Positions 1 to 64,000 of a DNA stretch of 64,000 nt are shown here, piece after piece; positions within the stretch are counted from its first letter, which is position 1; the number at the start of each line of letters is the position of its first letter. Below the pieces are notes generated by a model. That model made no database searches. It saw nothing but the letters and a program-made list of their open reading frames with translations, and had not been told where the DNA came from. Position numbers and translations under genes: made by a program. The stretch covers positions 5,593 to 69,592 of the forward strand of contig SKTZ01000029.1 of assembly GCA_007122335.1 (NCBI GenBank), written 5' to 3'. This DNA comes from Bacillota bacterium. Its GTDB lineage: Bacteria; Bacillota; Halanaerobiia; B1SED10-174.

Positions 1-394
1 GGAAGTGTTAATAATATTCAGTTCGGCTCCCCTGAGTATCCATAAATTTTCAACTTCCGGGGGGATCTGTAACATTGCTCCCATTAAATAATGGTGGGGA
101 CCCCCGGGAATGGAAGGACCATGTTCGGTAATTCCCAGGACCGAGAGGCCTGCTTTTTGGGCTGCGAAAACATTTTCCTGCACCGTACTGAAACCATGCC
201 CGCAGGCAACAGTATGGGTATGCAAATCAGCAATCAATTTCAATTTTCCCACCTACTCATTATTTATTATTAAGAAACTTCGCGGAGAAAGAATTTGCTC
301 CTGCTTGAAAAAAGCTAGGGCAGGGTCTGGGGAAGGAAAATTGATTTTTTTAGAGAAGAAGAACTTAATTAAAGTGGTAAAGGGGGTAATTTAT

Positions 395-844
395 TTGAAT
401 TTGGAAGAGAAACTTGCACCAGAATTTTCTTTGCCTGGAACGGATGGTAAGGACCACAGCCTGGAAGATTACAGGGGTAAGAAGATTGTTCTTTACTTTT
501 ACCCCAAAGATAATACCGGGGGCTGAACCAAAGAAGCCATCTCTTTTAGGGATCGGCATCAGGCTCTGGAAGAGCTTAATACCGTAGTACTGGGAGTTAG
601 CAAGGATGGAATGGCTTCTCACCACAGGTTTAGGGATAAATATGACCTACCATTTGTTTTGCTTTCTGATACCGAAAAAGAGGTCCTCCAACGGTACGGG
701 GTTTTAAATGAAAAAGGAGGGACTGTGCGCAGCACTTTTGTAATTGATGAAGAGGGTCTGGTAATTAAAGAATACAGGAAGGTTAAGGTCGAAGGGCATG
801 CCGAAGAAGTTTTAAATTTAATTCGAGATCAGAAGAAGTTTTAA
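395..844 (+). CDS. bcp: Bcp/PrxQ-type peroxiredoxin, putative selenoprotein (in-frame TGA 524-526 at the peroxidatic Cys position read as Sec)
   Basis: Track ORFs 110..526 and 611..844 share one frame and 527-610 has no stop. Translation reads LYFYPKDNTGG-[TGA]-TKEAISF..., which matches the Bcp active-site motif FYPKDNTPGCTKEA with TGA where the Cys codon is expected. The downstream part (MASHHRFRDKYDLPFVLLSD...GVLNEKGG...) is a typical Bcp C-terminus. Start placed at TTG 395 after AAGGGGG; start uncertain. Confidence 0.6.
536..576 (+). promoter_or_regulatory. putative bacterial SECIS-like stem-loop downstream of the bcp TGA (fold not resolved)
   Basis: Complementary segments CTCTT(541-545)/AAGAG(570-574) and AGCC/GGCT lie 15-50 nt after the TGA. 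Position is right for a bSECIS, but the structure is only hand-inspected. Confidence 0.2.
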
Positions 845-871
845 AAGGATAATTTATTTAATCAGAAAAAT

Positions 872-1225
872 ATGGGAGTTGATTTTTTGGGAAGAAAGGC
901 AATTTTTTGCACCGGGGATAAGCTGGGAAGAGGAGAGGAAGAACTGGGGAAAACACTGCTTCGCAATTTCTTTTATTCAATTGGGGAGGGAGATAACCAT
1001 CCCGATGCCGTTATTTTTATGAACAAAGGTGTTTACCTGGCCCAGGAAACATCAGAAATTGCCCTTTCACTGAAAAAGCTAGCCCAAAAGGGGGTTAAAA
1101 TCCTGGCATGCGGGACCTGCCTGGATTATTATGGGTTGAAGGATAAACCTCTAATTGGTGAGGTTTCCAATATGCATAGTATTACTGATATCCTGGGAGA
1201 ATCGGAACAGGTGGTGACAATCTGA
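872..1225 (+). CDS. DsrE/DsrF-like family protein
   Basis: 117 aa with a DsrE-like pattern (KAIFCTGDKLG...AVIFMNKGVYLAQE...ILACGTCLDYYG). Lies immediately downstream of the putative Sec-Bcp. Confidence 0.45.
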   Translation: MGVDFLGRKAIFCTGDKLGRGEEELGKTLLRNFFYSIGEGDNHPDAVIFMNKGVYLAQETSEIALSLKKLAQKGVKILACGTCLDYYGLKDKPLIGEVSNMHSITDILGESEQVVTI

Positions 1226-1470
1226 TGATCTGGATTATTGTTCTTGTAATTATCGTAATCCTTGCCCTGGTGTTTTTTTCTCCAGCTCAGAAGGAAAAAA
1301 GGAAACACGGTCAAATAAAAAAGCAGATCCAGAGAAAAATGAGAGTAAGTGAAGAGCGAGCAGATGAATACATTCGGGATATGAAGGGGAGGCTTAAGAA
1401 AAAATACCCCGGAAAAAGTGATCAGTGGTATCTTGAAAAAATTTTGTCTGACCTGGAAAGAGGAAGATAA
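1225..1470 (+). CDS. small hypothetical protein with N-terminal TM helix and basic C-terminus
   Basis: ORF track. ATG overlaps the upstream stop (ATGA). Hydrophobic N-terminus. Confidence 0.35.
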   Translation: MIWIIVLVIIVILALVFFSPAQKEKRKHGQIKKQIQRKMRVSEERADEYIRDMKGRLKKKYPGKSDQWYLEKILSDLERGR

Positions 1471-1493
1471 CCCACCTGCGGGTGGGTTTTTTT
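1471..1493 (+). terminator. rho-independent terminator
   Basis: CCCACC-TGCG-GGTGGG hairpin followed by TTTTTTT. Confidence 0.75.
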
Positions 1494-1548
1494 ATGAAAT
1501 AAGAAGGGAAAATTTTCCATAAATAGAAATTAATTTAGAGGTGGTTCA

Positions 1549-4209
1549 ATGGACAAGAACCTGATTTTTACAATCCTGCAGAGCACTCCATCCCGGTATT
1601 TCCGGGCTGACTGGCAGAAAAATTTTCAACTCCTGTTTTTAAGGGTTTTAAAAGAAAAAAACCTTGTTCTGGATAAACTAAATGGGCTGTTGCTAGAGGG
1701 GAGTAAAGATTTATTGGAACTCGAGGCTGTCCTGGGAAAGCTATCGGGGAAAAACCCAAAGGAAAGAACAATTCTTTCAGGACAAGGTAGCGGGGCAGGA
1801 AATAAAAGGCATAAAGAAACTGTGATCATTGGTGCTCCCCGGCCCGAGGCAGATTTTTTTGAATTAAAGCCCGAACTCCTGGTTTTTTCACATGTTCCAA
1901 TTGCTCAGAAGAGGTTGATGCTGGAAAAAGGGTACGGGGAAATTTTCCAGGCAGGCACCAAAAATCTTCAAGTCCGTTTCTTTTTACGTAAGGATTTTTG
2001 GGGGAAGGTTTTCCTCCCCGAATTTGGGGGGATAACAACTTTCTTTCCGAAAAAAGCATTGTTAGAAGAACTTGCAAAGAGAATTTGGGGTTTCCCTGAT
2101 TTGAAGCCAGAGCAGTACCGCTTAATCAAACAGATTTTCCAAAAAAGAAAGGCTCTGGGTATTTTGCCAACCGGAGCGGGCAAATCAATCTGTTTTCAAC
2201 TTCCAGCCCTTTTATTCTCCGGCACATCTATTGTTGTGGCTCCTCTTAAGTCTTTAATCCAGGACCAGGTTACTAACTTACAAAAGGAAGGAAGGGGCTT
2301 TTGGGCCGATTTTTTAGATAGTTCGCAAAACCCGGCAGAAAAAAAGCGAGTTTTACATAGGTGGATGAATGGAGAATTAAAAATTCTTTACCTTGCCCCG
2401 GAAAGGCTTCAGCAGAAAAAATTCCAGGAATTATTAAAAAGAAGGGGGAGAAAAAGGCAGGGTTTTTTTGTCATTGACGAAATCCACTGTGTTTCTGAGT
2501 GGGGACATGACTTTCGTCCCGCTTATCTCCAGCTGGCTAATAGCCCTTTGCAAAAAAATAACCGCGGTTTGATTGGGTTAACTGCCACTGCTCCAGGTCG
2601 CGTCCGACAGGAACTGAAAAATTTTTTTTGTTTTAATAATTGTGATGTAATTGAAACAGATGAAATGGACCGGCCTGAAATCGGTTTGCAGGTTAAGTTG
2701 ATAAAAGAGGGCCAGGAAAGGTTTCAGGTTTTAAAGGATATCCTGGAAAATAATCTGCCAGAATTTTTTGGAATTGATCGGGAAAAGTTTTCCAGGAAAA
2801 ATGCGGGTGTTATCTTTGTACCTTATGCCCAGGCAGAAGGAAAAACCACCCGGCAGGCGAGTACAAAAACTCTTAAAACCCGCCTTGAAGACGAAGGTCA
2901 TGAAGTATTGTCCTACCACGGGAAACTGGGTGAAATGGAGAAAAAAGTAGTTCAGGCAAACTTTTTAAAAAATAAGGTTTCCCTCCTTGTTGCTACAAGA
3001 GCTTTTGGTATGGGAATTGATAAGCCCGATATTAATTACACCATCCACTATTATGCTCCTGGGTCTTTGGAAGCATATTTTCAGGAACTGGGGCGGGCAG
3101 GAAGGGGTGGACAGAAATCCCTCTCTGTTCTCCTGTATAAACCAAGGCAAAAAAAATGCAGGGCGGAACAGAGGAGAAAGGGGGAATTGGAACCTTCTTG
3201 TTTGGGAAAATGGAAATGTAATTATAAAGAGGGGGAGCTTTGTGATTATGGAATTCAGTCCCGTTTCATTGAAAAACAGCATCCCTTACCCGGGGGCCAA
3301 AAGGGGCTATTTGATCAACTTTTGAGAGAAATTTATAAAAAAAGGGGAAAAAAGATTGAGCTTTCTATAGATATTTCGGACCAGGTTTTTATCCAGAAAT
3401 ACCTTTTCTTTCTTCAGGAAACAAAAATAATTGGTGATTATAATATTGTCTACTTTGAAGATGAAAGGTTAAACTTTCAGGTTGAAAAAAAGTTTACATC
3501 CTCCCCCGGGGAAAATGAATCCTTGTTTGCTGAGTATATTAAACAGGACCTAATCATAAAAAAACGCAGATATGCAGCCCTGGGTATACTGGAAAAATAT
3601 GTTTTGGAAAAAGAAAACTGCCGCAGGTCAATTCTTTTGGATTACATGGGCCAGGCCATTCAACCCGGCGCGAGGTGCGGTTTTTGCGATTTGGAAACCT
3701 TGAATACCAAGCGGGCCAGGTCGATTAAGGCCAGGGAATCAGGAGAGAGATTAGAAGCTGGGTTGGGTGTTTTTCTTGAAAAGGAGGACCTTCCTGTGGA
3801 AAGGATAGTTGAGGTTATTAAAAAGATCGAAGAATATGGGCAGCAAAAAAAGATTCGACCAATTGCAGAAAAAAAATTAAATGAAGATCCGTTTAATATC
3901 CCGGCTCTATTTATAGCGGGTTTGCTTGATTTTAAAAAGGAGGGGGAAATTGAGCTTTTACTTGAATGTATATCAGGTTTACAAAAAAGAGGGGATAATT
4001 TAGCAGTAATCAGTGTACTAAGCCATTTATTCGCCCACGATGAAGCTCTGGCGATCAGGGTGGTTGAAAAAACGAAAAACCGAAACTGGCTAGCTGTCTG
4101 CGGTTTTTTTATTAGCGATAAAAAAAACCGGAAAAAGTTTTCCCTGCTGTGTTTGAATAACTGGGGGAGGGAATTATTATTTTCCCTGGAGGGAAAGAAA
4201 CTTGGATGA
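1549..4209 (+). CDS. RecQ-family ATP-dependent DNA helicase with long N- and C-terminal extensions
   Basis: Walker A GILPTGAGKS, DEIH box (VIDEIHCVSEWGHDFRPAY) and LTATA motif. A RecQ-type 4-Cys zinc region follows the helicase core. Total 886 aa, with extra ~180 aa N-terminal and ~350 aa C-terminal. Confidence 0.8.
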   Translation: MDKNLIFTILQSTPSRYFRADWQKNFQLLFLRVLKEKNLVLDKLNGLLLEGSKDLLELEAVLGKLSGKNPKERTILSGQGSGAGNKRHKETVIIGAPRPEADFFELKPELLVFSHVPIAQKRLMLEKGYGEIFQAGTKNLQVRFFLRKDFWGKVFLPEFGGITTFFPKKALLEELAKRIWGFPDLKPEQYRLIKQIFQKRKALGILPTGAGKSICFQLPALLFSGTSIVVAPLKSLIQDQVTNLQKEGRGFWADFLDSSQNPAEKKRVLHRWMNGELKILYLAPERLQQKKFQELLKRRGRKRQGFFVIDEIHCVSEWGHDFRPAYLQLANSPLQKNNRGLIGLTATAPGRVRQELKNFFCFNNCDVIETDEMDRPEIGLQVKLIKEGQERFQVLKDILENNLPEFFGIDREKFSRKNAGVIFVPYAQAEGKTTRQASTKTLKTRLEDEGHEVLSYHGKLGEMEKKVVQANFLKNKVSLLVATRAFGMGIDKPDINYTIHYYAPGSLEAYFQELGRAGRGGQKSLSVLLYKPRQKKCRAEQRRKGELEPSCLGKWKCNYKEGELCDYGIQSRFIEKQHPLPGGQKGLFDQLLREIYKKRGKKIELSIDISDQVFIQKYLFFLQETKIIGDYNIVYFEDERLNFQVEKKFTSSPGENESLFAEYIKQDLIIKKRRYAALGILEKYVLEKENCRRSILLDYMGQAIQPGARCGFCDLETLNTKRARSIKARESGERLEAGLGVFLEKEDLPVERIVEVIKKIEEYGQQKKIRPIAEKKLNEDPFNIPALFIAGLLDFKKEGEIELLLECISGLQKRGDNLAVISVLSHLFAHDEALAIRVVEKTKNRNWLAVCGFFISDKKNRKKFSLLCLNNWGRELLFSLEGKKLG

Positions 4210-4504
4210 ATTAAAGAATTTACAGGAAGAATTTAGAGAAGTACTTGAAGAAATAAGGGAGAAAATCAAAAAATGGGATGGGAATTTCATTGAACTGGAA
4301 GAGTTGAAAATAAACCTTCAAAAGGATTTGGAGCAGGTGTCAAAGGAAAAAAAGGGAAGTAATAAAGAAACAATAGAAGGGTTTTATTTGCTAAAAAAGA
4401 GGCTGGAAAAACAGGAAAAAATTGTGCATGGATTGCAAAAAAGATGGGAGGTCATTCTTTTTTTTCAGCTTGTTCTTTTAATTGCCCTTATCTTTTTACT
4501 TTAA
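4202..4504 (+). CDS. hypothetical coiled-coil protein with C-terminal TM anchor
   Basis: ORF track. Charged heptad-like N-terminus. C-terminal hydrophobic stretch ILFFQLVLLIALIFLL. Confidence 0.3.
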   Translation: MDELKNLQEEFREVLEEIREKIKKWDGNFIELEELKINLQKDLEQVSKEKKGSNKETIEGFYLLKKRLEKQEKIVHGLQKRWEVILFFQLVLLIALIFLL

Positions 4505-4529
4505 AATTTTCAGGAAGGATCGATTGTTA

Positions 4530-5717
4530 ATGTTGAGGAAAAGCCTGCTTTTGAAAATTTTTGATGGAGCTTACATGCAGAGGTGGAATGATAAGCTTCG
4601 ACCGATGGAGTTAATTGAACTCGATAAACAGGCCCATAAAATGGTCGTTGCCTATTTCCTCGGGCAATTTTCTGAAGATAATCATGATTTCGACTGGATG
4701 GAATTAATTGAAGGAGGAATTTTTGATCTTTGCCAGCGCCTTGTTATTACTGATATAAAACCACCTGTTTTTTATAAAATCCGAGAAGATCGAGAAAAAT
4801 ACCGCAGGCTAAATGAATTCGTTATCCGGGAGATGGAAACCTACCTTACTCCTCTTGGAGACGACTTTTTTGACCGGTTTAAAAATTACCTTTTTAGAAA
4901 GGAAAATAATTCTACTCATAGAGTTTTAGAGGCTGCTCACAATTATGCATCTCGCTGGGAATTTTCCTTAATTGAAAACCTCAATCCTCAGGGCTTTGAA
5001 ATAGAGGAAATTAAGAAGAATTTCCGAGAGAGGTTAGAGAAATTTGCGGATTTACCGGGGATGATTGCCCTGGAAGAAAATGCGTCTTTTCGATCTTTTA
5101 TTGACCTCTGTGGCCATCTGAGATTTCAGGCTCGCTGGTCTCATTTGCACCGGGTTCCCAAAACCTCCGTTCTCGGTCATTCTCTTTTTGTTGCAATTTT
5201 AGCCTACCTTTTGACCATGGAAATTGGAGGTTGTGTACAGCGCCGCTACAACAATTTTTTTACCGGGCTTTTTCATGACCTGCCTGAGGTCTTAACAAGG
5301 GACATTATTTCGCCGATAAAAAAATCGATTGAGGGCCTTGATGATTTGATAAAAGAAATTGAGGTTGAGCAAATGGAAAAGGATGTGTACCCATTATTAC
5401 CAGAAGAATTGGTTCCCGAGCTTAAAATGTTTACCCAGGATGAATTTTCCAACCTTGTGACAGTTGAGGGCAAGCCAAAAAAGGTAAACACGGCCCAGGA
5501 AATCAGCCAATTTTTTAATGAGGCTTCCTTTAACCCCAGGGATGGAGAATTACTTCGGGCTATTGATCGACTTGCTGCCTTTATTGAAGCCCGGGTTGCC
5601 CTGGAAAATGGAGGGGTTAGCGCCGAATTTCAGGAAGCAGCTATTTCCATTAAAAAAAGTTATTCAAACCAAAAAATCGCCGGAATTAATTTTGGCGAGA
5701 TCTTCGCGGATTTTTAA
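4530..5717 (+). CDS. HD-domain phosphohydrolase, YfbR-like with a large internal insertion
   Basis: The N-terminus (LLKIFDGAYMQRWNDKLRPME) and the LFHDLPEVLTRDIISPIKK segment resemble YfbR-type 5'-deoxynucleotidase motifs (HDxxE...D). They are separated by ~200 extra residues. Start moved to ATG 4530 (RBS AGGAAGGA). Confidence 0.55.
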   Translation: MLRKSLLLKIFDGAYMQRWNDKLRPMELIELDKQAHKMVVAYFLGQFSEDNHDFDWMELIEGGIFDLCQRLVITDIKPPVFYKIREDREKYRRLNEFVIREMETYLTPLGDDFFDRFKNYLFRKENNSTHRVLEAAHNYASRWEFSLIENLNPQGFEIEEIKKNFRERLEKFADLPGMIALEENASFRSFIDLCGHLRFQARWSHLHRVPKTSVLGHSLFVAILAYLLTMEIGGCVQRRYNNFFTGLFHDLPEVLTRDIISPIKKSIEGLDDLIKEIEVEQMEKDVYPLLPEELVPELKMFTQDEFSNLVTVEGKPKKVNTAQEISQFFNEASFNPRDGELLRAIDRLAAFIEARVALENGGVSAEFQEAAISIKKSYSNQKIAGINFGEIFADF

Positions 5718-5718
5718 A

Positions 5719-6258
5719 ATGAAAATTTTATTGGTCTATCGGGAGCAAAAACTGGGAGAAGAATTCAATAATAAGTTTTCCTGCGAGACCGGGGTTAAAA
5801 TCTTAAAAGGGGATATTTGCAGTTTGGTTTGCGATGCAATTGCGAGTCCTGGCAATTCTAAGGGAGATATGGGGGGAGGGCTTGATCTGGCTGTTCGGAA
5901 AAGATTGGGGCCGGGAATTGAAGATAAACTAAAGGCAAAAATAAACTCGAGGTTTGCGGGGAGAATTCCAGTGGGAGAAGCTGTTGTTCTACCTACGGGA
6001 GATCCCCTTATTCCCTGGTTTATTTCCGCTCCGACAATGGTTGAGCCCGGGGATATTCGGGGAACCAGAAATGCTGAAAAAGCAATGCTGGCGATTTTGG
6101 GGGAAGCTAAAAAGAATGGGGAAATAAAAAAAATAGCCATCCCCGGACTGGGAACCGGTGTTGGAGGTTTGTCGGCAAAAGGGGCTGTTAGCCAGATGTG
6201 GTCCGGTTATAAAAAATTTAAAAGTTTTGGGGGAGAAAAAAATGCGAATCAGATCTAA
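5719..6258 (+). CDS. macro-domain protein (ADP-ribose binding/processing)
   Basis: Motif ILKGDICSLVCDAIASPGNSKGDMGGGLDLAV... fits the macro-domain Gly-rich signature. Start taken at the internal ATG 5719 of track ORF 5518..6258. Confidence 0.65.
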   Translation: MKILLVYREQKLGEEFNNKFSCETGVKILKGDICSLVCDAIASPGNSKGDMGGGLDLAVRKRLGPGIEDKLKAKINSRFAGRIPVGEAVVLPTGDPLIPWFISAPTMVEPGDIRGTRNAEKAMLAILGEAKKNGEIKKIAIPGLGTGVGGLSAKGAVSQMWSGYKKFKSFGGEKNANQI

Positions 6259-7522
6259 AGCAGCCCGGGTTTTAATGGTCCTGTTCTTTTTTGTTATGAT
6301 TTTCTGCGTATTATCTGAAAACCAGGTCCTGGCCCAGAAGGCGGGAGTTTTGAGTTTTGAGGGAAGACTTCATTCCCGTTATCTTGATCTGGCCGGGAAT
6401 AAACTGGTTGTGATCCTGCTTGACCTGGGGCGTTTGGACCTGGTTAAACCCCGGGAAATGGATAGAATTTTGCAGGATTTTGGGATCCGGTATTACCGGG
6501 ATCTTCAGGCTGAAGAAGTAAAAATGATTGGTGAAAGAGCAGGCATCGACCTTTTATTCGCCGGTTTTATTGAAAACCTTGAGGTTTACTGGGACTCAAA
6601 TCAGAGGCGTTATAAAGCGGAAGTAGAAATAACTGTTAGAATATACAATACTATTTCCGGTGGAGTCATCAGGATTATTAACCAGAGAGGGTCGGCTTCT
6701 CACGGGAATCGTGAAGATGCCCAATTTCAGGCGCTGGAGAATTGTTTTTCCTCGAATTTTATTCGCCAACTTAGGGAAGAATTTTTACTAACCAGCACAA
6801 TAAAAGAAATTGAAAACGATGAGATTTACTTTTTTGGGGGTAGAGATTTAGGAGTTAAAATCGGTTCCCGGTATCAAATCCTGCAAAAGGTGGCAGGGAC
6901 AACCCAGTACAAACAAATTGGTCTCCTGGAAGTAATTAGTGTTGAAAATGATTTTTCCAGGGGCAAAGTTTTATATGCGAGGGAACCTCTGCAGCATGAT
7001 TACTTACTGGAAGAAATGGTTTCCAAATCCAGGTTTAAGTTAAATCTTGGTTACAGTAACATGCCTTTTAAGATGGATGGTAGTTCGGGCCGGTTAAATA
7101 TCCCGGGAATTAGAGTTGGTAACGAGGTTCCTTTCTCCCATTCCAGCAAGGTGCTATTGGAATTTGCCGGAGGAGGAGGGGCATTTATTTTTGATATTGG
7201 CGGAGTTCATGTCCGGGAATTTCCCATAACTCCCGGTAGTTTTTATGGTACGCTTGGAGGTAGTGCAGGTTTTTCCATGGGTATGGTGGAAGGCTGTGGG
7301 GAGGTTCTTGGTTCAGCAGGGATTTTTGGAGAATTACTTGCCGGAGTTAAATACTATCCCCGCCAGGAGCACGGAATGACCTTTTCCCTCGAAGGAGTTG
7401 GTCGTCTGGCTACACCCCTAACGCGCTGGCAGGATATAAATGAGGGGAATGTCTCACCTTGTGGTCCCAACTTGAGAACTTCAGGTTTGGGAATCCGAAT
7501 TTCAGTGGGTTTAGGGTTCTGA
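6242..7522 (+). CDS. exported hypothetical protein with signal peptide and Gly-rich C-terminal region
   Basis: N-terminal signal peptide MRIRSKAARVLMVLFFFVMIFCVLSENQVLAQ. No recognisable catalytic motifs. Confidence 0.45.
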   Translation: MRIRSKAARVLMVLFFFVMIFCVLSENQVLAQKAGVLSFEGRLHSRYLDLAGNKLVVILLDLGRLDLVKPREMDRILQDFGIRYYRDLQAEEVKMIGERAGIDLLFAGFIENLEVYWDSNQRRYKAEVEITVRIYNTISGGVIRIINQRGSASHGNREDAQFQALENCFSSNFIRQLREEFLLTSTIKEIENDEIYFFGGRDLGVKIGSRYQILQKVAGTTQYKQIGLLEVISVENDFSRGKVLYAREPLQHDYLLEEMVSKSRFKLNLGYSNMPFKMDGSSGRLNIPGIRVGNEVPFSHSSKVLLEFAGGGGAFIFDIGGVHVREFPITPGSFYGTLGGSAGFSMGMVEGCGEVLGSAGIFGELLAGVKYYPRQEHGMTFSLEGVGRLATPLTRWQDINEGNVSPCGPNLRTSGLGIRISVGLGF

Positions 7523-7593
7523 AATAGAGGGATTTTAGGAATTGAGTAGAAAAAATTAAGATAGAGAAAGTTTTACTTAAAGGAGGAAATGTT

Positions 7594-8628
7594 TTGTCCA
7601 AACTGCTCGGTCCTCTTACAATAAAAGGTCTTGAACTGCCCAATAAGGTGGTCATGGCTCCGATGTGCATGTACTGTGCTGGAGAAGAAGGACTTGTAAC
7701 TGACTGGCATCTTGCCCACTACGCTGCGCGAGCCATAGGTGGGGTGGGACTAATCATCCAGGAAGCTACTGCAGTTGAAAAAAGGGGAAGGCTGAGTCCC
7801 AACGACCTGGGAATATGGGATGATGACCAGATAAAAGGATTGAAAAAACTGGTTGACCTCGTCCATGAATTTGGGAGCAAAGCTGGAATTCAACTGGGGC
7901 ACGGAGGGAGAAAAGCCCGCCCTGGTAAAGGAGAAATAATTGGGCCAAGTAGCATTGCTTTTTCCGAGGACCATCAGGTTCCCAGGGAGATGGAAGAAAA
8001 AGAAATTAAAGAAGTTGTAAATGCTTTCAAAAAAGCCGCAGAAAGGGCCTGTGCTGCAGGCTATGATATTATCGAGTTGCACGGAGCCCACGGCTATCTT
8101 ATTCACCAGTTTCTTTCCCCTTATTCTAACCAGCGGCAGGATGATTATGGAGGAAGTTTGGATAATCTGCTGCGCTTTCCACTGGAAATAATTCAGGAAG
8201 TAAAAAAAATTTTGCCTTCCGATAAACTTTTAATGTTAAGGATTTCAGCAGTTGAGTATATCCAACAGGGCTATTCCTTTAATGATATGGTAAAAGCCGC
8301 TAAAATTTTCGCTGAGGTGGGAATAGATATCCTCGATGTGAGCACAGGTGGAGCAGGTCCTTCAGCACCCCGGACCTGGCCTGGGTTTCAGGTTCCCTAT
8401 GCCCAAAAAATCAGAGAGGAACTGAATGTTCCGGTTATAGCCTGTGGTCTTATAACCGATCCGGGAATGGCTGAAGAATTGGTTAGTAACAACCGGACCG
8501 ACCTTGTGGCCTTAGGCAGGGCACTTTTGCGTGATCCCAACTGGGTTCTAAATGCAGCTCGGGAACTTGGTATTCCTGGAAAAATTCCTTGGTCCTATGC
8601 TCGTGCCTATCCCGAGGATGTTAGATAA
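7594..8628 (+). CDS. namA: NADH:flavin oxidoreductase, Old Yellow Enzyme family (NamA/YqjM-like)
   Basis: LTIKGLELPNKVVMAPMCMY..HLAHY..LIIQEATAV..HGAHGYLIHQFLSP are OYE hallmarks. TTG start after AGGAGG. Confidence 0.85.
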   Translation: MSKLLGPLTIKGLELPNKVVMAPMCMYCAGEEGLVTDWHLAHYAARAIGGVGLIIQEATAVEKRGRLSPNDLGIWDDDQIKGLKKLVDLVHEFGSKAGIQLGHGGRKARPGKGEIIGPSSIAFSEDHQVPREMEEKEIKEVVNAFKKAAERACAAGYDIIELHGAHGYLIHQFLSPYSNQRQDDYGGSLDNLLRFPLEIIQEVKKILPSDKLLMLRISAVEYIQQGYSFNDMVKAAKIFAEVGIDILDVSTGGAGPSAPRTWPGFQVPYAQKIREELNVPVIACGLITDPGMAEELVSNNRTDLVALGRALLRDPNWVLNAARELGIPGKIPWSYARAYPEDVR

Positions 8629-8650
8629 AACATAAAAAAGGAGGGGGAGT

Positions 8651-8854
8651 ATGGAATTCAGAAAAATTTTGATGATTATTCTTGGGGTCATTTTTTTAAT
8701 TGTCCTTGTCCAGAATTTCCAAGCAATTACCGTTGAATTTCTTTTTTGGGAAATAGAGATTCCCCAGATAATTGTGCTGTTTCTTTCAGCTCTGCTGGGC
8801 TTTATTATCTGCTACATATGGCTGCATATAAGGGGACGAAGGCGAAGGATTTAA
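8651..8854 (+). CDS. small two-TM membrane protein
   Basis: ORF track. Strong RBS AAGGAGGGGGAG. Hydrophobic sequence. Confidence 0.4.
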   Translation: MEFRKILMIILGVIFLIVLVQNFQAITVEFLFWEIEIPQIIVLFLSALLGFIICYIWLHIRGRRRRI

Positions 8855-8916
8855 ATTATCTTATTCTTTAGTTTTTTATGTCTTTGATTATAAGTACGTC
8901 CGGAAGGAGGTTTGGG

Positions 8917-9471
8917 ATGGGCAAGATAGATATTGGGGCAAAAATTTTGCAGTACCGCAGGCAAAGGGGCTTTACCATAAAAGAACTGGCTAAAAAAACA
9001 AAACTAACTTCATCAATGTTAAGCCAGATTGAGAGAGGCAATGCCAATCCATCAATTAATTCACTGCGGATTATCGCCAAAGCGCTGGATATTCCCCTAG
9101 TTAATTTTTTTGAGGATGAAGACAATGTTGAAAACCTTGTAGTAAGAGCAAAACAAAGAAAAAAATTAATGATGCCCTGTAATCAGGGATTTGTATATGA
9201 ATCCCTTTCCCCCAATTTAAGCGGAAAAATTCAAATGGTTCTTTTAAGATTAAATCCCGGAGAAGAGACTACAGAAACAATGATGAGTCATGAAGGGGAA
9301 GAAGCCGCGATAGTCCTTGATGGGAAAATTAAAATTTACCTTGAAGACGGTGTTTTTGAACTTGATAGAGGCGATAGCATCAGGATACCTCCCGGAAAAC
9401 CCCATAAATGGGAGAATATTGATACTGCGGTTGTAACAGTAATTTTTGCTATTTCTCCACCGTCATTTTAA
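8917..9471 (+). CDS. XRE-family HTH transcriptional regulator with C-terminal cupin domain
   Basis: N-terminal HTH (ILQYRRQRGFTIKELAKKTKLTSSMLSQIERG) and C-terminal cupin-like beta-barrel region. ATG after GGAGG. Confidence 0.7.
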   Translation: MGKIDIGAKILQYRRQRGFTIKELAKKTKLTSSMLSQIERGNANPSINSLRIIAKALDIPLVNFFEDEDNVENLVVRAKQRKKLMMPCNQGFVYESLSPNLSGKIQMVLLRLNPGEETTETMMSHEGEEAAIVLDGKIKIYLEDGVFELDRGDSIRIPPGKPHKWENIDTAVVTVIFAISPPSF

Positions 9472-9483
9472 TTTTGTCAACGG

Positions 9484-9515
9484 CCCTTGTTCAAGGACAG
9501 GGGCTTTCTTTTTTT
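9484..9515 (+). terminator. rho-independent terminator
   Basis: CCCTTGT-TCAAGG-ACAGGGG hairpin (one G.U pair) followed by CTTTCTTTTTTT. Confidence 0.55.
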
Positions 9516-9621
9516 GCCACAGGAAAAAAAGAGGGGTTTTGGATTAATTGTTTAATAAATTAAATCAAATTAATTATTTTGGACTTAGCGGGAAAATAAA
9601 TTTCTGGCAAGGAGGGTTTAT

Positions 9622-10716
9622 GTGAAAATTAAAGAAGTTCGGGTTGGATACCTTAATTTGGAATTAAAAGAACCCTTTACAATCTCTCTGGGTACTGTAA
9701 CTGAGGCCAAAAATGTGGTGGTTGAAATTGAGACAGATCAAGGGCACCTGGGTTGGGGAGAAGCCGCCCCCATGCCGATTGTAACTGGTGATTTCCAGGA
9801 ATCGGTTGTGCGGGGAATTTTACAATTTCTCCGCCCCCTAATTATAGGGGAGGATCCCAGGGGAATTTCCCGGATTTCGGAGATGCTGGATAAGGTTCTT
9901 TTCGGGAATCCCGGGGCCAAAATTGCTGTTGAGATGGCTCTTTTTGACCTGCTGGGAAAAATTTATGGTCTGCCCCTTTATATCCTCTGGGGTGGCCATG
10001 ACAATTCTTTTGAAAGCGATTATACCATTGGGATTGATGAGCCGGAAGTAATGGCCGCAAAAGTTGACCCTCTTCTGGAGAGAGGATACCGGGCGCTAAA
10101 GGTTAAGGTTGGAAAAAACGGAAAAGAAGATGTGAAAAGGATTGCTGCAGTTGCGGCTGCTGTCGCAGGGAGAGCTTTGATCCGCCTGGATGCCAACCAG
10201 GGTTGGGGAGTTAAGGAAGCTGTGAACACTATCCGGGAGATGGAAAAATTTAATGTTGAACTGGTTGAAGAACCAATTCCCCGGGGCAATATAGAGGGGC
10301 TGGCTTTTATCCGAAACCGGGTAAATGTCCCGATAATGGCAGATGAAACTGTTTTTTCTCCCCAGGATGCTTTAAAGGTTATCAAAGCCGAAGCAGTTGA
10401 TTTAATCAACATCAAGCTGATGAAAGCCGGAGGCTTGATTGCGGCGAGAAAGATTGATGCCCTGGCTTCAACTGCAGGTGTTGAATGTATGGTTGGTTGT
10501 ATGATTGAAAGCAGACTTGCAATGACTGCTGCTGCAAACCTTGTAGCAAGTTCGTCCAATATTACCCGGGCTGATCTTGATGCTCCCGGGTTTTTACGCT
10601 CAGATCCTATCATCGGTGGCGCGGAGGTTAAAGGTGGTTTGTGCACCCTGCCTGATAAGCCTGGCCTGGGTCTGGAACTTAAGAGACAGGAGGTTAAATT
10701 TGTTGATAATGCCTAA
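9622..10716 (+). CDS. mandelate racemase/muconate lactonizing enzyme family protein (dipeptide epimerase-like)
   Basis: Enolase-superfamily pattern (KVKVG...RLDANQGW...VEEP...ADE). GTG start after GGAGGG. Confidence 0.75.
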   Translation: MKIKEVRVGYLNLELKEPFTISLGTVTEAKNVVVEIETDQGHLGWGEAAPMPIVTGDFQESVVRGILQFLRPLIIGEDPRGISRISEMLDKVLFGNPGAKIAVEMALFDLLGKIYGLPLYILWGGHDNSFESDYTIGIDEPEVMAAKVDPLLERGYRALKVKVGKNGKEDVKRIAAVAAAVAGRALIRLDANQGWGVKEAVNTIREMEKFNVELVEEPIPRGNIEGLAFIRNRVNVPIMADETVFSPQDALKVIKAEAVDLINIKLMKAGGLIAARKIDALASTAGVECMVGCMIESRLAMTAAANLVASSSNITRADLDAPGFLRSDPIIGGAEVKGGLCTLPDKPGLGLELKRQEVKFVDNA

Positions 10717-12085
10717 AAATAACTGGAAAAATGAATTTGCAGAATTTGTCCATGAAATAATGGAGGAATTTGAAATTCCGGGTATGTCAGTTGGCCTGTC
10801 CCAGAACGGAGAAGTTATTTATTCAGAGGGTTTTGGTTATGCTGACCTGGAGAACGAAAAGAAAGTCAATCCCGAAACGGTTTTTGGGATTGCTTCAATT
10901 ACCAAGTCTTTTACTGCTCTCGCAATAATGATCCTGGAGAGGGAGGGTAAATTAACAACCGGGGATCCTGTGCTAAAATACTTACCAGATTTTGATGCTG
11001 GAGAGAAAATTACTCCAGCAATCAATATTCACCATTTCCTGACCCATACGGCTGGTTTACCGCCAACTCCTGCTTTAATGTATGCAATGGTTAGGAGTAT
11101 TGAGGGAGATCCAACAGCTGAAAAGCTGAAAGAAGACGGAAAGTGGGAAAAGTGGACGGAAGAACCTCCGATTGAAAGTTATAAAGATCTGCTTGATTTT
11201 TGGGCCCGCAACAAACCTGAGCCCTTGGGTTATCCCGGTGGGCAATTCAGTTACTCCAATGACGCTTATTCCCTTTTGGGGACCATAGTGGAGAGAATAA
11301 GCGGAATAAGTCTTGGCGAATTCATGGAGGAAAAGATATTCAAACCCTGCAACCTGGAAAAAATTACTTTTTCACCGGATGAGCTCAAGAAGTGGCCAAA
11401 TGTGACCCAACTTTATGCGAAAATTGATGAAGAGATTGTTCCTGCCCCCAAGTGGAATCATTCAGAAGCAATGCTTGGAGCGGGGTTTTTAAAAACCCAC
11501 GCCCTTGATCTTTTAAGGTATGGCCAATCATTTCTGGGTTCTGCATATTTGAAAAGAATGGGTTCCCCCTATTTTCCTCTTCCAGATGGCAAGTTTTATG
11601 GATACGGGTTTATGGTGCAACCAGATTACCATGGAAATACTATTATTGAACATGGAGGCAGTCTAAAGGGGATTTCGAGTCATCTGGGAATGGTGCCCGA
11701 GGAAAACCTTGTAGCAACAGTTTTGATTAACCTCGTGGAAATGCCTGTTACCCGGGTTTGGGATGCTCTTGTAAACCTGGCACTGGGTTATTCGATTGAG
11801 GAGGAAAGGTTTTCTTTTTCGGCTCTTGCTTCGTTGCCTGAGAGTTCCAGGGATTGGCCGGGTAAATATGTATCTCCTGAAGGTGCCGAAATTGAAGTAA
11901 CCTCGGAAGAAGAGAAGCTATTTGTGGAATTTAATAATAAAAAGCAGGAACTAACACCGGTGGCCGTGGATAGGGCCAGTTTAATTCGCAGAGGAGAGAA
12001 AAGCATAATCCAATTTTTGCGAGATGGAGAGGGCAAGGTTTCCGGGATACACATGGGCTTGCGAATTATTAAAAAAGTGAATTAG
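10709..12085 (+). CDS. serine hydrolase of the beta-lactamase / penicillin-binding-protein family
   Basis: S-x-x-K motif (ASITKSF) and YSN-like motif (FSYSNDAY). ATG 10709 overlaps the upstream stop. Confidence 0.7.
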   Translation: MPKNNWKNEFAEFVHEIMEEFEIPGMSVGLSQNGEVIYSEGFGYADLENEKKVNPETVFGIASITKSFTALAIMILEREGKLTTGDPVLKYLPDFDAGEKITPAINIHHFLTHTAGLPPTPALMYAMVRSIEGDPTAEKLKEDGKWEKWTEEPPIESYKDLLDFWARNKPEPLGYPGGQFSYSNDAYSLLGTIVERISGISLGEFMEEKIFKPCNLEKITFSPDELKKWPNVTQLYAKIDEEIVPAPKWNHSEAMLGAGFLKTHALDLLRYGQSFLGSAYLKRMGSPYFPLPDGKFYGYGFMVQPDYHGNTIIEHGGSLKGISSHLGMVPEENLVATVLINLVEMPVTRVWDALVNLALGYSIEEERFSFSALASLPESSRDWPGKYVSPEGAEIEVTSEEEKLFVEFNNKKQELTPVAVDRASLIRRGEKSIIQFLRDGEGKVSGIHMGLRIIKKVN

Positions 12086-12091
12086 ATTAAA

Positions 12092-12117
12092 GCCCCGCTG
12101 ATCGCGGGGCTTTTTTT
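12092..12117 (+). terminator. rho-independent terminator
   Basis: GCCCCGC-TGATC-GCGGGGC hairpin followed by TTTTTTT. Confidence 0.8.
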
Positions 12118-12149
12118 GTGAGAAAAAATTTTCGGGAAAATCTTTTTAG

Positions 12150-12178
12150 TTGCAGGAAATTAAAATATGAAGTAGAAT
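12150..12178 (+). promoter_or_regulatory. putative sigma-A promoter of the NAS-like/feoB operon
   Basis: TTGCAG - 17 nt - TAGAAT. Confidence 0.4.
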
Positions 12179-12186
12179 AACTTAAA

Positions 12187-12201
12187 TGAGGATGATTTTC
12201 A
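12187..12201 (+). promoter_or_regulatory. putative Fur-box-like 7-1-7 inverted repeat
   Basis: TGAGGAT-G-ATTTTCA matches TGATAAT-N-ATTATCA at 11 of 14 positions. Sits between the -10 element and the RBS of the first NAS-like gene. Confidence 0.3.
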
Positions 12202-12221
12202 TTTTCAAAGGAGGAAAACCT

Positions 12222-12773
12222 ATGGGTTCACTTCCCAGAGCTGTTCAGTTACTGGAAAAAACCTGGACAAGCAGTCCATTAATGCAAAAAATATATTCGT
12301 CACCCTACCACGTTATTGTCAAAAGAGAGACAGGCCTGGCAGGGATAAGGGCAGGAGATCGGATTTTAAGTCTTGGCTGTGGAGCAATTCCTTTTACAGC
12401 AATTATCCTTAATCAGATTACCGGATGCCCTGTTTCAGCCCTGGATATTGATTTCGCGGCTTTAAATAAAGCCAGGGAGCTCCTGGAGAAAGCTGGTCTT
12501 AAGCAGATCAGGTTAATTGCCGGGAATGGTTGTTCTATTGACCTTTCTGGTTATTCAGTAATAATTACTGCACTTCAGGTTGAACCAAAAGGGGACATAA
12601 TTGACAACTTTCTGAGTAGTGCCAAACCAGGAGCCCGGCTGGTGATGAGGGTGCCCAGGAAAACTTTTGCAAACAGTTATGATCCGATTCCCTCCCAGTA
12701 CAAACCCGAAAAAGAAGTCAGCCAACCAATGATTACTTTTGGCAAATCGGTTTTATTCAGGAAAGCAGGTTAA
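12222..12773 (+). CDS. nicotianamine-synthase-like (NAS-like) SAM-dependent enzyme, short form
   Basis: RILSLGCGAIPFTAIIL...SALDIDFAALNKARELLEKAGL...ITALQVEPK matches the NAS-family pattern (G-x-G-P-x-P-x-T/S..I.L; D-I-D; EPK). Paralogous to 13742..14545. ATG 12222 after AAGGAGG. Confidence 0.5.
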   Translation: MGSLPRAVQLLEKTWTSSPLMQKIYSSPYHVIVKRETGLAGIRAGDRILSLGCGAIPFTAIILNQITGCPVSALDIDFAALNKARELLEKAGLKQIRLIAGNGCSIDLSGYSVIITALQVEPKGDIIDNFLSSAKPGARLVMRVPRKTFANSYDPIPSQYKPEKEVSQPMITFGKSVLFRKAG

Positions 12774-12774
12774 T

Positions 12775-13806
12775 ATGGCTAAAAAAACTGCTCTCGGTAC
12801 TGCAGGGATAATTCTTCTCCTGATTTTTATCTTCAGGGGGGGCTGGACTGATATCGTATCTGCCTGGGGCCAGGTCCCTTACTTCTGGCTTATAATTATG
12901 CTGGGACTCCAGGTTTTCACCCTTCTCTTGGGAGCTTACCAGTGGTACCACCTTTTAAAAAATAGAGAAAAAAGCCTCAGCCTGTTGGAAGTTTTTTCAA
13001 TAAATCTTGTGGGAAGTTTTGTTGAAAGTGTAACACCTTCGGTAAAATTGGGGGGAGAAGGGGCAAAAATATTCCTTCTAAAACAAAAAACCGGGCGACC
13101 TTATGCAGATCTCACAGGAGTTTTACTGGTTCACAAGTTTATTTCCCTGGTTCCTTTTCTGTTAATTCTCGGCCTGGTGTTATTCGCAGGATTATTAAAT
13201 TATTCAATTCCCGGCTTTATATACTGGAGTTTTGGGTCCTTGGTTGTTTTGCTTTTGGTTTTCTCCTGGGTAATTTTCCCGAAATGGGACCAGGAGGTTT
13301 CAGAGATGAGTTTGGGGTTTTTGCGAAAAATCAGAGGTTTCATTTTGCGAATGCTTGGGTCTGTCCGGGAAAGGAGAGAAAAGATATCATTTCTGCAAAT
13401 GTTTGCGATATCTATTTTGATCTGGTCTCTTTACCCGGTTAAGGTATTTATTTTAAGCCGACTTATTGGTATGGAAATTGATTTTCTCCTGGTCAGTGTA
13501 GCTACTTTTATAGCTTATTTGATCAGCATGCTTCCACTTTCCCCTGGAGGAATTGGCACTTATGAAGGAACACTTGCTGTAATTTTAAATTTGAATGGTA
13601 TTCCTTTAGCTGAAGGTCTGGGATTGGTTCTGCTTTCAAGAATAATTACTTTCTGGATCCCGCTTGTCTGGGCTGGTTTAGCAACAGTTATAACTATGAA
13701 GAATTACGAAGAAAAAGGTTTTTTAAAGGGAGGTAAGCAAAATGGCAGAAAAAAATCAGAGCAAATTACTGTATTACAAACTGCTGATAACCATCCAGGG
13801 ATTTGA
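12775..13806 (+). CDS. flippase-like integral membrane protein (UPF0104 / lysyl-PG-synthase TM-domain family)
   Basis: Polytopic membrane protein. The N-terminal region MAKKTALGTAGIILLLIFIFRGGW...YQWYHLLK is typical of this family. Start set at ATG 12775. Confidence 0.5.
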   Translation: MAKKTALGTAGIILLLIFIFRGGWTDIVSAWGQVPYFWLIIMLGLQVFTLLLGAYQWYHLLKNREKSLSLLEVFSINLVGSFVESVTPSVKLGGEGAKIFLLKQKTGRPYADLTGVLLVHKFISLVPFLLILGLVLFAGLLNYSIPGFIYWSFGSLVVLLLVFSWVIFPKWDQEVSEMSLGFLRKIRGFILRMLGSVRERREKISFLQMFAISILIWSLYPVKVFILSRLIGMEIDFLLVSVATFIAYLISMLPLSPGGIGTYEGTLAVILNLNGIPLAEGLGLVLLSRIITFWIPLVWAGLATVITMKNYEEKGFLKGGKQNGRKKSEQITVLQTADNHPGI

Positions 13807-14545
13807 ATTTTTGGGAGCAAGTTTTCCAGCATTCGGAAAAGTGTATCATCGGATTTTTTATCAAAAACTGGTGGAAAAAGAGATGAAAATAGCGGGTATT
13901 GAACCCGGAATGCGGGTGATGCAGGTAGGGTGTGGGCCTTACCCTTTTTCTGCAATTATGCTTGCTGAAAAGGGCTGCAGGGTGGAAGCCATTGATAATG
14001 ATCCGATTGCCATTGAAAAGGCCGGGGAGGTCCTTGAGAAATTAGGCTTAAAAGAGAAGATTGATCTGAAGTTAATTGATGGTTATGAAGTAGAATACGG
14101 TGAATTCGACCGGGTTTTTGTCGCCATGCATGTTGAACCAAAAGACAGGGTGCTGCAAAAGGCAATCAGTGAGATGGGGGGAAAAGGGAAGGTTGTTTTC
14201 CGGAACCCCAGAGGTCTACTCAAGTTATTTTATAGTGGTGTGCAACTCAAGAAACTACCTTCGCCCATTTTTTCCCGGATAAAAGAAAAACTGGGGAAAG
14301 AATCTCTTTGTATTTCAAGTTGTAGGGTTAAAAACCTGACTGAAGCCGGATTTGGCGAAGAGTTGATTATAAAAAACGTTCCTGCCCACCCTTTATTGCC
14401 CGCCCTGGGAATTCGGCCGGGGAAGAAAGTATGCCTGAAAGGTCGACAGTATTTTAATGGCCCCTTTCTGGCTTTAGTAGATGGTCGGAAAGTAGCCCTG
14501 GGTTTTGATCTTGCACAATTGATTGAGGTTCAGGGCGGTGAGTAA
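13742..14545 (+). CDS. NAS-like enzyme fused to a C-terminal FeoA domain
   Basis: The N-terminal 190 aa are paralogous to 12222..12773 (RVMQVGCGPYPFSAIML...EAIDNDPIAIEKAGEVLEKLGL...AMHVEPK). The C-terminal ~70 aa (LTEAGFGEELIIK...LLPALGIRPGKKVCLKGRQYFNGPFLALVDGRKVALGFDLAQLIEV) match the FeoA SH3-like domain. RBS AAGGGAGG. Confidence 0.55.
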   Translation: MAEKNQSKLLYYKLLITIQGFEFLGASFPAFGKVYHRIFYQKLVEKEMKIAGIEPGMRVMQVGCGPYPFSAIMLAEKGCRVEAIDNDPIAIEKAGEVLEKLGLKEKIDLKLIDGYEVEYGEFDRVFVAMHVEPKDRVLQKAISEMGGKGKVVFRNPRGLLKLFYSGVQLKKLPSPIFSRIKEKLGKESLCISSCRVKNLTEAGFGEELIIKNVPAHPLLPALGIRPGKKVCLKGRQYFNGPFLALVDGRKVALGFDLAQLIEVQGGE

Positions 14546-14547
14546 AT

Positions 14548-16320
14548 TTGAGTGGCAATAAGAACCGCAATAGAAAACGACACCACTGTGGTCAAAAACC
14601 GGAAAAGTTCAAACCAGGTGAAAAATCAATTCTTTTAATCGGTCCGCCAAACGTGGGTAAAAGCGTTTTCTTCAATTATTTTACGGGTCTTGAAGCCAGT
14701 GTGGGAAATTATGCGGGGACAACCGTTGAATTTTCCCGGGGCCGGATGGCCATCAGAGGGTTTCAATATGACCTGATTGATGTGCCTGGGACCTACACCC
14801 TTGATGCCACCAATCCTGCAGAAAAAGTAGCCGTGGATATGTTAAAGCAGCGGCCTGCAGGAATTGTCTGTGTCCTGGATGCCAATAGCCTTGAAAGCGG
14901 TCTGTACCTGTTGTATCAGGTTCTGGAATTTAAACTCCCTACAGTGGTTGCTATCAACCGGTCTGACCTGGCCCGCGAAAGGGGATATTTAACAGATTTT
15001 AATACCCTGGAAAGCGAACTGGGAATACCCGTAATCGAAACGGTTGCTTTAACCAGTCAGGGGCTGGAAGCTGTCCGAGAAAAAATTTTTTCGGCCCCGG
15101 TTTCAAGCGAGCCTCTGCCGGAAGTTAGTTCTCAACGCTGGGAACGGGCAGAAAAGATAGCGGGAAAAGCCCAAAAAATTAAAACTAGCAGGTCCGGGGA
15201 AACCAAAAGGCAAAAACTGGACCCCTGGTTAACAAATCCCTGGCCGGGTTTACCCCTTGCAGTTTTAATTTTATCCTTTATTTTTGCCATTATTATTGGT
15301 CTGGGAATGGGTCTCCGGCAATATATTCTCTTGCCTTTTTTCCGGGGGCTGGTTTTTCCTCCCCTTATTCAAGGGGTGGAGGGGATAATTCCTCCCGGAA
15401 TTATTCGGGATATTTTAATTGGAGAGTATGGATTCTTGATTAAAGGGCTGGAATGGCCTCTGGCTCTCGTTTTTCCCTATGTTCTCTCTTTTTATTTTGC
15501 CTTAAGTGTTTTGGAGGATAGTGGATATCTTCCTCGGTTTGGAATTTTGTTGGATGGAATAATGGCAAAAATTGGTCTACGTGGTTCAAACATTATCCCG
15601 CTTCTCCTTGGTTATGGTTGTGCAATACCGGGAATACTGGGAACAAGGGCCCTGGAATCAAAAAAGGAACGGATCATGATTTCCACAATGATTTCTCTCG
15701 CCGTTCCCTGTATTTCTCAATCCGGGGCATTTTTTGCCCTTTTAGCCGAAGTTTCTATCCTTGTTGTGCTGGCTCTTTTTGCTTTCTCCATTCTGGCAAT
15801 GTTTGTTGCTGGCCTGGTCATGGACCGCCTGCTCCCGGGGAAAAGAATGGATACAGTCCTGGAAATTCCAGAATTATTATTTCCCCGGCCCCGCTTCCTC
15901 GGGAGAAAAGTTTTGATGAGGATCAAGGGTTACATTTTTAATGGGGCTGTTCCAATGGTAATGGCGGTGGGAATTGCTTCCCTCTTTTATGAAACTGGAA
16001 TCCTTGTTTTCGTTGGGAGAATTCTCAGTCCCCTGATCGAACAATGGCTACGCCTGCCTCAGGAGGCCGCAGTTCCCCTGGTTTTAGGGATTGTTCGCAG
16101 GGAACTTGCCGTTTTGCCCCTGGTTGAAATGGGTTTATCGCAGACCCAGTTGTTGGTTGGGGCAATTGTAGCCCTGTTTTATGTGCCCTGTATTGCAGTC
16201 CTTGCAACCCTTGCCCGGGAATTCAACCTTAAAATAGCTGCCCTGATCCTACTCGTAACAGTAGCAACTGCTTTTTTAACCGGAGGCCTTTTGGCCAGAA
16301 TTTTGGAATTGATATTTTAA
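14548..16320 (+). CDS. feoB: ferrous iron transport protein B
   Basis: G-domain G1 (GPPNVGKS), G3 (DVPG) and NxxD motifs, followed by the polytopic FeoB membrane domain. TTG start. Confidence 0.85.
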   Translation: MSGNKNRNRKRHHCGQKPEKFKPGEKSILLIGPPNVGKSVFFNYFTGLEASVGNYAGTTVEFSRGRMAIRGFQYDLIDVPGTYTLDATNPAEKVAVDMLKQRPAGIVCVLDANSLESGLYLLYQVLEFKLPTVVAINRSDLARERGYLTDFNTLESELGIPVIETVALTSQGLEAVREKIFSAPVSSEPLPEVSSQRWERAEKIAGKAQKIKTSRSGETKRQKLDPWLTNPWPGLPLAVLILSFIFAIIIGLGMGLRQYILLPFFRGLVFPPLIQGVEGIIPPGIIRDILIGEYGFLIKGLEWPLALVFPYVLSFYFALSVLEDSGYLPRFGILLDGIMAKIGLRGSNIIPLLLGYGCAIPGILGTRALESKKERIMISTMISLAVPCISQSGAFFALLAEVSILVVLALFAFSILAMFVAGLVMDRLLPGKRMDTVLEIPELLFPRPRFLGRKVLMRIKGYIFNGAVPMVMAVGIASLFYETGILVFVGRILSPLIEQWLRLPQEAAVPLVLGIVRRELAVLPLVEMGLSQTQLLVGAIVALFYVPCIAVLATLAREFNLKIAALILLVTVATAFLTGGLLARILELIF

Positions 16321-16345
16321 AAAGCCCCTCGGGGGCTTTTTTTTA
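16315..16345. terminator. bidirectional rho-independent terminator
   Basis: GCCCC-TCG-GGGGC hairpin flanked by A-run and T-run. Serves feoB (+) and the convergent activase operon (-). Confidence 0.75.
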
Positions 16346-17416
16346 TGCAGAATTACATTTTCTCTGCTGGTTCATCAGATCAACGAAGGCTTCCAAACGC
16401 GTTTCAACCCCTGCCTGGCCAGTTTGTTCGTCAATAAAAAAGGTCAGGACAGGGATCCCATTCACCTTGCTCAAATGGGGCATTATGCTTTTGGCGACAA
16501 TTTCAGGAATGCAGGTAAAGGGGGCCAGCTGGACTACACCGTTAAAACCTTTTTCGGCGAAATGGACAACATCACCAACACTGTTCTGCCCGTGTCCGCC
16601 AATGACTAAAGGAAGGTAGGGCTGGGCTCTTTCCTTGGCTTCCCTTTCCCCGTGGGCCACAACATCGTGCCGGGTAAAACTGGTTAGAAAAATGGTCCGC
16701 CGGGGAATTACCCCCATGTGGCCCAGGGTTTCTTCAAGGAAAAAATTCGCTGCTGGTTCAAGCTGGACATATATTTCCCCGATAATTCCTACTTTTAAAG
16801 GCTCAAAATCCAGGTTCTGGGGAACTTTCTCCAGTTCTTTTAATCCTTCCCGGTGGGCTTCTTCAATCTCTTTGGTACTTCGAGCTGCTTCGAGGTAGCC
16901 AATACCTTTTCGAAAAGCCCTGCTGGTATCCCCCCGTTTTAATTCTCTTGCCCTGATTTCGTGGCTTTTTATTTCAATATCGTCCACCGATTTTAATTTG
17001 GCAAAGCCCCTACGAATTGAACGGTAAAAACCTCCCCAGGAACCCCCTTTTTTTAATTTAACTATCTTTTTGAAAAAATCAACAGGTTTTTTTAAAGGGG
17101 GAAAAAAGAAAATGAACTGGGGGTTGTAACCCATTTCCCTCAGGATGCGCCGGTGTAATTCACCGTAAAAGCCAGCCCTGCAGGGTCCATAACCCCCGGC
17201 GCTAACAATTATTTCTACCCCTTTGGGCAGGGTTTCCAGGTAAGTTCCCAAAACCAGCTTGAAAGGAATACAGGCAAATTCAGGAGCATACTGAACTCCC
17301 AGGGAAAGAGTTTTAGGTGTTGGCCGGGGAGGAGCAATAACTTCATGGCCAATTTCCTCCAGCATTGATTGAAATACAATTGTAGATGTTCCCATGTGGG
17401 CGTATGTTACGCGCAT
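16343..17416 (-). CDS. 2-hydroxyacyl-CoA dehydratase-like protein (activase-associated DUF2229/HgdB-like)
   Basis: Family-level resemblance to the non-ATPase part of CoA-substrate-specific enzyme activase proteins. Last gene of the minus-strand three-gene cluster. Confidence 0.5.
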   Translation of the reverse strand: MRVTYAHMGTSTIVFQSMLEEIGHEVIAPPRPTPKTLSLGVQYAPEFACIPFKLVLGTYLETLPKGVEIIVSAGGYGPCRAGFYGELHRRILREMGYNPQFIFFFPPLKKPVDFFKKIVKLKKGGSWGGFYRSIRRGFAKLKSVDDIEIKSHEIRARELKRGDTSRAFRKGIGYLEAARSTKEIEEAHREGLKELEKVPQNLDFEPLKVGIIGEIYVQLEPAANFFLEETLGHMGVIPRRTIFLTSFTRHDVVAHGEREAKERAQPYLPLVIGGHGQNSVGDVVHFAEKGFNGVVQLAPFTCIPEIVAKSIMPHLSKVNGIPVLTFFIDEQTGQAGVETRLEAFVDLMNQQRKCNSA

Positions 17417-17422
17417 TTTTTC

Positions 17423-18397
17423 TCACCCCGTTCTTTTTTCTTCCAGTTGATCCCACTTGCTGCAGCGACTACCCCAGCGGGCTAACAGTTCTCCTTCGGC
17501 CATTATATTAACAATTTCGCAGTTGTTAGGACAATCTTTACACTCAAAACTACTTGCTTCATACTGAAATTCGCTTAATTCAAAACCCAAAAACCTGGTT
17601 GGTTTGTCATTTTGAGCCGTGAGGCGTTTGGCGATTAAAGCGGCTCCAATTGCTCCCATCACATTGAAGTGCTGGGGGATTGTTATTTCTTCCCCCAGTG
17701 CTTTTTCAAAAGAAGCCTTAATTCCGGGGTTGGCTGCAACTCCTCCCTGGAAAACTATCGGGGCTAGGATATCCTTTCCCTTAGCTACATTATTCAGGTA
17801 GTTCCGAACAAGGGCTTCGCTTAGCCCGGCAATAATATCAGGAAAGCTGTGTCCGGTTTGTTGTTTGTGGATCATGTCGGATTCAGCAAAAACAGAGCAG
17901 CGTCCGGCTATGCGGACTGGATGGTTGCTTTTTAAGGCGAGTTCCCCAAATTCCTCTATTGGTATATTCAAACGGGCGGCTTGATGCTCAAGGAAGGAAC
18001 CTGTTCCAGCAGCACAGACTGTATTCATGGCAAAATCAACAACAACACCATTGCGGATAATTATGATCTTGGAGTCCTGCCCCCCAATTTCTAAAACGGT
18101 TTGCACATCGGGAACAACGTGGGTTGCTGCAACAGCGTGGGCCGTAATTTCGTTTTTTACTGTATCTGCACCAGCAATTACTCCCGCCAGGCGCCGGGCA
18201 CTTCCTGTGGTGGCAACCCCTGCAATTTCAACATTTTCCGGGATATCTTTGCCTGTTTTCTGAATACCCTGCTGGACAGCAGTGATAGGTTGCCCTCGTG
18301 TCCTGAGGTAATGAGAAGTCAGGAGATTATCATTTTCATCAATTATTACCAGGTTGGTACTTACAGAACCAACGTCAATTCCCAGGTATCCCTTCAC
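17423..18397 (-). CDS. CoA-substrate-specific enzyme activase, BadF/BadG/BcrA/BcrD-type ATPase (HgdC-like)
   Basis: N-terminus MKGYLGIDVGSVSTNLVII (ASKHA/acetate-kinase-like ATPase), second phosphate motif LEIGGQDSKIIII, and C-terminal cysteines (CKDCPNNCEIV). Confidence 0.75.
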   Translation of the reverse strand: MKGYLGIDVGSVSTNLVIIDENDNLLTSHYLRTRGQPITAVQQGIQKTGKDIPENVEIAGVATTGSARRLAGVIAGADTVKNEITAHAVAATHVVPDVQTVLEIGGQDSKIIIIRNGVVVDFAMNTVCAAGTGSFLEHQAARLNIPIEEFGELALKSNHPVRIAGRCSVFAESDMIHKQQTGHSFPDIIAGLSEALVRNYLNNVAKGKDILAPIVFQGGVAANPGIKASFEKALGEEITIPQHFNVMGAIGAALIAKRLTAQNDKPTRFLGFELSEFQYEASSFECKDCPNNCEIVNIMAEGELLARWGSRCSKWDQLEEKRTG

Positions 18398-19403
18398 TTA
18401 ACTTTTCTCCCTTCGTCTCTTTTTTATGAATAAGCATATCTACAAAGGCTTCAAGACGGGTCAAAATTCCAGCTTCCCCGGAATGTTCATCAATACTAAC
18501 TGTAAGGAAAGGGAGTTGATTGTGGTTTTTGGCCTCAAGTTCAAGTAATTTATTGAGCATGGCGTCAGGTCCACAACCAAAAGCAGTTACATGGATTATA
18601 CCGTCTATGTTTTTTGCTTTTTCAATCAAGTGGAGAGCACTCCATGCAGCCCGGTTGCTGTAATACCAGAAGAAATTCTGAGGTAAGCGCCGGGACATTT
18701 TTCGCAAGCTATTGTTGGCAATGTTTTCGGGGGTGATAATCCCGATACCTATTTTCCGGAGGTTTTGCAGAAGATTTCCACTTATATAGGGGTCAAATAT
18801 TGAATAGGGGTAACCAACTACAGCAAGGGTTATTTTTTCCTTTCCAGGCCGGGGAAATTCAATATCCTTTAAAGGGGTATGTAGTTTTTCCAGAGCTTCG
18901 GAGGGAAAAAACCCCTTGCTTAAAAGATAATGGTATTTTTTGTGGATTTGCCCGGCTTTTAAATAACCCCGGATAATAGTTGTTTTTTTTGCAGAAAATT
19001 TAGTCCCAATTTTATATAGAAAGCCAAAAAGAGAGGCCCGAAACCTTCTGACCCGGAAAGTGGTATTAATAATCGGGGGGAGATCTTCCCGGGAAAACTT
19101 AACCATGTCAGGGAGCCCTAAAAACTTCGGGCAAAAAGTGCTTTTCCCATCCGCGCTCACCAAGCGGGGGATGAAGAGGAAGTCGACCTTGTTTTTCAGG
19201 GCCATGACGTGTCCGTGGTACAATTTTATCGGGACACAGGCGTCATTAACTGTTTCCTGGACACCCAGGTCCAGTATTTTTTTATTTGTAGGAGGGGATA
19301 AAACCACTTCTAAACCGAGTTCTTCTAAGAAGGTTTTCCAGAGAGGGTAAAAAGTATAATAAGCAAGAGTTCTTGGAATTCCTATTTTTACCATGATTTT
19401 CAC
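18375..19403 (-). CDS. activase-associated DUF2229-like protein
   Basis: Sequence pattern (IGIPRTLAYYTFYPLWKTFLEELG...) resembles the uncharacterised domain of acyl-CoA dehydratase activase-related proteins. Overlaps the downstream gene by 23 nt. Confidence 0.5.
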   Translation of the reverse strand: MKIMVKIGIPRTLAYYTFYPLWKTFLEELGLEVVLSPPTNKKILDLGVQETVNDACVPIKLYHGHVMALKNKVDFLFIPRLVSADGKSTFCPKFLGLPDMVKFSREDLPPIINTTFRVRRFRASLFGFLYKIGTKFSAKKTTIIRGYLKAGQIHKKYHYLLSKGFFPSEALEKLHTPLKDIEFPRPGKEKITLAVVGYPYSIFDPYISGNLLQNLRKIGIGIITPENIANNSLRKMSRRLPQNFFWYYSNRAAWSALHLIEKAKNIDGIIHVTAFGCGPDAMLNKLLELEAKNHNQLPFLTVSIDEHSGEAGILTRLEAFVDMLIHKKETKGEKLSEGIPGN

Positions 19404-19579
19404 CCCGAGTCCAGAAATTAGAATTCAATGACCTTTTAAAAGTTCTTTTTCAGGAAAGCTTTCTCCTTCTCCGGCCGGCAATCTTTAAACTATAATAAAG
19501 GAAATATTGAAGAGAAAGAAGGTGGTAAAAGAAAAAAGCCGAAAGATATGTTACAAAAAAAACCAGGAGGAGGGTTAAG

Positions 19580-20155
19580 GTGAAAGAAAAGCCAGTATAC
19601 TCAGAAAACCTTAAATTGCCATATGCCATAATAATGAAGCCAATATTTGGGTTATTATGCATGGGTTTTTTCGGGCTTTTCTGGTACCAAAGGTATGCGG
19701 ACCCTCTTCTTCCAGAAGCAATCCCCAACTGGATAAACTTAATATTATCAATTCTTCTGCTCCGATTTTTCTTGCTTGCCTTGAACTTCTCTACTCTTCA
19801 TCTGGAAATTACAAGCCGTGGAATTTTAATCAGCTTTGGCCTGATCAAAAGAAACATTGAGTGGAAATTCATTGAGGACTGCAGGATTTTACAGGGCCGG
19901 TTCCGGGCGATCTGGTGGAGGCTGCCTCTGGACCGGTCGGGAGGGAAGTGGCGCAATGTTTTCCAGATCCCTGGGTATCCCCAGATTTCCCTGAGGGTTA
20001 AAAAGCAGAGGTTTATCGAAGTGATTTTTTCCACCCGGGAACCGGAGAAAGTAAAAAGAATAATTGAATATTTCTTTACAGAATTAACTTCGAACGGGGG
20101 AAGTAATGTCCCGGGGAGTGAAGTAGTTGGTCCCCCAAACTCCGATAATTATTAA
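19580..20155 (+). CDS. hypothetical membrane protein, possibly bacterial PH-domain-like
   Basis: GTG start after AGGAGGAGGG. Two N-terminal TM helices. The 3' end overlaps the convergent EamA gene by ~70 nt, so the true stop is uncertain. Confidence 0.35.
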   Translation: MKEKPVYSENLKLPYAIIMKPIFGLLCMGFFGLFWYQRYADPLLPEAIPNWINLILSILLLRFFLLALNFSTLHLEITSRGILISFGLIKRNIEWKFIEDCRILQGRFRAIWWRLPLDRSGGKWRNVFQIPGYPQISLRVKKQRFIEVIFSTREPEKVKRIIEYFFTELTSNGGSNVPGSEVVGPPNSDNY

Positions 20156-21010
20156 AATAGCTCCAAGAAAGTGAAACCAGTAAAGACTTTCCCCCAGTAT
20201 TACCACTCCAGAAGTTACTGCAATTAGTGTAGTCAGGCTGGGGAAAGCGCTGACCTGGGAAGCGGGTAAACGGGAAAGGGTAAAATTAATTAGAAAAAAT
20301 GCTACCACTGAGGAGAAAATCGCCAGGTAAAGAATGGCGGAAATAACGATTGGTTCTCCTAAAGGGAGCAGAAACTGATCAAGCCTTCCCCTGAAGAAGT
20401 GCATAATCAGACTCAAACCCAAAAAGAAAACCGCCCCAACATTCATCATAATATAGGTTAACTCAATGGGCTTGAAACTTCGGGAAAAATAGCGGGACAG
20501 ATTGCTGAAGGCGCCTCCAGAAAGGGGGGCGCCAAGGAGGATTAAAAGGCCAATAAAATTTCTTCCAATTTCCTGGGTAGCCTGCATATAACCGATCAGA
20601 AGTACCCCTGAAACTGAGAGTATTATGGAAATTACCTGGGGTATAGCAGGCCTTTCCTTGAGGAAAATAGCAGCTATGCTCACGGTGAAAATTGGAATTA
20701 AAGCAACCATCATTCCTCCTTCTGAAGCACTTGTCATCTGGATACCAATAGTTTCGCAAACGAAATAAAGAACTGGCTGGAAAAAAGCTAAGAGCATAAT
20801 TTCGCGCCAGCGCCGCAAGGGAATATTAATTTTTATTACTCCAACCCAGCGCAGGATGTTTACAACGAGAGCCGCCAGGAAAAAGCGGAATCCAAGAAAA
20901 TGAATTGGTTCAATGTGTTCCAAGGCACTGCGGGTAAAAATGAAAGAGAAACCGAAGAAAAAAGCCATTCCAATTGCCGCGGCGATTGCCGGGTAGTCTC
21001 TGTTTGACAT
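20084..21010 (-). CDS. EamA/DMT-superfamily transporter
   Basis: Ten predicted TM segments and tandem EamA-type repeats (GMAFFFGFSFIFTRSALEHIEP). Confidence 0.7.
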   Translation of the reverse strand: MSNRDYPAIAAAIGMAFFFGFSFIFTRSALEHIEPIHFLGFRFFLAALVVNILRWVGVIKINIPLRRWREIMLLAFFQPVLYFVCETIGIQMTSASEGGMMVALIPIFTVSIAAIFLKERPAIPQVISIILSVSGVLLIGYMQATQEIGRNFIGLLILLGAPLSGGAFSNLSRYFSRSFKPIELTYIMMNVGAVFFLGLSLIMHFFRGRLDQFLLPLGEPIVISAILYLAIFSSVVAFFLINFTLSRLPASQVSAFPSLTTLIAVTSGVVILGESLYWFHFLGAILIIIGVWGTNYFTPRDITSPVRS

Positions 21011-21090
21011 TAGCTGGCACCTCACATATACTGGTTAATAATTTGTTTTCAATAATTATGGCAACTTTCCTTTTTTTGGATTGGTTTTAG

Positions 21091-21645
21091 TTGGTTTTGC
21101 CTGATTTTTTTGTGTTGAAGGGAGCGATTTTTTTGTGGCAAAAGGTAGTAAAGGACCCGAAATTAATTCTTTTGGTCATGGTTATTTTTTTTACGATAAT
21201 ATTCCTGTGGGACAGAGGATTTGATCCCGAAGGAATTTTTATTCCGCCTGATTTAGAGCCAGGAATGGAATTCACCGACTACCGGGACAGTGAGAAATTT
21301 AACCTGGATCTGGAAGTGCTGGTTATTGAAGAGGGAGAAAATCTATACAGTTTCAACTGGATTCTGGAAGTTGAACCCCTGATTGAAACACCTGGACTGG
21401 AAATTTACGGGATGTTGCCCCTAGAACTTGAAGACTACCACGCCGGGGAAGAAATTTTTCCCACCTGGCTTCGCCAGGAAGAAAATCAAGAACCTTTTTT
21501 AGATGAACACCGACTACTATTAATTGAGGATGCAAGTAAAGAGAGAATCGCTGAACTTGCAGGGTGGGTAAAAATCCTGATTTTCTGGGAAGATGGAGAC
21601 GAGTTTTTGGAAATCGAACTACCTAGTGAAGAAATAGACTGGTAG
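21091..21645 (+). CDS. hypothetical acidic protein
   Basis: ORF track only. Glu/Asp-rich. No recognisable domain. Confidence 0.3.
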   Translation: MVLPDFFVLKGAIFLWQKVVKDPKLILLVMVIFFTIIFLWDRGFDPEGIFIPPDLEPGMEFTDYRDSEKFNLDLEVLVIEEGENLYSFNWILEVEPLIETPGLEIYGMLPLELEDYHAGEEIFPTWLRQEENQEPFLDEHRLLLIEDASKERIAELAGWVKILIFWEDGDEFLEIELPSEEIDW

Positions 21646-21772
21646 AGAAAATTTTTTATCGGGGTTAAAACAAAACCTCGATTTGATTTTATTAGTCTTT
21701 TGTAAGGAAAAAAGAAGCAGAGATTAAATTAAAAGAGTTAAATTTTTCTAATCAGAAAATATGAAAAACAAA

Positions 21773-21813
21773 GGTCAAAAAAGGTCAAAAAACAGATTTG
21801 ACCTACTTTGACT
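21773..21813 (+). promoter_or_regulatory. two CtsR operator boxes in opposite orientation
   Basis: GGTCAAA-AAA-GGTCAAA (21773-21789) matches the CtsR heptad direct repeat A/GGTCAAA-NAN-A/GGTCAAA. TTTGACC-TAC-TTTGACT (21797-21813) is a second, inverted copy. Confidence 0.55.
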
Positions 21814-21826
21814 TTCTTGCTATGAT
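21798..21826 (+). promoter_or_regulatory. sigma-A promoter of hsp20, overlapped by the CtsR boxes
   Basis: TTGACC - 17 nt - TATGAT, 33 nt upstream of the hsp20 ATG. Confidence 0.55.
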
Positions 21827-21858
21827 TAAATTGAAAAATAACTGGGGAGGTGAAAAAT

Positions 21859-22287
21859 ATGCGTGGAATGTTACCTTTCCGTGGAAGGATAGGGCCCCGT
21901 CGCAGACGAGAAGATCTCGTGGATGTTTTTGACGAATTTTTTGCTCCAGATTTTGGGAATAGAGGAATGTCTACGGATATTCAGGAAACTGATGAAGCCT
22001 ACCTGATGGAAATTGAACTCCCGGGTTATGACAAGGATAATATTGAAATTGAACTTAAAGATAATCTGCTTACCATCACTGCAAAAAAAGATGAAGAATT
22101 TGAGGAAGAAAAGCAAAACTATATTCACAAGGAAAGAAAAAGGGGAACTTTCCAGAGGTGTTTTAGCATTGACCAAAACGTTGATCCGGAAATAATCGAA
22201 GCTGAGTTTAAAAACGGGATCTTGAACCTAAAATTACCCAAAAAACAAAAGGGAAATGGTGATAGGAGAACAATTGATATTAAATAA
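21859..22287 (+). CDS. Hsp20/alpha-crystallin family small heat-shock protein
   Basis: Alpha-crystallin domain (DIQETDEAYLMEIELPGYDKDNIEIELKDNLLTITAKK). ATG 21859 six nt after GGAGGTG. Confidence 0.85.
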   Translation: MRGMLPFRGRIGPRRRREDLVDVFDEFFAPDFGNRGMSTDIQETDEAYLMEIELPGYDKDNIEIELKDNLLTITAKKDEEFEEEKQNYIHKERKRGTFQRCFSIDQNVDPEIIEAEFKNGILNLKLPKKQKGNGDRRTIDIK

Positions 22288-22316
22288 AGGCCTGCAGTCC
22301 GCAGGCCTTTATTTAT
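22288..22316 (+). terminator. rho-independent terminator
   Basis: AGGCCTGC-AGTCC-GCAGGCCT perfect 8-bp hairpin followed by TTATTTAT. Confidence 0.65.
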
Positions 22317-22383
22317 GAAGCAGGATTTTCCTTTTTGTAAACAGAAACTATACTTTAAAAGCAAAATTGAAAGGAGGTTTAAG

Positions 22384-23493
22384 GTGTTTAAAAATGCGAT
22401 TCAAATAGGGAAGCTGTGGGGAATTCCCCTCAGGCTTCATTATAGTTTTTTGATAATATTGCCTTTTTTGGCCTGGGCTTTTGGGAACAATATCAGGGCA
22501 CTGGCTGAACTCGCGGGGATTCCTTTAACAAGCCTAGGGGCCAACCCCTATTTTTTAGGGTTCCTGATGGCAATTGCTTTATTTACCAGTGTTGCCCTGC
22601 ATGAGCTTTCCCATTCTTTAGTTGCTCGGAAAAAAGGAGTCCATATTCATTCTATTAATTTAATGCTTTTCGGGGGAGTAGCTCAGATGGATGAAATTCC
22701 CGAAGACCCAAAAGATGAGGCCATGATAGCATTTGCTGGTCCTATTTTAAGCCTTGTCCTGGGCGGAATTTTAATTGGCGGTGCTACCCTTTTTAGGGGA
22801 GTTATTGTGGCGGATATGCAGCTAATGTTCCTTTACCTGGGGTGGATGAACCTATTCCTTGCAGTTTTCAATTTAATACCAGCCTTTCCTACCGATGGAG
22901 GCCGGGTTTTAAGGGCTATCCTGGCCGGGAGAATGCCTTTTTTACAGGCAACCAAAATTGCCGCTACTATTGGTAAAGGATTCGCTTTTGCTTTCGGGAT
23001 CCTGGGGCTTTTAACTGCTAACTTTATCCTGGTCTTTATTGCATTTTTTATCTATATTGGGGCCAGTCAGGAGTACCAGACCCTTTTTATTAAAAATACC
23101 CTGGAAGGTTTCCGGGTTTCGGATTTAATGACTGAGGATGTGAAAGTTGTTGATGAAGAGACCGTGGTATCTGAATTGGTGGACCGAATGTTTGTTGAGA
23201 GGCATTCCGGGTACCCGGTTACAAGAAACGGAGAAGTAATCGGTCTTGTGACCATGGGAGATGTTAGAAGGGTTGAACCAGAGATGCAGTCCCAGACCAG
23301 GGTTCGGGAAATCATGTCCTCGAATATAATCAAGGCTGATCCAAATGAGGATATTTACCTGGCTCTCCGCAGAATGTCCCAGGAAGATGTGGGGCGCTTG
23401 ATGGTTATGAAGGGGGGCCAACTGGTGGGGATAATAACCCGTTCGGACATAATGAAAGGATTCCGACTGAGGGAAATGCAAAGCGGGACTTAA
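22384..23493 (+). CDS. site-2 protease family (peptidase M50) zinc metalloprotease with tandem CBS domains
   Basis: HELSHSL (HExxH) sits in a TM region. C-terminal CBS pair. GTG 22384 lies six nt after AAGGAGG. The track ATG 22315 lacks an RBS and sits inside the hsp20 terminator. Confidence 0.7.
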   Translation: MFKNAIQIGKLWGIPLRLHYSFLIILPFLAWAFGNNIRALAELAGIPLTSLGANPYFLGFLMAIALFTSVALHELSHSLVARKKGVHIHSINLMLFGGVAQMDEIPEDPKDEAMIAFAGPILSLVLGGILIGGATLFRGVIVADMQLMFLYLGWMNLFLAVFNLIPAFPTDGGRVLRAILAGRMPFLQATKIAATIGKGFAFAFGILGLLTANFILVFIAFFIYIGASQEYQTLFIKNTLEGFRVSDLMTEDVKVVDEETVVSELVDRMFVERHSGYPVTRNGEVIGLVTMGDVRRVEPEMQSQTRVREIMSSNIIKADPNEDIYLALRRMSQEDVGRLMVMKGGQLVGIITRSDIMKGFRLREMQSGT

Positions 23494-23561
23494 AATTATC
23501 TCCAGTAAATATTGAGGGTTGCAAAACGAATCGATAAATGTTAATATGGCGATAAAGGAAT

Positions 23562-24746
23562 ATGATGGGGAGTGAGAGTATGGATCAGAAAAAGAAATTG
23601 CTCCTTTTTGTTGGTGCCTTTATCGTCATTTATTTTCTTCCAGTGGAAAGTATGCGCTTTCAGGAGGCAACCATAGAGGCTTTTGCCCTGCTCCGTTATT
23701 ATGCCCGGGAACACGTGCTTTTTTGCCTGATTCCGGCCTTTTTTATAGCCGGGGCGATTGCAAACTTCATTTCCCAGGGAGCAATAATTAAATATTTTGG
23801 CCAGAAGGCCAAGAAGTGGGTTTCTTATTCTATTGCTTCAGTTTCAGGAATGGTTCTGGCTGTTTGTTCCTGCACGGTATTACCCTTATTTGCAGGGATT
23901 TATCAGCGAGGAGCTGGGATAGGACCCGCAGTTGCTTTTCTCTATTCTGGGCCGGCCATTAATGTGCTGGCGATTATTCTGACGGCCCGGGTCCTGGGCT
24001 GGCAGCTCGGTCTGGCCAGAGCCGTGGGAGCTATAGTTTTTGCAATTGTAATCGGTTTATTGATGGCCTTTTTCTTCCGCAGGGAAGACAAAGAGCGTTT
24101 GGAAGGTGATTTTGACCTGGAAACTGAAGATGGAAAACCACTGGGGCAAAGAGTTGCTTTCCTTTTCAACCTGGTCTTAATTCTTATTTTTGCCGCCTGG
24201 GGCAGGCCCGAAGAGGCCACGGGTTTCTGGTTGTTAATAGCTGAATACAAATGGGTTTTCGCTGGAATTTTGCTTGTAATTTTAGGTGCGATGTTGTATA
24301 AGTGGTTTGAAAAAGACGAGATGAAATTATGGGTCAGCTCTACCTGGGATTTTGCCCAGCAGATTCTTCCGCTCCTTTTTGCCGGAGTCTTTATCGCGGG
24401 ATTTTTGATGGGAAGGCCCGAAAGTGAGGCTGGCTTAATTCCTGCCCATTATATTGAGAATTTAGTTGGGGGCAATTCCCTTACCGCAAATATGATTGCC
24501 TCAGTAATTGGTGCCTTTATGTATTTTGCGACACTGACAGAGGTTCCTATTCTCCAGGGACTTATTGGTTCAGGAATGGGAAATGGGCCGGCGTTAGCTC
24601 TTCTCCTCGCGGGGCCAGCTCTCAGCCTGCCCAATATGCTGGTTATTCACAGTGTTATTGGCACGAAAAAGACCCTGACCTTTGTGGTCCTGGTGGTTAC
24701 TATGGCCACAATTGCAGGGATGATTTATGGTAATATAGTAATCTAA
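23562..24746 (+). CDS. permease of the DUF318/UPF0718 family (ArsP-like predicted permease)
   Basis: Conserved SVSGMVLAVCSCTVLPLFAGIYQRGAGIGPAVAFLYSGPAINV segment. Start may be ATG 23580. Confidence 0.6.
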   Translation: MMGSESMDQKKKLLLFVGAFIVIYFLPVESMRFQEATIEAFALLRYYAREHVLFCLIPAFFIAGAIANFISQGAIIKYFGQKAKKWVSYSIASVSGMVLAVCSCTVLPLFAGIYQRGAGIGPAVAFLYSGPAINVLAIILTARVLGWQLGLARAVGAIVFAIVIGLLMAFFFRREDKERLEGDFDLETEDGKPLGQRVAFLFNLVLILIFAAWGRPEEATGFWLLIAEYKWVFAGILLVILGAMLYKWFEKDEMKLWVSSTWDFAQQILPLLFAGVFIAGFLMGRPESEAGLIPAHYIENLVGGNSLTANMIASVIGAFMYFATLTEVPILQGLIGSGMGNGPALALLLAGPALSLPNMLVIHSVIGTKKTLTFVVLVVTMATIAGMIYGNIVI

Positions 24747-24761
24747 AGGAGGCTGATACCA

Positions 24762-24992
24762 GTGAAAATTGAAGTAATGGGTCCCGGCTGTCCCCGTTGC
24801 CGCCAGACCAAAGAAGCAGTAGAAAAAGCTTTGAAAAACAAAAATATTTCTGCGCAGGTTGAGCACATCTCGGAGATGAAAGCTTTTTCTCAGAGAGGGG
24901 TAATGATGACTCCTGCGGTATTTATTGATGGAGAGAAAAAAATAGAGGGTCGGGTGCCCACAGTTAAAGAAATTGAAGACTGGCTTGATTAA
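24762..24992 (+). CDS. small thioredoxin-fold protein (redox-active disulfide protein 2 family)
   Basis: CPRC active-site motif near the N-terminus. 76 aa. GTG start after AAGGAGG. Confidence 0.7.
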   Translation: MKIEVMGPGCPRCRQTKEAVEKALKNKNISAQVEHISEMKAFSQRGVMMTPAVFIDGEKKIEGRVPTVKEIEDWLD

Positions 24993-25016
24993 AGGGGCGT
25001 AAGCCCCTGTTTTTTA
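24993..25016. terminator. bidirectional rho-independent terminator
   Basis: AGGGGC-GTAA-GCCCCT hairpin followed by a T-run. It lies between convergent genes. Confidence 0.7.
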
Positions 25017-25017
25017 T

Positions 25018-25782
25018 TTAAAGGTCTTTAATATTGTCAAGGACTTCCACCGCCTTTTTATAACCAAGTTCGATCAATTCCCGGGTTTTATTTAAATCCC
25101 ACATCCCTACTTCCTGGAGATCAGGCACTATTAGATATTTTGCCAGGCTGGCGTCCTCAGTTTCCCGATAGCGGTTGACCATGTACAGACTCTGGTAGAT
25201 AACCTCAAAAATATTCCGGGGGGATCTTTCCGGACTGCGGTGGGCATTTACATCAACCGCCAGAACGGTTTCCACCCTGCGTTCAAAAAGGGGAATGGTG
25301 GGGATGTTATGCAGGACTCCGCCATCAACGAGTGTTTTATTATTTCGCTGCACGGGAAAAAAGATTCCAGGAATGGCACAACTCCCCCTGATGGCACTCA
25401 TCAAATCGCCTTCTTCAATAAAGAGAGGGCAGTGATTTTCCAGGTCAACAGCAATAACAATAAGGGGAATTTTAAGATCCGCAAAGATTTTTCCGCTCAG
25501 ATAATCACCCAGCATTCGGTCCAAAAACTCGATATCAATTAATCCCAGGCGGGGGAATCTTATCCGGGAATAACGGAAAATTTTCCGCCAGTTCATATTC
25601 AGGGCAATTTCCTCCATTTCGCCGGGAGAATAACCTGCACAGTAAAGCCCTCCAACTATGCTTCCGGCACTTGTTCCGGCGATAATGTCCGGTTTAATTT
25701 TTCTTTTTTCCAGGTACTTAAGTACGCCAATGTGGGCAATTCCCCGGGCTGCCCCCCCACTTAAAGCCAGACCCAGTTGCAT
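25018..25782 (-). CDS. patatin-like phospholipase
   Basis: GGAARG oxyanion motif and GTSAG (GxSxG) nucleophile motif. Confidence 0.8.
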   Translation of the reverse strand: MQLGLALSGGAARGIAHIGVLKYLEKRKIKPDIIAGTSAGSIVGGLYCAGYSPGEMEEIALNMNWRKIFRYSRIRFPRLGLIDIEFLDRMLGDYLSGKIFADLKIPLIVIAVDLENHCPLFIEEGDLMSAIRGSCAIPGIFFPVQRNNKTLVDGGVLHNIPTIPLFERRVETVLAVDVNAHRSPERSPRNIFEVIYQSLYMVNRYRETEDASLAKYLIVPDLQEVGMWDLNKTRELIELGYKKAVEVLDNIKDL

Positions 25783-25946
25783 GGTCTTTACCTCCTTTCT
25801 TGATACTATTTTGTTTTATCTTAAGAAAATCCTTTTCCAGGTTAGCAAAAACCCCGGGCTTTCCTTTGCAGGGTTATTTCTTCAAGACCAAAATATGTTA
25901 TAATATACTGGAAAAAATGTGAATTAGTAAAAGGAGGTTTCTCTTT

Positions 25947-26615
25947 TTGCAGCAAGAACTTTATCAGGAAAGTAAAAGATATGCCTTAAAGAGATTACAG
26001 GAAGAGGCAGATTATATTAAAAGCCGGGGCCTTTCGACGGTGTTTCATTACCGGAAAGAACACACCCTTACCGTTGTAGGTTTGGCCAGAAAAATTGCGG
26101 AAAAGACGGGGGCGGATATGTTAACCTGCGAAGTGGGAGCATGGTTTCATGACCTGGGAAAATGTTACGACTCCCGGCTTTCCCCTGAAGATAATCGGAA
26201 GCGACAAAAGAATCACGGCTTATATGGAGCCGAAGAAGCCAGGGAATTCCTCTCCCAAAAAAAAGCCGATCCTGATTTTATTGAAGAAGTTTATATTGCA
26301 ATAAAGGAACATGTTGGTCTGACCAGAAAAGAAAATAAACCCATGACTCCCCTTTCAGCCGCAGTAATCTGGGATGCTGATAAATTGAGCAAAATTGGCT
26401 GGAGTGCGTGGCTTCATTTTCTTGCCTATACCTGCAATAGAGAGAGAGAAGAGCAGAGTCTCCTGGAGCTGTTACATCGGGATGGGTTGGAAACCATGGA
26501 AATGATTTTTAGAAATTTAAATACGGAAATCGCCAAAAAGATGGCAGAAAAAAGGCTTGAAAATTATCAAAAAAACCTTTTGCATATGGAAGGCGTTTTA
26601 CGTGGGGAAATATAA
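25947..26615 (+). CDS. HD-domain phosphohydrolase
   Basis: HD motif (EVGAWFHDLGK). TTG start nine nt after AAGGAGG. Confidence 0.65.
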   Translation: MQQELYQESKRYALKRLQEEADYIKSRGLSTVFHYRKEHTLTVVGLARKIAEKTGADMLTCEVGAWFHDLGKCYDSRLSPEDNRKRQKNHGLYGAEEAREFLSQKKADPDFIEEVYIAIKEHVGLTRKENKPMTPLSAAVIWDADKLSKIGWSAWLHFLAYTCNREREEQSLLELLHRDGLETMEMIFRNLNTEIAKKMAEKRLENYQKNLLHMEGVLRGEI

Positions 26616-26636
26616 AGAAGAAGAAGGAGGTCTGAA

Positions 26637-26915
26637 ATGTTTTTGAATATAACCTCTCTTGAACTTTTTATGATGCTGGCAATTATTCTGGCTGGCGGAC
26701 TGCTTTTGGTATTTGTTTATCAGGCTTACAAGGGCCGGGGTCGGGGTGAAGAATTACTGCCTATTGGTATAGTTTTGCTATCGGCTGTAGTTATTATTGA
26801 TAAGCTTTTTTTCTCCCAACGGGATTTTTTGGACTGGATGACGATAATTGTTTTTGTTATAGGAGCTATTGCTGGAATAAAGATGATTTTAAAACCAAAA
26901 GAAAGGAGGAATTGA
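26637..26915 (+). CDS. small membrane protein
   Basis: ORF track. Three hydrophobic segments. RBS GAAGGAGG. Confidence 0.4.
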   Translation: MFLNITSLELFMMLAIILAGGLLLVFVYQAYKGRGRGEELLPIGIVLLSAVVIIDKLFFSQRDFLDWMTIIVFVIGAIAGIKMILKPKERRN

Positions 26916-26916
26916 A

Positions 26917-27894
26917 ATGCCAGCTAACCTTACTCCCCAGTATTATGAAGCAGAAAAGGCATATAAGCAGGCCAAAACCGTAGAAGAGAAAATTTCCGCT
27001 CTGCAGGAAATGTTAGCCGTTATTCCCAAACACAAGGGGACCGAAAAGCTGCAGGGGCAGTTAAAAAAGAAATTGTCTAAACTGCGGGAGGAAGGAGAGA
27101 AGAAGAGTAAATCCACTTCCACATATAACCCCTATCGAATAGATAAAGAAGGGGCAGGACAGATAATCCTTATTGGATTGCCCAATGTGGGAAAATCATC
27201 TGTCCTTGGAGCTCTAAGCAATGCCAGGGTAAATATCGCCGAATTTCCTTTTTCCACTGGCATCCCTCTTGCAGGGATGGTTCCCTATGAAGACGTAAAA
27301 ATCCAGGTAATTGATACCCCCCCTCTTGTTGTTGAAGATGTTCCAGGAGAAATGGTCGGGGCTGTCCAGAGAGCGGAAGCAGTGGTTATTGTAATCAATG
27401 CCGGGTCAGGAGAAGCCCTGGACCAGCTGAGTTCAACGGTTGATTTTCTTGAGGAAAAAAGATTGGTCCGAGAAGAAATCCCCGAAGGGGTAAAAGCATT
27501 TCGCCGGGAGGACCTGCTGGTTATCGCCAATAAAATTGATCTGCCAGGGGCCCAGGAAAACCTGGGAATAATAGACGAGCTTTATCCCGATTTAAGGATT
27601 TTGCCCATTTCTGTTAAAACAGGGAAAGGTTTAGAAGAAGTTCCCCGTGTTTTTTTTGAAATGCTTGATGTAATCAGGATCTACAGCAAGGTACCCGGAA
27701 AAGACCCTGATATGGAGGCGCCTTTCGTCCTCCGGCGGGGTGGCACTGTTTTGGAATTTGCTCAGGAAGTGCACAAGGATCTCGCCGATGGACTGGAAAA
27801 AGCCCGAATTTGGGGTTCCGCCAAATTTGATGGTCAACCGGTTCCCCGGGACCATGTCCTTGCTGATAAGGATATAGTTGAACTGCATACTTAA
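26917..27894 (+). CDS. Obg-class GTPase of the Drg/Rbg-like type with C-terminal TGS domain
   Basis: G1 GLPNVGKSS, G3 DTPP, NKID. The N-terminal helical region (HKGTEKLQGQLKKKLSKLREE) resembles Drg proteins. The C-terminal ~80 aa fit a TGS domain. Confidence 0.65.
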   Translation: MPANLTPQYYEAEKAYKQAKTVEEKISALQEMLAVIPKHKGTEKLQGQLKKKLSKLREEGEKKSKSTSTYNPYRIDKEGAGQIILIGLPNVGKSSVLGALSNARVNIAEFPFSTGIPLAGMVPYEDVKIQVIDTPPLVVEDVPGEMVGAVQRAEAVVIVINAGSGEALDQLSSTVDFLEEKRLVREEIPEGVKAFRREDLLVIANKIDLPGAQENLGIIDELYPDLRILPISVKTGKGLEEVPRVFFEMLDVIRIYSKVPGKDPDMEAPFVLRRGGTVLEFAQEVHKDLADGLEKARIWGSAKFDGQPVPRDHVLADKDIVELHT

Positions 27895-27925
27895 CCATTG
27901 TGGAGATTAAAGAGGGGGAGTTTTT

Positions 27926-29323
27926 ATGTTAAGAACATTAAAAAAAATTGTTCATGGCCAGGATGAACACCTGGAAATCAGATATCATAAAAGATTTTCT
28001 ACAGTTATCCAGTTCAAAAATGGAATATTAAAAAAAGGCGAGAGAAAAACCCTTGCAGGTGTGGGTATCAGGGCCCTCGTTGATGGCTGCTGGGGTTTTG
28101 TCTCCACCTCTGATACTGATGAAGATAGTTTGCGGAAGGCTGCAGAGGAAGCTGTAAAAGCGGCCCGGGAAGCAGCAAATTTAAAAAAAGAAAAAATTAA
28201 GGGGCTTGGCGAAGGAGATGCCGGGCAGGGGAAGTTTTACCTTTATCAAAAAGACGAACAGGAACCGGAATTTGGGGAGAAAGTTGTTTCCCTGCAAAAA
28301 GCTGACGGTAAGATCCGGGATGCAGGAGAAGATATAATTGGGTCGATGGTTAATTATCACGTTTTCCAGGATACCAAGGTAATTGTGACTTCCAGTGGTG
28401 CAGAAGCAGAGATTTTTGATCAAAAAAGTGAAATAGGTATTGTTGCTTTTGGTGCTCAGGACGGAAAACAGGAAATGGCGGTAGTTTCTCACGGGGTTAC
28501 AGGAGGCTGGAAAGATCTTTTTGCGAGGGAAGCCCTGGATAAAATGACGGAGCGAGTAGTTGAAATTGTAAGGACAAAACTAAAAGCAGGTTATGCCCGG
28601 GGTGGTGATTATACCGTTATCCTGGATCCTCGTCTTGTAGGGGTCCTGGCTCATGAAGCCATTGGGCACACGGTTGAGGCGGATTTTGTGCTATCCGGTT
28701 CAGTTGTTGCAGATAAAATCGGGGAAAAAGTTGCCAGCGACCTGATTACCCTCATTGATGACGGGACTGAAAAAGGAGTCGGCAAGGTCATTGTTGACGA
28801 TGAGGGGACTGTTTCCAGGCCAACAGTGATAATCGAAAATGGTGTATTGAAAAATTATCTGCACAGTCGAGAAACAGCTCATATGTTTGCCACAGAACCC
28901 AGGGGAAATGCCCGGGCTTATACCTATCGGGATGAGCCTTTGATCCGGATGACCAATACTTTTATTAAACCAGGAAAAGATAAACTGGAGGATATGATTA
29001 AGGGAATTGATGATGGTTTTTTACTGGTTGGAATGGATCAGGGGGGCCAGGCGGATGCAACTGGAGAATTTATGTTTGGAGTGCAGGAAGGATACAGGAT
29101 AAAAAATGGAGAGATAAAAGAACCAGTTAAAGGGATCAATATTTCCGGTCAGGCTTTCGAAGTTCTGAAAAGTGCAGACGCCCTGAGCAGTGAATTTAAA
29201 CTGGATCTGGGGGCGGGTTACTGCGGGAAAATGCAGCCTGCCAAAGCCGATGCCGGAGGACCATATCTTCGCTGCCGGGTAAAAATTGGGGGGCAGAAGG
29301 GAGAGGAGGAACAAGATGAGTAA
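27926..29323 (+). CDS. tldD: TldD-family metalloprotease
   Basis: HEAIGH motif and the Gly-rich C-terminal region of the TldD/PmbA family. Confidence 0.8.
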   Translation: MLRTLKKIVHGQDEHLEIRYHKRFSTVIQFKNGILKKGERKTLAGVGIRALVDGCWGFVSTSDTDEDSLRKAAEEAVKAAREAANLKKEKIKGLGEGDAGQGKFYLYQKDEQEPEFGEKVVSLQKADGKIRDAGEDIIGSMVNYHVFQDTKVIVTSSGAEAEIFDQKSEIGIVAFGAQDGKQEMAVVSHGVTGGWKDLFAREALDKMTERVVEIVRTKLKAGYARGGDYTVILDPRLVGVLAHEAIGHTVEADFVLSGSVVADKIGEKVASDLITLIDDGTEKGVGKVIVDDEGTVSRPTVIIENGVLKNYLHSRETAHMFATEPRGNARAYTYRDEPLIRMTNTFIKPGKDKLEDMIKGIDDGFLLVGMDQGGQADATGEFMFGVQEGYRIKNGEIKEPVKGINISGQAFEVLKSADALSSEFKLDLGAGYCGKMQPAKADAGGPYLRCRVKIGGQKGEEEQDE

Positions 29324-30650
29324 TCGGGACATTTACCTTGAAGCCCTGGAATTTGGGAAAAAAACCGGTGCAGATCATGTAGAGGTGTTTTTTAACAAGA
29401 GCAAAACCCTGGAAGTAGTAATTGAAAAAAACGATTTACAGGTTCCCAAAGGGGATAAATACCAGGGGATAGGTGTCAGGATATTTAAAAATGGGAAAAT
29501 CGGGTTTGCCTCTACCAACCTCTTAACCACGGAGTCAATCCAGGAAACAGTTCGATCTGCCCTTGATCTTGCGGAAAATTCTCCTGCCGACCCCGATCAG
29601 GGACTCCCTGAACCCATGCCCTTAAAAGAGGTCGAGGGAATATTTGACCCGAGGGGAGAAAGTGTTGTCCTGGCTGATCTGATAAATAAAGGGAATGAAT
29701 TCATGGAACAAACCAGGGGGACAGATAGCAGGGTAACAATTGATACAGCTTCTTTTAAAGCGGAAATTATTGAAAGAGCGATTGTAAATACCCGGGGGAT
29801 ACAGGCCGAAGAAAAGAAAACCAAATTTGAAAGTGTGGCCATGGGTTTTGCCCGGGACGGAGAAGATGTTTCCTCTTTCGATTTAGAATATTTGGTTACT
29901 CCCGAGTGGGAAAAATTAAAAACCGGAGAAATTGGAGAACGATTGAGGAAAAAAGTTGTGGGGAACCTTGGTGCGGAAACCATTCCTGGATTTAAGGGTA
30001 GTGTAATATTGTCCCCATTTGCAGCGGTTATGCTTCTTTTTTCTCCCATTGTTTTTGGGGTTAATGCAGATAATGTGCAGAATGGAATTTCTCCCTGGAG
30101 GGAGAAGATGGGCCAAAAAGTTTCTTCCGAATTTCTCTCCATTGAAGATGATGGATCCCTGCCGGGGGAAATTGGATCGAAGATGTTTGACCGGGAGGGG
30201 ATCTCTCCTCAGCGCTTGGAGGTAATAAGCAATGGGAAATTGAACGCCTGGCTTCACAACTACTATACTGCTTCCAAAGCGGGAGAAAAACCAACAGGAC
30301 ATGCTTCCGGCGGAGACCAGTCTCTTCCTGGTATTGGTCCCAATAATTTTATAATCAAACCCGGCCAGGAAAGTTTGGATGAAATAATTAACTCAATTGA
30401 CCGGGGTTTAATTGTTACAAGGTATTCCGGCGGTTCTGATCCGGTGAGTGGCGATTTTTCAGGGGTGGTAAAAGGTGGTTATTTAATCGAAAAAGGAAAA
30501 GACCTTAAACCGGTTAAAGAAGTAATGATTGCAGGAAACGTTTATAAGCTTCTTCATCAGCTGCTGGCTTTATCCAATGAAACTCAGAGGGTTATGAACT
30601 TCAATTCTCCTTATGTTGCGATTGAAGGAGTATCGGTAACCGGGAAATAA
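29316..30650 (+). CDS. pmbA: PmbA/TldE-family protein
   Basis: Paralogous TldD/PmbA fold without the HExxxH motif. Directly follows tldD with an 8-nt overlap. Confidence 0.75.
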   Translation: MSNRDIYLEALEFGKKTGADHVEVFFNKSKTLEVVIEKNDLQVPKGDKYQGIGVRIFKNGKIGFASTNLLTTESIQETVRSALDLAENSPADPDQGLPEPMPLKEVEGIFDPRGESVVLADLINKGNEFMEQTRGTDSRVTIDTASFKAEIIERAIVNTRGIQAEEKKTKFESVAMGFARDGEDVSSFDLEYLVTPEWEKLKTGEIGERLRKKVVGNLGAETIPGFKGSVILSPFAAVMLLFSPIVFGVNADNVQNGISPWREKMGQKVSSEFLSIEDDGSLPGEIGSKMFDREGISPQRLEVISNGKLNAWLHNYYTASKAGEKPTGHASGGDQSLPGIGPNNFIIKPGQESLDEIINSIDRGLIVTRYSGGSDPVSGDFSGVVKGGYLIEKGKDLKPVKEVMIAGNVYKLLHQLLALSNETQRVMNFNSPYVAIEGVSVTGK

Positions 30651-30658
30651 GCTGAAAT

Positions 30659-30686
30659 AGGCCCTTTAAACAGGGCCTGTTTTTTT
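30659..30686 (+). terminator. rho-independent terminator
   Basis: AGGCCCT-TTAAAC-AGGGCCT hairpin followed by GTTTTTTT. Confidence 0.8.
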
Positions 30687-30808
30687 GCAACACATGTTGC
30701 AGAGTTTATTAGTGAAAGGAAAAGAAAATGGTTATTAATAAGGTGTAATCTTAATAAATAGGGGAAAGAGTGCTATGTGTCTGCTAAATTTGAATAAACA
30801 GCTAAAAT

Positions 30809-30837
30809 TTGCAATCGAAAAATAATGTTGCTATACT
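30809..30837 (+). promoter_or_regulatory. sigma-A promoter of the opuC-like operon
   Basis: TTGCAA - 17 nt - (TGc)TATACT with an extended -10. Confidence 0.5.
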
Positions 30838-30888
30838 AAAGAAGTCTAAAAATAAAAAGGAAATGAATAGAAAAAGGAGGTAAACCTC

Positions 30889-31572
30889 TTGGAGTTTTTG
30901 CGAGAAATTTTGTGGCAGGTTGCCCCAATTCGCTATTTTTTTGAAAATATCTCTAGAATTATTACTTACACACAAAACCATCTTGAATTAACAATGGTTG
31001 GGGTTATCCTGGCAATTATTCTCTGGGTAAGTGTGGGAATAATTATTTACCGGTATCCTAAATTGAGCCATGGGGTTTTAGGAATTGCCAGTATTGTTAT
31101 GTGTATTCCCAGTATTGCCCTTTACGGAATTCTCCTTACCCTTCCGGGTTTTGGCCTGGGCCGAACCAGTGCTTTAACCGCCCTGGTTCTCTATGCAATG
31201 CTACCTATTGTCCGGAATGTTTTTGTCGCCCTGCGCAGTGTAGATCCATCTATACTGGATGCGGCAAAAGGAATGGGGATGTCCAAACAGGAGGTTCTCT
31301 GGGAAGTGCAGATTCCCAATGCTCTCCCAACTATTTTCGCCGGGGTGCGGGTAGCACTTGTTATGATGGTTGGTATTGCTACTCTGGCCACATATATTGG
31401 GGAGCAAAATTTAGGCCGTTTAATTCAACACGGGATTACCAGAACCCATCCAACAATGATCATTGTAGGAGCGGTTGTAGTTTCAATAATTGCTATTGGG
31501 ATTGACCTTTTAATGGGGCTTTTAGGAAAACATTTAATTTCCAAAGGACTCCAACTTGAAGAGAGTAAATAG
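30889..31572 (+). CDS. glycine betaine/choline ABC transporter permease (OpuCB-like)
   Basis: Binding-protein-dependent transport permease pattern. TTG start after AAAGGAGG. Confidence 0.75.
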   Translation: MEFLREILWQVAPIRYFFENISRIITYTQNHLELTMVGVILAIILWVSVGIIIYRYPKLSHGVLGIASIVMCIPSIALYGILLTLPGFGLGRTSALTALVLYAMLPIVRNVFVALRSVDPSILDAAKGMGMSKQEVLWEVQIPNALPTIFAGVRVALVMMVGIATLATYIGEQNLGRLIQHGITRTHPTMIIVGAVVVSIIAIGIDLLMGLLGKHLISKGLQLEESK

Positions 31573-31590
31573 AGGGGGGACCAGACAAAT

Positions 31591-32715
31591 ATGATCCGGT
31601 TAGAGGGAATTGGAAAAGAATTCGGAGATTTTACAGCGGTAAAGGAGCTTTCCCTGGAAATTCCGGAAGGAAAAACCTGTGTAATGGTTGGCCCTTCGGG
31701 ATGCGGGAAAACCACAACTATGCGTATGGTTAACCGCTTGATTGAGCCCACTCGCGGGACAGTGTATATTGATGAACAGGACTATAAAAAGAAAAAGGTG
31801 GAAATTCTACGCCGGGATATCGGTTATGTAATCCAGGAAGTGGGTCTCTTCCCCCACAGAACTATTGCAGAAAATATTTCCACAACACCAAAACTTGCGG
31901 GCTGGGATGATAAAAAAATCAAAAAACGGGTAGATGAACTACTGGAGATAGTGGAGCTGAACCCGGAGGAAAATCGGAATAAGTTTCCCCGACAACTCAG
32001 TGGTGGACAGCGTCAGCGCGTGGGCCTGGCCCGGGCAATGGCTGCTGACCCTCCGGTAATGCTTATGGATGAGCCCTTTGCCGCAGTTGATCCGATTACT
32101 AGGGAAAATCTGCAGAATATGTTCCTTCGTTTACAGCGGAAAATGAAAAAAACAATAATTTTTGTAACTCACGACATCAACGAAGCAATAAAAATGGGAG
32201 ATCAGATAGCGATTTTAAAAGAAGGCGAACTTGTCCAGGCCGATACTCCAGAAGAGCTGCTTGCTAATCCCAAAAATCAGTTTGTTACTGATTTTATCGG
32301 TGTGGATAGGGCGATTAAGATTCTGGACCTGTTTTCAACTGATGAGGTAATGTGGACTGAAGCTCCGGTTATTTCCAAAAAAAATATGCAAGAAGAAGCC
32401 CAGAAACTTATTGAAAAGGGAGAAAAAGGCATTCCGGTAATAGTTGAGGACGAGCAGGGAAACAAATTCTGGTTTGATCTTGATGAACTGGAAAGCGGAC
32501 AGTCCCTGGAAGAAATTATACGTCCCCTTGAAATAACTCTTGAACCTACAAATTCAATTAAGCTTGCCATGGCCAGAATGCTGGAGCACAACAATGATGC
32601 AGTTTTAATCATTGGAGATGATGATGAAGAACCCGGAATTTTAACCCTAAAAGGGATCCGCAACTATGTTTACAGAATTTGTGCTTCTGACCCCGGTGAA
32701 AAGGTGGAGATTTAA
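31591..32715 (+). CDS. glycine betaine/carnitine/choline ABC transporter ATP-binding protein with C-terminal CBS pair (OpuCA/ProV-like)
   Basis: Walker A GPSGCGKTT, signature LSGGQRQRVGLARA, Walker B LLMDEP. C-terminal CBS domains. Confidence 0.85.
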   Translation: MIRLEGIGKEFGDFTAVKELSLEIPEGKTCVMVGPSGCGKTTTMRMVNRLIEPTRGTVYIDEQDYKKKKVEILRRDIGYVIQEVGLFPHRTIAENISTTPKLAGWDDKKIKKRVDELLEIVELNPEENRNKFPRQLSGGQRQRVGLARAMAADPPVMLMDEPFAAVDPITRENLQNMFLRLQRKMKKTIIFVTHDINEAIKMGDQIAILKEGELVQADTPEELLANPKNQFVTDFIGVDRAIKILDLFSTDEVMWTEAPVISKKNMQEEAQKLIEKGEKGIPVIVEDEQGNKFWFDLDELESGQSLEEIIRPLEITLEPTNSIKLAMARMLEHNNDAVLIIGDDDEEPGILTLKGIRNYVYRICASDPGEKVEI

Positions 32716-32718
32716 ACC

Positions 32719-33396
32719 ATGAGTATTACAATTGCTAACTTTTTTAGTAATTTTGCTGAGATCTATGGTCCGATTTTTTCGGAACGAATTCCTCCCCTTT
32801 TAATTCAGCATATTCAACTGGTTTTTCTGGCCACGGGAATTGCAATTTTAATTGGGGTTCCTCTGGGTATTTTCCTAACCCGACCTGCGCTGCGCAAACA
32901 CAGCCAGAAGGTTCTTAATTTTGTTAACATAGGGCAGGCAGTCCCGGGTTTGGCCCTGATCGCGATATTCCTGCCTATTCTGGGGATAGGTTATATTCCT
33001 GCTGTTGTTGCACTGGTTATTTACGGACTCCTGCCAATTGTTCGTAATACAATAGCCGGGCTTGAAGCAGTAGATGATAAAGTTAAAGAAGCCGCCCGGG
33101 GAATGGGGATGTATAATAACCAGGTTTTATGGCAAATTGAATTTCCCCTTGCTTTCCCTGTTATTATGGCTGGAATAAAAACTTCTGCGGTAATAACCGT
33201 TGGAACTGCAACCCTGGCTGCCCTGATCGGGGGAGGCGGATTGGGAAGATTGATTTTTACTGGGATCTCCCTTTTCCGCCCTGAATTTATTCTTGCCGGT
33301 TCAGGTACTGCTGCTGTTTTGGCCATAATAATGGAAAAAGGCTTGAGTTTTTTTGAAAGGGTGGTGGTAAAAGAGCGAATGCCGCTGGACTTCTAA
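32719..33396 (+). CDS. ABC transporter permease (OpuCD-like)
   Basis: Second permease paralog of the operon. Confidence 0.75.
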   Translation: MSITIANFFSNFAEIYGPIFSERIPPLLIQHIQLVFLATGIAILIGVPLGIFLTRPALRKHSQKVLNFVNIGQAVPGLALIAIFLPILGIGYIPAVVALVIYGLLPIVRNTIAGLEAVDDKVKEAARGMGMYNNQVLWQIEFPLAFPVIMAGIKTSAVITVGTATLAALIGGGGLGRLIFTGISLFRPEFILAGSGTAAVLAIIMEKGLSFFERVVVKERMPLDF

Positions 33397-33447
33397 AAGA
33401 AGTGCTAACCAGGCAATTAGTTCCAAAAAAATGAGGAGGTTTGATTC

Positions 33448-34359
33448 TTGAATAAAAAAGTTTTAATTGGAGTAGTTGCAATTCTGGTGTTACTTGGTTT
33501 ATTTATGGTTTTTTCTCCAGAGGACGATCCTGCAATCACCGTAGCTTCTAAGATGTGGACTGAACAGTTTATTCTAGGAGAGATCTTATACCAGTACCTT
33601 GAAGCTGAAGGATATCCCGTTGAAGACCAGATTGGTTTGGGTGAGACAGATATTTTGCGCCCTGCCATTGAGACGGGTGAAATAGATGTTTACTGGGAGT
33701 ATACAGGAACCGTCCTGGTAACAGTTATGGGTGAAGAAGAAATTAGTGAGTCAGAAAAAGCATATCAAATGGTAAGGGACTGGGATATTGAAGAGAATAA
33801 TCTGGTCTGGCTGGATTATGCTCCGGCCAATAATACCTATACACTCATGGTCAGGGAAGAATGGGCAGATGAAAGAGGAATTGCAACTATTTCCGAACTG
33901 GGGGATTACATGGAAGAGAATCCGGATGAACGAATTCGCCTGGCCTTAAACGAAGATTTCTGGGAGCGCCCCGATGGAATTCCAGGGCTACAGGAACTTT
34001 ATGGCTTTGAATTTGATGGTGCCCAGGCAAGGTTTATGGCGATTGGTTTGACTTACGGGGCTTTGAATGAGGAAGAAGCAGAAGTAGCGATGGGATTTGC
34101 AACAGATGGCCGGATCCCTGCCTTTAATTTCCTCCTGCTTGAAGATGACAAGAGCTTTTTCCCGGCATACAATGTAACCCCGGTAATTCGGGCTGAGATT
34201 CTGGAAACCTATGATGGCCTGGAAGAAGCGATTAATCGTATCTCTCCCAGGCTTGATATGGAAACTTTAATGCGACTGAATATGCTGGTAGATGTAGAAG
34301 GGCAGGAGCCGGAAGATGTTGCAAGAGACTGGTTGCAGGAAGAGGGATTAATTGATTAA
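33448..34359 (+). CDS. glycine betaine-type substrate-binding protein (OpuCC/OpuAC family), membrane anchored
   Basis: N-terminal TM anchor followed by the periplasmic binding fold typical of betaine SBPs. TTG start after GAGGAGG. Confidence 0.7.
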   Translation: MNKKVLIGVVAILVLLGLFMVFSPEDDPAITVASKMWTEQFILGEILYQYLEAEGYPVEDQIGLGETDILRPAIETGEIDVYWEYTGTVLVTVMGEEEISESEKAYQMVRDWDIEENNLVWLDYAPANNTYTLMVREEWADERGIATISELGDYMEENPDERIRLALNEDFWERPDGIPGLQELYGFEFDGAQARFMAIGLTYGALNEEEAEVAMGFATDGRIPAFNFLLLEDDKSFFPAYNVTPVIRAEILETYDGLEEAINRISPRLDMETLMRLNMLVDVEGQEPEDVARDWLQEEGLID

Positions 34360-34489
34360 AGAATAAGGGTAGCCTGAAAGGCCGGAAGAAATTTCTTCCG
34401 GCCTTGTTTACTTTTCGAAGAGTAAGATGTTAAATCTATTTTGAAGAAAAAACTGAAAATTTCGAATAAAAATTTCGGAAGGAAAATTA

Positions 34490-34518
34490 TTGACAGGGGG
34501 TCAGGGGTGTGGCATAAT
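34490..34518 (+). promoter_or_regulatory. near-consensus sigma-A promoter with extended -10
   Basis: TTGACA - 17 nt - (TGg)CATAAT. It precedes an ~80-nt leader that contains a GTGAAAAAAA direct repeat. Confidence 0.6.
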
Positions 34519-34604
34519 TATATTGTGAAAAAAAGAACGAAGTAAAGAAAATATTTTTTTACTAAGTTTCGTGAAAAAAAACACAAGAGAATGGGGGGGT
34601 ATTC

Positions 34605-35573
34605 ATGGCAGTAATGGGCAACTTTGTTTTGATGGCTTTGGTTTTGGGGGGATTATTGTTCTTCTCTTTATTAACCGCCTTTGTGAATAATTTCATTTAC
34701 TTTCCCTTACTTTTTTTTGCTGTTCTTGGGTTCTTGTTTCGTTATGCAAAAGAACTAAAAGAAAAAATCATTCCCAAAATTTCCCGGGAAGATTTATTGC
34801 TGATCCTTTGTGTCCTGGGAGGAACTGTGATTACTTTCCTTCTAAATAATCACCTGGAACTGGGAAGTATAATACCTGCAGCGCTGGTGGGATTGGTTGC
34901 CGCGCTTTTTGCGGGGAAAAAAGCTGGTCCTATTTACTGTGGTGCCTTTGTGGGGATGGCCTGCCAGGAGGTGAGCGGAACTTTTTATTCCATTCTTCTG
35001 GCGGGACTTTTGGCCGGGGGATTATTTGTTTTAAATAAAAATCATTTTAATGGTTTTGGGGGAAAACTTGGGATATTGGCTTTCACAGGGTGTCTCGTAG
35101 TATTTTTCCTTCGGGGGGAAGAATTTTCAAGTCTGATTATTGAAGGTTCCCGGTTAAAATGGATGATAGTTTTTTATTCTGTCCTGGGAGCTGTCCTGAC
35201 CTATTTTGGAAGTTTCAGGTTAAACCAGGGGCCTGTCTTATCTTCTGCCCTTACAGGGTTGGTAGGGGGGATAATTTTACCCTCGATTTTTCCGGAGGTA
35301 GGCCTTTTGCTTGCCGGGGCTATGTTCTGCGGAGCTTTTGTGGGGATGTCTTCTCCAGAACGTTTACCCAATGAAGGTTTTATTGTAATAGCGGCCATTT
35401 TTGCTGGAATTTTCTTTGTTTACAGTTCCTCTTATCTTGGGGGAACAGGTGGAAAATTAGGGGCAATTGCCTTCATAAGCACTATCGGGGTAAGAGGATT
35501 GGCGGATCTATACCTCCAGTTCTGGGTCCCTTACCGGACCAAAGTTGTTTCCCTTCTTTTAAAAAACCTGTAA
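34605..35573 (+). CDS. Gly-rich polytopic membrane protein with internal duplication
   Basis: Two homologous halves (..CGAFVGMACQEVSG..GGKLGILAFTG.. and ..CGAFVGMSSPERL..GGKLGAIAFIS..). No known catalytic motif. Confidence 0.45.
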   Translation: MAVMGNFVLMALVLGGLLFFSLLTAFVNNFIYFPLLFFAVLGFLFRYAKELKEKIIPKISREDLLLILCVLGGTVITFLLNNHLELGSIIPAALVGLVAALFAGKKAGPIYCGAFVGMACQEVSGTFYSILLAGLLAGGLFVLNKNHFNGFGGKLGILAFTGCLVVFFLRGEEFSSLIIEGSRLKWMIVFYSVLGAVLTYFGSFRLNQGPVLSSALTGLVGGIILPSIFPEVGLLLAGAMFCGAFVGMSSPERLPNEGFIVIAAIFAGIFFVYSSSYLGGTGGKLGAIAFISTIGVRGLADLYLQFWVPYRTKVVSLLLKNL

Positions 35574-35826
35574 AAGGATTTCGGGGGTTTTTAGGGAACT
35601 AATTGTATAATTGTACACCGTAGGAAAAGATAATTAAAAAGAGGCTTTTTTCTTCCCCCCTTTTTGGAATAGTTTTTCGGGAGGCGGGAGGAACTCTTTT
35701 CCCTGTAACCCTGTTTTCTTTTCGAAATTTATTCTTTGCAGGGAGAAAAGATTTTTTGTTGAATGAAAAAAAGAGAGTTCTCCAACAGAAGAAGGAGGTG
35801 AAAAGCGCGAAATAGGGCGCTGATTT

Positions 35827-36318
35827 ATGGCAAAAACTATTGAGCAGGAAAACTACCGCGAAAAAGTGGAAGAAATTGTGGCTTTTTTCCCTGAAAAAAA
35901 AGGAGCATTAATACCAGCCCTACAGGCGATCCAAAAGGAATTTGGTTACCTGCCACGTCCCGCTCTGGAGGTTCTTTCAGGATCCTTGCGAATGCCTCTG
36001 AGCACAATTTTTGGAGTGGCTACTTTTTATGCCCAGTTTCATTTGCAGCCCAGAGGTAAACATATTGTCCGGGTTTGTATGGGCACTGCCTGCCACGTTC
36101 GAGGAGGCCAAAAACTTCTGGCGACCCTGGAAAATGAACTTGGAGTTGAGGCAGGGGGAACCACTGAAGATCTGAATTTCACCCTGGAGGAAGTAGCCTG
36201 TATTGGAGCGTGTGGTCTTGCTCCAGCAGTTATGGTAGACGATGAAACATACGGCAGATTGACCTCTGACAAATTAACCGAAGTCCTTGACCAGTACCGG
36301 AAGGGAAAGGAGGGATAA
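35827..36318 (+). CDS. NuoE/HydC/HoxE-family [2Fe-2S] thioredoxin-like ferredoxin subunit
   Basis: Four-Cys pattern (CMGTAC...C..C in VCMGTACHVRG...ACIGACGLAPA) of the 24-kDa subunit family. Confidence 0.8.
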   Translation: MAKTIEQENYREKVEEIVAFFPEKKGALIPALQAIQKEFGYLPRPALEVLSGSLRMPLSTIFGVATFYAQFHLQPRGKHIVRVCMGTACHVRGGQKLLATLENELGVEAGGTTEDLNFTLEEVACIGACGLAPAVMVDDETYGRLTSDKLTEVLDQYRKGKEG

Positions 36319-36324
36319 AGGGAA

Positions 36325-38076
36325 ATGAAAACTCGAGTTTTAGTAGGAATGGGGACCTGTGGAATTGCTGCAGGGGCAAGAAAAGTTATGGAAGCTCTTG
36401 AAAAAGGCCTGCAAGGGGTAGAAGGAGTCGAACTTTTGCCTACTGGCTGTGTGGGCTTATGTGAAAAAGAGGTAGTTGCTGAAATACAAAAAAATGGGGA
36501 AAAAACCATTTATGGTGACCTTACCCCGGAAAAAGTGGAGAGATTGATAGAGGAAGTAGTTTTAAAGGGTAATATAATTGAGGACTGGATTGCTGCCCGC
36601 CCCGAAGAACCCATCCTGGCCAAACAGGAGCGCATTGTTCTGGAGAATTGTGGGCATATTAACCCGGAAAATATAGATGAATACCTGGAAAAAGGTGGTT
36701 ATAAAGGGCTGGAAAAAGCTCTAAAGGATATGACCCCGGACCAGGTTGTGGAGGAAGTAAAAACTTCGGGGTTAAGAGGGCGTGGTGGAGGAGGTTTTCC
36801 CGCCGGCCTGAAATGGCAGTTTGCCAGCCAGGCCCCTGGAGATAAAAAATATGTTGTTTGTAATGCTGACGAAGGAGATCCAGGAGCATTTATGGACAGG
36901 AGCATAAAAGAGGGAGATCCTCATGCTCTCCTGGAGGGAATGCTTATTTGTGGTTATGCCATAGGCAGTGACGAAGGATATATTTATGTCCGGGCGGAAT
37001 ATCCCCTGGCCATTAAACGAATAAAGGTTGCAATGAAACAGGCCGAAGAACGAGGTTATTTAGGAGAAAATATCCTGGAAACAGATTATAACTTCCGGAT
37101 AAAAATAAAAGAAGGCGCTGGAGCGTTTGTCTGCGGGGAAGAAACCGCCCTGCTTGCATCAATTGAAGGGAGAATGGGACGTCCCCGCCCCAGACCGCCT
37201 TATCCGGCCACAAAAGGCCTTTGGAATAAACCGACCAATATTAATAATGTGGAGACCTATGCAAATATTCCTCGAATTATCAGGCGAGGTGGCGAAAAGT
37301 TCGCTCAAATAGGAACAGAGAAAAGTACGGGCACCAAGGTTTTTGCCCTAACGGGCAAAATTAATAATACAGGTTTGATTGAAGTTCCCATGGGGATTTC
37401 AATTAGAGAGATTATTTACGACATTGGGGGAGGCATTCCCGAGGGAAGAAAGTTTAAAGCTGTACAAATAGGAGGACCATCAGGAGGCTGTATTCCTGCC
37501 CACCTGTTGGATCTGCCCATTGATTACGATTCTCTGGTAGAATCAGGGGCAATTATGGGCTCAGGTGGTCTTGTAACAATGGATGAGGAGACCTGCATGG
37601 TTGATGTAGCCTGGTTTTTCCTTAATTTCACCCAGAAGGAATCATGTGGAAAATGCACTCCCTGCAGGGAAGGTACCAAACGAATGCTGGAAATCCTGGA
37701 GAGGATAAAAGCTGGGAAGGGGAAGAATGAGGACATTGAAAGGTTAAAATTTCTTGGCCGCAACATTGTGGATACTTCTCTTTGCGGACTTGGACAAACT
37801 GCTCCCAACCCGGTTTTGAGTACTCTACGCTTCTTTGAAGACGAATATCGGGCCCATATTGAAGAACAACGTTGTCCCGCCGGAGTTTGTGCTGATTTAC
37901 TGCGGTATGTAATTGTTCAGGAAGATTGCAAGCGCTGTTCAATATGTGTAAAAGTTTGCCCGGTGAATGCAATTAGCGGTAAACCAAAAGAAAAGCACCT
38001 TATTGACCAAGAAATTTGCACCAAGTGCAATGCGTGCCTGGAAAAATGTCCTTTTGACGCCATAGTTAAAAAGTAG
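36325..38076 (+). CDS. NuoF/HydB-family NAD(H)-binding FMN flavoprotein subunit with N-terminal [2Fe-2S] domain and C-terminal 2x[4Fe-4S] ferredoxin domain
   Basis: GRGGGGFPAGLKW FMN/NADH motif, the 51-kDa subunit SLBB cysteines, and two C-terminal CxxCxxCxxxCP motifs. Confidence 0.85.
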   Translation: MKTRVLVGMGTCGIAAGARKVMEALEKGLQGVEGVELLPTGCVGLCEKEVVAEIQKNGEKTIYGDLTPEKVERLIEEVVLKGNIIEDWIAARPEEPILAKQERIVLENCGHINPENIDEYLEKGGYKGLEKALKDMTPDQVVEEVKTSGLRGRGGGGFPAGLKWQFASQAPGDKKYVVCNADEGDPGAFMDRSIKEGDPHALLEGMLICGYAIGSDEGYIYVRAEYPLAIKRIKVAMKQAEERGYLGENILETDYNFRIKIKEGAGAFVCGEETALLASIEGRMGRPRPRPPYPATKGLWNKPTNINNVETYANIPRIIRRGGEKFAQIGTEKSTGTKVFALTGKINNTGLIEVPMGISIREIIYDIGGGIPEGRKFKAVQIGGPSGGCIPAHLLDLPIDYDSLVESGAIMGSGGLVTMDEETCMVDVAWFFLNFTQKESCGKCTPCREGTKRMLEILERIKAGKGKNEDIERLKFLGRNIVDTSLCGLGQTAPNPVLSTLRFFEDEYRAHIEEQRCPAGVCADLLRYVIVQEDCKRCSICVKVCPVNAISGKPKEKHLIDQEICTKCNACLEKCPFDAIVKK

Positions 38077-38091
38077 AGAGGGGGGAGATAA

Positions 38092-40779
38092 ATGGCGGAA
38101 ATCAGCGTTAAGATCAATGGGCAGGAAGTACAAATTGAAAAAGGAAAAACATTGCTTCAGGCTTGTGAAGAACTTGGTATAGATGTTCCAACACTGTGTT
38201 ATCATCCGCGGGTTGCAATTGAAGGAGCCTGCAGACTTTGCATGGTTGAGGACAAGAAATCAGGACAATTGATTGCTTCCTGTACTCTGGAAGCAGATGA
38301 TGGGATGGAAATAGAGACGGAATCCCCCCGGGTTGTTGAAGCCCGAAAACTGGTTTTGGATTTGCTCCTAGCCTCTCATGATGTTGATTGTTTTGCCTGT
38401 GAGAGAAATGGAGATTGCCGGCTTCAGGATTACTCCTACCGTTATGGAATTGAAAGAACGGCTTTTCCGGGAGAGCGGAGGGAGTTCCCTATTGATAACC
38501 AGAACCCTTTCTTTGAAAGGGATTATAACCGTTGTATCCAGTGCGGATTGTGTGTAAGGGCCTGTCACGAGATTCCCCAGGCCGGGGCCATTGATTTTGC
38601 CAACCGGGGTTTTTCCTCTGAGATAGCAACACCTTTCAATGTTCCCCTGGAGGATTCGACCTGTGTTTTTTGCGGGATGTGTGTGGAATTATGCCCGGTT
38701 GGTGCCCTGGTGCCCCGTTTGGACCGTTTCACCGGTAGGCCCTGGGAGATAGAAAAAGTAAGAACCACCTGTGCTTACTGTGGCGTGGGTTGTCAGATTG
38801 AATTGAATGTTAACGAGGACCGGGTTGTAGGGATCAGTGGCTATGGGGAAAGCGAACCCAATTATGGGGATTTATGTGTTAAAGGTAAATTCGGCTGGGA
38901 CTATATTCACCACCCCGAAAGACTAACCGCTCCCTTGGTCCGGAAGGAAGGCAAGCTTGTTCCAACCAGCTGGGAGGAAGCCCTCGATTATACCGCCCGA
39001 AAATTTAAGGAAATTAAGGAGGAACACGGTGGAGATGCTCTGGGAGGATTGACTTCAGCCAAGTGTACCAACGAAGAAAACTATCTTTTCCAGAAATTTG
39101 TTCGCGCTGCACTGGCAACCCATAATGTTGACCACTGTGCTCGCCTATGACACTCTGCTACAGTAGCCGGTCTGGCTACAGCATTTGGTAGTGGAGCAAT
39201 GACTAACTCTGTTGCGGAAATTGAAAAGGCTCCAGTTATCTTCATCATTGGATCCAACACTACAGAAGCCCATCCTGTAATTAGTTACCGGGTTAAAAAG
39301 GCCGCCCGGGAAGGCAGCAAGATTATTGTCGCCGATCCAAGACGGATTGAACTGGCTGAATATGCTGATATCTGGATGCAGCACCGACCCGGGACCGACG
39401 TAGCCCTGCTGAACGGGCTGATCCACATTATTTTGAAGGAAAACCTTTGGGATCGAAAATTTGTAGAGGAACGAACCGAGGGTTTTTCGGAATTAGAAAA
39501 AGCCGTTTCTAAATTTACTCCGGAATTAGTAAGCCAAATTACTGGTGTTCCAACAGAGCAATTAACAGAAGCTGCCCGCATTTATTCCACCGCTGACGCA
39601 GCTTCAATTCTCTACGCCATGGGGATCACCCAGCACGTTTCTGGGACCGATAATGTTCTGACTCTGGCCAATCTGGCCATGCTGACCGGAAATTTGGGTA
39701 AACCGAATGCAGGTGTAAACCCGCTTCGAGGACAGAACAATGTCCAGGGAGCCTGTGATATGGGTGGATTACCCAATGTGTATCCGGGTTATCAAAAAGT
39801 TGATGACCCCGCAGTCGCAGCAAAATTTGCCGAAAGCTGGGGAAATGTACCCGGAAATGAACCGGGCCTTACAATGATGGAAATGATGGAAGCGGCTGAA
39901 AAGGGAGATATTAAAGCACTGTATATTATGGGTGAAAACCCGGTGCTGAGCGAGCCGGATAGTACCCACAGTAAGGAAAATCTTTCTGCTCTTGATTTCC
40001 TTGTTGTGCAAGATATTTTCCTCAGCGAAACTGCGGAACTGGCTGATGTGGTTTTACCGGGTGTTTCGTTCGCCGAGAAGGAAGGAACTTTTACCAATAC
40101 CGAACGAAGGGTTCAAAGGGTAAGGCAGGGAATCCGGCCTCTGGAAGGAGCCATGGGTGACTGGAAAATTACCCTGGAACTGGCCAAACGAATGGGGTAT
40201 GACTGGAAGTACAATTCCCCTGAAGAAATATTTAATGAGATGGCAGCTTTAACACCTTCATATGCTGGTATTGATTATGACCGGATTGAAAAACAAGGCC
40301 TGCAGTGGCCCTGTCCCGACAAAAATCACCCGGGAACAAGGTACCTGCATCAAGGGAAATTCCCCAGGGGGAAAGGAAAGTTCCACGGGATAGACTTTAT
40401 TCCGCCCGCGGAACTTCCTGACGAAGAATATCCCTTCCTGCTCACCACCGGCCGCAAACTAACCCACTACCACACGGGAACCTTGAGTCGGAGAAGTTCA
40501 GGTCTTTCCACCATAGATCCCGAAGAAATGGTGGAGATCAATCCCAAAGATGCAGAAGCACTCGGACTGGAGGAGGGGGATAAAATGTTAATTGCCTCCC
40601 GCCGGGGAGAGGTGACAGCTCGGGCCAAACCAACCGAAAGAGTTCCGGAAAAAATGATCTTTATGACCTTCCATTTCAGTGAATCTGCTGCAAATGTTCT
40701 TACCAACCCTGTATTGGATCCTGTAGCTAAAATACCGGAGTTTAAGGTTTGTGGTGTAAAAATAAAAAAAGATGAATAA
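38092..40779 (+). CDS. fdhA: NAD-linked formate dehydrogenase catalytic (alpha) subunit, selenocysteine-containing (in-frame TGA 39148-39150)
   Basis: Track ORFs 38092..39150 and 39199..40779 are one frame. N-terminal [2Fe-2S]/[4Fe-4S] NuoG-like domain, then HNVDHCARL-[TGA][20 protein letters not shown]. This matches the conserved Sec/Cys-His active site of molybdopterin FDHs. The remainder is a molybdopterin oxidoreductase domain. Confidence 0.85.
39156..39185 (+). promoter_or_regulatory. SECIS-like stem-loop for the fdhA selenocysteine
   Basis: GTAGCC-GGTCT-GGCTAC hairpin (39163-39179). It starts 13 nt after the TGA and has a GGUC-containing apical loop, as in enterobacterial fdhF SECIS elements. 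Confidence 0.5.
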
Positions 40780-40783
40780 AAAA

Positions 40784-40811
40784 AGGAGGGGATTTATCCC
40801 CTCCTTTTTTG
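40784..40811 (+). terminator. rho-independent terminator
   Basis: AAGGAGGGG-ATTTAT-CCCCTCCTT hairpin followed by TTTTTT. Confidence 0.8.
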
Positions 40812-40995
40812 CAGGTTAAAAACTTTTAGAGTAGAAAAAGAATAGAGAGAAAAAGGTAAATCCAAGAGCATTGTTTTCTTTAAGTCGTTAAAGGTCTCTT
40901 TAGATGAATTGGAATTTAGTTTCGTTGTTTTTCTGGCAAAATACTCGGATTAAGGAGAAATTTAAACGAATTAAATAACGGGTATAAGTTTCTTG

Positions 40996-41024
40996 TTGCA
41001 GTATTGATTTATTTGCAATAAAAT
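40996..41024 (+). promoter_or_regulatory. putative sigma-A promoter of the mrp-like operon
   Basis: TTGCAG - 17 nt - TAAAAT, ~40 nt upstream of mrpE. Confidence 0.35.
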
Positions 41025-41061
41025 AGTAAGAGGACTGTTGTGGCTAACGGAGGTTTTACTT

Positions 41062-41553
41062 ATGTTTTTTTCCAAGGATGTCCTGGGAATGACAATAATT
41101 TTATATATTTTCTGGCTCCTTATTTCCTGGAGTTTACACTGGGTTAACCTTTTGCTGGGCTTTACCTTTGCTTTTTTTGTGGCCATCTTTATGGCCCCGG
41201 AAATCATAAAAAAAGAGGAAAGGCCGCCGTTTATTGCCCGAGGATTTTTTTTCCTGCGGTTTGTGTTTATTTTAATAAGGGAGATAATCAAAGCCAACAT
41301 CCAGGTTGTGCAGATTGTCCTCAGTCCCAAACTCAATATAACCCCCCAGTTTGTTGAAGTTAAGCAGGTCATGAGGTACCCGGTAACCCAGGTTTTGTGG
41401 GGCAACTCCATCACGCTAACACCGGGGACTTTAACCATAGATGTTGACGATAAAAAAATCCTGATTCATTTTTTAACCGGGGACCTTGTTTCTCACTTCC
41501 CCGATAACCCCGTTGGTAAAGCACTGGTCGAATTCGAGGGGAGATCAAAATGA
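41062..41553 (+). CDS. mrpE: Mrp antiporter subunit E (MnhE/MbhA-like)
   Basis: Family pattern of MnhE. ATG 41062 after GGAGG. Confidence 0.7.
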   Translation: MFFSKDVLGMTIILYIFWLLISWSLHWVNLLLGFTFAFFVAIFMAPEIIKKEERPPFIARGFFFLRFVFILIREIIKANIQVVQIVLSPKLNITPQFVEVKQVMRYPVTQVLWGNSITLTPGTLTIDVDDKKILIHFLTGDLVSHFPDNPVGKALVEFEGRSK

Positions 41554-41813
41554 TTGAAACTGCCTTTTTGGTGGCTGCTATTCTCCTGATGGTGAATGTT
41601 ATATTTTGCCTTTATCGGGCAGCAGTTGGTCCTACTCCGGGAGACCGGGTTGTCGCTATTAATATGATTACAAGTAAGACCATTGCGGTTATGGCCCTGG
41701 TTTCTTTTATGTACCATGAAGAACTGTTTCTTGATGTTGCAATTACTTATACCCTGATCGGTTATACAGCGACCATTTGTGTGGCTAAATACCTGGAATT
41801 GAAGAGGTTATAG
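41550..41813 (+). CDS. mrpF: Mrp antiporter subunit F (MnhF/PhaF)
   Basis: 87 aa, three TM helices. Start overlaps the mrpE stop (ATGA). Confidence 0.7.
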   Translation: MIETAFLVAAILLMVNVIFCLYRAAVGPTPGDRVVAINMITSKTIAVMALVSFMYHEELFLDVAITYTLIGYTATICVAKYLELKRL

Positions 41814-41825
41814 GAGGAGCAAGAA

Positions 41826-42146
41826 ATGCGGGAAATAATTGTAATGCTGTTTTTATTCACCGGTGTCTTCTTTTTTACAGTGGGAACAATCGGGGTTTTG
41901 CGCCTTCCCGATGTTTTTTGCCGCCTCCATGCCAATACAAAAAGTGATACCCTTGGTGTTGGTTTGGTCCTTTCTTCTTTAGTGCTTTATGAAGGACTTT
42001 CTTCAGCGGGAGTTAAAATAGTATTTATGATAATTTTTATCTTGATAACCAACCCCACTGCAGGCCATATTATTGCCCGAGCTTCTTATGATACAATTGT
42101 GGATTGGACCGGGCAGCTGGCCCGGCAAAAGGGTGGTGAGGAATAG
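41826..42146 (+). CDS. mrpG: Mrp antiporter subunit G (MnhG)
   Basis: 106 aa, MnhG-like pattern (VLRLPDVFCRLHANTKSDTLG). Confidence 0.7.
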   Translation: MREIIVMLFLFTGVFFFTVGTIGVLRLPDVFCRLHANTKSDTLGVGLVLSSLVLYEGLSSAGVKIVFMIIFILITNPTAGHIIARASYDTIVDWTGQLARQKGGEE

Positions 42147-42382
42147 TGGCGATCTTAGATCTCCTTTTATTGAGTATTCTTGTTCTCTGTGCTTTGGCCG
42201 CGGTTCGAACCCGGGATCTTCTTGGGGCAGTAATAATATATGCCGCTTATAGTCTTTTGATGGCAATTATCTGGCTACAACTGGGCTCACCTGATGTTGC
42301 GATTACGGAGGCTGCACTGGGAGCTGGAGTTACTACCATACTTATGATTGCCACCATTAGTAAGACGGGGAGGTATGAATGA
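42146..42382 (+). CDS. DUF4040-type membrane subunit (N-terminal MrpB/MbhD-like)
   Basis: 78 aa, two TM helices, GTG start overlapping the upstream stop. Position and size match MbhD-type split MrpB subunits. Confidence 0.55.
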   Translation: MAILDLLLLSILVLCALAAVRTRDLLGAVIIYAAYSLLMAIIWLQLGSPDVAITEAALGAGVTTILMIATISKTGRYE

Positions 42383-42735
42383 TGCGTCAAATTATCCCTT
42401 TTTTCTTAACCCTGGTCCTGGGAGCTGCTCTGCTACTGGTGGTCGCCGAAATGCCTCCGTTTGGGGATATAAATAACCCCGCTCATAATGTAGTTAGCGA
42501 ACGCTACCTGAATCAGGGAGTTCGGGAAACCGGAGCACAGAATATTGTCACTGCTATAATCACGGACTACCGTGCCTATGATACTCTGGGAGAGGTCACG
42601 GTTTTGTTTGCTGCTATTGCTGCAGTGCTTACTGTTTTAAACAGGTTGCGCTTGGGAGTAATCTGTCCTGAAGACAGGGAAAGGGGACTGACAGATGAGG
42701 ATGCAGGAGATCCTGATACTGAAGATAGTTGTTAG
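42379..42735 (+). CDS. MnhB-domain subunit (MrpB/MbhE-like)
   Basis: NIVTAIITDYRAYDTLGEVTVLF matches the MnhB signature. Confidence 0.6.
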   Translation: MMRQIIPFFLTLVLGAALLLVVAEMPPFGDINNPAHNVVSERYLNQGVRETGAQNIVTAIITDYRAYDTLGEVTVLFAAIAAVLTVLNRLRLGVICPEDRERGLTDEDAGDPDTEDSC

Positions 42736-43126
42736 ATTTGTTATTCCCTTTATCCAGGTCTATGGATTTTATGTAATTACTGCTGGACATCTTAGTCCTG
42801 GTGGTGGTTTTGCCGGGGGAACAATTGTTGCTGCCAGCATGGTTTTATATGCCCTGACTTTTGATGCTTCCCAGGGTCTTGAAAAACTCTCCCATGAAAG
42901 AGCATCCCTGTTTGAGAGTCTGGGAGCTATCTGGTATGTTGCCCTTGGTTTTTTGGGAATCCTTGTCGGAGGTAATTTCCTTACAAATGGGCAGATTGGA
43001 ATTCCTCTTGGCACACCGGGCTACCTGATAAGTGGGGGTTTGATTCCCCTTCTTTCTTTTGGGATTGGAATAAAAGTCGCAGTTACCGTTGTCAGCCTTT
43101 ATTATTCGCTGGTTGAGGAGGATTAG
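42695..43126 (+). CDS. MrpB C-terminal-like subunit (MbhF-like)
   Basis: GHLSPGGGFAGG motif typical of the MrpB second half. Start may be ATG 42701. Confidence 0.55.
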   Translation: MRMQEILILKIVVRFVIPFIQVYGFYVITAGHLSPGGGFAGGTIVAASMVLYALTFDASQGLEKLSHERASLFESLGAIWYVALGFLGILVGGNFLTNGQIGIPLGTPGYLISGGLIPLLSFGIGIKVAVTVVSLYYSLVEED

Positions 43127-43128
43127 TT

Positions 43129-43506
43129 ATGGCCGAAGCCCTTGCAGCCCTGGGCCAGAATTATTTCTTTTATTATGCTCTTATTCTTTTTATGGTTGGA
43201 TTTTATACCACACTGAGCCATTCAAATATTTTAAAAAAAATCATTGGGATCAATATAATGGAAACCTCAATATTCCTATTTTTTGTTGCCCTTGGTTATG
43301 TTGAGGGTGGGCAGGCTCCAATAATGGGTAGAGGAGCCGAAGGAGGGCCTTATATGAATCCCCTGCCCTCGGCCTTGATTCTTACTGGAATTGTTGTATC
43401 GGTAAGTATTACGGCTTTTGCCCTGGCTTTGATGGTTAAACTTTATCATTTTTATGGAACCCTTGACGCTGATGAAATTGTTATGCTGCGAGGAGAAAGA
43501 CAATGA
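43129..43506 (+). CDS. mrpC: Mrp antiporter subunit C (NuoK/MnhC-like)
   Basis: 125 aa, three TM helices, NuoK-like. Confidence 0.7.
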   Translation: MAEALAALGQNYFFYYALILFMVGFYTTLSHSNILKKIIGINIMETSIFLFFVALGYVEGGQAPIMGRGAEGGPYMNPLPSALILTGIVVSVSITAFALALMVKLYHFYGTLDADEIVMLRGERQ

Positions 43507-44993
43507 TATATCAGCTACCTGTTCTAATTGTGGTCCAACTTCTTTTGGGTTCTTTTCTTATGCCCATTGTGGGGAGGATTCGCAATCAGCTAATCCCCCA
43601 TATTTCGCTGTTTTTAATGGGTCTCGCCAATGTTTTCTCTATAATTTTACTTTTCCGGGTTGTCCGGGAAGGAAACATTCACTACCACCTTGGAAACTGG
43701 GCACCTCCCTGGGGCATTGAAATTGTTGCAGACCTTTTAGGTGCCTACATGGCAGTTATTATTACGGGAATAAGCTTTTTGGTCCTGGTTTTTGCCTGGC
43801 GGGATATTCAGAGAGAAATAAATTACGCCCTCAGGGGCTGGTTTTATACCCTGGTCCTACTGATTTCCGGGGCAATGGTAGGAATGGTTTTAACCAATGA
43901 TTTGTTCAATCTTTATGTTATGGTTGAAATCGTATCCCTTTGTGGTCCCGCCCTTGTGGCTATCCGGAACAACCGGCTTGCTGTGGAAGCAGGCTTTAAA
44001 TATCTGGTAATGATTGCTCTTGGTTCGGGCCCGATTCTTTTCGGGATTGCTCTAATTTATATGATTACCGGCCATTTGAACATGACTTTCGCCGGCCAGG
44101 AAGTATTAAATGTAATTCATGAATATCCCAGAGTTGCTCTTTTAGCCCAGGCCTTTTTCATCGTAGGTTTTGGGGTTAAGGCGGCCCTTTTTCCCCTGCA
44201 TGTCTGGCTCCCAGATGCTTATACTTCCGCACCTTCCCCCTCAAGTGCTCTTCTGGCCGGACTTGCGGCAAAAGTATATATAGTTGGTTTGACCCGGGTC
44301 CTTTTCAATCTTTATGGAATTGACGTACTTGCTACCACACCGCTTTTTACCATTCTCAAAGTAATGGCGGTGGCAGGGATTATCATGGGTTCAATAATGG
44401 CTCTAAACCAGAAAGATATAAAAAGGTTGGTGGCCTATTCAAGTGTTGCTCAAATTGGGTACATATTCCTGGGGCTTAGCCTGGCTACAGGGTTTAGTGT
44501 AACCGGGGCTATTCTCCACATTTTGAATCATGCCTTAATAAAGTCAATGATGTTTCTCTGCTGTGGAGTAATTATTTACCAGAAAAAAACCAGCAATGTG
44601 GATGAACTGGGGGGAGTGGGGAAGGAATTTCCCATAACCATGATTTGCTTTGGTATTGGTGCTTTTGCCATGGTTGGTATTCCCATGCTCAATGGTTTCA
44701 TTAGCAAATGGTATATCAGCCTGGGAGCCCTGGAATATGGGGGTCTGGCTGGTTTAATGTATTTGCTTGTGATTATTATCAGCAGCCTTTTAAATGGTCT
44801 TTATTATCTACCGGTATTAATTAAAGCCTTTTTGGGTGGGGATTCCCAAAAAGAAACTGTTTTTGATAAAGCACCAATTACTTTGATATTGCCAATTGTA
44901 ATTTTGGCTGCAGGTATAATTATTCTGGGGTTATTACCCTTTGTTCCGCTGCAAATTGCTGCAGACGCGGCCCAGCACTTGTTGGGCCAGTAA
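43503..44993 (+). CDS. mrpD: Mrp antiporter subunit D (NuoN/NuoM-like proton-conducting membrane transporter)
   Basis: 496 aa, ~14 TM. Conserved antiporter-like motifs (GFGVKAALFPLHVWLPDAYTSAPSPSSAL). Confidence 0.8.
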   Translation: MIYQLPVLIVVQLLLGSFLMPIVGRIRNQLIPHISLFLMGLANVFSIILLFRVVREGNIHYHLGNWAPPWGIEIVADLLGAYMAVIITGISFLVLVFAWRDIQREINYALRGWFYTLVLLISGAMVGMVLTNDLFNLYVMVEIVSLCGPALVAIRNNRLAVEAGFKYLVMIALGSGPILFGIALIYMITGHLNMTFAGQEVLNVIHEYPRVALLAQAFFIVGFGVKAALFPLHVWLPDAYTSAPSPSSALLAGLAAKVYIVGLTRVLFNLYGIDVLATTPLFTILKVMAVAGIIMGSIMALNQKDIKRLVAYSSVAQIGYIFLGLSLATGFSVTGAILHILNHALIKSMMFLCCGVIIYQKKTSNVDELGGVGKEFPITMICFGIGAFAMVGIPMLNGFISKWYISLGALEYGGLAGLMYLLVIIISSLLNGLYYLPVLIKAFLGGDSQKETVFDKAPITLILPIVILAAGIIILGLLPFVPLQIAADAAQHLLGQ

Positions 44994-45028
44994 AAAACAC
45001 TATGAATTAACAGGAGGAGGCAACCGGG

Positions 45029-46525
45029 ATGGTACAGGGAGTAGAAACGCATTCGCATTTACCGGGATTGGTCGTATTAATTCCAATAATTTTTACTGCA
45101 TTGGTAGGGATTTTCCAGAAAAGGTCATTTTTGCTCCGCAACTGGCTTTTTATTAGCGGCGCGGCAATTACCTTTGCTGGAATGGCTTTGATGGGCTATT
45201 ATGTCCTGCAGGGAAGAATACTGGTTATCAACTATCTTGTGGCCATGTTTCCGTTTACCATTACATTCAGAGTGGATACCCTAAGTTTTCTTATTGGGGT
45301 TGTTGCTGCAGGAGTATGGCTATTGGCTTCAATATATTGCTTGCAGTACATGAAAGATGACCATGCTCCCAACCGTTATTTCCCGGTTCATATTTTTACC
45401 CTGGCTGGTTCGCTAGGGGTATTTCTTGCGGGGAACCTCTATACTTTTTTCCTCTTTTATGAGGTAATGGCTTTTTCCGGTTACTTATTTGTTATCCATG
45501 CTGAAACTCCAGAAGCTTTTAAAGCTGGATCCAGGTACCTGATGGTAACCATCCTGAGTGGTATCCTGGTTTTCACTGGGGTTATTATTACCTATCAGCT
45601 GGCAGGAACTCTTGACCTGGGTTCTTTAGGAATCATTCCCGAGGCCAATGTTGTCTCCCTGATCGCCTTTGTGGCTTTTATAATTGGTTTTGGTTTTAAG
45701 GCGGGTCTTTTTCCGCTGCATACCTGGTTGCCTGCTGCTCACCCGGTTGCGCCGTCTCCAGCGAGTGCTTTGCTTTCTGGGATTTTGATCAAAACTGGAG
45801 CTTACGGAATAATCCGGGTAACCTATAACGTTTACGGGATCGAGATGATGCGGGATACTGGCTGGCCCACTATTCTGCTGATTTTCGCTGCGATTACCAC
45901 TCTTTACGGATCCATGGCTGCTCTGGTTCAGGATAATCTTAAAAGACGTCTCGCTTATTCAAGTATCAGTCAGATCGGATATATACTTATGGGGGGAGCC
46001 CTTCTTACCGAGCGTGGCCTGGCTGGTGATGTTTTTCACATTGTCAGTCATGCGACAATCAAAAGCACCTTGTTTTTAACTGCAGGGGCAATTATTACCA
46101 AGACGGGGATTAAATATGTAAGCCAGATGGCAGGAGTGGGGCGAAAAATGCCCTATACCATGGGGGCTTTTACCCTTGCTGCACTGGCTATGATCGGGAT
46201 TCCACCTTTAAATGGTTTTGTTAGTAAATGGGCCCTGGCCCTGGGTGCTTTAGATGCTGGCCAGCCAGGCTATGCGGTTGTTCTTTTAATCAGTAGTATG
46301 TTGAACGCCCTGTACTATTTACCAATTGTAATTCTTGCTTATTTCCGCAAACCGGAAGAAGGGACAGTTCTTTATGGAGATATGTTGCGTTACGATGAAG
46401 CCAGGGCGAGTATGCTTGTGCCAATTTTAATTCTGGCTCTGAGTTTGGTCATATTCAATATCCTACCTGTTAACCTGCCACTGGTTCTGGCCGAATTCTC
46501 CGCACGGGCCCTTTTCCAGCACTAG
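45029..46525 (+). CDS. second MrpD/NuoM-like antiporter subunit
   Basis: 498 aa paralog (GFGFKAGLFPLHTWLPAAHPVAPSPASALLS). Confidence 0.8.
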   Translation: MVQGVETHSHLPGLVVLIPIIFTALVGIFQKRSFLLRNWLFISGAAITFAGMALMGYYVLQGRILVINYLVAMFPFTITFRVDTLSFLIGVVAAGVWLLASIYCLQYMKDDHAPNRYFPVHIFTLAGSLGVFLAGNLYTFFLFYEVMAFSGYLFVIHAETPEAFKAGSRYLMVTILSGILVFTGVIITYQLAGTLDLGSLGIIPEANVVSLIAFVAFIIGFGFKAGLFPLHTWLPAAHPVAPSPASALLSGILIKTGAYGIIRVTYNVYGIEMMRDTGWPTILLIFAAITTLYGSMAALVQDNLKRRLAYSSISQIGYILMGGALLTERGLAGDVFHIVSHATIKSTLFLTAGAIITKTGIKYVSQMAGVGRKMPYTMGAFTLAALAMIGIPPLNGFVSKWALALGALDAGQPGYAVVLLISSMLNALYYLPIVILAYFRKPEEGTVLYGDMLRYDEARASMLVPILILALSLVIFNILPVNLPLVLAEFSARALFQH

Positions 46526-46541
46526 GAAGGATGTAGATATA

Positions 46542-48956
46542 ATGGTTAATGCAATCGGGCCGAGCATGCAAAACGCGTTGCTTGTAACCGCGATATTTGC
46601 TCCCCTTCTGGCCGCTGGAGCCCTGTTTAAAGTAAGGGTTTTTAAAACGGCACACAAAATTGCTCTTGTGGCAATTGGGCTTGCTGTTGGGGCGTTAGTT
46701 GCTGTTGTTGGGGAGCCGATAGAATTTATCTGGGAAGGTTTCCTCGGGGTAAGATTTGTCCTTGCTCCTGATTACATGGGGATTTTCCTTGCCATTATGG
46801 CCCTTGTTTTATGGTTTCTTTATACTCTTTTTAGCCTTGATTTTATGCAGAGAAGCCATAATTCAATTCGTTTTCTTTTCTTTTCCCTGCTTTCCCTGAC
46901 TGGAACCCTTGGTGTTTTTCTTGCAGGGGATCTTTTTACAATGTTTGTCTTCTTTGAATTTATGGCCTTTGCCTCTTTTCCCCTGGTTATCCATGAGGAG
47001 ACTGAAGAGGCTCACCGGGCGGGCAAACAGTACCTTTATATTGGAGTGCTGGGAGGCCTGACTATTTTGCTGGGCCTTTTTCTGCTGTACCATCGCCTGG
47101 GAACTCTTGTATACAGTGAACTGGGAGGAGCACTGGCTGGTGGGTCCCCGGTGGATATAATAATTATCGCTGGTCTGCTGCTCGGGTTTGCCATAAAGGC
47201 GGGCCTGGTTCCAGTCCACTTCTGGGTACCCCAGGGTTATGTTGCCGCCCCGGCACCTGGTAGCGCAATCCTTTCTGCCGTTCTTAAAAAATGTGGAGTT
47301 TTTGGGATTATCCGTTTGCTCTTTTTAATGGCTCCGATGTTAACTTTCGGGCAGGTAATACTTGGTTTTGGTTTATTAACAATGGTTTTGGGATCGCTAC
47401 TGGCCTTTTTTGAGCATAACGGGAAAAGAATACTTGCTTACAGCAGTGTAAGCCAGGCGGGTTATATTATGGTAGGGTTCGGCGGAGGCGCGATAATGGC
47501 TGAAACTGGAGTAATGGGAGGTCTTGGTTCTTTTTTCCACGTTCTCAACCATGCTCTCTTCAAAGGAAGCCTATTTTTAGCTTTGGGTTATACTTTTCTG
47601 CGAACCCGGGAATTCAATATTTATCGCCTGGGTAACCTCTGGAAGAAGATGCCCTTTACAACCATTTTAGCAGTTGTTTCTGCAGCCGGGCTAATGGGAT
47701 TACCTCTTTTTAACGGTTATCCCAGCAAAACAATGATTCACCACGCCATTACTTTCGCCGAAAGTGAAACTCAAATGGCGATATACGGATATGCTGAAAC
47801 CCTTTTTAATATTGGTGCCGCAGGGACCACTGCTTATTGCATCAAGCTGATTTATAATGTTTTCTTCGCTCCCCGGGAGCCTGAGTTTACAGGGGAAAAA
47901 GAAAAACCCCTGGTTCAGGGGATATTTATGGTTTTAATTGTAGCCATGCTTTTTATCGGGCTGTTTCCAACTCTGACCATGGAAACCATTATTTTCCCCG
48001 CTGCAGGTGCTTTTTTCCTGGACCCTGATTTTGTTGATTATAAATTAGGTGGGTACAATTTTTTCAATGCTTATGATCTGCGGGGGGCTTTTAAAATTCT
48101 TTTAATTGGTCTGGGGTTAACCGCTATCAACCTTGTTTTGGTCAAAAAACGAATAGACCTTCCCCGCTGGTTATCAATTGAAAGGCTTGTTTTGAATCCT
48201 TTAATTAAGGCTTTAGGGGCAATTCTTGGTGCTTCATATTATTTTATTAATAATCGGCTAATGGGTTTTGGGACTGGTCTCGTAGAAGGCTATAAAAAAG
48301 GACTTCCCTTTATTAACCACCTGGATGGCTATGTTGATGAAATAGGAAAGAGAACAGATGATCTTTTTGCCGGATTTGTTTTCAAGACCTCGGGTAGCCA
48401 TGACCAGAGAAAGCTGATCAATCTGATTTTAGATTATGGAAAGGAAGAAAAAGAAGAAGCTGAGCTGCATGGGTTCTGGAATTGGTTAACGGGTGAAGGA
48501 ATTTTACAACCAGTTGATAAAGAGAATGTTGATTCCCCCGATTTTATTGGAAGTGTTGAAGATTTCAGCAAAAGAATTCAGGAAATGATGGAAAAAGAAG
48601 AGTTGACGGAAAAAGAGAAAAATCGCGTAGAAAGACTTTTTGCCCGGCTTATGGCTTTAGAAGAAAAGGGCATTTCCCCAAAAAGTATGGAGGAGAAAAG
48701 TTATCCTCATTTGCGGATTATCCAGCGAATGGAAGAGATATTCCAGTACCTTACGGGGAATATACAAACTGTTGACGGGTTGGAAAAAGACCAGGAAAAA
48801 GCCCGGGTAGACAAGAAAAAAATCGAAAAAAAGAAGGAAGCTCTGGATTCCGGCTGGGGCAAGTGGAGCGTGTTGAACCTTAATTTTGACATGATTATCC
48901 TTGCTGTTACTCTGGTAATTGCGGTTATATTGCTGGTATTTTTTGCCCAGATTTAA
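46542..48956 (+). CDS. MrpA/NuoL-like antiporter subunit with ~230-aa hydrophilic helical extension and C-terminal TM anchor
   Basis: N-terminal ~520 aa antiporter core (GFAIKAGLVPVHFWVPQGYVAAPAPGSAILS). Then a charged, coiled-coil-like region (EEKEEAELHGF...KEKNRVERLFARLMALEEKG...). It ends with a single TM (MIILAVTLVIAVILLVFFAQI). Confidence 0.75.
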   Translation: MVNAIGPSMQNALLVTAIFAPLLAAGALFKVRVFKTAHKIALVAIGLAVGALVAVVGEPIEFIWEGFLGVRFVLAPDYMGIFLAIMALVLWFLYTLFSLDFMQRSHNSIRFLFFSLLSLTGTLGVFLAGDLFTMFVFFEFMAFASFPLVIHEETEEAHRAGKQYLYIGVLGGLTILLGLFLLYHRLGTLVYSELGGALAGGSPVDIIIIAGLLLGFAIKAGLVPVHFWVPQGYVAAPAPGSAILSAVLKKCGVFGIIRLLFLMAPMLTFGQVILGFGLLTMVLGSLLAFFEHNGKRILAYSSVSQAGYIMVGFGGGAIMAETGVMGGLGSFFHVLNHALFKGSLFLALGYTFLRTREFNIYRLGNLWKKMPFTTILAVVSAAGLMGLPLFNGYPSKTMIHHAITFAESETQMAIYGYAETLFNIGAAGTTAYCIKLIYNVFFAPREPEFTGEKEKPLVQGIFMVLIVAMLFIGLFPTLTMETIIFPAAGAFFLDPDFVDYKLGGYNFFNAYDLRGAFKILLIGLGLTAINLVLVKKRIDLPRWLSIERLVLNPLIKALGAILGASYYFINNRLMGFGTGLVEGYKKGLPFINHLDGYVDEIGKRTDDLFAGFVFKTSGSHDQRKLINLILDYGKEEKEEAELHGFWNWLTGEGILQPVDKENVDSPDFIGSVEDFSKRIQEMMEKEELTEKEKNRVERLFARLMALEEKGISPKSMEEKSYPHLRIIQRMEEIFQYLTGNIQTVDGLEKDQEKARVDKKKIEKKKEALDSGWGKWSVLNLNFDMIILAVTLVIAVILLVFFAQI

Positions 48957-48972
48957 AAACCGGGGAGGCGAA

Positions 48973-49437
48973 ATGAATATTAAACATTTTATTGTGAATG
49001 TTGAAGCAGTAATTTCCCGTGGGGACAAGTGGTTGATAATTAAACGGAGTGAAAAGGAAGACCACGCACCTGGAGCCCTTGCTCTGGTGGGGGGGAAGGT
49101 AGAGGTTGACAAAGGAAATGTTATCGAAGATGTTTTAGAAAAAACTCTACACCGGGAGATTGAAGAAGAAGTCGGTATTGAGATAGAAAAAGATCTAGAG
49201 TATGTGGAAAGTAAATTTTTTGTCGCCGATGACAATCAGCCTGTTGTTGACCTTGTTTTTTTATGTCAATATAAAAGCGGTGAGGCAACTCCCGCAGACC
49301 CAGAGGAAGTTGCTGATGTATTCTGGAAAACCGAAGATGAGATCTTGGCAGATCCCAATACACCAGAATATTTAAAAAGGAGTTTGCAGAAAGCTTGGGA
49401 AGTAAAAAATGAAATGGATCCAGGATTAAATTCCTGA
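48973..49437 (+). CDS. NUDIX hydrolase
   Basis: Nudix box GGKVEVDKGNVIEDVLEKTLHREIEEEVGIEI. ATG 48973 after GGGGAGG. No terminator separates it from the mrp cluster. Confidence 0.8.
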   Translation: MNIKHFIVNVEAVISRGDKWLIIKRSEKEDHAPGALALVGGKVEVDKGNVIEDVLEKTLHREIEEEVGIEIEKDLEYVESKFFVADDNQPVVDLVFLCQYKSGEATPADPEEVADVFWKTEDEILADPNTPEYLKRSLQKAWEVKNEMDPGLNS

Positions 49438-49474
49438 CTCCCCAGGGGGATTGGATTCTCCTGGGAATAAAAAA

Positions 49475-49502
49475 AGCTCCCGTATGAGGGAGCTTTGTTT
49501 TA
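49475..49502 (+). terminator. rho-independent terminator
   Basis: AGCTCCC-GTATGA-GGGAGCT hairpin followed by TTGTTTT. Confidence 0.7.
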
Positions 49503-49504
49503 AG

Positions 49505-49591
49505 TGGTGCCGAAGGTGGGATTCGAACCCACACGAAGGTAACTTCACACGACCCTGAATCGTGCGCGTCTGCCAATTCCGCCACTTCGGC
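49505..49591 (-). tRNA. tRNA-Leu (anticodon CAG)
   Basis: The reverse complement reads GCCGAAG-TG-GCGG...ACGC-CACGA-TTCAGGG-TCGTG-(long variable arm)-GTGGG-TTCGAAT-CCCAC-CTTCGGC-ACCA. It has a 7-bp acceptor stem, a CAG anticodon loop, a long extra arm and an encoded CCA. Confidence 0.85.
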
Positions 49592-49782
49592 TTACACATA
49601 TAATATAAAGTATCGTGGTCTCCTTGTCAAGGAATATCTGGTATTTTTGGCAGGAATAATGTGCTTTATGACGAATTGAAAAAGGTGGGTGTTTAACAGG
49701 AAAGAAAATTATTAGGCAAGTGGGATGGATTGGTTTTGCGAGGATTGAAAAATATTTTTGGTGCGAGGAGGGCAGGTTCTAT

Positions 49783-50232
49783 ATGAGCAAGGATCTGGTC
49801 GCAGAAAAGTCAAACCTTATTAAGGTGTTACAGACGGAGCAAAAGAAGGAAGGTTTTATCTCTGATGCTGCAATAGAGAGAATAGCTGGAGAATTTAACC
49901 TTCCTGTTGTAGAGGTTGAAGGTGTTGTGAGTTTTTATACCCAGTTCAAAAGGGTTCCCCCGGGCAAATACCAGATTATGGTTTGTGATGGGACTGCATG
50001 TCATATTATCGGTTCAACCCTGATCTTGAACTGGCTTACTGACGAACTTGGCATAAAAGACGGGGAGACCGATGAAGAAGGTCTCTTTTCTTTGGAAAGC
50101 GTTGCCTGCCTGGGTTGTTGCAGTTTAGCCCCGGTAATCAGCATTAACGGCAAGGTCTATGGTAAGCTTGATCGCAAAAAACTATTAAAAATTGTAGCAG
50201 ACTTTCGGAAAAAGGAGGCAGCTGGATCATGA
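49783..50232 (+). CDS. NuoE/HydC-family [2Fe-2S] ferredoxin subunit (second copy)
   Basis: VCDGTACHIIG...ACLGCCSLAPV four-Cys pattern. ATG 49783 after GAGGAGGG. Confidence 0.8.
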   Translation: MSKDLVAEKSNLIKVLQTEQKKEGFISDAAIERIAGEFNLPVVEVEGVVSFYTQFKRVPPGKYQIMVCDGTACHIIGSTLILNWLTDELGIKDGETDEEGLFSLESVACLGCCSLAPVISINGKVYGKLDRKKLLKIVADFRKKEAAGS

Positions 50233-51950
50233 TAAAAAGAATTAAAGTGGGGATGGCCAGCTGTGGTATTGCTGCCGGAGCAGGTGAAGTGCTGGAATTA
50301 CTGCAGGAAATGGCCGGAGATAATAAAGTTGTTGAAGTTGGTTGTATCGGACACTGTTATGCTGAACCTCTTGTTGAAGTTGAAACAGATTCCGGGGACT
50401 ATATTTTTGAAAAAGTCCAACCCAAGGAAGAAGACCTGCAGAAGATTATTGACCTGGATGAATTTTCTCGCTTTCAACCCCATTCCCCGCGTGTTGATAA
50501 AGAAAGACAATTGATTACCTCTCTCGCCGGGAAAATTGTTCCCACCTCTCTTGAGGAATACAGGGCTAACAAAGGATACGAGGGCTTGAAAAAAGCTCTG
50601 GAAATGGAACCGGATGCAATTGTTGACGAAGTGAAAACTTCCAAGTTGCGTGGCCGTGGTGGGGGAGGTTTTCCCACGGGATTAAAATGGAGCTTCCTGG
50701 CAGCCAAGGACAGCGAGCAAAAAGTTTTAATTTGCAATGCTGACGAGGGAGATCCGGGGGCTTTCATGGATCGGACTTTAATGGAATCACTTCCCCATCA
50801 GGTTTTGGAAGGAATGTTGATCGGGGCGAAAGCAACTGGTGCCCGCCAATTATTTATTTATTGCCGGGCGGAATATCCCCTGGCAGTAAAAAATTTGAAT
50901 ATTGCGATTGAACAGATTGAAAAAGAAGGCCTTAATATAATCGATGGAGAGCCCGTTAAAATTATGGTTAAAGAAGGAGCGGGGGCATTTGTTTGCGGAG
51001 AAGAAACTGCCCTCATTCACTCCCTTGAAGGGAAGAGAGGGACTCCAAGGTATCGCCCCCCATATCCAACTGACTATGGTTTCCACGGCTATCCCTCGGC
51101 AATAAACAATGTTGAAAGTTTTGCGAATATCCCCCTGATTGTCCGGGATGGAGGGGAAAATTTTGCAGCTACGGGAACCGAGAATAGCACGGGAACAAAA
51201 CTCTTTGCTCTCGCCGGAGACCTGGAGTATTCTGGACTTGTTGAGGTTCCCATGGGAATTTCTATAGGGGAAGTTGTCTACGACATTGGAGGGGCTGAAC
51301 CGGGAAGTGTTAAGGCTGTCCAGATTGGAGGCCCCAGCGGTGGTTGCATTCCTGCGGAACACTTTGATACTCCCATTGACTACGACTCTCTCACTTCCCT
51401 GGGTGCAATTATGGGGTCAGGTGGCTTGATTGTAATTGGAAATAACCGTTGCATGGTTGAAACTGCTCGCTATTTCCTGGAATTTACAACCAGGGAAAGC
51501 TGCGGGAAGTGTACTTTCTGCCGGATCGGAACCAAGCGAATGCTGGAGACTCTGGAAAGAATAACCGGTGGGGAAGGTGGTCCCGAAGATGTAGAGCTCC
51601 TCGCTGATCTGGGTAAGAAAATTATTCAGGGATCCTTGTGTGGGCTCGGTCAAACCGCTCCCAACCCGGTGCTTTCTACCCTCAAATATTTCAATAATGA
51701 ATACCTGGCTCACGTCGAAGAAGGCCATTGTGCGGCCATGGAGTGCAAGGCCCTGGTTGATGTTTTTATCGATAGGGAAACCTGCATTGAATGCGGGCAG
51801 TGTATTAAGAATTGCCCCGTTGATTGTATAAGCGAGGATTACGTGATTGATAATGAAATTTGCACCCGCTGCAACAGCTGTATTGAGGTTTGTCCTGTAG
51901 ATGCCATTGCCCGGGTTGCGAAAGGAGGGGAAGTCAGTGTCGGAAATTAA
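50229..51950 (+). CDS. NuoF/HydB-family NAD(H)-binding flavoprotein with N-terminal [2Fe-2S] and C-terminal 2x[4Fe-4S] domains (second copy)
   Basis: GRGGGGFPTGLKW motif and CxxCxxCxxxCP x2 at the C-terminus. Paralog of 36325..38076. Confidence 0.85.
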   Translation: MIKRIKVGMASCGIAAGAGEVLELLQEMAGDNKVVEVGCIGHCYAEPLVEVETDSGDYIFEKVQPKEEDLQKIIDLDEFSRFQPHSPRVDKERQLITSLAGKIVPTSLEEYRANKGYEGLKKALEMEPDAIVDEVKTSKLRGRGGGGFPTGLKWSFLAAKDSEQKVLICNADEGDPGAFMDRTLMESLPHQVLEGMLIGAKATGARQLFIYCRAEYPLAVKNLNIAIEQIEKEGLNIIDGEPVKIMVKEGAGAFVCGEETALIHSLEGKRGTPRYRPPYPTDYGFHGYPSAINNVESFANIPLIVRDGGENFAATGTENSTGTKLFALAGDLEYSGLVEVPMGISIGEVVYDIGGAEPGSVKAVQIGGPSGGCIPAEHFDTPIDYDSLTSLGAIMGSGGLIVIGNNRCMVETARYFLEFTTRESCGKCTFCRIGTKRMLETLERITGGEGGPEDVELLADLGKKIIQGSLCGLGQTAPNPVLSTLKYFNNEYLAHVEEGHCAAMECKALVDVFIDRETCIECGQCIKNCPVDCISEDYVIDNEICTRCNSCIEVCPVDAIARVAKGGEVSVGN

Positions 51951-53976
51951 ACTGACCATAGACGGAAAACAGATTACAGCCCCCAGAGGGAAGACCATAC
52001 TTGAAGTGGCCAAAGAAAATGGGATAGAAATCCCGACCATGTGTCACGATGATAGAATAAGCCAGACCACCTCCTGCTTTGTTTGTATTGTCCGGGAAGG
52101 GAAGAATGGAAACTGGATGCCCTCCTGCTCTGCAGAAGCCCAGGATGGGATGGAAGTTGATGCATCAAGTGATCTAGTTCGGGATATGCGGAAAACCGCC
52201 CTGGACCTGCTCCTTTCTGAGCATAGCGGAGATTGCGAGGCTCCCTGCACGATTTCCTGTCCCGCCCATGCCCGGGTTGAAGAATACGTGAGAGCAGGAC
52301 GGGACGGTGATTTGCGGAAAACACTGGAAATTGCCAAGGAGCGTATTCCCCTGCCCCTCTCAATTGGAAGGGTTTGTCCGCGGTTTTGTGAAAAGGACTG
52401 CCGGCGTAATGTGTTAGATAATGAAGGTGTTGCCATTAACGATTTCAAACGCATTTCGGCCGACCTTTATTATGATGAATATATGGAGGAACGGAAAGAA
52501 CTGACCGGACAAAAGGTTGCTATTATCGGTTCTGGCCCTGGCGGACTGGCAACTGCCTATTTCCTGAGGTTAGAAGGTGTGGCCTCTGATATTTACGAAA
52601 AATTACCTGAGGCCGGAGGTATGCTCCGTTACGGTATTCCAGAATACCGCTTGCCCAAGAAGGTTTTGGATAAAGAACTGGCTCATTTTGAAAAAATGGG
52701 TGGTATTAAAATATACTGTAATAACGAATTGGGCAAAGACATCCAGCTGGATAAACTCAAAAAAGAATATGATGCAGTTGTGGTAGCTGTTGGTTCCTGG
52801 AAGGCCAGCGGAATGAGAACTGAAGGGGAAGAGCTGGCCAGGGGAGGCATTGACTGGCTGGAAGAGCTGGCCCTTAATGGCTGGAAAGGTGAAGACCCTG
52901 GAGAAACCATAGTTGTAGGTGGTGGAAACACCGCCATGGACTGTGTACGCAGTGCGCTTCGCCTGACTGATGAACCTGTTCACTGTATGTACCGCCGGAC
53001 GGAAAAAGAAATGCCGGCCGAGCAAATTGAGATAGATGAAGCACGGGAGGAAGGTGCCCGGTTTAATTTCCTAACTCAGCCCATTAAACTTCGCAGAGAA
53101 AACGGGAAACTTGTTCTGGAATGCTTGCGGATGGAACTGGGTGAACCAGATGCTTCGGGAAGAAGGCGTCCCGTGCCCATTGAAGGCAGTGAATTTGAAG
53201 TTGCCGCAGATACTGTTATCGCTGCTATCGGACAGAAAACCCTTGCTCCAAAAGGGCTTCCAACTAACAAGTGGGGCGACGTAGATGTTGAAGAAGCTGA
53301 CTGCCGGGCAGAAGGTAATGTTTTTGCTGCAGGTGACTGTGTAAGTGGTCCAGCAACAGTTGTCGAAGCAGTTGCCGGTGGAAGAAGAACTGCCCTGGGA
53401 ATACTGGCCTACCTTAAAGGAGAAGAGTGCCAGCTTCCCCGTCAGATTAATGTCTCGCGCGGACACTGGCAGAGCATGTCCGAAGACGATCTGGTCTACC
53501 TTTTTGAACCCGATAAAAACAAAAGAGTCCCTCTGCGTTTGATACCCCTGGAAGAGAGAACTTCTACCTTTAAAGAAGTTAGTTATACCTTTACCGAAGA
53601 GGAAATTTTGGAAGAAGGAAAACGCTGTATTGAGTGTAGCTGTACTGCCAAAGGAGATTGTAAGCTTAAAGACTTCTCTGAAACCTATGGAGCCCATCCG
53701 GAAACATTTGGTGGAGAGAAAGGAAATAATACCTACAATTCCCGCCATCCCCACATAATAATGGATAACGGAAAATGTGTAAAATGTGGGATTTGTGTAA
53801 AAGTCTGCAGCGAGGTCGTTAACGAATATCTCCTGGGCTTTAAAAACCGGGGCTTTAAAACCAAGGTTGAAACTGCATTTGATACAACCCTTCCTGAATT
53901 CTGCACCGATTGCGGTGAATGTATTGAAGCCTGCCCGGTGGGAGCCCTGGATTGGAAAAAGAAAAAGGACGAATAA
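51937..53976 (+). CDS. GltD/NfnB-like NAD(P)H-dependent FAD oxidoreductase fused between NuoG-type N-terminal [2Fe-2S] and C-terminal His-ligated/[4Fe-4S] cluster domains
   Basis: N-terminal ferredoxin-like [2Fe-2S] region ([22 protein letters not shown]...MCHDD...CFVC). Then the GltD-type two-cluster motif ([10 protein letters not shown]...CPRFCEKDC) and the FAD/NAD(P) Rossmann motif ([15 protein letters not shown]). The C-terminus carries [21 protein letters not shown] and [15 protein letters not shown] 51937 after AAAGGAGGGG. Confidence 0.7.
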
Positions 53977-54014
53977 AAAAAATAACCGCCCGGGAAAACA
54001 AAGGAGGAATTTGC

Positions 54015-54863
54015 ATGTCAAAACTTATTGATGGAAAGCAGATTGCTAAAGAAATCAGGGTAGAATTAAAAAAAGAAGTAGATGCCTTAAAGGAAAAAAC
54101 AGGAAAAGTTCCTGGCCTGGCAGTGGTTCTGGTTGGGGAAGATCCTGCATCAGCAACTTACGTTCGGATGAAGGGAAAAGCCTGCGAAGAAGCAGGATTT
54201 TTGTCCCGCACCCACAGGCTGTCTGAAAACACCACGCAAAAAGAATTGCTGGATTTAGTTAAACAACTCAACGATGATGACGAGATCCATGGAATTCTGG
54301 TTCAATTGCCTCTGCCGGATGGTCTTGACGAACAGGAAGTTCTTTATACAATTGACCCGGAAAAAGACGTGGATGGTTTTCATCCCTTCAATGTTGGCCG
54401 CTTGATGACGGGAGATCCCAGTTTTGTGCCCTGCACTCCTCGTGGTGTAATTGAACTCCTCGACCGGTCGGGAGTTGAAATAAAGGGTAAGAGAGCTGTT
54501 GTAATCGGAAGGAGCAACATTGTTGGGAAACCGGTTGCCCTTTTACTGCTACAGAAGCATGCAACGGTAACCATCTGTCATTCTCGGACCCAGGACCTTC
54601 CCGGAGTAGTGCGGGAGGCAGATATTGTTGTTGCCGCGGTGGGAAGACCAGAAATGGTAAAAGGGGATTGGATTAAAGAAGGTGCAATAGTTATTGATGT
54701 AGGTGTCAACAGGGTTGGCGAGAAAAAACTGGTTGGAGACGTTGCATTTGATGAAGCAAAAGAAGTTGCCAGCCTGATAACTCCTGTCCCCGGTGGGGTT
54801 GGCCCAATGACAATCGCCATGTTATTACAGAACACCCTGGAATCTTTCAAAAACCATGGATAA
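54015..54863 (+). CDS. folD: bifunctional methylenetetrahydrofolate dehydrogenase/methenyl-THF cyclohydrolase
   Basis: [15 protein letters not shown]...[21 protein letters not shown]... is a typical FolD. Confidence 0.9.
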
Positions 54864-56103
54864 AACAGTCCTTACCGTTAGCGAACTCACCAGCTACCTG
54901 CAGGGTGTTTTGCGACGGGAAGAACTGTTAAGTGACCTCTGGGTGGCTGGTGAAATATCTAATTTTCACCAGCACCATTCGGGCCACTGCTACTTTACCC
55001 TCAAGGACAAGGAATCCAGGCTGCGGGCCGTTTTTTTCAAAAGCCACGCTGAAAAGATCAAGTTTAAAATGGAAAATGGACTGGATGTAATGGCCCGCGG
55101 TTATATTGATATTTACAAACAACGCGGAGAATATCAGCTGTATGTTCAGGAAATGGAGCCCGCCGGAATTGGGGCCCTGCACCTGGCTTTTGAACAGCTT
55201 AAAAAGAAATTGGAGGGAGAAGGGCTTTTTGCGGAAGAGCATAAAAAGCCCCTTCCTCCTTTTCCGCAAAAAGTAGGAGTGGTTAGTTCAGCTTCAGGGG
55301 CCGCGATAAAGGATATCCTTGCTGTTTTCCAGAGGCGTTCTGCAGGTACCTCGTTGCTTCTCGCTCCTGCCCGGGTCCAGGGGGAAGGCGCAGGAGAAGA
55401 GATTGCTGATGCTTTGGATAAACTTTCCCGGACCGATGTCGACGTGATAATTGTAACCAGGGGAGGCGGCTCATTGGAAGAACTCTGGGCTTTTAACGAG
55501 GAAGTTGTTGCTCGGGCCATTTTTTCCTGCCAAATCCCCGTTATCTCTGCTGTGGGACACGAGAGGGATTTTACCATTGCTGACTTTGTTGCAGACAGCA
55601 GGGCTCCAACCCCATCTGCAGCAGCGGAAATGGTTGTTCCCGACCACCGTCAGCTCAAAAAAGATATCCTGGAATACAAGCGGAGACTGGAAAAAGGACT
55701 CATCTCTCTTCTGGATAAAAGGAAGCAGGAACTGGAGAGATTGATGCAAAAAAGGATTTTCGTGCACCCTAAAGAAGAATTAATTGAAAGGCGCCGTCAG
55801 CTGCTTGATGAACTGGAAAACAAGATGGTGACCAAGGTCAAGCATGAACAGCAGATGGAAAGGGAAAGATTGCAAACCCGGGTTGCGCGGCTGGAAGGTT
55901 TAAGCCCGCTAAAAATTCTCGGCCTGGGATACAGCATTTGTACAGACCTTTCCGGGGAAAAAGTTTATAAAGATTTCCGACAGTTAGAGACCGATGAACA
56001 AATCAGGATAATTCTTTCCCGGGGAGAAGCAGAAGCCCGGGTAATTTCCACTCATGATAAGGCAAAAAAGGAGGATGGAAATGGGGGCCAGGCAAAAGGA
56101 TAA
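54856..56103 (+). CDS. xseA: exodeoxyribonuclease VII large subunit
   Basis: OB-fold N-terminus ([14 protein letters not shown]...[17 protein letters not shown]) and XseA catalytic region. Confidence 0.85.
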
Positions 56104-56395
56104 GTTGAGTTTTGAGGAGGCACTCCAGAAACTGGAGCAAATAGTTGAGAAACTGGAAAGCGGCGATTTAAAGCTGGATGAATCCCTTGAATTGTTTGAA
56201 GAAGGTGTTCGTCTTTCCCGGCTCTGCCAGAAAAAACTGGAAGAGGCCCAGGGCAAAATAGAAAAACTGGTCACCGAGAAAGATGGTGAGATCGAAACAG
56301 AACCTTTTGCTTCCCCGGAAAAAGATGAAGAAGATCAAAACGGAACTGGAAAGGATTCAAAAAATAGTAGAAACTTATTTGCCCAGGATAACTGA
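56081..56395 (+). CDS. xseB: exodeoxyribonuclease VII small subunit (with C-terminal extension)
   Basis: [50 protein letters not shown] is the XseB helical hairpin. Overlaps ispA by ~70 nt. Confidence 0.75.
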   Translation: MGARQKDKLSFEEALQKLEQIVEKLESGDLKLDESLELFEEGVRLSRLCQKKLEEAQGKIEKLVTEKDGEIETEPFASPEKDEEDQNGTGKDSKNSRNLFAQDN

Positions 56396-57209
56396 AGAAA
56401 GGGCGATTCCCGAGAAATTTTCTGAAGCAATAGGCTATGCTCTATCGGGAAAAGGAAAACGGATCCGGCCCTTTCTTTTCCTTCAGGCATTTGGGATCTA
56501 TTCTTCTCATGAAGAAAAAGCGGTGCCTTTTGCCTGTGGAATTGAAGCAATTCATACTTATTCTCTGGTGCACGATGACCTTCCAGTTATGGATGATGAC
56601 GATTTCCGCAGGGGCAGGCTTACTACTCACCGGGTTTATGGCGAAGCCAATGCCTTGCTGGTTGGAGACGCGCTGCTTTCCCTTGCTTTTGAACTGATGA
56701 ATTCAAACGCCATTGATTTTCCCCCCGAAACCGTCCAGATGGCCATAGACAGAGTTTTAAAAGCTTCAGGCCCAGAAGGGATGGTCGGGGGCCAGTACCT
56801 TGATTTAAAAGGCGAAGGTAGAAAGCTTAACTTCAAACAATTGGAGGAGATCCACCGGAAAAAGACAGGTGCTTTAATCACAGCTTCGGTGGTTAGCGGA
56901 GGAATTTTAGGTGGTGCTCCTGAAGAGGAATTAAAAGCCCTGGAAGATTATGGGCAGGAACTGGGTTTATTATTTCAGATTACTGACGATTTACTGGATG
57001 TAGTTGGAGACCCTGATAAAACTGGAAAAGCCGGGCAAAAAGATGCAGCTTTAGGTAAATCAACCTATCCTTCGCTTCTCGGCATTGATGGAGCAAAGAA
57101 GAAAGCAGAGGAAAAACGCCTGAGAGCGCAAAAAGCTGCTGTTAAACTGGGAAAAAAAGGGAGGCTTTTCATTGAACTGGCTGATTTTGTTTTTTCCCGG
57201 GATAGGTGA
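56325..57209 (+). CDS. ispA: farnesyl diphosphate synthase (polyprenyl synthetase)
   Basis: First and second Asp-rich motifs (LVHDDLPVMDDDDFRRG; FQITDDLLD). Confidence 0.85.
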   Translation: MKKIKTELERIQKIVETYLPRITEERAIPEKFSEAIGYALSGKGKRIRPFLFLQAFGIYSSHEEKAVPFACGIEAIHTYSLVHDDLPVMDDDDFRRGRLTTHRVYGEANALLVGDALLSLAFELMNSNAIDFPPETVQMAIDRVLKASGPEGMVGGQYLDLKGEGRKLNFKQLEEIHRKKTGALITASVVSGGILGGAPEEELKALEDYGQELGLLFQITDDLLDVVGDPDKTGKAGQKDAALGKSTYPSLLGIDGAKKKAEEKRLRAQKAAVKLGKKGRLFIELADFVFSRDR

Positions 57210-57239
57210 TAATTGCTAGTAATAAGTGGTTATGTTATA

Positions 57240-57830
57240 ATTAATTGCGCATCGGCGGTGCAGTATCCTAGTCAGCTTTGTACTCTTGAAGGCGGGCCTA
57301 AAAATCCGTCAAAGGGCACATCGATGAAGTTCCTGGTTGTGGCTACTGACGCCCAGTCGGGGGTCATAGCTGGGAGTTAAGGATTTCGGGGCGATCCACA
57401 ATGGCATGTGGGCGTGGACCCTGATTCCGCGGAGGCCCGGATACAAGTCGGGAGCTAGTGTCCGGGGAACCTGCAGAAACCGCAAGGTAGCTGCAGTGTA
57501 GCCTGCTTTGAGTGGTAAGGGGAGAGGAGGGTATTAAGTCCTGCTTCCCAGGGGCCCTAGGAAGTAGTTCCTTTACCTCTGAAACCCTTACTGCAAAAGA
57601 AGCTAGGGAGTAATTAAGGCTGTCAAGGAAAACTTCTAGGCTGTCCCACTGTGGGGATAGACCGGGGATTGAAGTGTGGTCTGAGTGGTAATCCAGCCCT
57701 GCATATGGTGACATTGCAGAGTGATTTAAAGGGAAACCGCCAAAAGGGCAACCTTTTGGAGATCACTGGGAAAGCCTGCTGGACCTAAGCCGCAGCATTT
57801 ATCCGGTCTATTACCGCCGATGCGCCTGGA
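57240..57830 (+). ncRNA. ole: OLE (ornate, large, extremophilic) RNA candidate
   Basis: A ~580-nt GC-rich, ORF-free interval lies between ispA and a small membrane-protein gene. It is closed by a perfect 12-bp terminal helix GCGCATCGGCGG (57247-57258) / CCGCCGATGCGC (57814-57825). It contains many internal hairpins, for example CTGCAG..CTGCAG. The flanking gene order matches the published OLE locus. Strand inferred from synteny. Confidence 0.7.
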
Positions 57831-57853
57831 ATTATTTTTTGGGGGGAAAAATA

Positions 57854-58408
57854 TTGAACAAGAATCTCCAGACGGGAATTACAATGGGGGTATCAACTTT
57901 TTTTATTGCCATCCTCGTGGTGGCTTTATCCCGTTTGGCGGTAGCCAACCTGACCGCTTTTCTGGCAACAGTTGTTTTTCTCCTGATTATAACCATTGGT
58001 GTTCTGTTTGATATGATTGGGGTCGCGGCAGCCGCGGCCGATGTTGCTCCATTTAATGCCCGGGCGGCCCGGAAAGATTTTGGAGCCAGGACAGGCCTGC
58101 AACTGGTTCAAAACGCAGATAGAGTAGCAACCTTTTGCAGCGATATTGTTGGTGATATTTGCGGAATTGTAAGTGGTGCGCTGGGTGCAATGATCGTAGT
58201 TCGCCTGGCCTTCGCAGTTGATTTTAGTGAAGCTGTTCTAAACATAACAATTGTTGCCCTGGCAGCTGCTTTAACAGTTGGCGGGAAAGGTTTTTGTAAG
58301 GGGATTGGGATAAACAGGGCCAACGAAATTATTGGTTTTGTGGGTAATTTAATTGCACTTGTCCAGGGCTTTAACCCCGGAAAAAGAAAAGGAGGGCGCA
58401 GTAAATGA
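57854..58408 (+). CDS. oapA: OLE-associated membrane protein A candidate
   Basis: Small four-TM membrane protein immediately downstream of the OLE candidate and upstream of dxs. Start ambiguous: TTG 57839, TTG 57854 or ATG 57884. Confidence 0.5.
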   Translation: MNKNLQTGITMGVSTFFIAILVVALSRLAVANLTAFLATVVFLLIITIGVLFDMIGVAAAAADVAPFNARAARKDFGARTGLQLVQNADRVATFCSDIVGDICGIVSGALGAMIVVRLAFAVDFSEAVLNITIVALAAALTVGGKGFCKGIGINRANEIIGFVGNLIALVQGFNPGKRKGGRSK

Positions 58409-60357
58409 TCCAGCTGGATGATATAAAAGGGCCTGAAATATTGCGGGAATGCGGCCCCGATGATCTGAAAAACATTTCTGATCAAATCCGCGAACGAATT
58501 ATTGATGTTGTATCCAAAAATGGAGGACATCTGGCTTCCAATCTGGGGGTTGTTGAATTGACTGTGGCCCTTCATTCAATTTTCTCGAGCCCTCGGGATA
58601 AAATTGTCTGGGATGTGGGGCATCAGTGCTATGCCCATAAATTGGTGACAGGCAGACAAAAAGAATTTGAAACCCTTCGTAAGTACAGGGGAATGAGTGG
58701 TTTCCCCAAAAGAAATGAAAGCCACCACGATATTGTAGAAACAGGGCACAGCAGTACTTCTCTTTCTGCAGCAATGGGCTTAGCAATGGCCCGGGAACAA
58801 AAAGGCGAAAACCACGAAATAATTGCAGTGATAGGAGACGGGGCTCTATCCGGAGGGATGGCTCTGGAAGCTCTTAATCACATTGGACACCTGAATAAAA
58901 AAATAATAGTTGTTTTAAACGATAATGAAATGTCCATTTCCAAAAACGTGGGAGCTCTGGCCAATTACCTGTCAAGAATCCGCACTGAACCGGTTTATCA
59001 AAAACTGAGAAGTGATGCAGAATTTTTAATGAAGAGGATTCCCGCTATTGGCGGACGGATGGCATTTGCCGCAGATCGGATCAAAGATAGCTTAAAGTAC
59101 CTTGTTCTTCCCGGTGTTTTTTTTGAGGAACTTGGATTTACCTACCTCGGCCCTGTTTCGGGGCATGATATTTCCGCCCTTCGCCAGTATTTCCAGCGTA
59201 GCAAGAGACTGGATGGCCCTCTTTTGATCCATGCCATTACGGAAAAAGGAAAGGGTTATCACCCGGCAGAAAAGAGCCCTTCCCGTTTCCATGGAACAGG
59301 ACCTTTTATCCTAGAAAATGGAGAAGGAAAGGTTCGTTCCAGCGGAAAAAGCTTTACCAGTTGTTTCAGCGATATAATTTGTGAAATGGCGGAAAAAGAT
59401 GAAAAGATAGTCGCTATCACTGCTGCGATGCCCGATGGAACTGGACTTGATAAATTTTCCCAAAAATTTCCCGATCGCTTTTTTGATGTTGGTATTGCTG
59501 AACAACACGGGGTTACCCTTGCAGCTGGAATGGCCCGTGGTGGCTTGAAACCTGTAGTTGCAATATACTCAACTTTTTTACAGCGTGCCTATGATCAAAT
59601 TATCCACGATGTATGCCTGCCCAATCTCCCGGTAATTTTTGCCGTTGATCGGGCCGGCTTGGTCGGCGAGGATGGAGAAACCCACCATGGCGTTTTTGAC
59701 CTTTCTTTTCTTCGCCATATACCCAATATGAATGTTCTGGCTCCCCGAGATCAGGTGGAACTGGAAAAGATGTTCACTTGGGCCCAGAGCTGTGAAGGAC
59801 CGGTGGCAATTCGCTATCCCAGAGGAAGTGTTCCCCAACCTCCCTTTAAGAGTGATCAACCCATCAACAGGGGGAAAGGAGAAATGCTCCGCAGGGGCAA
59901 GGATATCCTGCTTTTAGGTAGTGGGAGCATGGCCTGGGATGGGTACAAGGTTGCAGAAATACTGGAGAGCAAGGGATATTCAGTAGGTGTTGCTGACTTG
60001 AGGTTTATTAAACCCCTCGATGAAAAAAATATCTCCAGGTGGATAGAAAATGTTTCAATTGTTGTTACCTTGGAAGAAAATTATGTTGCGGGGGGAATGG
60101 GTTCAGCTATTCTTGAGTTTATGGCCAGGGAAAAGATTGAAAAACCTGTTTTAAATATTGGTCTTCCCGATCGGTTCATTACCCATGGAAATATTGGTGA
60201 ATTATTGCGGGAAAATGGACTTGATATTGATAATATGGTGGATAGAATTGAGGATTTTTGGATTTCCTGCTCCAAAAACCAGAAAAGGGATTCAGATTAT
60301 GGAGAAAAGATTGGACCTTTTGCTCGTAGAACTAGGGCTTTTTTCTTCAAGAAATAA
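58405..60357 (+). CDS. dxs: 1-deoxy-D-xylulose-5-phosphate synthase
   Basis: TPP-binding motif GDGALSGGMALEALNH plus transketolase-like pyrimidine and C-terminal domains. Has a ~25-aa C-terminal extension that overlaps tlyA. Confidence 0.9.
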   Translation: MIQLDDIKGPEILRECGPDDLKNISDQIRERIIDVVSKNGGHLASNLGVVELTVALHSIFSSPRDKIVWDVGHQCYAHKLVTGRQKEFETLRKYRGMSGFPKRNESHHDIVETGHSSTSLSAAMGLAMAREQKGENHEIIAVIGDGALSGGMALEALNHIGHLNKKIIVVLNDNEMSISKNVGALANYLSRIRTEPVYQKLRSDAEFLMKRIPAIGGRMAFAADRIKDSLKYLVLPGVFFEELGFTYLGPVSGHDISALRQYFQRSKRLDGPLLIHAITEKGKGYHPAEKSPSRFHGTGPFILENGEGKVRSSGKSFTSCFSDIICEMAEKDEKIVAITAAMPDGTGLDKFSQKFPDRFFDVGIAEQHGVTLAAGMARGGLKPVVAIYSTFLQRAYDQIIHDVCLPNLPVIFAVDRAGLVGEDGETHHGVFDLSFLRHIPNMNVLAPRDQVELEKMFTWAQSCEGPVAIRYPRGSVPQPPFKSDQPINRGKGEMLRRGKDILLLGSGSMAWDGYKVAEILESKGYSVGVADLRFIKPLDEKNISRWIENVSIVVTLEENYVAGGMGSAILEFMAREKIEKPVLNIGLPDRFITHGNIGELLRENGLDIDNMVDRIEDFWISCSKNQKRDSDYGEKIGPFARRTRAFFFKK

Positions 60358-61081
60358 GGCGCAAACTGCAATCCGTAAAGGAGAAGTAACGGTAGAAGGT
60401 GAATTAATTAAAACGCCTTCAACAAAGTTTAAACCGGATGCTCGGATAAATGTAGCCCCTCAGGATCCTTACCCCGGTCGAGGGGGAATTAAGCTTGCCC
60501 TTGCTCTGGAACAGTTGAATTTTGACCCCAATGATATGATTGTTCTTGATGGGGGAGCGTCTACCGGGGGTTTTACCTCCTGTCTTTTACAGCGGGGAGC
60601 ACGCAAGGTATATGCAGTAGATGTTGGGAAAAACCAGCTGGACTCCCAGCTAAGAGTGGATCCCAGAGTCATTGTTGTAGAAAACTATAACCTCCGGTAT
60701 TTTTCTCCGGATTTAGTTAAAGAAAAATTGGACTTAATTGTCCTGGATCTATCCTTTATTTCGGCCACCAAGGTTATTCCCGTTCTTGAAAAAGCTTTAA
60801 AAGATGGCGGTTTTTTCCTGACTCTGGTCAAACCCCAGTTTGAGGTAGGACCGGGAAAAATTGGGAAAAAAGGACTGGTCCGCAACGAAACAGACCAGTT
60901 AAATGCAGTAACGAAAGTGGTTGATTCCAAAAAGGCAAATAAGTTAGGTTTTGTTGGGCTGGTGCCTGCTTCTCCAAAAGGAGTCAGTGGAAATCAGGAA
61001 TTTTTCCTCCTGTCGCAAAAAGGTGGAGAAAGAATTTTTTCAAACCAGGACTGGCTTGATTGCAGGGCAAGAATTAAATAG
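60299..61081 (+). CDS. tlyA: TlyA-family rRNA 2'-O-methyltransferase/hemolysin-like protein (S4 + FtsJ-like)
   Basis: S4 domain N-terminus (LDLLLVELGLFSSRNKAQTAIRKGEVTV) and FtsJ-like SAM motif (VLDGGASTGGFT). Confidence 0.8.
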   Translation: MEKRLDLLLVELGLFSSRNKAQTAIRKGEVTVEGELIKTPSTKFKPDARINVAPQDPYPGRGGIKLALALEQLNFDPNDMIVLDGGASTGGFTSCLLQRGARKVYAVDVGKNQLDSQLRVDPRVIVVENYNLRYFSPDLVKEKLDLIVLDLSFISATKVIPVLEKALKDGGFFLTLVKPQFEVGPGKIGKKGLVRNETDQLNAVTKVVDSKKANKLGFVGLVPASPKGVSGNQEFFLLSQKGGERIFSNQDWLDCRARIK

Positions 61082-61092
61082 AGGTGTTAGCC

Positions 61093-61953
61093 TTGAAAAT
61101 TGGATTGATTGTAAATGAAGAGAAAAAAAAGGCCCTGCAGGTTGCGGAGGCTTTAATCGAAAAAATGAAGGGCAGGGATTTGCCGATTTATATTTCCCAG
61201 GAAGATGCCCCGGGAATGCAGGATAAGGGAACACCAATGTCCCGAAGACAGCTGCGCAAAGAGGCAGAACTTTTGCTCATTCTGGGAGGAGATGGGACAT
61301 TTCTGCATACCGCAAGGTTTTTTGCAGGCTCCAATATTCCCATCCTTGGTTTTAATCTGGGGCGGTTGGGTTTTTTAACAGAAATGGAAGCTGAAGATTT
61401 AGATTTAGTCCTGGATAATATCCTGGAAAAAAAATACCGGGTTGAAGAAAGAGCAATGGTCGAAGGATGGGTTTGCCGCAGGGGTCTTGAAATTGCTCGT
61501 GTTTTGGGTTTAAATGATATCGTCATCAGTAAGGGGGCCTTTGCCCGGATAATTGAACTGGACCTTTACCTGCAAAAGATTTACATCAGTACCTTTCCTG
61601 GAGATGGGTTAATTGTTTCAACCACAACTGGCTCAACTGCTTATTCCCTGAGTGCAGGAGGACCAATTGTTCACCCCATGGTTGAAGCCTTTATTGTTAC
61701 TCCGATTTGCCCCCATTCACTACATGCTCGACCTCTGGTAGTTCGCAAAGAAGAGCAAATTGAGATTAAAGTAAAGAGAGCGGATCGTCGGGTTATGTTA
61801 ACAGTCGACGGGCAGGAGGGACTTCGTCTGGTAAAAGATGATGTTGTCAAAATAGCAGCAGCGGAAGAGAAAACTCTCCTGGTTCGTTTTTCGGAAAAAG
61901 ATTTTTATCAGATATTACAAAAACGCTTAAATTATAAAGGGGATAGGGGGTAA
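61093..61953 (+). CDS. nadK: NAD kinase
   Basis: GGDGTFL motif and NE/D short motif region. TTG 61093 six nt after AGAGGTG. The track start is GTG 61084. Confidence 0.85.
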   Translation: MKIGLIVNEEKKKALQVAEALIEKMKGRDLPIYISQEDAPGMQDKGTPMSRRQLRKEAELLLILGGDGTFLHTARFFAGSNIPILGFNLGRLGFLTEMEAEDLDLVLDNILEKKYRVEERAMVEGWVCRRGLEIARVLGLNDIVISKGAFARIIELDLYLQKIYISTFPGDGLIVSTTTGSTAYSLSAGGPIVHPMVEAFIVTPICPHSLHARPLVVRKEEQIEIKVKRADRRVMLTVDGQEGLRLVKDDVVKIAAAEEKTLLVRFSEKDFYQILQKRLNYKGDRG

Positions 61954-61956
61954 AGC

Positions 61957-62415
61957 ATGAAAGGAAAAAGGCATCTTAAAATAATTAATATTGTTAAAAA
62001 TGAGCGGATCAAAACCCAGGAAGAACTGGCCAGGGTTCTGCAGGAGGAAGGGATTGAAGTTACTCAGGCAACTGTGTCCAGGGACATCAAAGATCTTGGT
62101 TTGATTAAGGTTCCAGTGGAAGATGGAAGCTATAAATATGCCATGCCGCCTGAGGCAGATAAGTACAAAATGGCCCGCTGGATAGAGAAAATGTTCAAGA
62201 ATTTTGTCTTGAGCGTAGATTTGACAGGGAACCTGATTGTTGTAAAAACCCTATCCGGTACTGCCGGAGGGCTTGCTTCTGCAATTGATAACCTGGAATG
62301 GAAAGAAGTCATGGGTTGTGTGGCGGGAGATGATTGCATTTTTGTGGCTCTTGAAGAGAACTGTAATAAAGGTGAAGTTTTGCATCGCCTGCGAGAACTG
62401 GTGGGAATTGAATAG
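61957..62415 (+). CDS. argR: arginine repressor
   Basis: Winged-helix N-terminus (IKTQEELARVLQEEGIEVTQATVSRDIKDLGLIKV) and ArgR C-terminal oligomerisation domain. Confidence 0.85.
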   Translation: MKGKRHLKIINIVKNERIKTQEELARVLQEEGIEVTQATVSRDIKDLGLIKVPVEDGSYKYAMPPEADKYKMARWIEKMFKNFVLSVDLTGNLIVVKTLSGTAGGLASAIDNLEWKEVMGCVAGDDCIFVALEENCNKGEVLHRLRELVGIE

Positions 62416-62429
62416 GGGGTTTATATAAA

Positions 62430-64000
62430 GTGCTGGTTGAACTGGGGATAAATAATTTTGCCCTGATTGAAAGGCAGGATATTGAATTTTCCCCCGGTCT
62501 CAATATTCTGACCGGTGAGACCGGTGCGGGAAAATCAATTTTAATCGGTGCTTTGGAACTTTTACTGGGAGCAAGGGCTTCCCTTGATTTCATACGAACC
62601 GGCGCGGAAAAAGCAGAAATCCGGGCCCTTTTCGCAGTTAAAGATCTTCCTGGTTTAAAAGAAAAGCTCAGAGAATTGGGTATTGAGGATGAAGAAGGCA
62701 GCCTGCTTTTAAGCCGGGAGATTTCCCGGTCGGGCAATAACCGGGTCAGGATAAATGGACAGATTGCGACCCTGGGGATAATAAAAGAGATTTCTCCCTT
62801 TTTAATTGATATCCATGGTCAGCACGAGCATCAAGCCCTGTTTTCGGAGGATAATCAGCGGGAATTTTTGGATCATTTTGGAGGAAGAGATTTAAAGAAT
62901 CTAAAAACCCAGGTAAAAGAAGCCTATAAAAACCTGCAAAAGGGAAGGGAAGAATTAAACCGCTTGCGGGATTCGGAAAAAGAAAGAAAGCAGCGCCTGG
63001 AGTTACTTGAGTTCCAAATAAAAGAACTGGAAGAGGCAGACCTAAAACCGGGAGAAGAGGAACAGCTGAATCAGGAACACAGAATTTTGACAAATGTGGA
63101 ATTATTATATAACAAATGCCAGGAGATTTTCTCCAATTTAAGCGGAGAAGAAATGGAAACCGGGATAAACGACCAACTGGGGTACCTTAATAAAGAACTG
63201 AAAGAATTAAGGGAAATAGATTCCCAACTGGAAAATGCGGAAGAACTCCTGAGCAGCTCATATTATCAGTTACAGGAACTGGCCCGGGAAATCAGGAGCT
63301 ATGCAGATGGAATTGTTTTTGATGAAGCCAGTTTGCGGGAAGTGGAAAATAGAATTGGGGAAATTAATGATTTAAAAAGAAAATACGGACCTTCCTTTGG
63401 AGAAGTTATAGAGTTTTTGGATAAAGCCAAGGAAGAACATCACAATCTCCAGGGAAGCCAAGAAAGAACGGAAGAACTGGAAAAAAAGATTGAAGCCGGG
63501 GAAGCCAGGTACCTGGATCTTGCCGGGCAGCTCTCCCAAAAAAGGAAAGAGGCTGCAAAAGAAATGGCTGATCTTCTGGTTAAAGAATTGAAGGGGCTGG
63601 CGATGCCTGAAACCCGCTTCCGGGTTGATTTCAAAAGGATCCCGGATAATATTGATGGAATTAAATCCGAGGGGGAAAAAATTGCTTTTTTCCAGCATGG
63701 AATTGATCAAATTGAATTTATGCTCTCTCCAAATCCGGGAGAAGATTTAAAACCCCTTACAAGGATTGCTTCAGGAGGTGAAATATCTCGCCTGATGCTT
63801 GCTCTGAAGGCTCTAACAGCCGATCAGGAACAGGTTCCCACGATGATTTTTGATGAGATTGATAGTGGCATCGGGGGCAAAACCGCGCAAAAGGTTGCCG
63901 AAAAACTGGACCAGATAAGTTCCAGGCGCCAGGTGATAACAATTACTCACCTGCCCCATATTGCAAGTATGGCCGATAAACATCTTTTCATCGACAAGGA
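62430..64000 (+). CDS. recN: DNA repair protein RecN (5' portion; continues beyond window)
   Basis: GTG start after AATAGGGGG. N-terminal SMC-like Walker A (LNILTGETGAGKSI) and long coiled-coil. The frame stays open to the window end. Confidence 0.85.
   Translation, partial: MLVELGINNFALIERQDIEFSPGLNILTGETGAGKSILIGALELLLGARASLDFIRTGAEKAEIRALFAVKDLPGLKEKLRELGIEDEEGSLLLSREISRSGNNRVRINGQIATLGIIKEISPFLIDIHGQHEHQALFSEDNQREFLDHFGGRDLKNLKTQVKEAYKNLQKGREELNRLRDSEKERKQRLELLEFQIKELEEADLKPGEEEQLNQEHRILTNVELLYNKCQEIFSNLSGEEMETGINDQLGYLNKELKELREIDSQLENAEELLSSSYYQLQELAREIRSYADGIVFDEASLREVENRIGEINDLKRKYGPSFGEVIEFLDKAKEEHHNLQGSQERTEELEKKIEAGEARYLDLAGQLSQKRKEAAKEMADLLVKELKGLAMPETRFRVDFKRIPDNIDGIKSEGEKIAFFQHGIDQIEFMLSPNPGEDLKPLTRIASGGEISRLMLALKALTADQEQVPTMIFDEIDSGIGGKTAQKVAEKLDQISSRRQVITITHLPHIASMADKHLFIDK

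Follow-up and report, generated by a model that had tools for sequence, protein, structure and literature searches.

The 64,000-nucleotide stretch of DNA analysed here (the window) carries a ten-gene split Mrp operon in which equivalents of all MrpA-G subunits lie contiguously on the forward strand, in the order E, F, G, MbhD, MbhE, B, C, D, D' and an MrpA(N)-like gene. The last of these encodes the 804-aa protein that is our subject, and the nine genes preceding it span 41038..46525 (+). Identifications were made with Pfam and NCBIfam, aided by a small-ORF search, and that of the last gene rests on its ORF and translation, a PF00361 match (E=2e-55) and orthologues of 804-833 aa.

40779..40810 (no strand assigned), palindromic terminator-like hairpin with a 14-bp stem, between the upstream fdhA and the mrp operon
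41038-41553 (+), MrpE
41550-41813 (+), MrpF
41826-42146 (+), MrpG
42146-42382 (+), MbhD/DUF4040-like, GTG start, an ORF of its own
42379-42735 (+), MbhE-like, an ORF of its own
42695-43126 (+), MrpB
43129-43506 (+), MrpC
43503-44993 (+), MrpD
45029-46525 (+), MrpD'
46542..48956 (+), terminal antiporter-like subunit (MrpA-N / NuoL / MbsH' architecture), stop codon included

Terminator-like hairpins bound the operon, and the same gene order is found in loci L081 and L082 and in dozens of others. On one flank is a selenocysteine formate dehydrogenase (Sec-FdhA) with NuoE/F-like genes, on the other a further NuoE/F-like set, and the neighbourhood also includes a GltD-like fusion, FolD, a NUDIX gene and a betaine ABC transporter. 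No NuoH/MbhM-like anchor and no NuoB/C/D/I-like peripheral module was detected by Pfam in the operon or its flanks (~26-56 kb of the window). From this gene content, the operon is predicted to encode an Mrp cation/proton antiporter of the split “group 3 / anaerobe-type” kind, which stands alone and contains three antiporter-like subunits; the two MrpD paralogues that a previous sequence-only reading had placed upstream of the 804-aa gene are both present in the same operon.

The 804-aa ORF is real and conserved. It is preceded by a GGAAGGA ribosome-binding site ~10 nt 5' of the ATG, and residues 128-412 match PF00361 (Proton_antipo_M) at 188.5 bits, against a cutoff of 21.5. Its best sequence matches in the PDB are MbhH, MbsH, MbsH' and MrpA, and its top Foldseek matches are MrpA and NuoL, with TM-scores of 0.81-0.88 against MbhH, NuoM and MrpD targets; no NCBIfam MrpA equivalog cutoff is reached. 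These matches bear out the NuoL/MrpA-type layout of TM15, lateral helix (HL) and TM16 proposed by the sequence-only reading, and the topology is of the NuoL/MrpA/MbsH' type. That reading had also allowed that the extension might be an annotation artefact missing from orthologues, and we find it in seven orthologue clusters, five of 804-807 aa at 76-96% identity (including the 96%-identical P0001) and two of 827 and 833 aa at 42-45% identity. One orthologue locus, L081, is fully syntenic with the operon in the window. A frameshift or fusion artefact was rejected as well, the length being kept across independent assemblies. Among the matches listed, GTDB representatives are 29-38% identical to the 804-aa protein.

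Within the protein we distinguish the following segments.

46542..48014 (+), aa 1-491, 14-TM antiporter core with discontinuous TM7 and TM12 (AF2 pLDDT ~85-97, DSSP helices, alignment columns)
48069..48146 (+), aa 510-535, TM15, then the conserved linker start KKRIDLPRWLS (KD19 = 2.22, AF2 helix 510-535)
48162..48377 (+), aa 541-612, putative lateral helix proper, amphipathic, of about NuoL HL length (KD19 max 1.36, muH 0.35-0.50, 21% charged)
48378..48671 (+), aa 613-710, insertion part A, predicted small compact module of three short strands and four helices
48672..48863 (+), aa 711-774, insertion part B, conserved amphipathic helix YPHLRIIQRMEEIFQYLTGNIQTV, then a K/E-rich helix running into TM16 (AF2, conservation, composition)
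48864..48953 (+), aa 775-804, TM16 anchor, preceded by a W..NLNFD motif (KD19 = 3.27, conservation)

A Kyte-Doolittle scan and the AF2 secondary structure agree on 14 core TM helices ending at ~aa 491, and DSSP assignment of the AF2 model places the breaks in TM7 (203-220/225-235) and TM12 (371-385/392-410). Seven residues (E139, K219, K250, H333, H337, K341 and K396) are invariant in a 52-sequence alignment, and the central charged axis is complete, with Glu in TM5, Lys in TM7, Lys/His in TM8, His/Lys in TM11 and Lys in TM12. Beyond the core an L-type C-terminal extension is present, comprising TM15, the amphipathic stretch 541-612 and a terminal TM, with an additional 160-aa insertion before the latter. 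P541, just inside the linker, is nearly invariant in the same alignment. TM16 reaches the C-terminus, and no other segment is as well conserved: close orthologues are 91-100% identical here, and those whose overall identity is 42-45% still reach 59-69%. Basic residues follow TM15 (KKRIDLPR) and precede TM16 (KKKIEKKK), and the TM14-TM15 loop is acidic; this distribution obeys the positive-inside rule and thus fits a cytoplasmic linker.

The same scan and the AF2 secondary structure show no TM segment between aa 535 and 775, so that of the two further TM segments that the sequence-only reading had placed directly after the core only TM15 is clear. The other candidate would be aa 544-570, and if it were a true 16th TM, the charged region would be extracytoplasmic and the terminal helix would be the 17th. 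The equivalent stretches of P0003, P0005 and P0006 do pass the KD19 threshold of 1.6, and that of the 804-aa protein, at 1.36, exceeds the value for the E. coli HL (0.96). However, 1.36 is below the threshold and well short of the 2.2-3.3 of real TMs, the stretch has a central Lys, AF2 merges it into a 42-residue helix that is too long for a TM, and K/R clusters lie at both ends of the linker, as would fit cytoplasmic ends. In addition, relatives with linkers of 66-78 aa begin them with the same motif, and the homologous MrpA/NuoL extension has a cytoplasmic HL (PMC9568556). An additional membrane crossing here is therefore most improbable, and we assign 544-570 to the lateral helix, as its hydrophobic beginning.

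The linker between TM15 and TM16 is ~240 aa long, and the same measure gives 75 aa in E. coli NuoL; the protein does have the longer linker, as the earlier reading held, but its estimate of about twice the NuoL length was too low (~3.2x). The description of the linker as ~230 aa of highly charged sequence likewise applies to one part of it. Of the 160 residues at 616-775, 63 (39%) are K/R/D/E and mean KD is near -1, whereas 541-615 is amphipathic and has only 16 charged residues (K/R/D/E) in 75. By analogy with the 75-aa linker of E. coli NuoL and the 66-78-aa linkers of relatives, residues 541-612 would correspond to the true HL, its boundary with the insertion being set by hydrophobicity and that analogy. 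AF2 predicts helices at 546-587 and 595-608 in this region, both with low pLDDT.

For the linker as a whole, AF2 of the full-length protein makes 153 of 240 residues helical, so it is helix-prone as claimed, but the helices are eight separate ones of low pLDDT, joined by turns containing G or P, and do not form a single rod. Confidence is low throughout aa 540-804 (pLDDT 35-77), the alignment available for the insertion holding 8 sequences. When aa 610-780 were modelled alone, 610-710 reached pLDDT 65-83 with strands and helices, and this part is probably compact, a prediction of moderate confidence; the sequence-only reading had itself named a globular domain as the outcome that would speak against an amphipathic helix. 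In part B the predicted helices (722-737 and 747-769) have pLDDT <50.

That reading had gone further, taking the whole linker of ~230-240 aa as one amphipathic lateral helix that spans two MrpD subunits and acts as a coupling rod. The idea has precedent, since known complexes with more antiporter-like subunits have a longer HL, the longest being that of complex I with three (PMC8165549), one extra subunit corresponding to ~26 aa of HL in described cases (PMC9040806). However, E. coli NuoL already spans NuoM and NuoN with its HL (PMC8165549), so that 75 aa serve two partners, as compared to the ~360 Å that 240 helical residues would cover. The excess over NuoL (~165 aa) comes without an added subunit, and the proportionality seen in 2M complex I does not hold here. 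The 39% charge and KD near -1 of 616-775 are also unsuited to a helix on the membrane surface. Finally, the HL has been described as a brace that maintains assembly and not a piston, in refs 57 and 58 as cited in PMC8165549.

A comparison of HL length across families had been proposed with the rod, and we measured the linker in 33 related operons. Linkers measure 66-69 aa in operons with one MrpD, 67-231 aa in those with two and 78-301 aa in those with three, a ~3- to 4-fold variation at fixed MrpD count. Linker length does not depend on MrpD number, although there is a weak positive correlation with it (Spearman 0.34, p=0.05), which speaks for the rod. Relatives with an identical subunit set manage with linkers of 67-106 aa, and three-MrpD operons with as little as 78-89 aa, so a short linker suffices for the subunit set in the window, and a need for the extra length to span two MrpD is not supported. 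Taken with the broken helices and the predicted compact part, these data leave the coupling rod very little probability; we are dealing with a known machine in variant form rather than with a lengthened rod.

One close counterpart is the MbsH' subunit of Pyrococcus furiosus MBS (PDB 6U8Y, a 618-aa chain; E=3.9e-40). It too has a 14-TM core followed by TM15, HL and TM16 and no fused MrpB-like domain, and MbhD-, MbhE-, MrpB- and MrpC-like subunits are separate polypeptides (PMC8165549). Unlike the protein studied here, which belongs to a stand-alone Mrp operon and has ~160 aa more before TM16, MbsH' works in a complex that is redox-driven and has a peripheral arm; its 618 aa can accommodate no more than a short TM15-TM16 linker, and its HL spans two proton paths. 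In group 1 MrpA (Anoxybacillus flavithermus, 6Z16; Bacillus pseudofirmus, 7QRU), also the distal subunit, a cytoplasmic HL braces MrpD (PMC7419157; PMC9568556); these two structures lead the Foldseek matches. In contrast to our protein, which stops at TM16, canonical group 1/2 MrpA continues into an MrpB-like domain (TM17-21; DUF4040/MbhD- plus MbhE-like), whose counterparts in the window are encoded at 42146-42735; canonical Mrp also has one MrpD rather than two, and its MrpA lacks a large insertion ahead of TM16. NuoL/Nqo12/ND5 of complex I shares the 16-TM topology, an HL bridging two antiporter-like subunits and a total of three such subunits, but it belongs to a redox-driven pump with NuoH/B/C/D/I, which are absent from the operon and its vicinity. 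HL insertions tied to a change in the subunit array have been described in NuoL of the Nitrospira “2M” complex I and in MrpD2 of “Ca. Manganitrophaceae” Complex_I_3 (PMC9040806); those insertions are ~26 aa long, lie within the amphipathic helix and accompany one added subunit, whereas the ~165 aa here are charged and in part predicted to be compact.

We consider it probable, if well short of certain, that the protein is the distal NuoL/MbsH'-type subunit of a split Mrp with a brace of ordinary length and a lineage-specific, looped-out cytoplasmic insertion. TM15 would return the chain to the cytoplasmic face after the 14-TM core, some 72 amphipathic residues (541-612) would brace MrpD' and MrpD as NuoL does NuoM and NuoN, and TM16 (775-804) would anchor that brace where it meets the small-subunit module. 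The ~160 residues from 613 to 774 would loop out just before TM16, leaving the length of the brace unchanged, and would consist of a probably compact module of ~100 aa, a conserved amphipathic helix and a K/E-rich connector. The W..NLNFD motif and TM16 are common to short- and long-linker relatives, which suggests that TM16 docks at one and the same place in both, so that the insertion would loop out. Such an insertion would be dispensable for spanning subunits and may most likely serve as an accessory structural cap near the MrpD/small-subunit junction on the cytoplasmic face.

Whether the insertion does anything at all bears on how its evolution is read. Judged from substitution patterns, it appears to be under purifying selection in close orthologues yet evolves fast, with dN of ~0.2 as compared to 0.078 in the core (~2.5x, measured against P0002, with dS saturated; few substitutions separate it from P0001). 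It is present without a single gap in the clade down to 76% identity, its long motifs are nearly invariant (in part A, GFWxWLTGEG, DFIGSVEDFSK and LFARLMALEE), and its amphipathic helices, with muH up to 0.66, carry invariant hydrophobic motifs. Outside the clade it has no detectable relatives: an exhaustive HMMER search of 1.84 billion representatives with the C-terminal region matched only the P0002 cluster, Pfam and NCBIfam gave no domain in aa 540-804, and no informative fold match was found for the insertion. Other clades have unrelated sequences or 25-aa tandem repeats at the same HL-TM16 site, and linker lengths vary continuously from 66 to 324 aa among relatives. This continuous variation, the repeats that expanded the site in other lineages, the absence of homologues beyond the clade, the faster amino-acid evolution and the low pLDDT of much of the insertion would all suit a functionless, tolerated spacer or semi-disordered linker at a permissive site. 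On the other hand, the insertion is gap-free within the clade with nearly invariant motifs, its dN of ~0.2 is far under the saturated dS, and residues 610-710 are modelled with the higher confidence noted above, so we regard this explanation as unlikely.

The selection and the hydrophobic motifs on amphipathic helices would also suit a protein-protein platform near TM16 on the cytoplasmic face, through which Mrp complexes dimerise or oligomerise or a soluble partner or regulator docks. In MBS and MBH the HL with TM15-16 maintains the interface with the peripheral arm (PMC8165549), and NuoE/F-like genes flank the operon on both sides, on one of them together with FDH. However, the operon in the window holds no extra partner gene as compared to short-linker relatives, a strong terminator-like hairpin separates fdhA from mrpE, and the insertion is clade-specific, with its place taken elsewhere by the unrelated sequences or repeats. 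Of the 80 GTDB loci listed, FDH adjoins the operon in only two (L018 and L024), whose linkers measure 86 aa; no long-linker locus among the 80 has it there. A platform is thus doubtful, to about the same degree as a spacer.

A bolder version, which we hold to be less likely still, is that the module is a functional docking or regulatory element at the point where the peripheral-arm anchor of MBH/MBS meets the ion-translocating module, the HL-TM16 junction being an “expansion slot” recurrently exploited across Clostridia and other phyla. The module could then bring a soluble partner to an Mrp that otherwise stands alone, or act on the junction between the H+ and Na+ modules by gating or regulating it; one candidate partner would be the NAD-linked selenocysteine formate dehydrogenase encoded next to the operon, together with its NuoE/F-type module. 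Docking of that particular neighbour is not supported: the hairpin lies between fdhA and mrpE, and among the 80 loci FDH flanks only the two short-linker ones just described.

Beyond ~70-90 residues, the length of an L-type linker does not tell how many subunits it braces. In split, anaerobe-type Mrp, lineage-specific expansions recur at the HL-TM16 junction, a hot spot where linkers range from 66 to >320 aa, and as far as we could find neither this hot spot nor the construction of some linkers from 25-aa tandem repeats has been described. Should the modules serve stability, oligomerisation, regulation or partner docking, they would form an unrecognised accessory layer on a machine that makes up complex I's evolutionary core; failing that, they provide a clear case of tolerated expansion at a permissive site.

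Group 3 mrp clusters share with the operon in the window an irregular gene order, a duplicated mrpD, and an MrpA C-terminus and MrpB that are divided among several small genes (PMC5703873). Examples are Natranaerobius thermophilus, with three overlapping mrpB genes, Microbacterium TS-1 (mrpFGBCDDAE) and the cyanobacterial mrpCD1D2EFGAB (PMC5703873). A long TM15-TM16 insertion is not described in the literature on group 3 / anaerobe-type clusters, as far as this could be searched. Internal repeats are absent from the linker encoded in the window at 6/12 identity; its putative lateral helix ends in an LDGYVDEIG unit, which is tandemly repeated in some relatives.

The antiporter-like L-type subunit, preceded by a ribosome-binding site (GGAAGGA), closes a run of ten contiguous plus-strand genes (41038-48956):

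41038-41553, +, MrpE
41550-41813, +, MrpF
41826-42146, +, MrpG
42146-42382, +, MbhD/DUF4040 protein, 78 aa, GTG start (PF13244, 2.6e-22)
42379-42735, +, MbhE-like protein
42695-43126, +, MrpB
43129-43506, +, MrpC
43503-44993, +, MrpD
45029-46525, +, MrpD'
46542-48956, +, L-type subunit, 804 aa (ORF and translation)

Between mrpG and the MbhE-like gene, where an 80-aa ORF threshold leaves a seeming gap, lies the 78-aa MbhD-like ORF; with it the operon has its full set of Mrp subunits and lacks no part of a canonical Mrp. With a duplicated mrpD and multiple small mrpB-like genes, it resembles the irregular mrp clusters known as "group 3" or anaerobe-type, in which both features are described (PMC5703873).

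The sole Pfam match of the 804-aa protein was PF00361 (aa 128-412, 188 bits); NCBIfam models for MrpD, NuoM, HyfB, MrpA and NuoL matched it from aa 1 to ∼535, none reaching its curated cutoff. The top PDB sequence matches were the MBH subunit MbhH (6CFW_H, 5e-56), MbsH and MbsH' of Pyrococcus furiosus MBS (6U8Y), and MrpA (7QRU_A), and the best whole-model fold matches were MrpA chains and NuoL. A charged axis (E139, K219, K250, H333/H337/K341, and K396) was invariant in a 52-sequence alignment. A Kyte-Doolittle scan and AlphaFold2 (AF2) secondary structure placed 14 core TM helices up to ∼aa 491, with TM7 (203-220/225-235) and TM12 (371-385/392-410) broken, followed by TM15 at aa 510-535; no TM segment was found in the 240 residues after TM15, and the terminal TM16 (775-804) reaches the end of the protein. 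The sequence-only reading, which had described a NuoL-like arrangement of TM15, lateral helix (HL), and TM16 around an unusually long hydrophilic extension, was thus right about the topology and, judged by the TM scan, AF2, and orthologues, essentially correct about the extension once its numbers are corrected. We give an alternative topology very little credence.

The extension is real and conserved. It is present in five orthologue clusters (804-807 aa, 76-96% identity) and in two others (827/833 aa, 42-45% identity), and the ten-gene set recurs in L081 and L082, two orthologue loci; GCA_003551665.1 is the nearest assembly. Over the closest five clusters the alignment of the linker, i.e., the TM-free stretch between TM15 and TM16, is gap-free, and identity rises from 47-77% in the insertion (aa ∼613-774) through 82-88% in the core to 91-100% in TM16. 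Four long insertion motifs are nearly invariant: GFWxWLTGEG, DFIGSVEDFSK, LFARLMALEE, and YPHLRIIQRLEEIFQYLTGNIQTV. Against the homologous cluster P0002, the insertion had a dN of 0.19-0.21 and the core one of 0.078, with dS saturated (>1.4). These values indicate purifying selection on the insertion, whose amino acids change at ∼2.5 times the core rate. That the insertion is a tolerated spacer seems unlikely to us beside these figures, even allowing for its faster change.

The extension had been estimated at about twice the length of the NuoL HL. Measured with the same script, the linker is 240 aa in the window protein and 75 aa in E. coli NuoL, a ratio of 3.2. The NuoL HL links three antiporter-like subunits, and PMC8165549 describes it as longer than the HL of any other known complex; a passage of PMC9040806 citing Chadwick et al. 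2018 gives ∼26 aa as the HL extension that accommodates one more subunit. Because the window Mrp has three antiporter-like subunits, a linker of ∼75 aa should suffice.

The sequence-only reading had instead matched the length to the two MrpD paralogs, as a coupling rod spanning both, and the comparison of HL lengths across families that it proposed goes against this. A scan of GTDB representative genomes, in which the family was sampled in part, gave at least 80 loci whose operons are built alike, spread over Clostridia, Actinomycetota, Pseudomonadota, Elusimicrobia, and one Methanosarcinales archaeon. In the 33 complete operons among the loci listed, the linker, measured between a conserved PxWLS motif and the terminal TM, was 66-69 aa with one MrpD copy upstream, 67-231 aa with two (the window protein having 227 on this measure), and 78-301 aa with three; the correlation with MrpD count (Spearman rho 0.34, p = 0.05) was driven by the lower bound. 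Three loci with exactly the window's subunit set (L014, L018, and L065) have linkers of only 67-106 aa. Short- and long-linker proteins share a W..N[LI].FD motif before TM16 and a similar TM16, which points to a common docking site and, in turn, to a looping out of the extra residues.

Among 58 L-type homologues, linker lengths form a continuum between 66 and 324 aa. In several lineages (the relatives P0011, P0009, and P0036 and locus L003, 5440-7908), the excess consists of three to four tandem copies of a 25-residue repeat, (I/L)D..(I/V)DDGY..G (e.g., IRRVRRIDSMIDDGYDQGSQVSTQL in L003); the unit is single-copy in the window protein (LDGYVDEIG, aa 594-602). The varied lengths and lineage-specific repeats mark the HL-TM16 junction as a recurrent expansion site, filled with different sequence by different lineages. 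At four loci (L002, L012, L022, and L037, from Clostridiaceae, Clostridiales, Tindallia, and Proteiniclasticum), one MrpD is followed by two L-type subunits of ∼680 and ∼610 aa, each with only a ∼30-aa linker before its terminal TM, an arrangement that suggests a series of clamps, each on one subunit, rather than a single long brace. In the operons of loci L041 and L077 (∼4.7-9.8 kb), whose L-type proteins have 1019 and 997 aa, a gap of ∼3.5 kb that contains coding sequence lies between the second and third MrpD genes.

Within the linker, aa 541-612 make up a moderately hydrophobic, amphipathic stretch (KD19 maximum 1.36, muH 0.35-0.50, 21% charged) about as long as the NuoL HL; we infer that it forms the lateral helix proper. 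By comparison, aa 616-775 are 39% charged (28 K/R, 35 D/E; mean hydropathy near −1) and include strongly amphipathic helices (muH up to 0.66). K/R clusters at both linker ends and an acidic TM14-TM15 loop fit a cytoplasmic linker; the HL is cytoplasmic in solved Mrp structures too (PMC9568556; PMC7419157). In the full-length AF2 model (52-sequence MSA) the core is predicted with confidence, and the TM15-TM16 stretch is divided into eight separate helices (546-587, 595-608, 622-633, 639-651, 672-685, 690-708, 722-737, and 747-769; pLDDT 35-77). Folded alone with a shallow 8-sequence MSA, aa 610-780 gave pLDDT 65-83 over 610-710, modeled as three short strands and four helices, and low values over 711-780 (pTM 0.49), consistent with a small compact module at 610-710. 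As ∼75 aa is enough for three antiporter-like subunits in NuoL, linker lengths vary at fixed MrpD count, and the predicted helices are broken, we find a long rod hardly credible.

On balance we lean toward the following picture. The complex would be a stand-alone Mrp-type cation/proton antiporter in which the 804-aa subunit supplies one proton path and braces MrpD' and MrpD via TM15, HL, and TM16; work cited in PMC8165549 (its references 57 and 58) treats the HL as an assembly brace, not a moving piston. The ∼160-aa insertion would then be a clade-specific cytoplasmic accessory module with a structural role at the TM16 end of the brace, under selective constraint yet not needed for spanning subunits. 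We consider a role in partner docking or oligomerization as unlikely as a tolerated spacer.

The operon is flanked by the following:

40779-40810, hairpin, perfect palindromic 14-bp stem with A6/T6 flanks, directly after fdhA and before the mrp operon
49473-49496, hairpin, 9-bp stem, between a NUDIX gene (+) and tRNA-Leu(CAG)
49505-49591, −, tRNA-Leu(CAG)

The first hairpin may terminate transcription in both directions. A link to the adjoining formate dehydrogenase and NuoE/F genes was not supported, as this terminator-like hairpin intervenes; no NuoH/B/C/D/I-type genes were found near the mrp operon, within the ∼26-56 kb part of the window scanned with Pfam, and among the GTDB loci listed such formate dehydrogenase or NuoE/F-type genes lay beside two related mrp loci, both short-linker, and beside no long-linker locus. 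The fdhA gene (38092-40779, +), for the molybdopterin-type catalytic subunit of formate dehydrogenase, comprises two same-frame ORFs (352 and 526 aa) parted by an in-frame TGA (39148-39150; ...HCARL-TGA-HSATVAG...), past which the Pfam Molybdopterin domain runs on; from this context the TGA is most likely a selenocysteine codon within a single FdhA of ∼895 aa. Ahead of it lie NuoE-like (35827-36318) and NuoF-like (36325-38076) genes, and a second such pair (170 and 573 aa) lies within 49720-54863 (+), followed by a 691-aa GltD/NfnB-like fusion (Fer2_4, Fer4_20, Pyr_redox_2, 2x[4Fe-4S]) and FolD; together with the putative selenoprotein FdhA, the 49720-54863 genes suggest a Wood-Ljungdahl or formate-linked electron-transfer neighborhood. 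Farther upstream (30889-34359, +) is an OpuA-type glycine-betaine ABC transporter with two permeases, an ATPase with CBS domains, and an OpuAC binding protein, which along with the Mrp operon hints at a halophilic or haloalkaliphilic lifestyle. Soda-lake sediment MAGs (CSSed16) are the source of many related loci with long linkers.

Follow-up and report, generated by a model that had tools for sequence, protein, structure and literature searches.

Three adjacent genes in the window (the whole stretch of 64,000 nucleotides of DNA that was analysed) are predicted to encode a minimal, heterotrimeric and soluble electron-bifurcating transhydrogenase of the Bfu type (HydBC core), belonging to the Stn/Nfn-ABC enzymes; we estimate the probability of this reading at about 0.72. 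As judged from the sequence, the enzyme is a minimal and as yet uncharacterised variant within a known family, from which its activity is deduced. This family balances the NADH, NADPH and ferredoxin pools of the cell, and the short form found here lacks a large domain that is present in all studied versions and indispensable in one of them. The genes and the domains of the large subunit are as follows.

49783–50232, + strand: BfuC/StnA/NfnC-like small subunit, NuoE family, 149 aa, 16.3 kDa (Pfam 2Fe-2S_thioredx, PDB matches)
50229–51950, + strand: BfuB/StnB/NfnB-like subunit, NuoF family, 573 aa, 61.7 kDa (Pfam, PDB matches)
51937–53976, + strand: short BfuA/StnC/NfnA-like large subunit, 679 aa, 75.3 kDa, GTG start (Pfam, alignment, Foldseek)
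51937–52221, + strand: large subunit 1–95, NuoG/HydA-type [2Fe-2S] domain, C36/C47/C50/C64 (Pfam Fer2_4)
52222–53436, + strand: large subunit 96–500, first half of the split His/Cys motif, then GltD/NfnL-like module (Pfam Fer4_20 and Pyr_redox_2, StnC alignment)
53614–53976, + strand: large subunit 560–679, second half of the split motif and NuoG-type 2x[4Fe-4S] (Pfam Fer4_Nqo3 and Fer4_7, alignment)
54015–54863, + strand: FolD (methylene-THF dehydrogenase/cyclohydrolase), neighbour (NCBIfam FolD models above cut-offs)

The open reading frames of 149, 573 and 679 aa were found by a check of the window itself, and the same products were called by independent gene callers on 15 public contigs. 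The three genes are translationally coupled. Genes 1 and 2 share the sequence ATGA at 50229–50232, and the GTG at 51937 was correctly described beforehand as overlapping the upstream stop, being located 14 nt within gene 2, which ends with the stop codon at 51948–51950. AGGAGG is present 7–11 nt 5' of each of the three starts, and the ribosome-binding site upstream of ATG 49783 of gene 1 reads GAGGAGG. Initiation of the large subunit at GTG 51937, and not at ATG 51901, is supported by its homologues, which begin at the equivalent MSxI position. The folD gene, with its own ribosome-binding site, begins 38 nt 3' of the large-subunit gene, and no terminator-like site was detected within this 38-nt gap; folD is probably co-transcribed with the three-gene cassette. 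FolD is a neighbour and not a component of the complex, and its adjacency to the cassette is not kept in more distant relatives. Every related locus with sufficient flanking sequence keeps the order NuoE–NuoF–large subunit, and the junctions are tight or overlapping. The genes flanking the cassette differ between loci, as expected of a self-contained unit.

Enzymes of this type are represented by StnABC of Sporomusa ovata, the Sporomusa-type Nfn (PDB 8oh5/8oh9; PMC7483475, PMC10482914), and by the NfnABC (Nfn-Bfu) enzymes of Caldicellulosiruptor saccharolyticus (Csac; 9bov) and Thermococcus sibiricus (Tsi; 9n5u) (PMC11829005, PMC12018979). The preliminary description of this DNA had called them sparsely characterised, which no longer holds: for three of these enzymes cryo-EM structures appeared in 2023–2025, together with mutagenesis of two. 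Its proposal of an Stn/Nfn-like candidate agrees with our searches, in which each of the three proteins had its best homologues of solved structure in 8oh5, 9bov and 9n5u; none of these is a hydrogenase or a formate dehydrogenase. For the large subunit, E-values against the three solved enzymes (3e-175, 1.2e-158 and 8.9e-155) are far beyond chance. It is collinear with StnC 1–672 (42.4% identity), where the domain order, left to alignment in the preliminary description, matches residue for residue, and with Csac NfnA 4–673 (45.1% identity). A Foldseek search in PDB gave 9bov_A, 8oh5_C and 9n5u_A as the top three hits of its AlphaFold model, of which the C-terminal Fe-S domain is of low confidence.

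Pfam matches on the large subunit are Fer2_4 (3–76), Fer4_20 (100–178), Pyr_redox_2 (193–482) and a NuoG/Nqo3-type dicluster (605–671). Together with the two halves of a split motif, H96xxxC100xxxC104xxxC108P and C564xxC567xC569x5C575, they account for the [2Fe-2S], GltD-like and His-ligated/[4Fe-4S] elements that had been recognised in gene 3. Since the GltD-like module is located between the two halves, the NuoG-type N-terminus is interrupted by a GltD insertion, as had been suggested. The module includes two [4Fe-4S] sites (C147, C151, C155, K171), the FAD motif G198xGxxG with R238, and the NADPH motif G328xGxxA (G328-G-G-N-T-A333) with Y352-R353-R354; G328–A333 and Y352-R353-R354 are both invariant in the family alignment. 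The ligands of the C-terminal 2x[4Fe-4S] are C614/617/620/624 and C656/659/662/666; C36/C47/C50/C64 are invariant in 74 homologues. When the cofactor motifs were mapped, all 36 Fe-S/FAD/NADPH positions checked were common to the family, apart from the family-variable positions 114 (Val here, Cys in StnC), 604 and 624. Roles were described for K170 and R239 of StnC, the former being strictly conserved in StnC and essential (PMC10482914). These residues align to K171 and R238 of the 679-aa subunit, positions that are occupied by Lys in 73 of 74 family sequences and by Arg in all 74, respectively.

The large subunit terminates 13 residues after its last CxxCxxCxxxCP motif, and the Fdh/molybdopterin-like domain is wholly absent. 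The characterised large subunits are of 955–1178 aa and include a vestigial formate-dehydrogenase-like domain of molybdopterin fold without cofactor, which all three solved enzymes, and likewise each of the 24 homologues listed by Kremp in Table 1 (891–1241 aa), contain in full or in part. The earlier statement that gene 3 has neither an H-cluster nor a molybdopterin domain stands, as Pfam gave no match for the former nor for Molybdopterin, Molydop_binding or Molybdop_Fe4S4; as a point of likeness to StnC it fails, because StnC, Csac NfnA and Tsi NfnA keep the vestigial Fdh/NuoG-like domain, and this absence is the main difference from them. As judged by the conserved C-terminus and a separate, deep clade, the short form is real and not a truncation. 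The C-terminus is conserved in clade relatives, an identical protein is encoded on 15 contigs, and the best 120 database matches are all of 672–694 aa with about 100% coverage. The clade includes members from Halanaerobiales, Victivallales, Verrucomicrobia and Marinimicrobia. Several points weigh against the reading as a bifurcating transhydrogenase. Identity between the clade and the rest of the family is only about 41%, and the NuoF-like subunit of the cassette (50% identical to StnB) is further from StnB than is the paralogue in the FDH operon (60%). In S. ovata, a functional complex could not be purified after deletion of the FdhF-like domain, and in Csac NfnABC the Fdh-like domain helps to form the cleft in which the small subunit is anchored. 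The published electron path, FAD-A7-A6-A3-A2-A1-B1-FMN, falls entirely within the retained part, the Fdh-like domain holding only a dead-end branch. The literature searched included no biochemistry of any short form.

The NuoE-like subunit is a thioredoxin-like [2Fe-2S] (C1) protein (Pfam 2Fe-2S_thioredx, 8.7e-46), in which the CDGTAC and CLGCC motifs align to the C1 ligands of NfnC. Its best PDB matches are 8oh5_A, 9bov_C and 9n5u_C (about 1e-38), and its N-terminus is about 25 aa shorter than that of StnA or Csac NfnC. The NuoF-like subunit (Pfam Complex1_51K, NADH_4Fe-4S and two Fer4) matches 9n5u_B, 9bov_B and 8oh5_B end-to-end (E 2.4e-187 to 6.7e-181), and comprises a thioredoxin-like domain at the N-terminus, a site for FMN/NAD(H), the [4Fe-4S] site B1 (C425/C428/C431/C471), the B2 site, which is of His/Cys (Zn) type, and a 2x[4Fe-4S] ferredoxin domain at the C-terminus. 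The B2 site, C408/T446/H495/C501/C506, aligns to C438/C476/H525/C531/C536 of A. mobile HydB, with Thr at the second position as in StnB and the FeFe enzymes. Within DEGDPGAFMDR, A178 and M180 correspond to the Bfu-specific A202 and M204 of A. mobile HydB. Two CxxCxxCxxxCP motifs are located at residues 519–556, and the Cys residues of the first motif that were checked are conserved in the compared homologues. Throughout the clade there is no variation in the C-terminal 2x[4Fe-4S] domain, in H495 and the Cys residues that partner it, or in GAFMD. By alignment, the hallmarks of the Bfu family, the BfuABC electron-bifurcating enzymes (Schut et al. 2022, PMC9304861), that were tested in this subunit (dicluster domain, B1/FMN residues and B2) are present.

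These residues bear on an unlikely alternative, in which the three proteins form a non-bifurcating NAD(P)H-linked oxidoreductase (an NADPH:NAD+ transhydrogenase, an NADPH:ferredoxin oxidoreductase or a diaphorase), its Bfu-like machinery being uncoupled through loss of the Fdh-like domain and a changed B5 site. The anchor for the small subunit in Csac NfnABC is indeed missing, and the N-terminus of the small subunit is shortened. In BfuB, the thioredoxin-like domain at the N-terminus carries the B5 site, either [2Fe-2S] or Zn (PMC9304861). This domain is aligned here, with C12, C39 and C43, but the Cys of the N-C-G motif that follows it is replaced by Ala100, as in 10 of 11 clade members, while it is Cys in 44 of 46 other BfuB; the B5 site may therefore be altered. 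However, B5 is a redox-inactive Zn in two active bifurcating NfnABC enzymes, and thus need not be a cluster. Furthermore, non-bifurcating homologues have neither the B2–B5 sites nor the His of B2 (H525 in A. mobile HydB) (PMC9304861), whereas the NuoF-like subunit here keeps the dicluster, H495 and GAFMD.

In the bifurcating transhydrogenase that we prefer, NADP(H) would bind to the 679-aa subunit, at the FAD of its GltD/NfnL-like module. Single electrons would move through the two [4Fe-4S] clusters of this module, one of them Lys-ligated (K171), and would then reach B1 and FMN in the NuoF-like subunit by way of the composite His/Cys cluster and the clusters of NuoG type. This FMN, acting with B1 and the NuoE-like [2Fe-2S] cluster, would split or merge electron pairs between NAD(H) and ferredoxin, whose putative docking site is the 2x[4Fe-4S] domain at the C-terminus of the NuoF-like subunit. 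The predicted net reaction is NADH + reduced ferredoxin + 2 NADP+ <-> NAD+ + oxidised ferredoxin + 2 NADPH. This mechanism is deduced from homology to the solved enzymes. The structure of the genes, the order of the domains, the cofactor residues, the conservation of the cassette and the clade are observed in the sequences, whereas formation of the complex, its activity, bifurcation and its oligomeric state are deduced. As the Fdh-like C-terminal domain is missing, a single heterotrimer of about 153 kDa, and not a tetramer of trimers, is the predicted form of the complex, and the small subunit would be held differently than in the characterised members.

It is quite improbable that the three proteins constitute an electron-input module only, with a catalytic subunit (formate dehydrogenase or hydrogenase) encoded elsewhere. 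Such an arrangement is suggested by a clade member from a Halanaerobiales MAG (L012), in which the same N-terminal 675 aa are fused to a complete Cys-type FdhA domain, and by the selenocysteine FdhA encoded about 9 kb upstream of the cassette. This FdhA comes with a NuoG-type N-terminus and a NuoE/NuoF pair of its own, the pair at 35827–38076 preceding the formate dehydrogenase gene; the cassette was rightly described as holding the second pair. In addition, the large subunit has a substrate site of its own (FAD/NADPH), the neighbours vary by locus, and a survey of about 30 short-form loci showed no Fdh-like ORF within 7 kb in any of them. The possibility of a missed catalytic gene, raised in the preliminary description, is answered by the same survey and by folD directly downstream. 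An NAD-linked formate dehydrogenase or hydrogenase (FdsGBA, HoxEFU-HY, HydABC) was rejected, no catalytic molybdopterin, [NiFe] or H-cluster domain being present in gene 3 or downstream.

It is very improbable that gene 3 encodes a glutamate synthase small subunit, a generic FAD-dependent oxidoreductase or an Nso-like NADPH-dependent sulfur/oxygen reductase: although PRK12814 ('putative NADPH-dependent glutamate synthase small subunit') is the best NCBIfam model, databases use labels such as 'FAD-dependent oxidoreductase' or 'formate dehydrogenase major subunit', and NsoABC of Thermococcus litoralis is homologous, the scores stay below the cut-offs (619.6 against 916 for PRK12814; 289.8 against 483 and 173.8 against 448 for TIGR01317/01318), the annotated neighbours include no GltB-like gene, NuoG-type clusters are present, NuoE/NuoF genes always precede the large-subunit gene, and Nso was reinterpreted as an Nfn-type enzyme, the T. 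sibiricus homologue having been shown to bifurcate.

Among known systems, HoxU of the HoxEFU diaphorase of NAD-reducing [NiFe]-hydrogenases has the NuoG N-terminal Fe-S module without a molybdopterin-like domain, and its partners are homologues of NuoE and NuoF. The HoxU model matches the large subunit in two stretches. The latter may be viewed as a HoxU-like module into which a GltD unit is inserted. This likeness is architectural only; HoxU is without the FAD/NADPH module and serves a hydrogenase. Classical NfnAB/NfnSL (4ylf, 5jca) catalyses the same net reaction as predicted here, and NfnB/NfnL is homologous to the GltD-like module (2.5e-79 and 4e-67). Identity with this enzyme was rejected: the upstream partners are NuoE/NuoF-like instead of NfnA/NfnS (FNR-like, with FAD and [2Fe-2S]), and the ligand of the proximal cluster is Lys instead of the Glu of NfnB/NfnL. 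Bifurcation in the Stn family is attributed to FMN, in the NuoF-like subunit, and not to FAD. The N-terminal part of StnC is about 40% identical to SfrB of Geobacter sulfurreducens SfrAB, which has no NuoE/NuoF partners (Kremp et al.).

With StnABC, the cassette shares the gene order (NuoE-like, NuoF-like, GltD/NuoG fusion), the domain order over StnC 1–672, the split HxxxCxxxCxxxCP/CxxCxCx5C motifs, the NADPH motif and all clusters of the FAD-to-FMN path. In contrast, StnC is 1172 aa long and its inactive FdhF-like domain (683–1172), absent here, mediates tetramer formation; C114 of StnC is V114 here, and identities are 42% for the large and 50% for the NuoF-like subunit. The best overall matches are Csac and Tsi NfnABC, the large subunit being 45% identical to Csac NfnA. 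Shared with these enzymes are a BfuBC core containing the [B1-FMN-C1] site, a Lys-ligated A7 cluster and a B2 site of Zn type whose fifth position is Thr. The full or partial Fdh/NuoG-like domain of Csac NfnA (1178 aa) and Tsi NfnA (963 aa) has no counterpart here, and Tsi NfnABC, in which this domain is reduced, is a single heterotrimer.

The three packed genes of the preliminary description were confirmed, all on the plus strand and with overlapping junctions:

49783-50232, plus strand: NuoE-like gene, 149 aa (Pfam 2Fe-2S_thioredx)
50229-51950, plus strand: NuoF-like gene, 573 aa (Pfam Complex1_51K, NADH_4Fe-4S, and two copies of Fer4)
51937-53976, plus strand: large-subunit gene, 679 aa from GTG [Pfam Fer2_4 (3-76), Fer4_20 (100-178), Pyr_redox_2 (193-482), and NuoG/Nqo3-type dicluster domain (605-671)]

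The first and second genes share an ATGA overlap, the GTG of the third gene lies 14 nt within the second, and AGGAGG is present upstream of all three starts. The large-subunit reading frame could be extended 5' to an ATG at 51901, and the GTG matches the start position of homologues including StnC of Sporomusa ovata. The same three products were called on 15 public contigs carrying an identical large protein, including MAG GCA_003557885.1 and a 174-kb ENA contig. The order of Pfam domains in the third gene agreed with the earlier view of a GltD insertion breaking up a NuoG N-terminal domain, and neither an H-cluster nor a molybdopterin domain was detected by Pfam in the large subunit, again as claimed. 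The cassette is set off from the upstream genes by a bidirectional terminator-like hairpin (49473-49496) and a tRNA-Leu gene on the minus strand (49505-49591). The hairpin, consisting of a 9-bp stem with T-runs on both strands and adjoining this tRNA-Leu(CAG), could be the terminator for both the NUDIX gene and tRNA-Leu. Downstream, FolD starts 38 nt 3' of the large-subunit gene, and no terminator-like site was seen between the two.

When each of the three proteins was compared with all PDB sequences, the top matches were StnABC of S. ovata (8oh5; PMC7483475, PMC10482914) and NfnABC of Caldicellulosiruptor saccharolyticus (9bov) and Thermococcus sibiricus (9n5u) (PMC11829005, PMC12018979), with E-values for the large subunit of 3e-175, 1.2e-158, and 8.9e-155, respectively. 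The next-ranked matches of the large subunit, NfnB/NfnL, GltD, and dihydropyrimidine dehydrogenase, covered the inserted module only, and those to the N-termini of hydrogenase, NuoG, and formate dehydrogenase (FDH) were confined to the Fe-S ends. By MAFFT alignment, the large subunit was found to be collinear with StnC 1-672 (42.4% identity) and C. saccharolyticus NfnA 4-673 (45.1%). Foldseek search with its AlphaFold model (mean pLDDT 75.6; good for the GltD-like module, poor for residues 591-679) gave the same three chains on top, at TM of about 0.69 normalised to the query. The best match of NuoF was rejected as a marker of Stn membership, as the NuoF paralogue of an FDH operon in the window is closer to StnB (812 bits, 60% identity) than the NuoF-like subunit of the cassette (606 bits, 50%); the NuoF match alone therefore assigns no function, and the large subunit does. 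The Stn/Nfn-like transhydrogenase put forward in the preliminary description was supported, with corrections, by the same three solved complexes being the best matches of each protein. We estimate a probability of roughly 70% that the cassette product is an NADP(H)-linked bifurcating transhydrogenase of the BfuABC electron-bifurcating family (Bfu; Schut et al. 2022, PMC9304861). The membership features that can be read from sequence were found, except for the Fdh/NuoG-like C-terminal domain, which is absent, and the B5 site, which may be altered; in working principle, the predicted complex would be a Stn/Nfn-Bfu enzyme. Databases name such short-form proteins in ways that inform little or mislead ('FAD-dependent oxidoreductase', 'formate dehydrogenase major subunit', 'glutamate synthase small subunit').

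Conservation of the cofactor sites was read from an alignment of 74 family members. Invariant or nearly invariant were the N-terminal [2Fe-2S] site (C36/C47/C50/C64), C147/C151/C155 with K171, the FAD motif G198xGxxG with R238, the NADPH motif G328xGxxA with Y352-R353-R354, and two CxxCxxCxxxC(P) motifs (614-624 and 656-667). K171 and R238 align with K170 and R239 of StnC, respectively; K170 serves as Lys ligand to the FAD-proximal cluster and is reportedly strictly conserved in StnC, with Glu in its place in NfnB (PMC10482914). By motif count, the large subunit should carry one [2Fe-2S] cluster, five [4Fe-4S] clusters, and FAD. The mid-potential path seen in the T. sibiricus structure runs FAD-A7-A6-A3-A2-A1-B1-FMN (A, B, and C numbers denote metal sites in BfuA, BfuB, and BfuC), and the Fdh-like branch of the S. 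ovata and C. saccharolyticus enzymes has dead-end clusters. As the productive path from FAD to FMN avoids this branch, the whole path is kept in the window's protein.

The large subunit of the window stops 13 residues past the dicluster domain, in contrast to StnC and both NfnA proteins. StnC (1172 aa) contains an inactive FdhF-like domain (683-1172), through which the tetramer is formed and without which no functional complex was obtained. The same domain in C. saccharolyticus NfnA (1178 aa) is also part of the cleft gripping the N-terminal domain of the small subunit, while T. sibiricus NfnA (963 aa) has a reduced domain and the enzyme is a single heterotrimer. In a table of Kremp et al., 24 StnC homologues range from 891 to 1241 aa. 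Structural and mutational work so far has all been performed on large subunits with a big, catalytically dead Fdh-like domain, which may contribute to stability, bring about tetramerisation, or anchor the small subunit. No publication describing or assaying the short form, lacking this domain, was found within an incomplete coverage of the literature; the acetogen homologues in Table 2 of Kremp et al. are given without lengths, and some may be short.

A split gene, with the Fdh-like domain encoded as a separate ORF, was rejected after inspection of about 30 short-form loci: no Fdh-like ORF was present within 7 kb, and phmmer search of all their ORFs with four long-form C-terminal domains gave a single match, a fused large subunit at locus L012. 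A truncation artefact was dismissed from the identical 679-aa product on 15 contigs, the uniform lengths of the relatives (among 5.8 billion proteins, the best 120 matches all fall within 672-694 aa, at 61-90% identity and coverage of about 100%), and the 12-residue C-terminal tail kept in them. The small subunit begins about 25 residues later than StnA and C. saccharolyticus NfnC; a shorter NuoE N-terminus was rejected as a correlate of the short form, being a soft and overlapping trend across loci with uncertain start codons.

For a survey of related loci, one genome per species was scanned and 80 loci were returned. The gene order NuoE-like, NuoF-like, and large subunit was observed at every locus with enough flank. 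In a neighbour-joining tree, together with group identities, the window's protein belongs to a deep short-form clade that branches apart, with 54-69% identity inside and about 41% to all others. Members of this clade include MAGs of Halanaerobiales, Verrucomicrobia, Victivallales, and Lentisphaeria; close database matches add the names Marinimicrobia, Spirochaetales, Zixibacteria, and Oligoflexales, and the clade may be widespread in halophilic Bacillota, the PVC group, and Marinimicrobia. Its three subunits co-diverge, the scores to the NuoF-like subunit of the window being 819-976 bits inside the clade and 560-620 bits outside. V114 (C114 in StnC) was rejected as a marker of the clade, as Val or Ile is also found in 17 of the 44 long forms. 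The characterised enzymes fall in the other group, mostly long forms of 1150-1265 aa. A second, independent short lineage, from gut Clostridia, is nested among long Stn-like forms and includes 675-aa forms, which end directly after the dicluster domain, and forms of about 735 aa, which retain past it a degenerate remnant of about 60 aa with the cysteines mostly lost:

L023, L027, L034, L062, L069, L084: loci of the second short lineage in Eubacterium and related MAGs
L032, L035, L038, L053, L079, L080: loci of the second short lineage in Ruminococcus, Acutalibacteraceae, Oscillospiraceae, and Coriobacteriaceae

The nested position of this lineage indicates that the Fdh-like domain was reduced or lost more than once. 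No conserved functional neighbours were found across the related loci. The flanking genes vary, FolD adjacency being confined to near-identical contigs; elsewhere the downstream gene is for RnfD, IspA, GrpE, a glycosyltransferase, a radical-SAM protein, or a sigma-54 regulator.

The NuoF-like protein aligned end to end with StnB and NfnB and includes the C-terminal dicluster domain. The B1 ligands are C425/C428/C431/C471, and the B2-site residues C408/T446/H495/C501/C506 correspond to C438/C476/H525/C531/C536 of A. mobile HydB, with Thr at the second position as in StnB and FeFe enzymes. The Bfu-specific A178 and M180 (GAFMD) are also present, and the C1 ligand motifs are kept in the NuoE-like protein. 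Non-bifurcating homologues reportedly lack B2-B5 and the His (PMC9304861). The Cys of an N-C-G motif after the N-terminal domain was found in 44 of 46 other BfuB proteins, in StnB, in C. saccharolyticus NfnB, and in the other NuoF paralogue of the window; this position is Ala100 (50526-50528) in the cassette and Ala in 10 of the 11 members that make up the window's clade; T. sibiricus NfnB has Ser there. The B5 site may thus be altered in this clade by replacement of a near-universal Cys. As B5 is a redox-inactive Zn in two active NfnABC enzymes, Ala100 is not a strong argument against function.

The first NuoE/NuoF pair of the window (163 and 583 aa) is encoded ahead of an FDH alpha gene, the set spanning 35827-40779 (plus strand). 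The FdhA reading frame is split by an in-frame TGA (39148-39150) at the canonical selenocysteine (Sec) position, within a 14-residue motif; read through, FdhA is 895 aa, its N-terminus being of NuoG type. The partner NuoF is of complete Bfu-type architecture, with matches to StnB and A. mobile HydB at about 800 bits, and for these reasons the operon looks like one for a Bfu-type, possibly bifurcating, Sec-FDH. At L012:6995-11086 (Halanaerobiales MAG Soudan_4, JADQBU010000110.1), the large subunit is 1363 aa long. Its first 675 residues or so, GltD insertion included, are 62.5% identical to the window's short protein, and its C-terminal half, with complete Molybdop_Fe4S4, Molybdopterin, and Molydop_binding domains and Cys-His at the catalytic position, is 58% identical to the window's FdhA 215-893. 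This protein, in effect a fusion of the two separate proteins of the window, is a candidate NADP-linked Bfu-type FDH. As the same N-terminal 675 residues are here fused to a Cys-type FDH, the short form may be a descendant or the ancestor of an NADP-linked bifurcating FDH.

In the proposed mechanism, NADP(H) would react at FAD of the large subunit, and single electrons would reach B1 and FMN by way of the Fe-S chain. The flavin, B1, and C1 would then partition electrons between NAD(H) and ferredoxin at the B3/B4 domain, with gating by motion of the C-terminal domain in the small subunit, as has been suggested for Stn, NfnABC, and HydABC. The physiological direction in a fermentative or acetogenic anaerobe is usually from NADH and reduced ferredoxin to NADPH. 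The position of the cassette beside FolD and the putative Bfu-type Sec-FDH operon is compatible with supply or drain of NADPH in C1 metabolism, though this adjacency is not conserved and carries no weight in the interpretation. A glycine-betaine ABC transporter and an Mrp-type antiporter are encoded in the window, compatible, together with Halanaerobiales among the relatives, with a halophilic anaerobe.

The antiporter operon, of Mrp/Mnh cation/proton type (41038-48956, plus strand), encodes MnhE, MbhE-like, MnhB, NuoK-like, and three MrpD/A-like subunits, of which the last (46542-48956, 804 aa) has a C-terminal extension that is long, hydrophilic, and rich in Glu/Lys, and then a last hydrophobic stretch. 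At 16343-19403 (minus strand), genes for a BcrAD/BadFG-type ATPase and a DUF2229 'CoA enzyme activase' adjoin a 357-aa ORF without a strong Pfam match, and look like a set related to 2-hydroxyacyl-CoA-dehydratase activators. The ORFs at 6158-7522 (454 aa) and 34605-35573 (322 aa), both on the plus strand, gave no Pfam match at the thresholds used.

We somewhat favour the view that the window's clade represents a natural minimal Nfn-Bfu, predicted to be a single heterotrimer of about 153 kDa that would bifurcate without the Fdh-like domain, forming its own deep and widespread lineage, with the small subunit anchored differently, an altered B5, and a possible link to NADP-linked bifurcating FDH. 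In many anaerobes, the balance of NADPH, NADH, and ferredoxin is set by Stn/NfnABC enzymes. A natural conserved form without the Fdh-like domain would show that this domain is dispensable for the family, would give structural and spectroscopic studies a smaller model enzyme, and would correct uninformative annotations in numerous Halanaerobiales, Victivallales, Verrucomicrobia, Marinimicrobia, and gut Clostridia genomes. Its significance is as a useful minimal example, occurring in nature, of an enzyme family whose structures were solved recently, and no new principle is involved: the cassette is a minimal variant of a known family, neither a plain member nor a new kind of system.

Follow-up and report, generated by a model that had tools for sequence, protein, structure and literature searches.

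Among the bacterial non-coding RNAs to which no biochemical activity has yet been assigned, OLE (ornate, large, extremophilic) RNA, described in 2006, is one of the largest and most highly conserved. The class is recognised by about 25 helices and by near-invariant nucleotides at about 25% of positions, and a recent proposal has two OLE molecules together crossing the membrane as a dimer. In Bacillus halodurans the RNA is a single, very stable and abundant species that works with the membrane protein OapA as a ribonucleoprotein (PMC3413148), and the work of Block et al. (2011), as cited in PMC12265935, describes OapA as binding OLE cooperatively and localising it to the membrane. Two other partners, OapB (a KOW/SBB protein) and OapC (YbxF, of the L7Ae family), are not universal among OLE hosts, being encoded in about 60% and 45% of them, respectively. 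It has been proposed in the literature that the RNA substitutes for domains missing from OapA, and the presence of OLE is known to anticorrelate with that of MpfA. An enumeration across GTDB reported 2,822 hits in Bacillota (PMC11332333).

The window considered here is a 64-kb stretch of a Bacillota contig, and all coordinates refer to it. Searched with the Rfam 15 models at gathering thresholds, the complete window yielded two matches only, one tRNA and OLE, so that OLE was the only one of the large ornate RNAs to be matched. The OLE model (RF01071) aligned to 57239-57833 on the plus strand with 495.7 bits (E = 2e-142), far above its gathering threshold of 50 bits, and was covered end to end (model positions 1-616 of 616). 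The first-pass annotation, made from the letters alone, had named this interval as OLE RNA and had suggested such a covariance search, which bears the identification out; it had also called the stretch GC-rich, in agreement with a G+C content of 53% in the RNA and 44% in the whole window. On the sequence analyses presented below, we assign 57247 to about 57825-57840 (+) to an ole gene encoding OLE RNA and 57854-58408 to its membrane partner OapA, at a probability of about 0.97; the functional RNA probably extends from 57247 to ~57825-57840. The copy is full-length, typical for the class and within the published range of variation. For this reason, and as OLE has already been described, entered in Rfam and enumerated across GTDB, it is regarded as an already known feature.

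The genes next to the RNA are the following.

56379-57209, + strand: ispA, farnesyl diphosphate synthase (Pfam PF00348; NCBIfam NF045485 at 328 bits), the start following a 276-aa MAG gene call
57854-58408, + strand: oapA, membrane protein of 184 aa, four long helices, DxxxD present (motif, fold and adjacency to OLE)
58405-60357, + strand: dxs, its start overlapping the oapA stop (TIGR00204 at 851 bits)

The gene order in the window is folD-xseA-xseB-ispA-OLE-oapA-dxs-tlyA-nadK-argR-recN. Pfam models verified folD, xseA, xseB, ispA, dxs, the tlyA-type methyltransferase, nadK and argR, and NCBIfam models supported FPP synthase, TlyA, recN, dxs and nadK. As a published OLE gene order was not found spelled out in the text of the literature searched, it was measured directly. 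Homologues of the downstream protein provided at least 80 loci from named genomes, H. halodurans not being among the matches listed, and nhmmer detected an OLE homologue in 77 of the 80 loci listed. The commonest arrangement, (folD)-xseA-xseB-ispA-OLE-oapA-dxs-tlyA, was seen in 45 of the 77 listed OLE loci (within ±4 kb), with ispA immediately upstream of OLE in 50/69 listed loci and dxs immediately past oapA in 60/74. The flanking genes and their order, which the first-pass annotation had read as those of OLE loci, are hence both verified by curated models and the most frequent among the listed loci. On a near-identical MAG contig (L082), spo0A lies just beyond recN; this gene is typical of endospore-forming Bacillota.

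Since the RF01071 model leaves the outermost long-range helices unannotated, these were tested independently. A repeat search and direct reading of the sequence revealed a closing helix of 13 perfect pairs, one more than the 12 first noted for a helix that is otherwise real, and by our own arithmetic a perfect 13-mer inverted repeat is expected by chance ~0.005 times in an 800-nt region. Its two arms, both supported by perfect pairing, by register and shuffle controls and by RNAalifold, are given below.

57247-57259, + strand: P1 5' arm, GCGCATCGGCGGT
57813-57825, + strand: P1 3' arm, ACCGCCGATGCGC

The helix was followed in 58 distinct related loci (among those listed), anchored on the invariant TGCAGTAT and GACCTAAG motifs. 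At P1 positions 1-9, 91% of the cells were paired in register, whereas shifting the register by 1-3 nt left 26-62% paired and shuffling the 3' arms among the sequences 72 ± 1.4%, and most positions showed three to five canonical pair types. The number of contiguous pairs has a median of 9 among these 58 listed loci, the 13 of the window being the second longest. The helix is likewise part of the RNAalifold prediction, in which 6/8 of its pairs show 6-16 compensatory changes. From these comparisons the closing helix is identified as the published P1 stem, conserved and covarying; the B. halodurans RNA has its 5' ends near the start of the stem so named (PMC3413148). The original observation of a closing helix was thus correct, as the helix is conserved and covarying in the 58 listed loci and equals a known element.

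The remainder of the molecule was examined helix by helix. On mapping the Rfam alignment to window coordinates, 140/159 model pairs were found to be canonical and 8 deleted, all 8 of them in two stems at 57436-57499 which correspond by position to P7 and P8. An alignment of 38 full-length OLE copies including the window (alignment A2) was folded by RNAalifold, which gave 157 pairs, 104 of them with at least one compensatory double change, and recovered P1, P2, P3+P3.1, P4, a four-pair junction helix, P5, P6, P8, P9 and the 3' domain. In view of this independent result it is very unlikely that the family assignment is an artefact of covariance model and covariation. The consensus fold agrees with the published architecture. 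The window has only canonical pairs in P1, P2, P3, P3.1, P4 and the junction helix, and its RNA is able to form every published helix, from P1 to the 3' domain. Well over 100 columns of A2 are invariant and many more at least 90% conserved, all common to the window. The elements are listed below; the numbering of P4a, P10, P11, P12, P14 and P15 was assigned here from textual descriptions.

57260-57271, + strand: P2 5' strand, GCAG ... CCUAG with a CUAG palindrome, pairing with 57636-57644 (RNAalifold on A2, 9/9 canonical)
57273-57287, + strand: P3 and P3.1 5' strands, pairing with 57617-57622 and 57606-57611 (6 + 6 bp; 12/12 canonical)
57291-57310, + strand: P4 hairpin with A-rich loop CCUAAAAA at 57297-57304 (Rfam pairing)
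57314-57317, + strand: junction-closing helix GGGC, P4a-like, pairing with 57501-57504 (RNAalifold, 4/4 canonical)
57318-57380, + strand: J4a/5, the P5/P5.1 hairpin (57330-57376, loop GCCCA) and J5/6 (19/20 pairs canonical)
57381-57428, + strand: P6/P6.1 hairpin, loop AUGGCA (13/14 pairs canonical)
57436-57466, + strand: P7, shorter than consensus (11/17 model pairs canonical, 5 deleted)
57469-57499, + strand: P8 hairpin, slightly shortened (Rfam pairing, RNAalifold)
57505-57603, + strand: P9 long arm, terminal loop GGGGCCC (57551-57557) with a GGCC palindrome (30/35 pairs canonical)
57625-57655, + strand: two small hairpins, 57625-57635 and 57645-57655 (P10/P11 in the present numbering), flanking the P2 3' strand at 57636-57644
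57656-57812, + strand: 3' multi-helix domain, P12-P15 region (enclosing helices canonical 11/11, 5/5 and 6/6)
57699-57719, + strand: P13 hairpin, the primary OapB site, with a GUGA tetraloop at 57708-57711 and a single bulged U57704
57739-57760, + strand: P14.1-type hairpin capped by GCAA (GNRA), a weak second OapB site (read from the sequence and Rfam pairing)

In the RNAalifold prediction P2 is two-part and lies on conserved GCAG/CUGU and CUAG/CUAG sequences; the mapped OapA sites are palindromes that lie within or close to P2 and P4a (PMC12265935). P3/P3.1 shows many compensatory changes, and its 6 + 6 bp agree with the published description of P3+P3.1 as a 12-bp, proposed membrane-spanning helix (PMC12265935). 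The P7 region is the most variable in A2, and OLE RNAs are commonly reported to vary in the stretch between J6/7 and P8 (PMC11332333).

Several of these elements have been associated with dimerisation or protein binding in other OLE RNAs. Dimerisation of Clostridium OLE involves the A-rich L4, contacts of L5, L6 and L7 and a palindromic tetranucleotide in L9.3 (PMC12286853; PMC12265935); in the cryo-EM structures the A-rich L4 forms dimer bridge B1, and a GGCC, GAUC or AGCU palindrome in L9.3 forms bridge B3 (PMC12286853). At the sequence level the dimer motifs of the window are intact, L4 carrying its A-rich stretch and L9.3 reading GGGGCCC with the GGCC inside, and the P5 and P6 loops are the consensus GCCCA and AUGGCA. 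The OapB site is defined as a GNRA loop with a one-nucleotide bulge (PMC7936274). In the window P13 reads CUGCA-U-AUG/GUGA/CAU-UGCAG, with the same GUGA loop as in B. halodurans, and in a relative (PWGV01000093.1, L081) two substitutions turn GUGA into GCAA, which is still GNRA. Similarly, an OapC-binding k-turn has been defined in the P5 region (PMC9723947), and in the window its flanks, ACAUCGAUGAAG and UUAA, agree with the consensus at highly conserved positions. Judged by sequence, the motifs for dimerisation, OapB binding and OapC binding are all intact. No L7Ae or KOW match that could point to oapB or oapC was obtained when ten small ORFs of the 64-kb window were compared with Pfam; both genes are normally encoded in other parts of the genome.

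Comparison with close relatives informs on the selection acting on the locus. Three NCBI MAG contigs (PWFX01000101.1, SLAQ01000031.1 and PWVI01000107.1) match the window over 8 kb with an identity of 99.9% or more, and L081 matches it over 10 kb with 89.5%. Between window and L081 the RNA is 97.1% identical from P1 to P1, compared with 83.7% (tlyA) to 94.3% (xseB) for the flanking genes; nothing else in the locus is as well conserved as the OLE RNA, which is under purifying selection. The 17 substitutions in the RNA include 0 double changes; pairing is preserved by 5 of them, lost through another 5 and newly created by 1, and the remaining 6 fall on unpaired positions. As this number is too small, evidence of covariation was taken from the deeper alignment.

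These observations bear on whether the locus could be a decaying, non-functional relic of OLE, an idea to which the shortening of P7 and P8 lends some substance, as do the rare defective ole genes in the literature, although those occur in organisms lacking OapA. In the window oapA is intact and adjacent, the full model is covered at a very high score, no damage is seen in the remaining helices or in any known functional motif, and the RNA changes least between the two relatives. Moreover, shortening of P7 and P8 is common in nature, and according to one structural account these stems are not dimer contacts (PMC11332333; PMC12265935). Decay of the locus is hence considered highly improbable.

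The other question raised by the interval is that of coding potential. The first-pass annotation had described it as ORF-free and, at the same time, had listed a single antisense ORF. There is indeed no real gene within the RNA, but three mechanical ORFs of 55-116 aa are present, so neither the ORF-free description nor the mention of an only ORF is literally right. The only sizeable one is as follows.

57364-57714, - strand: spurious ORF, 116 aa, ATG start (no Pfam match; stop in L081; no codon-position bias)

An ATG-initiated ORF of 116 codons does exist, and one could suppose that the interval encodes a minus-strand protein. No Pfam family matched this ORF, however; in the 89.5%-identical L081 it meets a stop at codon 4, and the substitutions are spread 4/4/5 over the codon positions. 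Only 21/58 listed OLE loci have an antisense stretch of 100 codons or more that is free of stops, and the structure of the plus-strand RNA accounts for the conservation. The earlier opinion that the ORF is likely spurious is therefore upheld, and the chance of a genuine protein here appears negligible. The public oapA call in L081 is 252 aa long (L081 5772-6530); since the 184-aa form amounts to 555 nt, this call reaches ~200 nt into the unannotated OLE.

The gene directly 3' of the RNA also adjoins OLE in 77/80 homologue loci listed, the gap in the window being 28 nt. Translation more likely begins at the TTG at 57854 (184 aa) than at 57839, as close homologues begin MSKNL and the exact 184-aa form is found in public gene calls; a Shine-Dalgarno-like GGGGGG, by our own reading of the sequence, lies upstream at 57842-57847. 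No Pfam or NCBIfam family matched the protein, and its membership was consequently tested by motif, fold and gene context. The DxxxD motif, distinctive of OapA and absent from CNNM domains, is present as DIVGD (residues 97-101 when counted from the TTG start), with both Asp and the Gly invariant in 23 diverse homologues. An AF2 model (mean pLDDT 88) has long helices at 5-36, 40-66, 93-126 and 131-159, consistent with hydropathy, and four transmembrane helices are predicted. The gene for a small membrane protein noted initially is real. Basic residues are concentrated in the 60-90 loop (5 K/R) and in the C-terminal 45 residues (8 K/R vs 1 D/E), a cluster assumed to face the cytoplasm. The best structural match of the fold in the PDB is CorB (7M1U), while a PDB search by sequence found no match, and the CNNM HMM (PF01595) did not match even at E <= 10, nor were CBS or CorC domains found. 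Given the missing PF01595 match, the lack of further domains and the length of 184 aa, the protein shares no more than its fold with CNNM and does not belong to that family. Comparison with OapA, which had been recommended at the outset, finds the DxxxD motif, the four helices, the CorB (7M1U) fold and the adjacency to OLE all in place. Among the matches listed, the protein is at most 49% identical to any species representative.

These features are shared with the H. halodurans OapA (WP_010898928.1), which likewise lies directly 3' of ole, has ~180 aa, four TM helices and DxxxD, a basic cytoplasmic loop and tail and no soluble domains, and has CorB 7M1U as its best structural match; the link in sequence runs via Bacillaceae homologues of 36-40% identity that adjoin OLE RNAs of their own. 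The MpfA/CorB/CorC (CNNM, PF01595) Mg2+ transporters differ from OapA in lacking DxxxD and in having a conserved proline, three TM helices per monomer and CBS and CorC domains; the window protein has none of the latter domains and is not matched by the Pfam CNNM model.

Just ahead of P1 a promoter with a strong TG-extended -10 was recognised.

57213-57218, + strand: promoter -35 hexamer TTGCTA (consensus scan 10/12, 17-nt spacer)
57233-57241, + strand: TG-extended -10, TGtTATAAT, sigma-70-type, abutting P1

The consensus scan alone was not significant, with 3 promoter sites against 3.5 expected from shuffles in a 3-kb region. As sites are no commoner than in shuffled sequence, support for the promoter comes from its position and conservation: a -10 box matching at least 5/6 is present just upstream of P1 in 58/58 listed loci, compared with 41% of shuffled segments, the TG extension is found in 51/58 listed loci, and the commonest distance from the end of the box to the inner end of P1 is 20-21 nt (58 listed loci). 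Transcription is predicted to start at ~57247-57249, the first bases of P1, ~6-8 nt past the -10. A promoter abutting P1 is common to the window and B. halodurans, where the proximal OLE promoter raises expression >100-fold and 5' RACE ends lie near the start of P1 (PMC3413148).

At the other end, a terminator scan of the 28-nt gap found no terminator-like site between OLE and oapA. From the short gap after P1 and the missing terminator it follows that oapA must be co-transcribed with OLE. A U-rich tract (7/8 T) starts 8 nt past P1, and a similar 7/8 T tract occurs shortly past P1 in three anaerobe MAG relatives (L017, L034 and L043). P1 followed by a U-tract was considered as a family-wide terminator and rejected, the listed loci having T-rich tails in 8/58 and A-rich tails in 9/58 cases.

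The shared transcript allows for a different reading, in which the structured region has its main role in cis and would be a giant 5' leader or an attenuator for the mRNA of oapA and dxs instead of a stable trans-acting RNA; folding, and especially the closing of P1 near the U-tract, would then set the read-through into oapA and dxs. The 28 nt from P1 to oapA with no separate promoter or terminator would suit such a reading, as would the U-tract 8 nt past P1 in the window and likewise in the three anaerobe relatives. This tract, however, is not adjacent to the helix, and T-rich tails are no commoner than A-rich ones in the listed loci. Moreover, in B. halodurans OLE is a stable, abundant RNA acting with OapA as a ribonucleoprotein, and ~580 nt with ~25 helices and motifs for protein binding and dimerisation far exceed what attenuation needs. 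A mainly cis-acting role is therefore very doubtful. Marginally less doubtful, and still improbable, is the narrower proposal that in this lineage the long, G+C-rich 13-bp P1 together with the U-tract 8 nt on may serve as a long-range terminator or attenuator. If this were so, the folding of the whole 580-nt OLE would set transcription into oapA and dxs, and the cell would couple assembly of the ribonucleoprotein to how much membrane partner and isoprenoid precursor is made available.

Under the preferred assignment as a trans-acting OLE RNA with OapA as its partner, a course of events can be proposed by analogy with H. halodurans and Clostridium. The RNA would be transcribed abundantly from its own promoter, supplemented by read-through from ispA, and transcription would continue into oapA and dxs. 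The molecule would fold with P1 closing it and then dimerise; OapA dimers, bound on palindromes around P2 and P4a, would tether or insert it in the membrane, and OapB, OapC and other proteins, bS21 included, may be recruited. We infer from the described systems that the window RNA would function as a membrane-associated stress-response ribonucleoprotein, helping the cell to cope with short-chain alcohols, cold, excess Mg2+ and poor carbon sources. The complex probably modulates a CNNM-like divalent-cation transport activity of OapA, and by the same analogy this modulation is the most likely core activity, a role favoured by the relation of OapA to the CNNM Mg2+ transporters and by the anticorrelation of OLE and MpfA.

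With the OLE RNAs of Halalkalibacterium (Bacillus) halodurans, C. acetobutylicum and C. botulinum the window copy shares helices P1-P15, L4, L9.3 and the P13 GNRA loop with its bulge, as well as the proximal promoter, the partner gene oapA and an ispA/dxs-centred cluster. It departs from the consensus in a shorter P7/P8 and in a longer, more G+C-rich P1 (13 bp vs the median of 9). A shortened P7/P8 is also a property of OLE variant 1 (PMC11332333), but this variant shortens P9 too and often loses the P13 OapB site, whereas variant 2 is without P7 and P8 altogether (PMC11332333). Since the window RNA has a full P9 with its kissing loop, an intact P13 GNRA loop and bulge, and P7 and P8 that are present though short, it is of the full-length type and belongs to neither variant. 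Other large, highly structured non-coding RNAs such as GOLLD, ROOL and raiA/ModT have no sequence or structural homology with OLE. By cryo-EM, GOLLD, ROOL and OLE all self-assemble, OLE as dimers and tied to a membrane protein.

The taxonomic labels of the OapA homologues collected here call for a separate remark. Several of these proteins are labelled Caldatribacteriota or Atribacterota, and two Atribacterota-labelled contigs, one of them 181 kb long (JAXGYG010000005.1), carry a full-length OLE, scoring 488 and 466 bits, with oapA following immediately downstream. The context is mscL-OLE-oapA-C69 dipeptidases, with no ispA or dxs. The closest named relative of the adjacent dipeptidase is from Atribacterota (86% identity), while its Bacillota relatives are at 63-65%, on par with Thermotogota. 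From these comparisons, the OLE-oapA pair looks like a resident locus outside Bacillota. No published link between OLE and Atribacterota was found in the literature searched, and the GTDB survey excluded its 24 non-Bacillota OLE hits as possible artefacts. Such loci bear on whether OLE is confined to Bacillota, and are a more interesting lead than the window copy.

The window copy itself adds little to the understanding of the family: one more uncultured lineage in which the class, its promoter, P1, the protein-binding sites and the neighbourhood are intact. Its practical value lies in correct annotation, and public gene calls can run into an unannotated OLE RNA, as seen for L081.

The gene for OapA, the membrane-protein partner of OLE RNA, can be miscalled at its start where the upstream RNA is unannotated. 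On PWGV01000093.1, an NCBI contig from a metagenome-assembled genome (L081) that is 89.5% identical to the window, oapA is called as 252 aa, not 184, and the call begins about 200 nt too far back, inside an unannotated OLE RNA; both the 252-aa and the 184-aa calls occur among the JGI copies of its cluster.

5772-6530, oapA gene call on L081, counterpart of window ~57650-58408

The interval between OLE and oapA may also hold a conserved processing or regulatory element, the pentamer TACAT, which lies within 40 nt past the inner end of the 3' arm of the closing helix P1 in 29 of the 58 OLE loci, far more often than the chance rate of a 5-mer. The loci that carry it (among them L008, L015, L028, L046, L063, L077 and L079) are mostly from Bacillaceae, and it is not present downstream of P1 in the window.

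Alignment of 38 full-length OLE copies (A2) revealed two structural variants among the relatives. In L017, L032, L034 and L054, OLE RNAs of anaerobe metagenome-assembled genomes, P9 has no distal arm (columns ~417-480), and the GGCC loop L9.3, which makes dimer bridge B3 in cryo-EM structures (PMC12286853), is missing with it; in other respects these four RNAs appear full-length. The arm is present in the window OLE. The second variant, a lineage-specific insertion in Oscillospiraceae (L020, L026, L030 and L073), is an extra G+C-rich hairpin directly 3' of P5 (columns 135-155), and P1 of these four RNAs carries a one-nucleotide bulge (GCUAAGC-GGCGGC / GCCGCYGGCUUAGC).

Elsewhere in the window, two mutually similar clusters enclose a run of hydrophobic ORFs, some small and some large, and the sole tRNA has a NUDIX gene on one side and a NuoE-like gene on the other.

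35827-40779, first cluster, NuoE/NuoF-like and large Fe-S oxidoreductase genes
41038-48956, run of hydrophobic ORFs
49505-49591 (-), tRNA-Leu(CAG) with long variable arm
49720-53976, second cluster, NuoE/NuoF-like and large Fe-S oxidoreductase genes

As read from their translations, the clusters are probably electron-bifurcating hydrogenase or formate-dehydrogenase-type modules, and the intervening run resembles an Mrp-type multi-subunit cation/proton antiporter; Pfam support across all three is confined to gene 51901-53976, via its L081 counterpart.

OLE-oapA pairs were also seen on contigs titled Muribaculaceae, Bacteroidaceae or Pseudomonas sp. (L009, L014, L057, L066 and L068). These contigs are mostly short and derive from metagenome-assembled genomes, and the nhmmer OLE scores are low (72-87 bits) for all except L068; they are probably Bacillota DNA that was mis-binned or mislabelled, variant OLEs, or both.

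A published GTDB survey of OLE set aside non-Bacillota matches as possible artefacts, and no link between OLE and Atribacterota was found in the literature searched. A full-length OLE nevertheless lies beside oapA on each of two contigs that bear a Caldatribacteriota/Atribacterota label; one of these contigs measures 181 kb.

7218-7806, OLE on L085, 488 bits
8001-8540, oapA on L085
7361-7949, OLE on L087, 466 bits
8001-8561, oapA on L087

On L087, c-di-GMP-I riboswitch aptamers scoring 83 and 79 bits also stand in tandem (14029-14255, -), with a peptidase C39/C70-like gene downstream.

The gene order at both loci is non-canonical, mscL-OLE-oapA-C69 dipeptidases, with ispA and dxs absent. The closest named relative of the flanking dipeptidase is likewise from Atribacterota (86% identity), with Bacillota relatives at no more than 63-65%. 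This pattern suggests a resident OLE locus beyond Bacillota.
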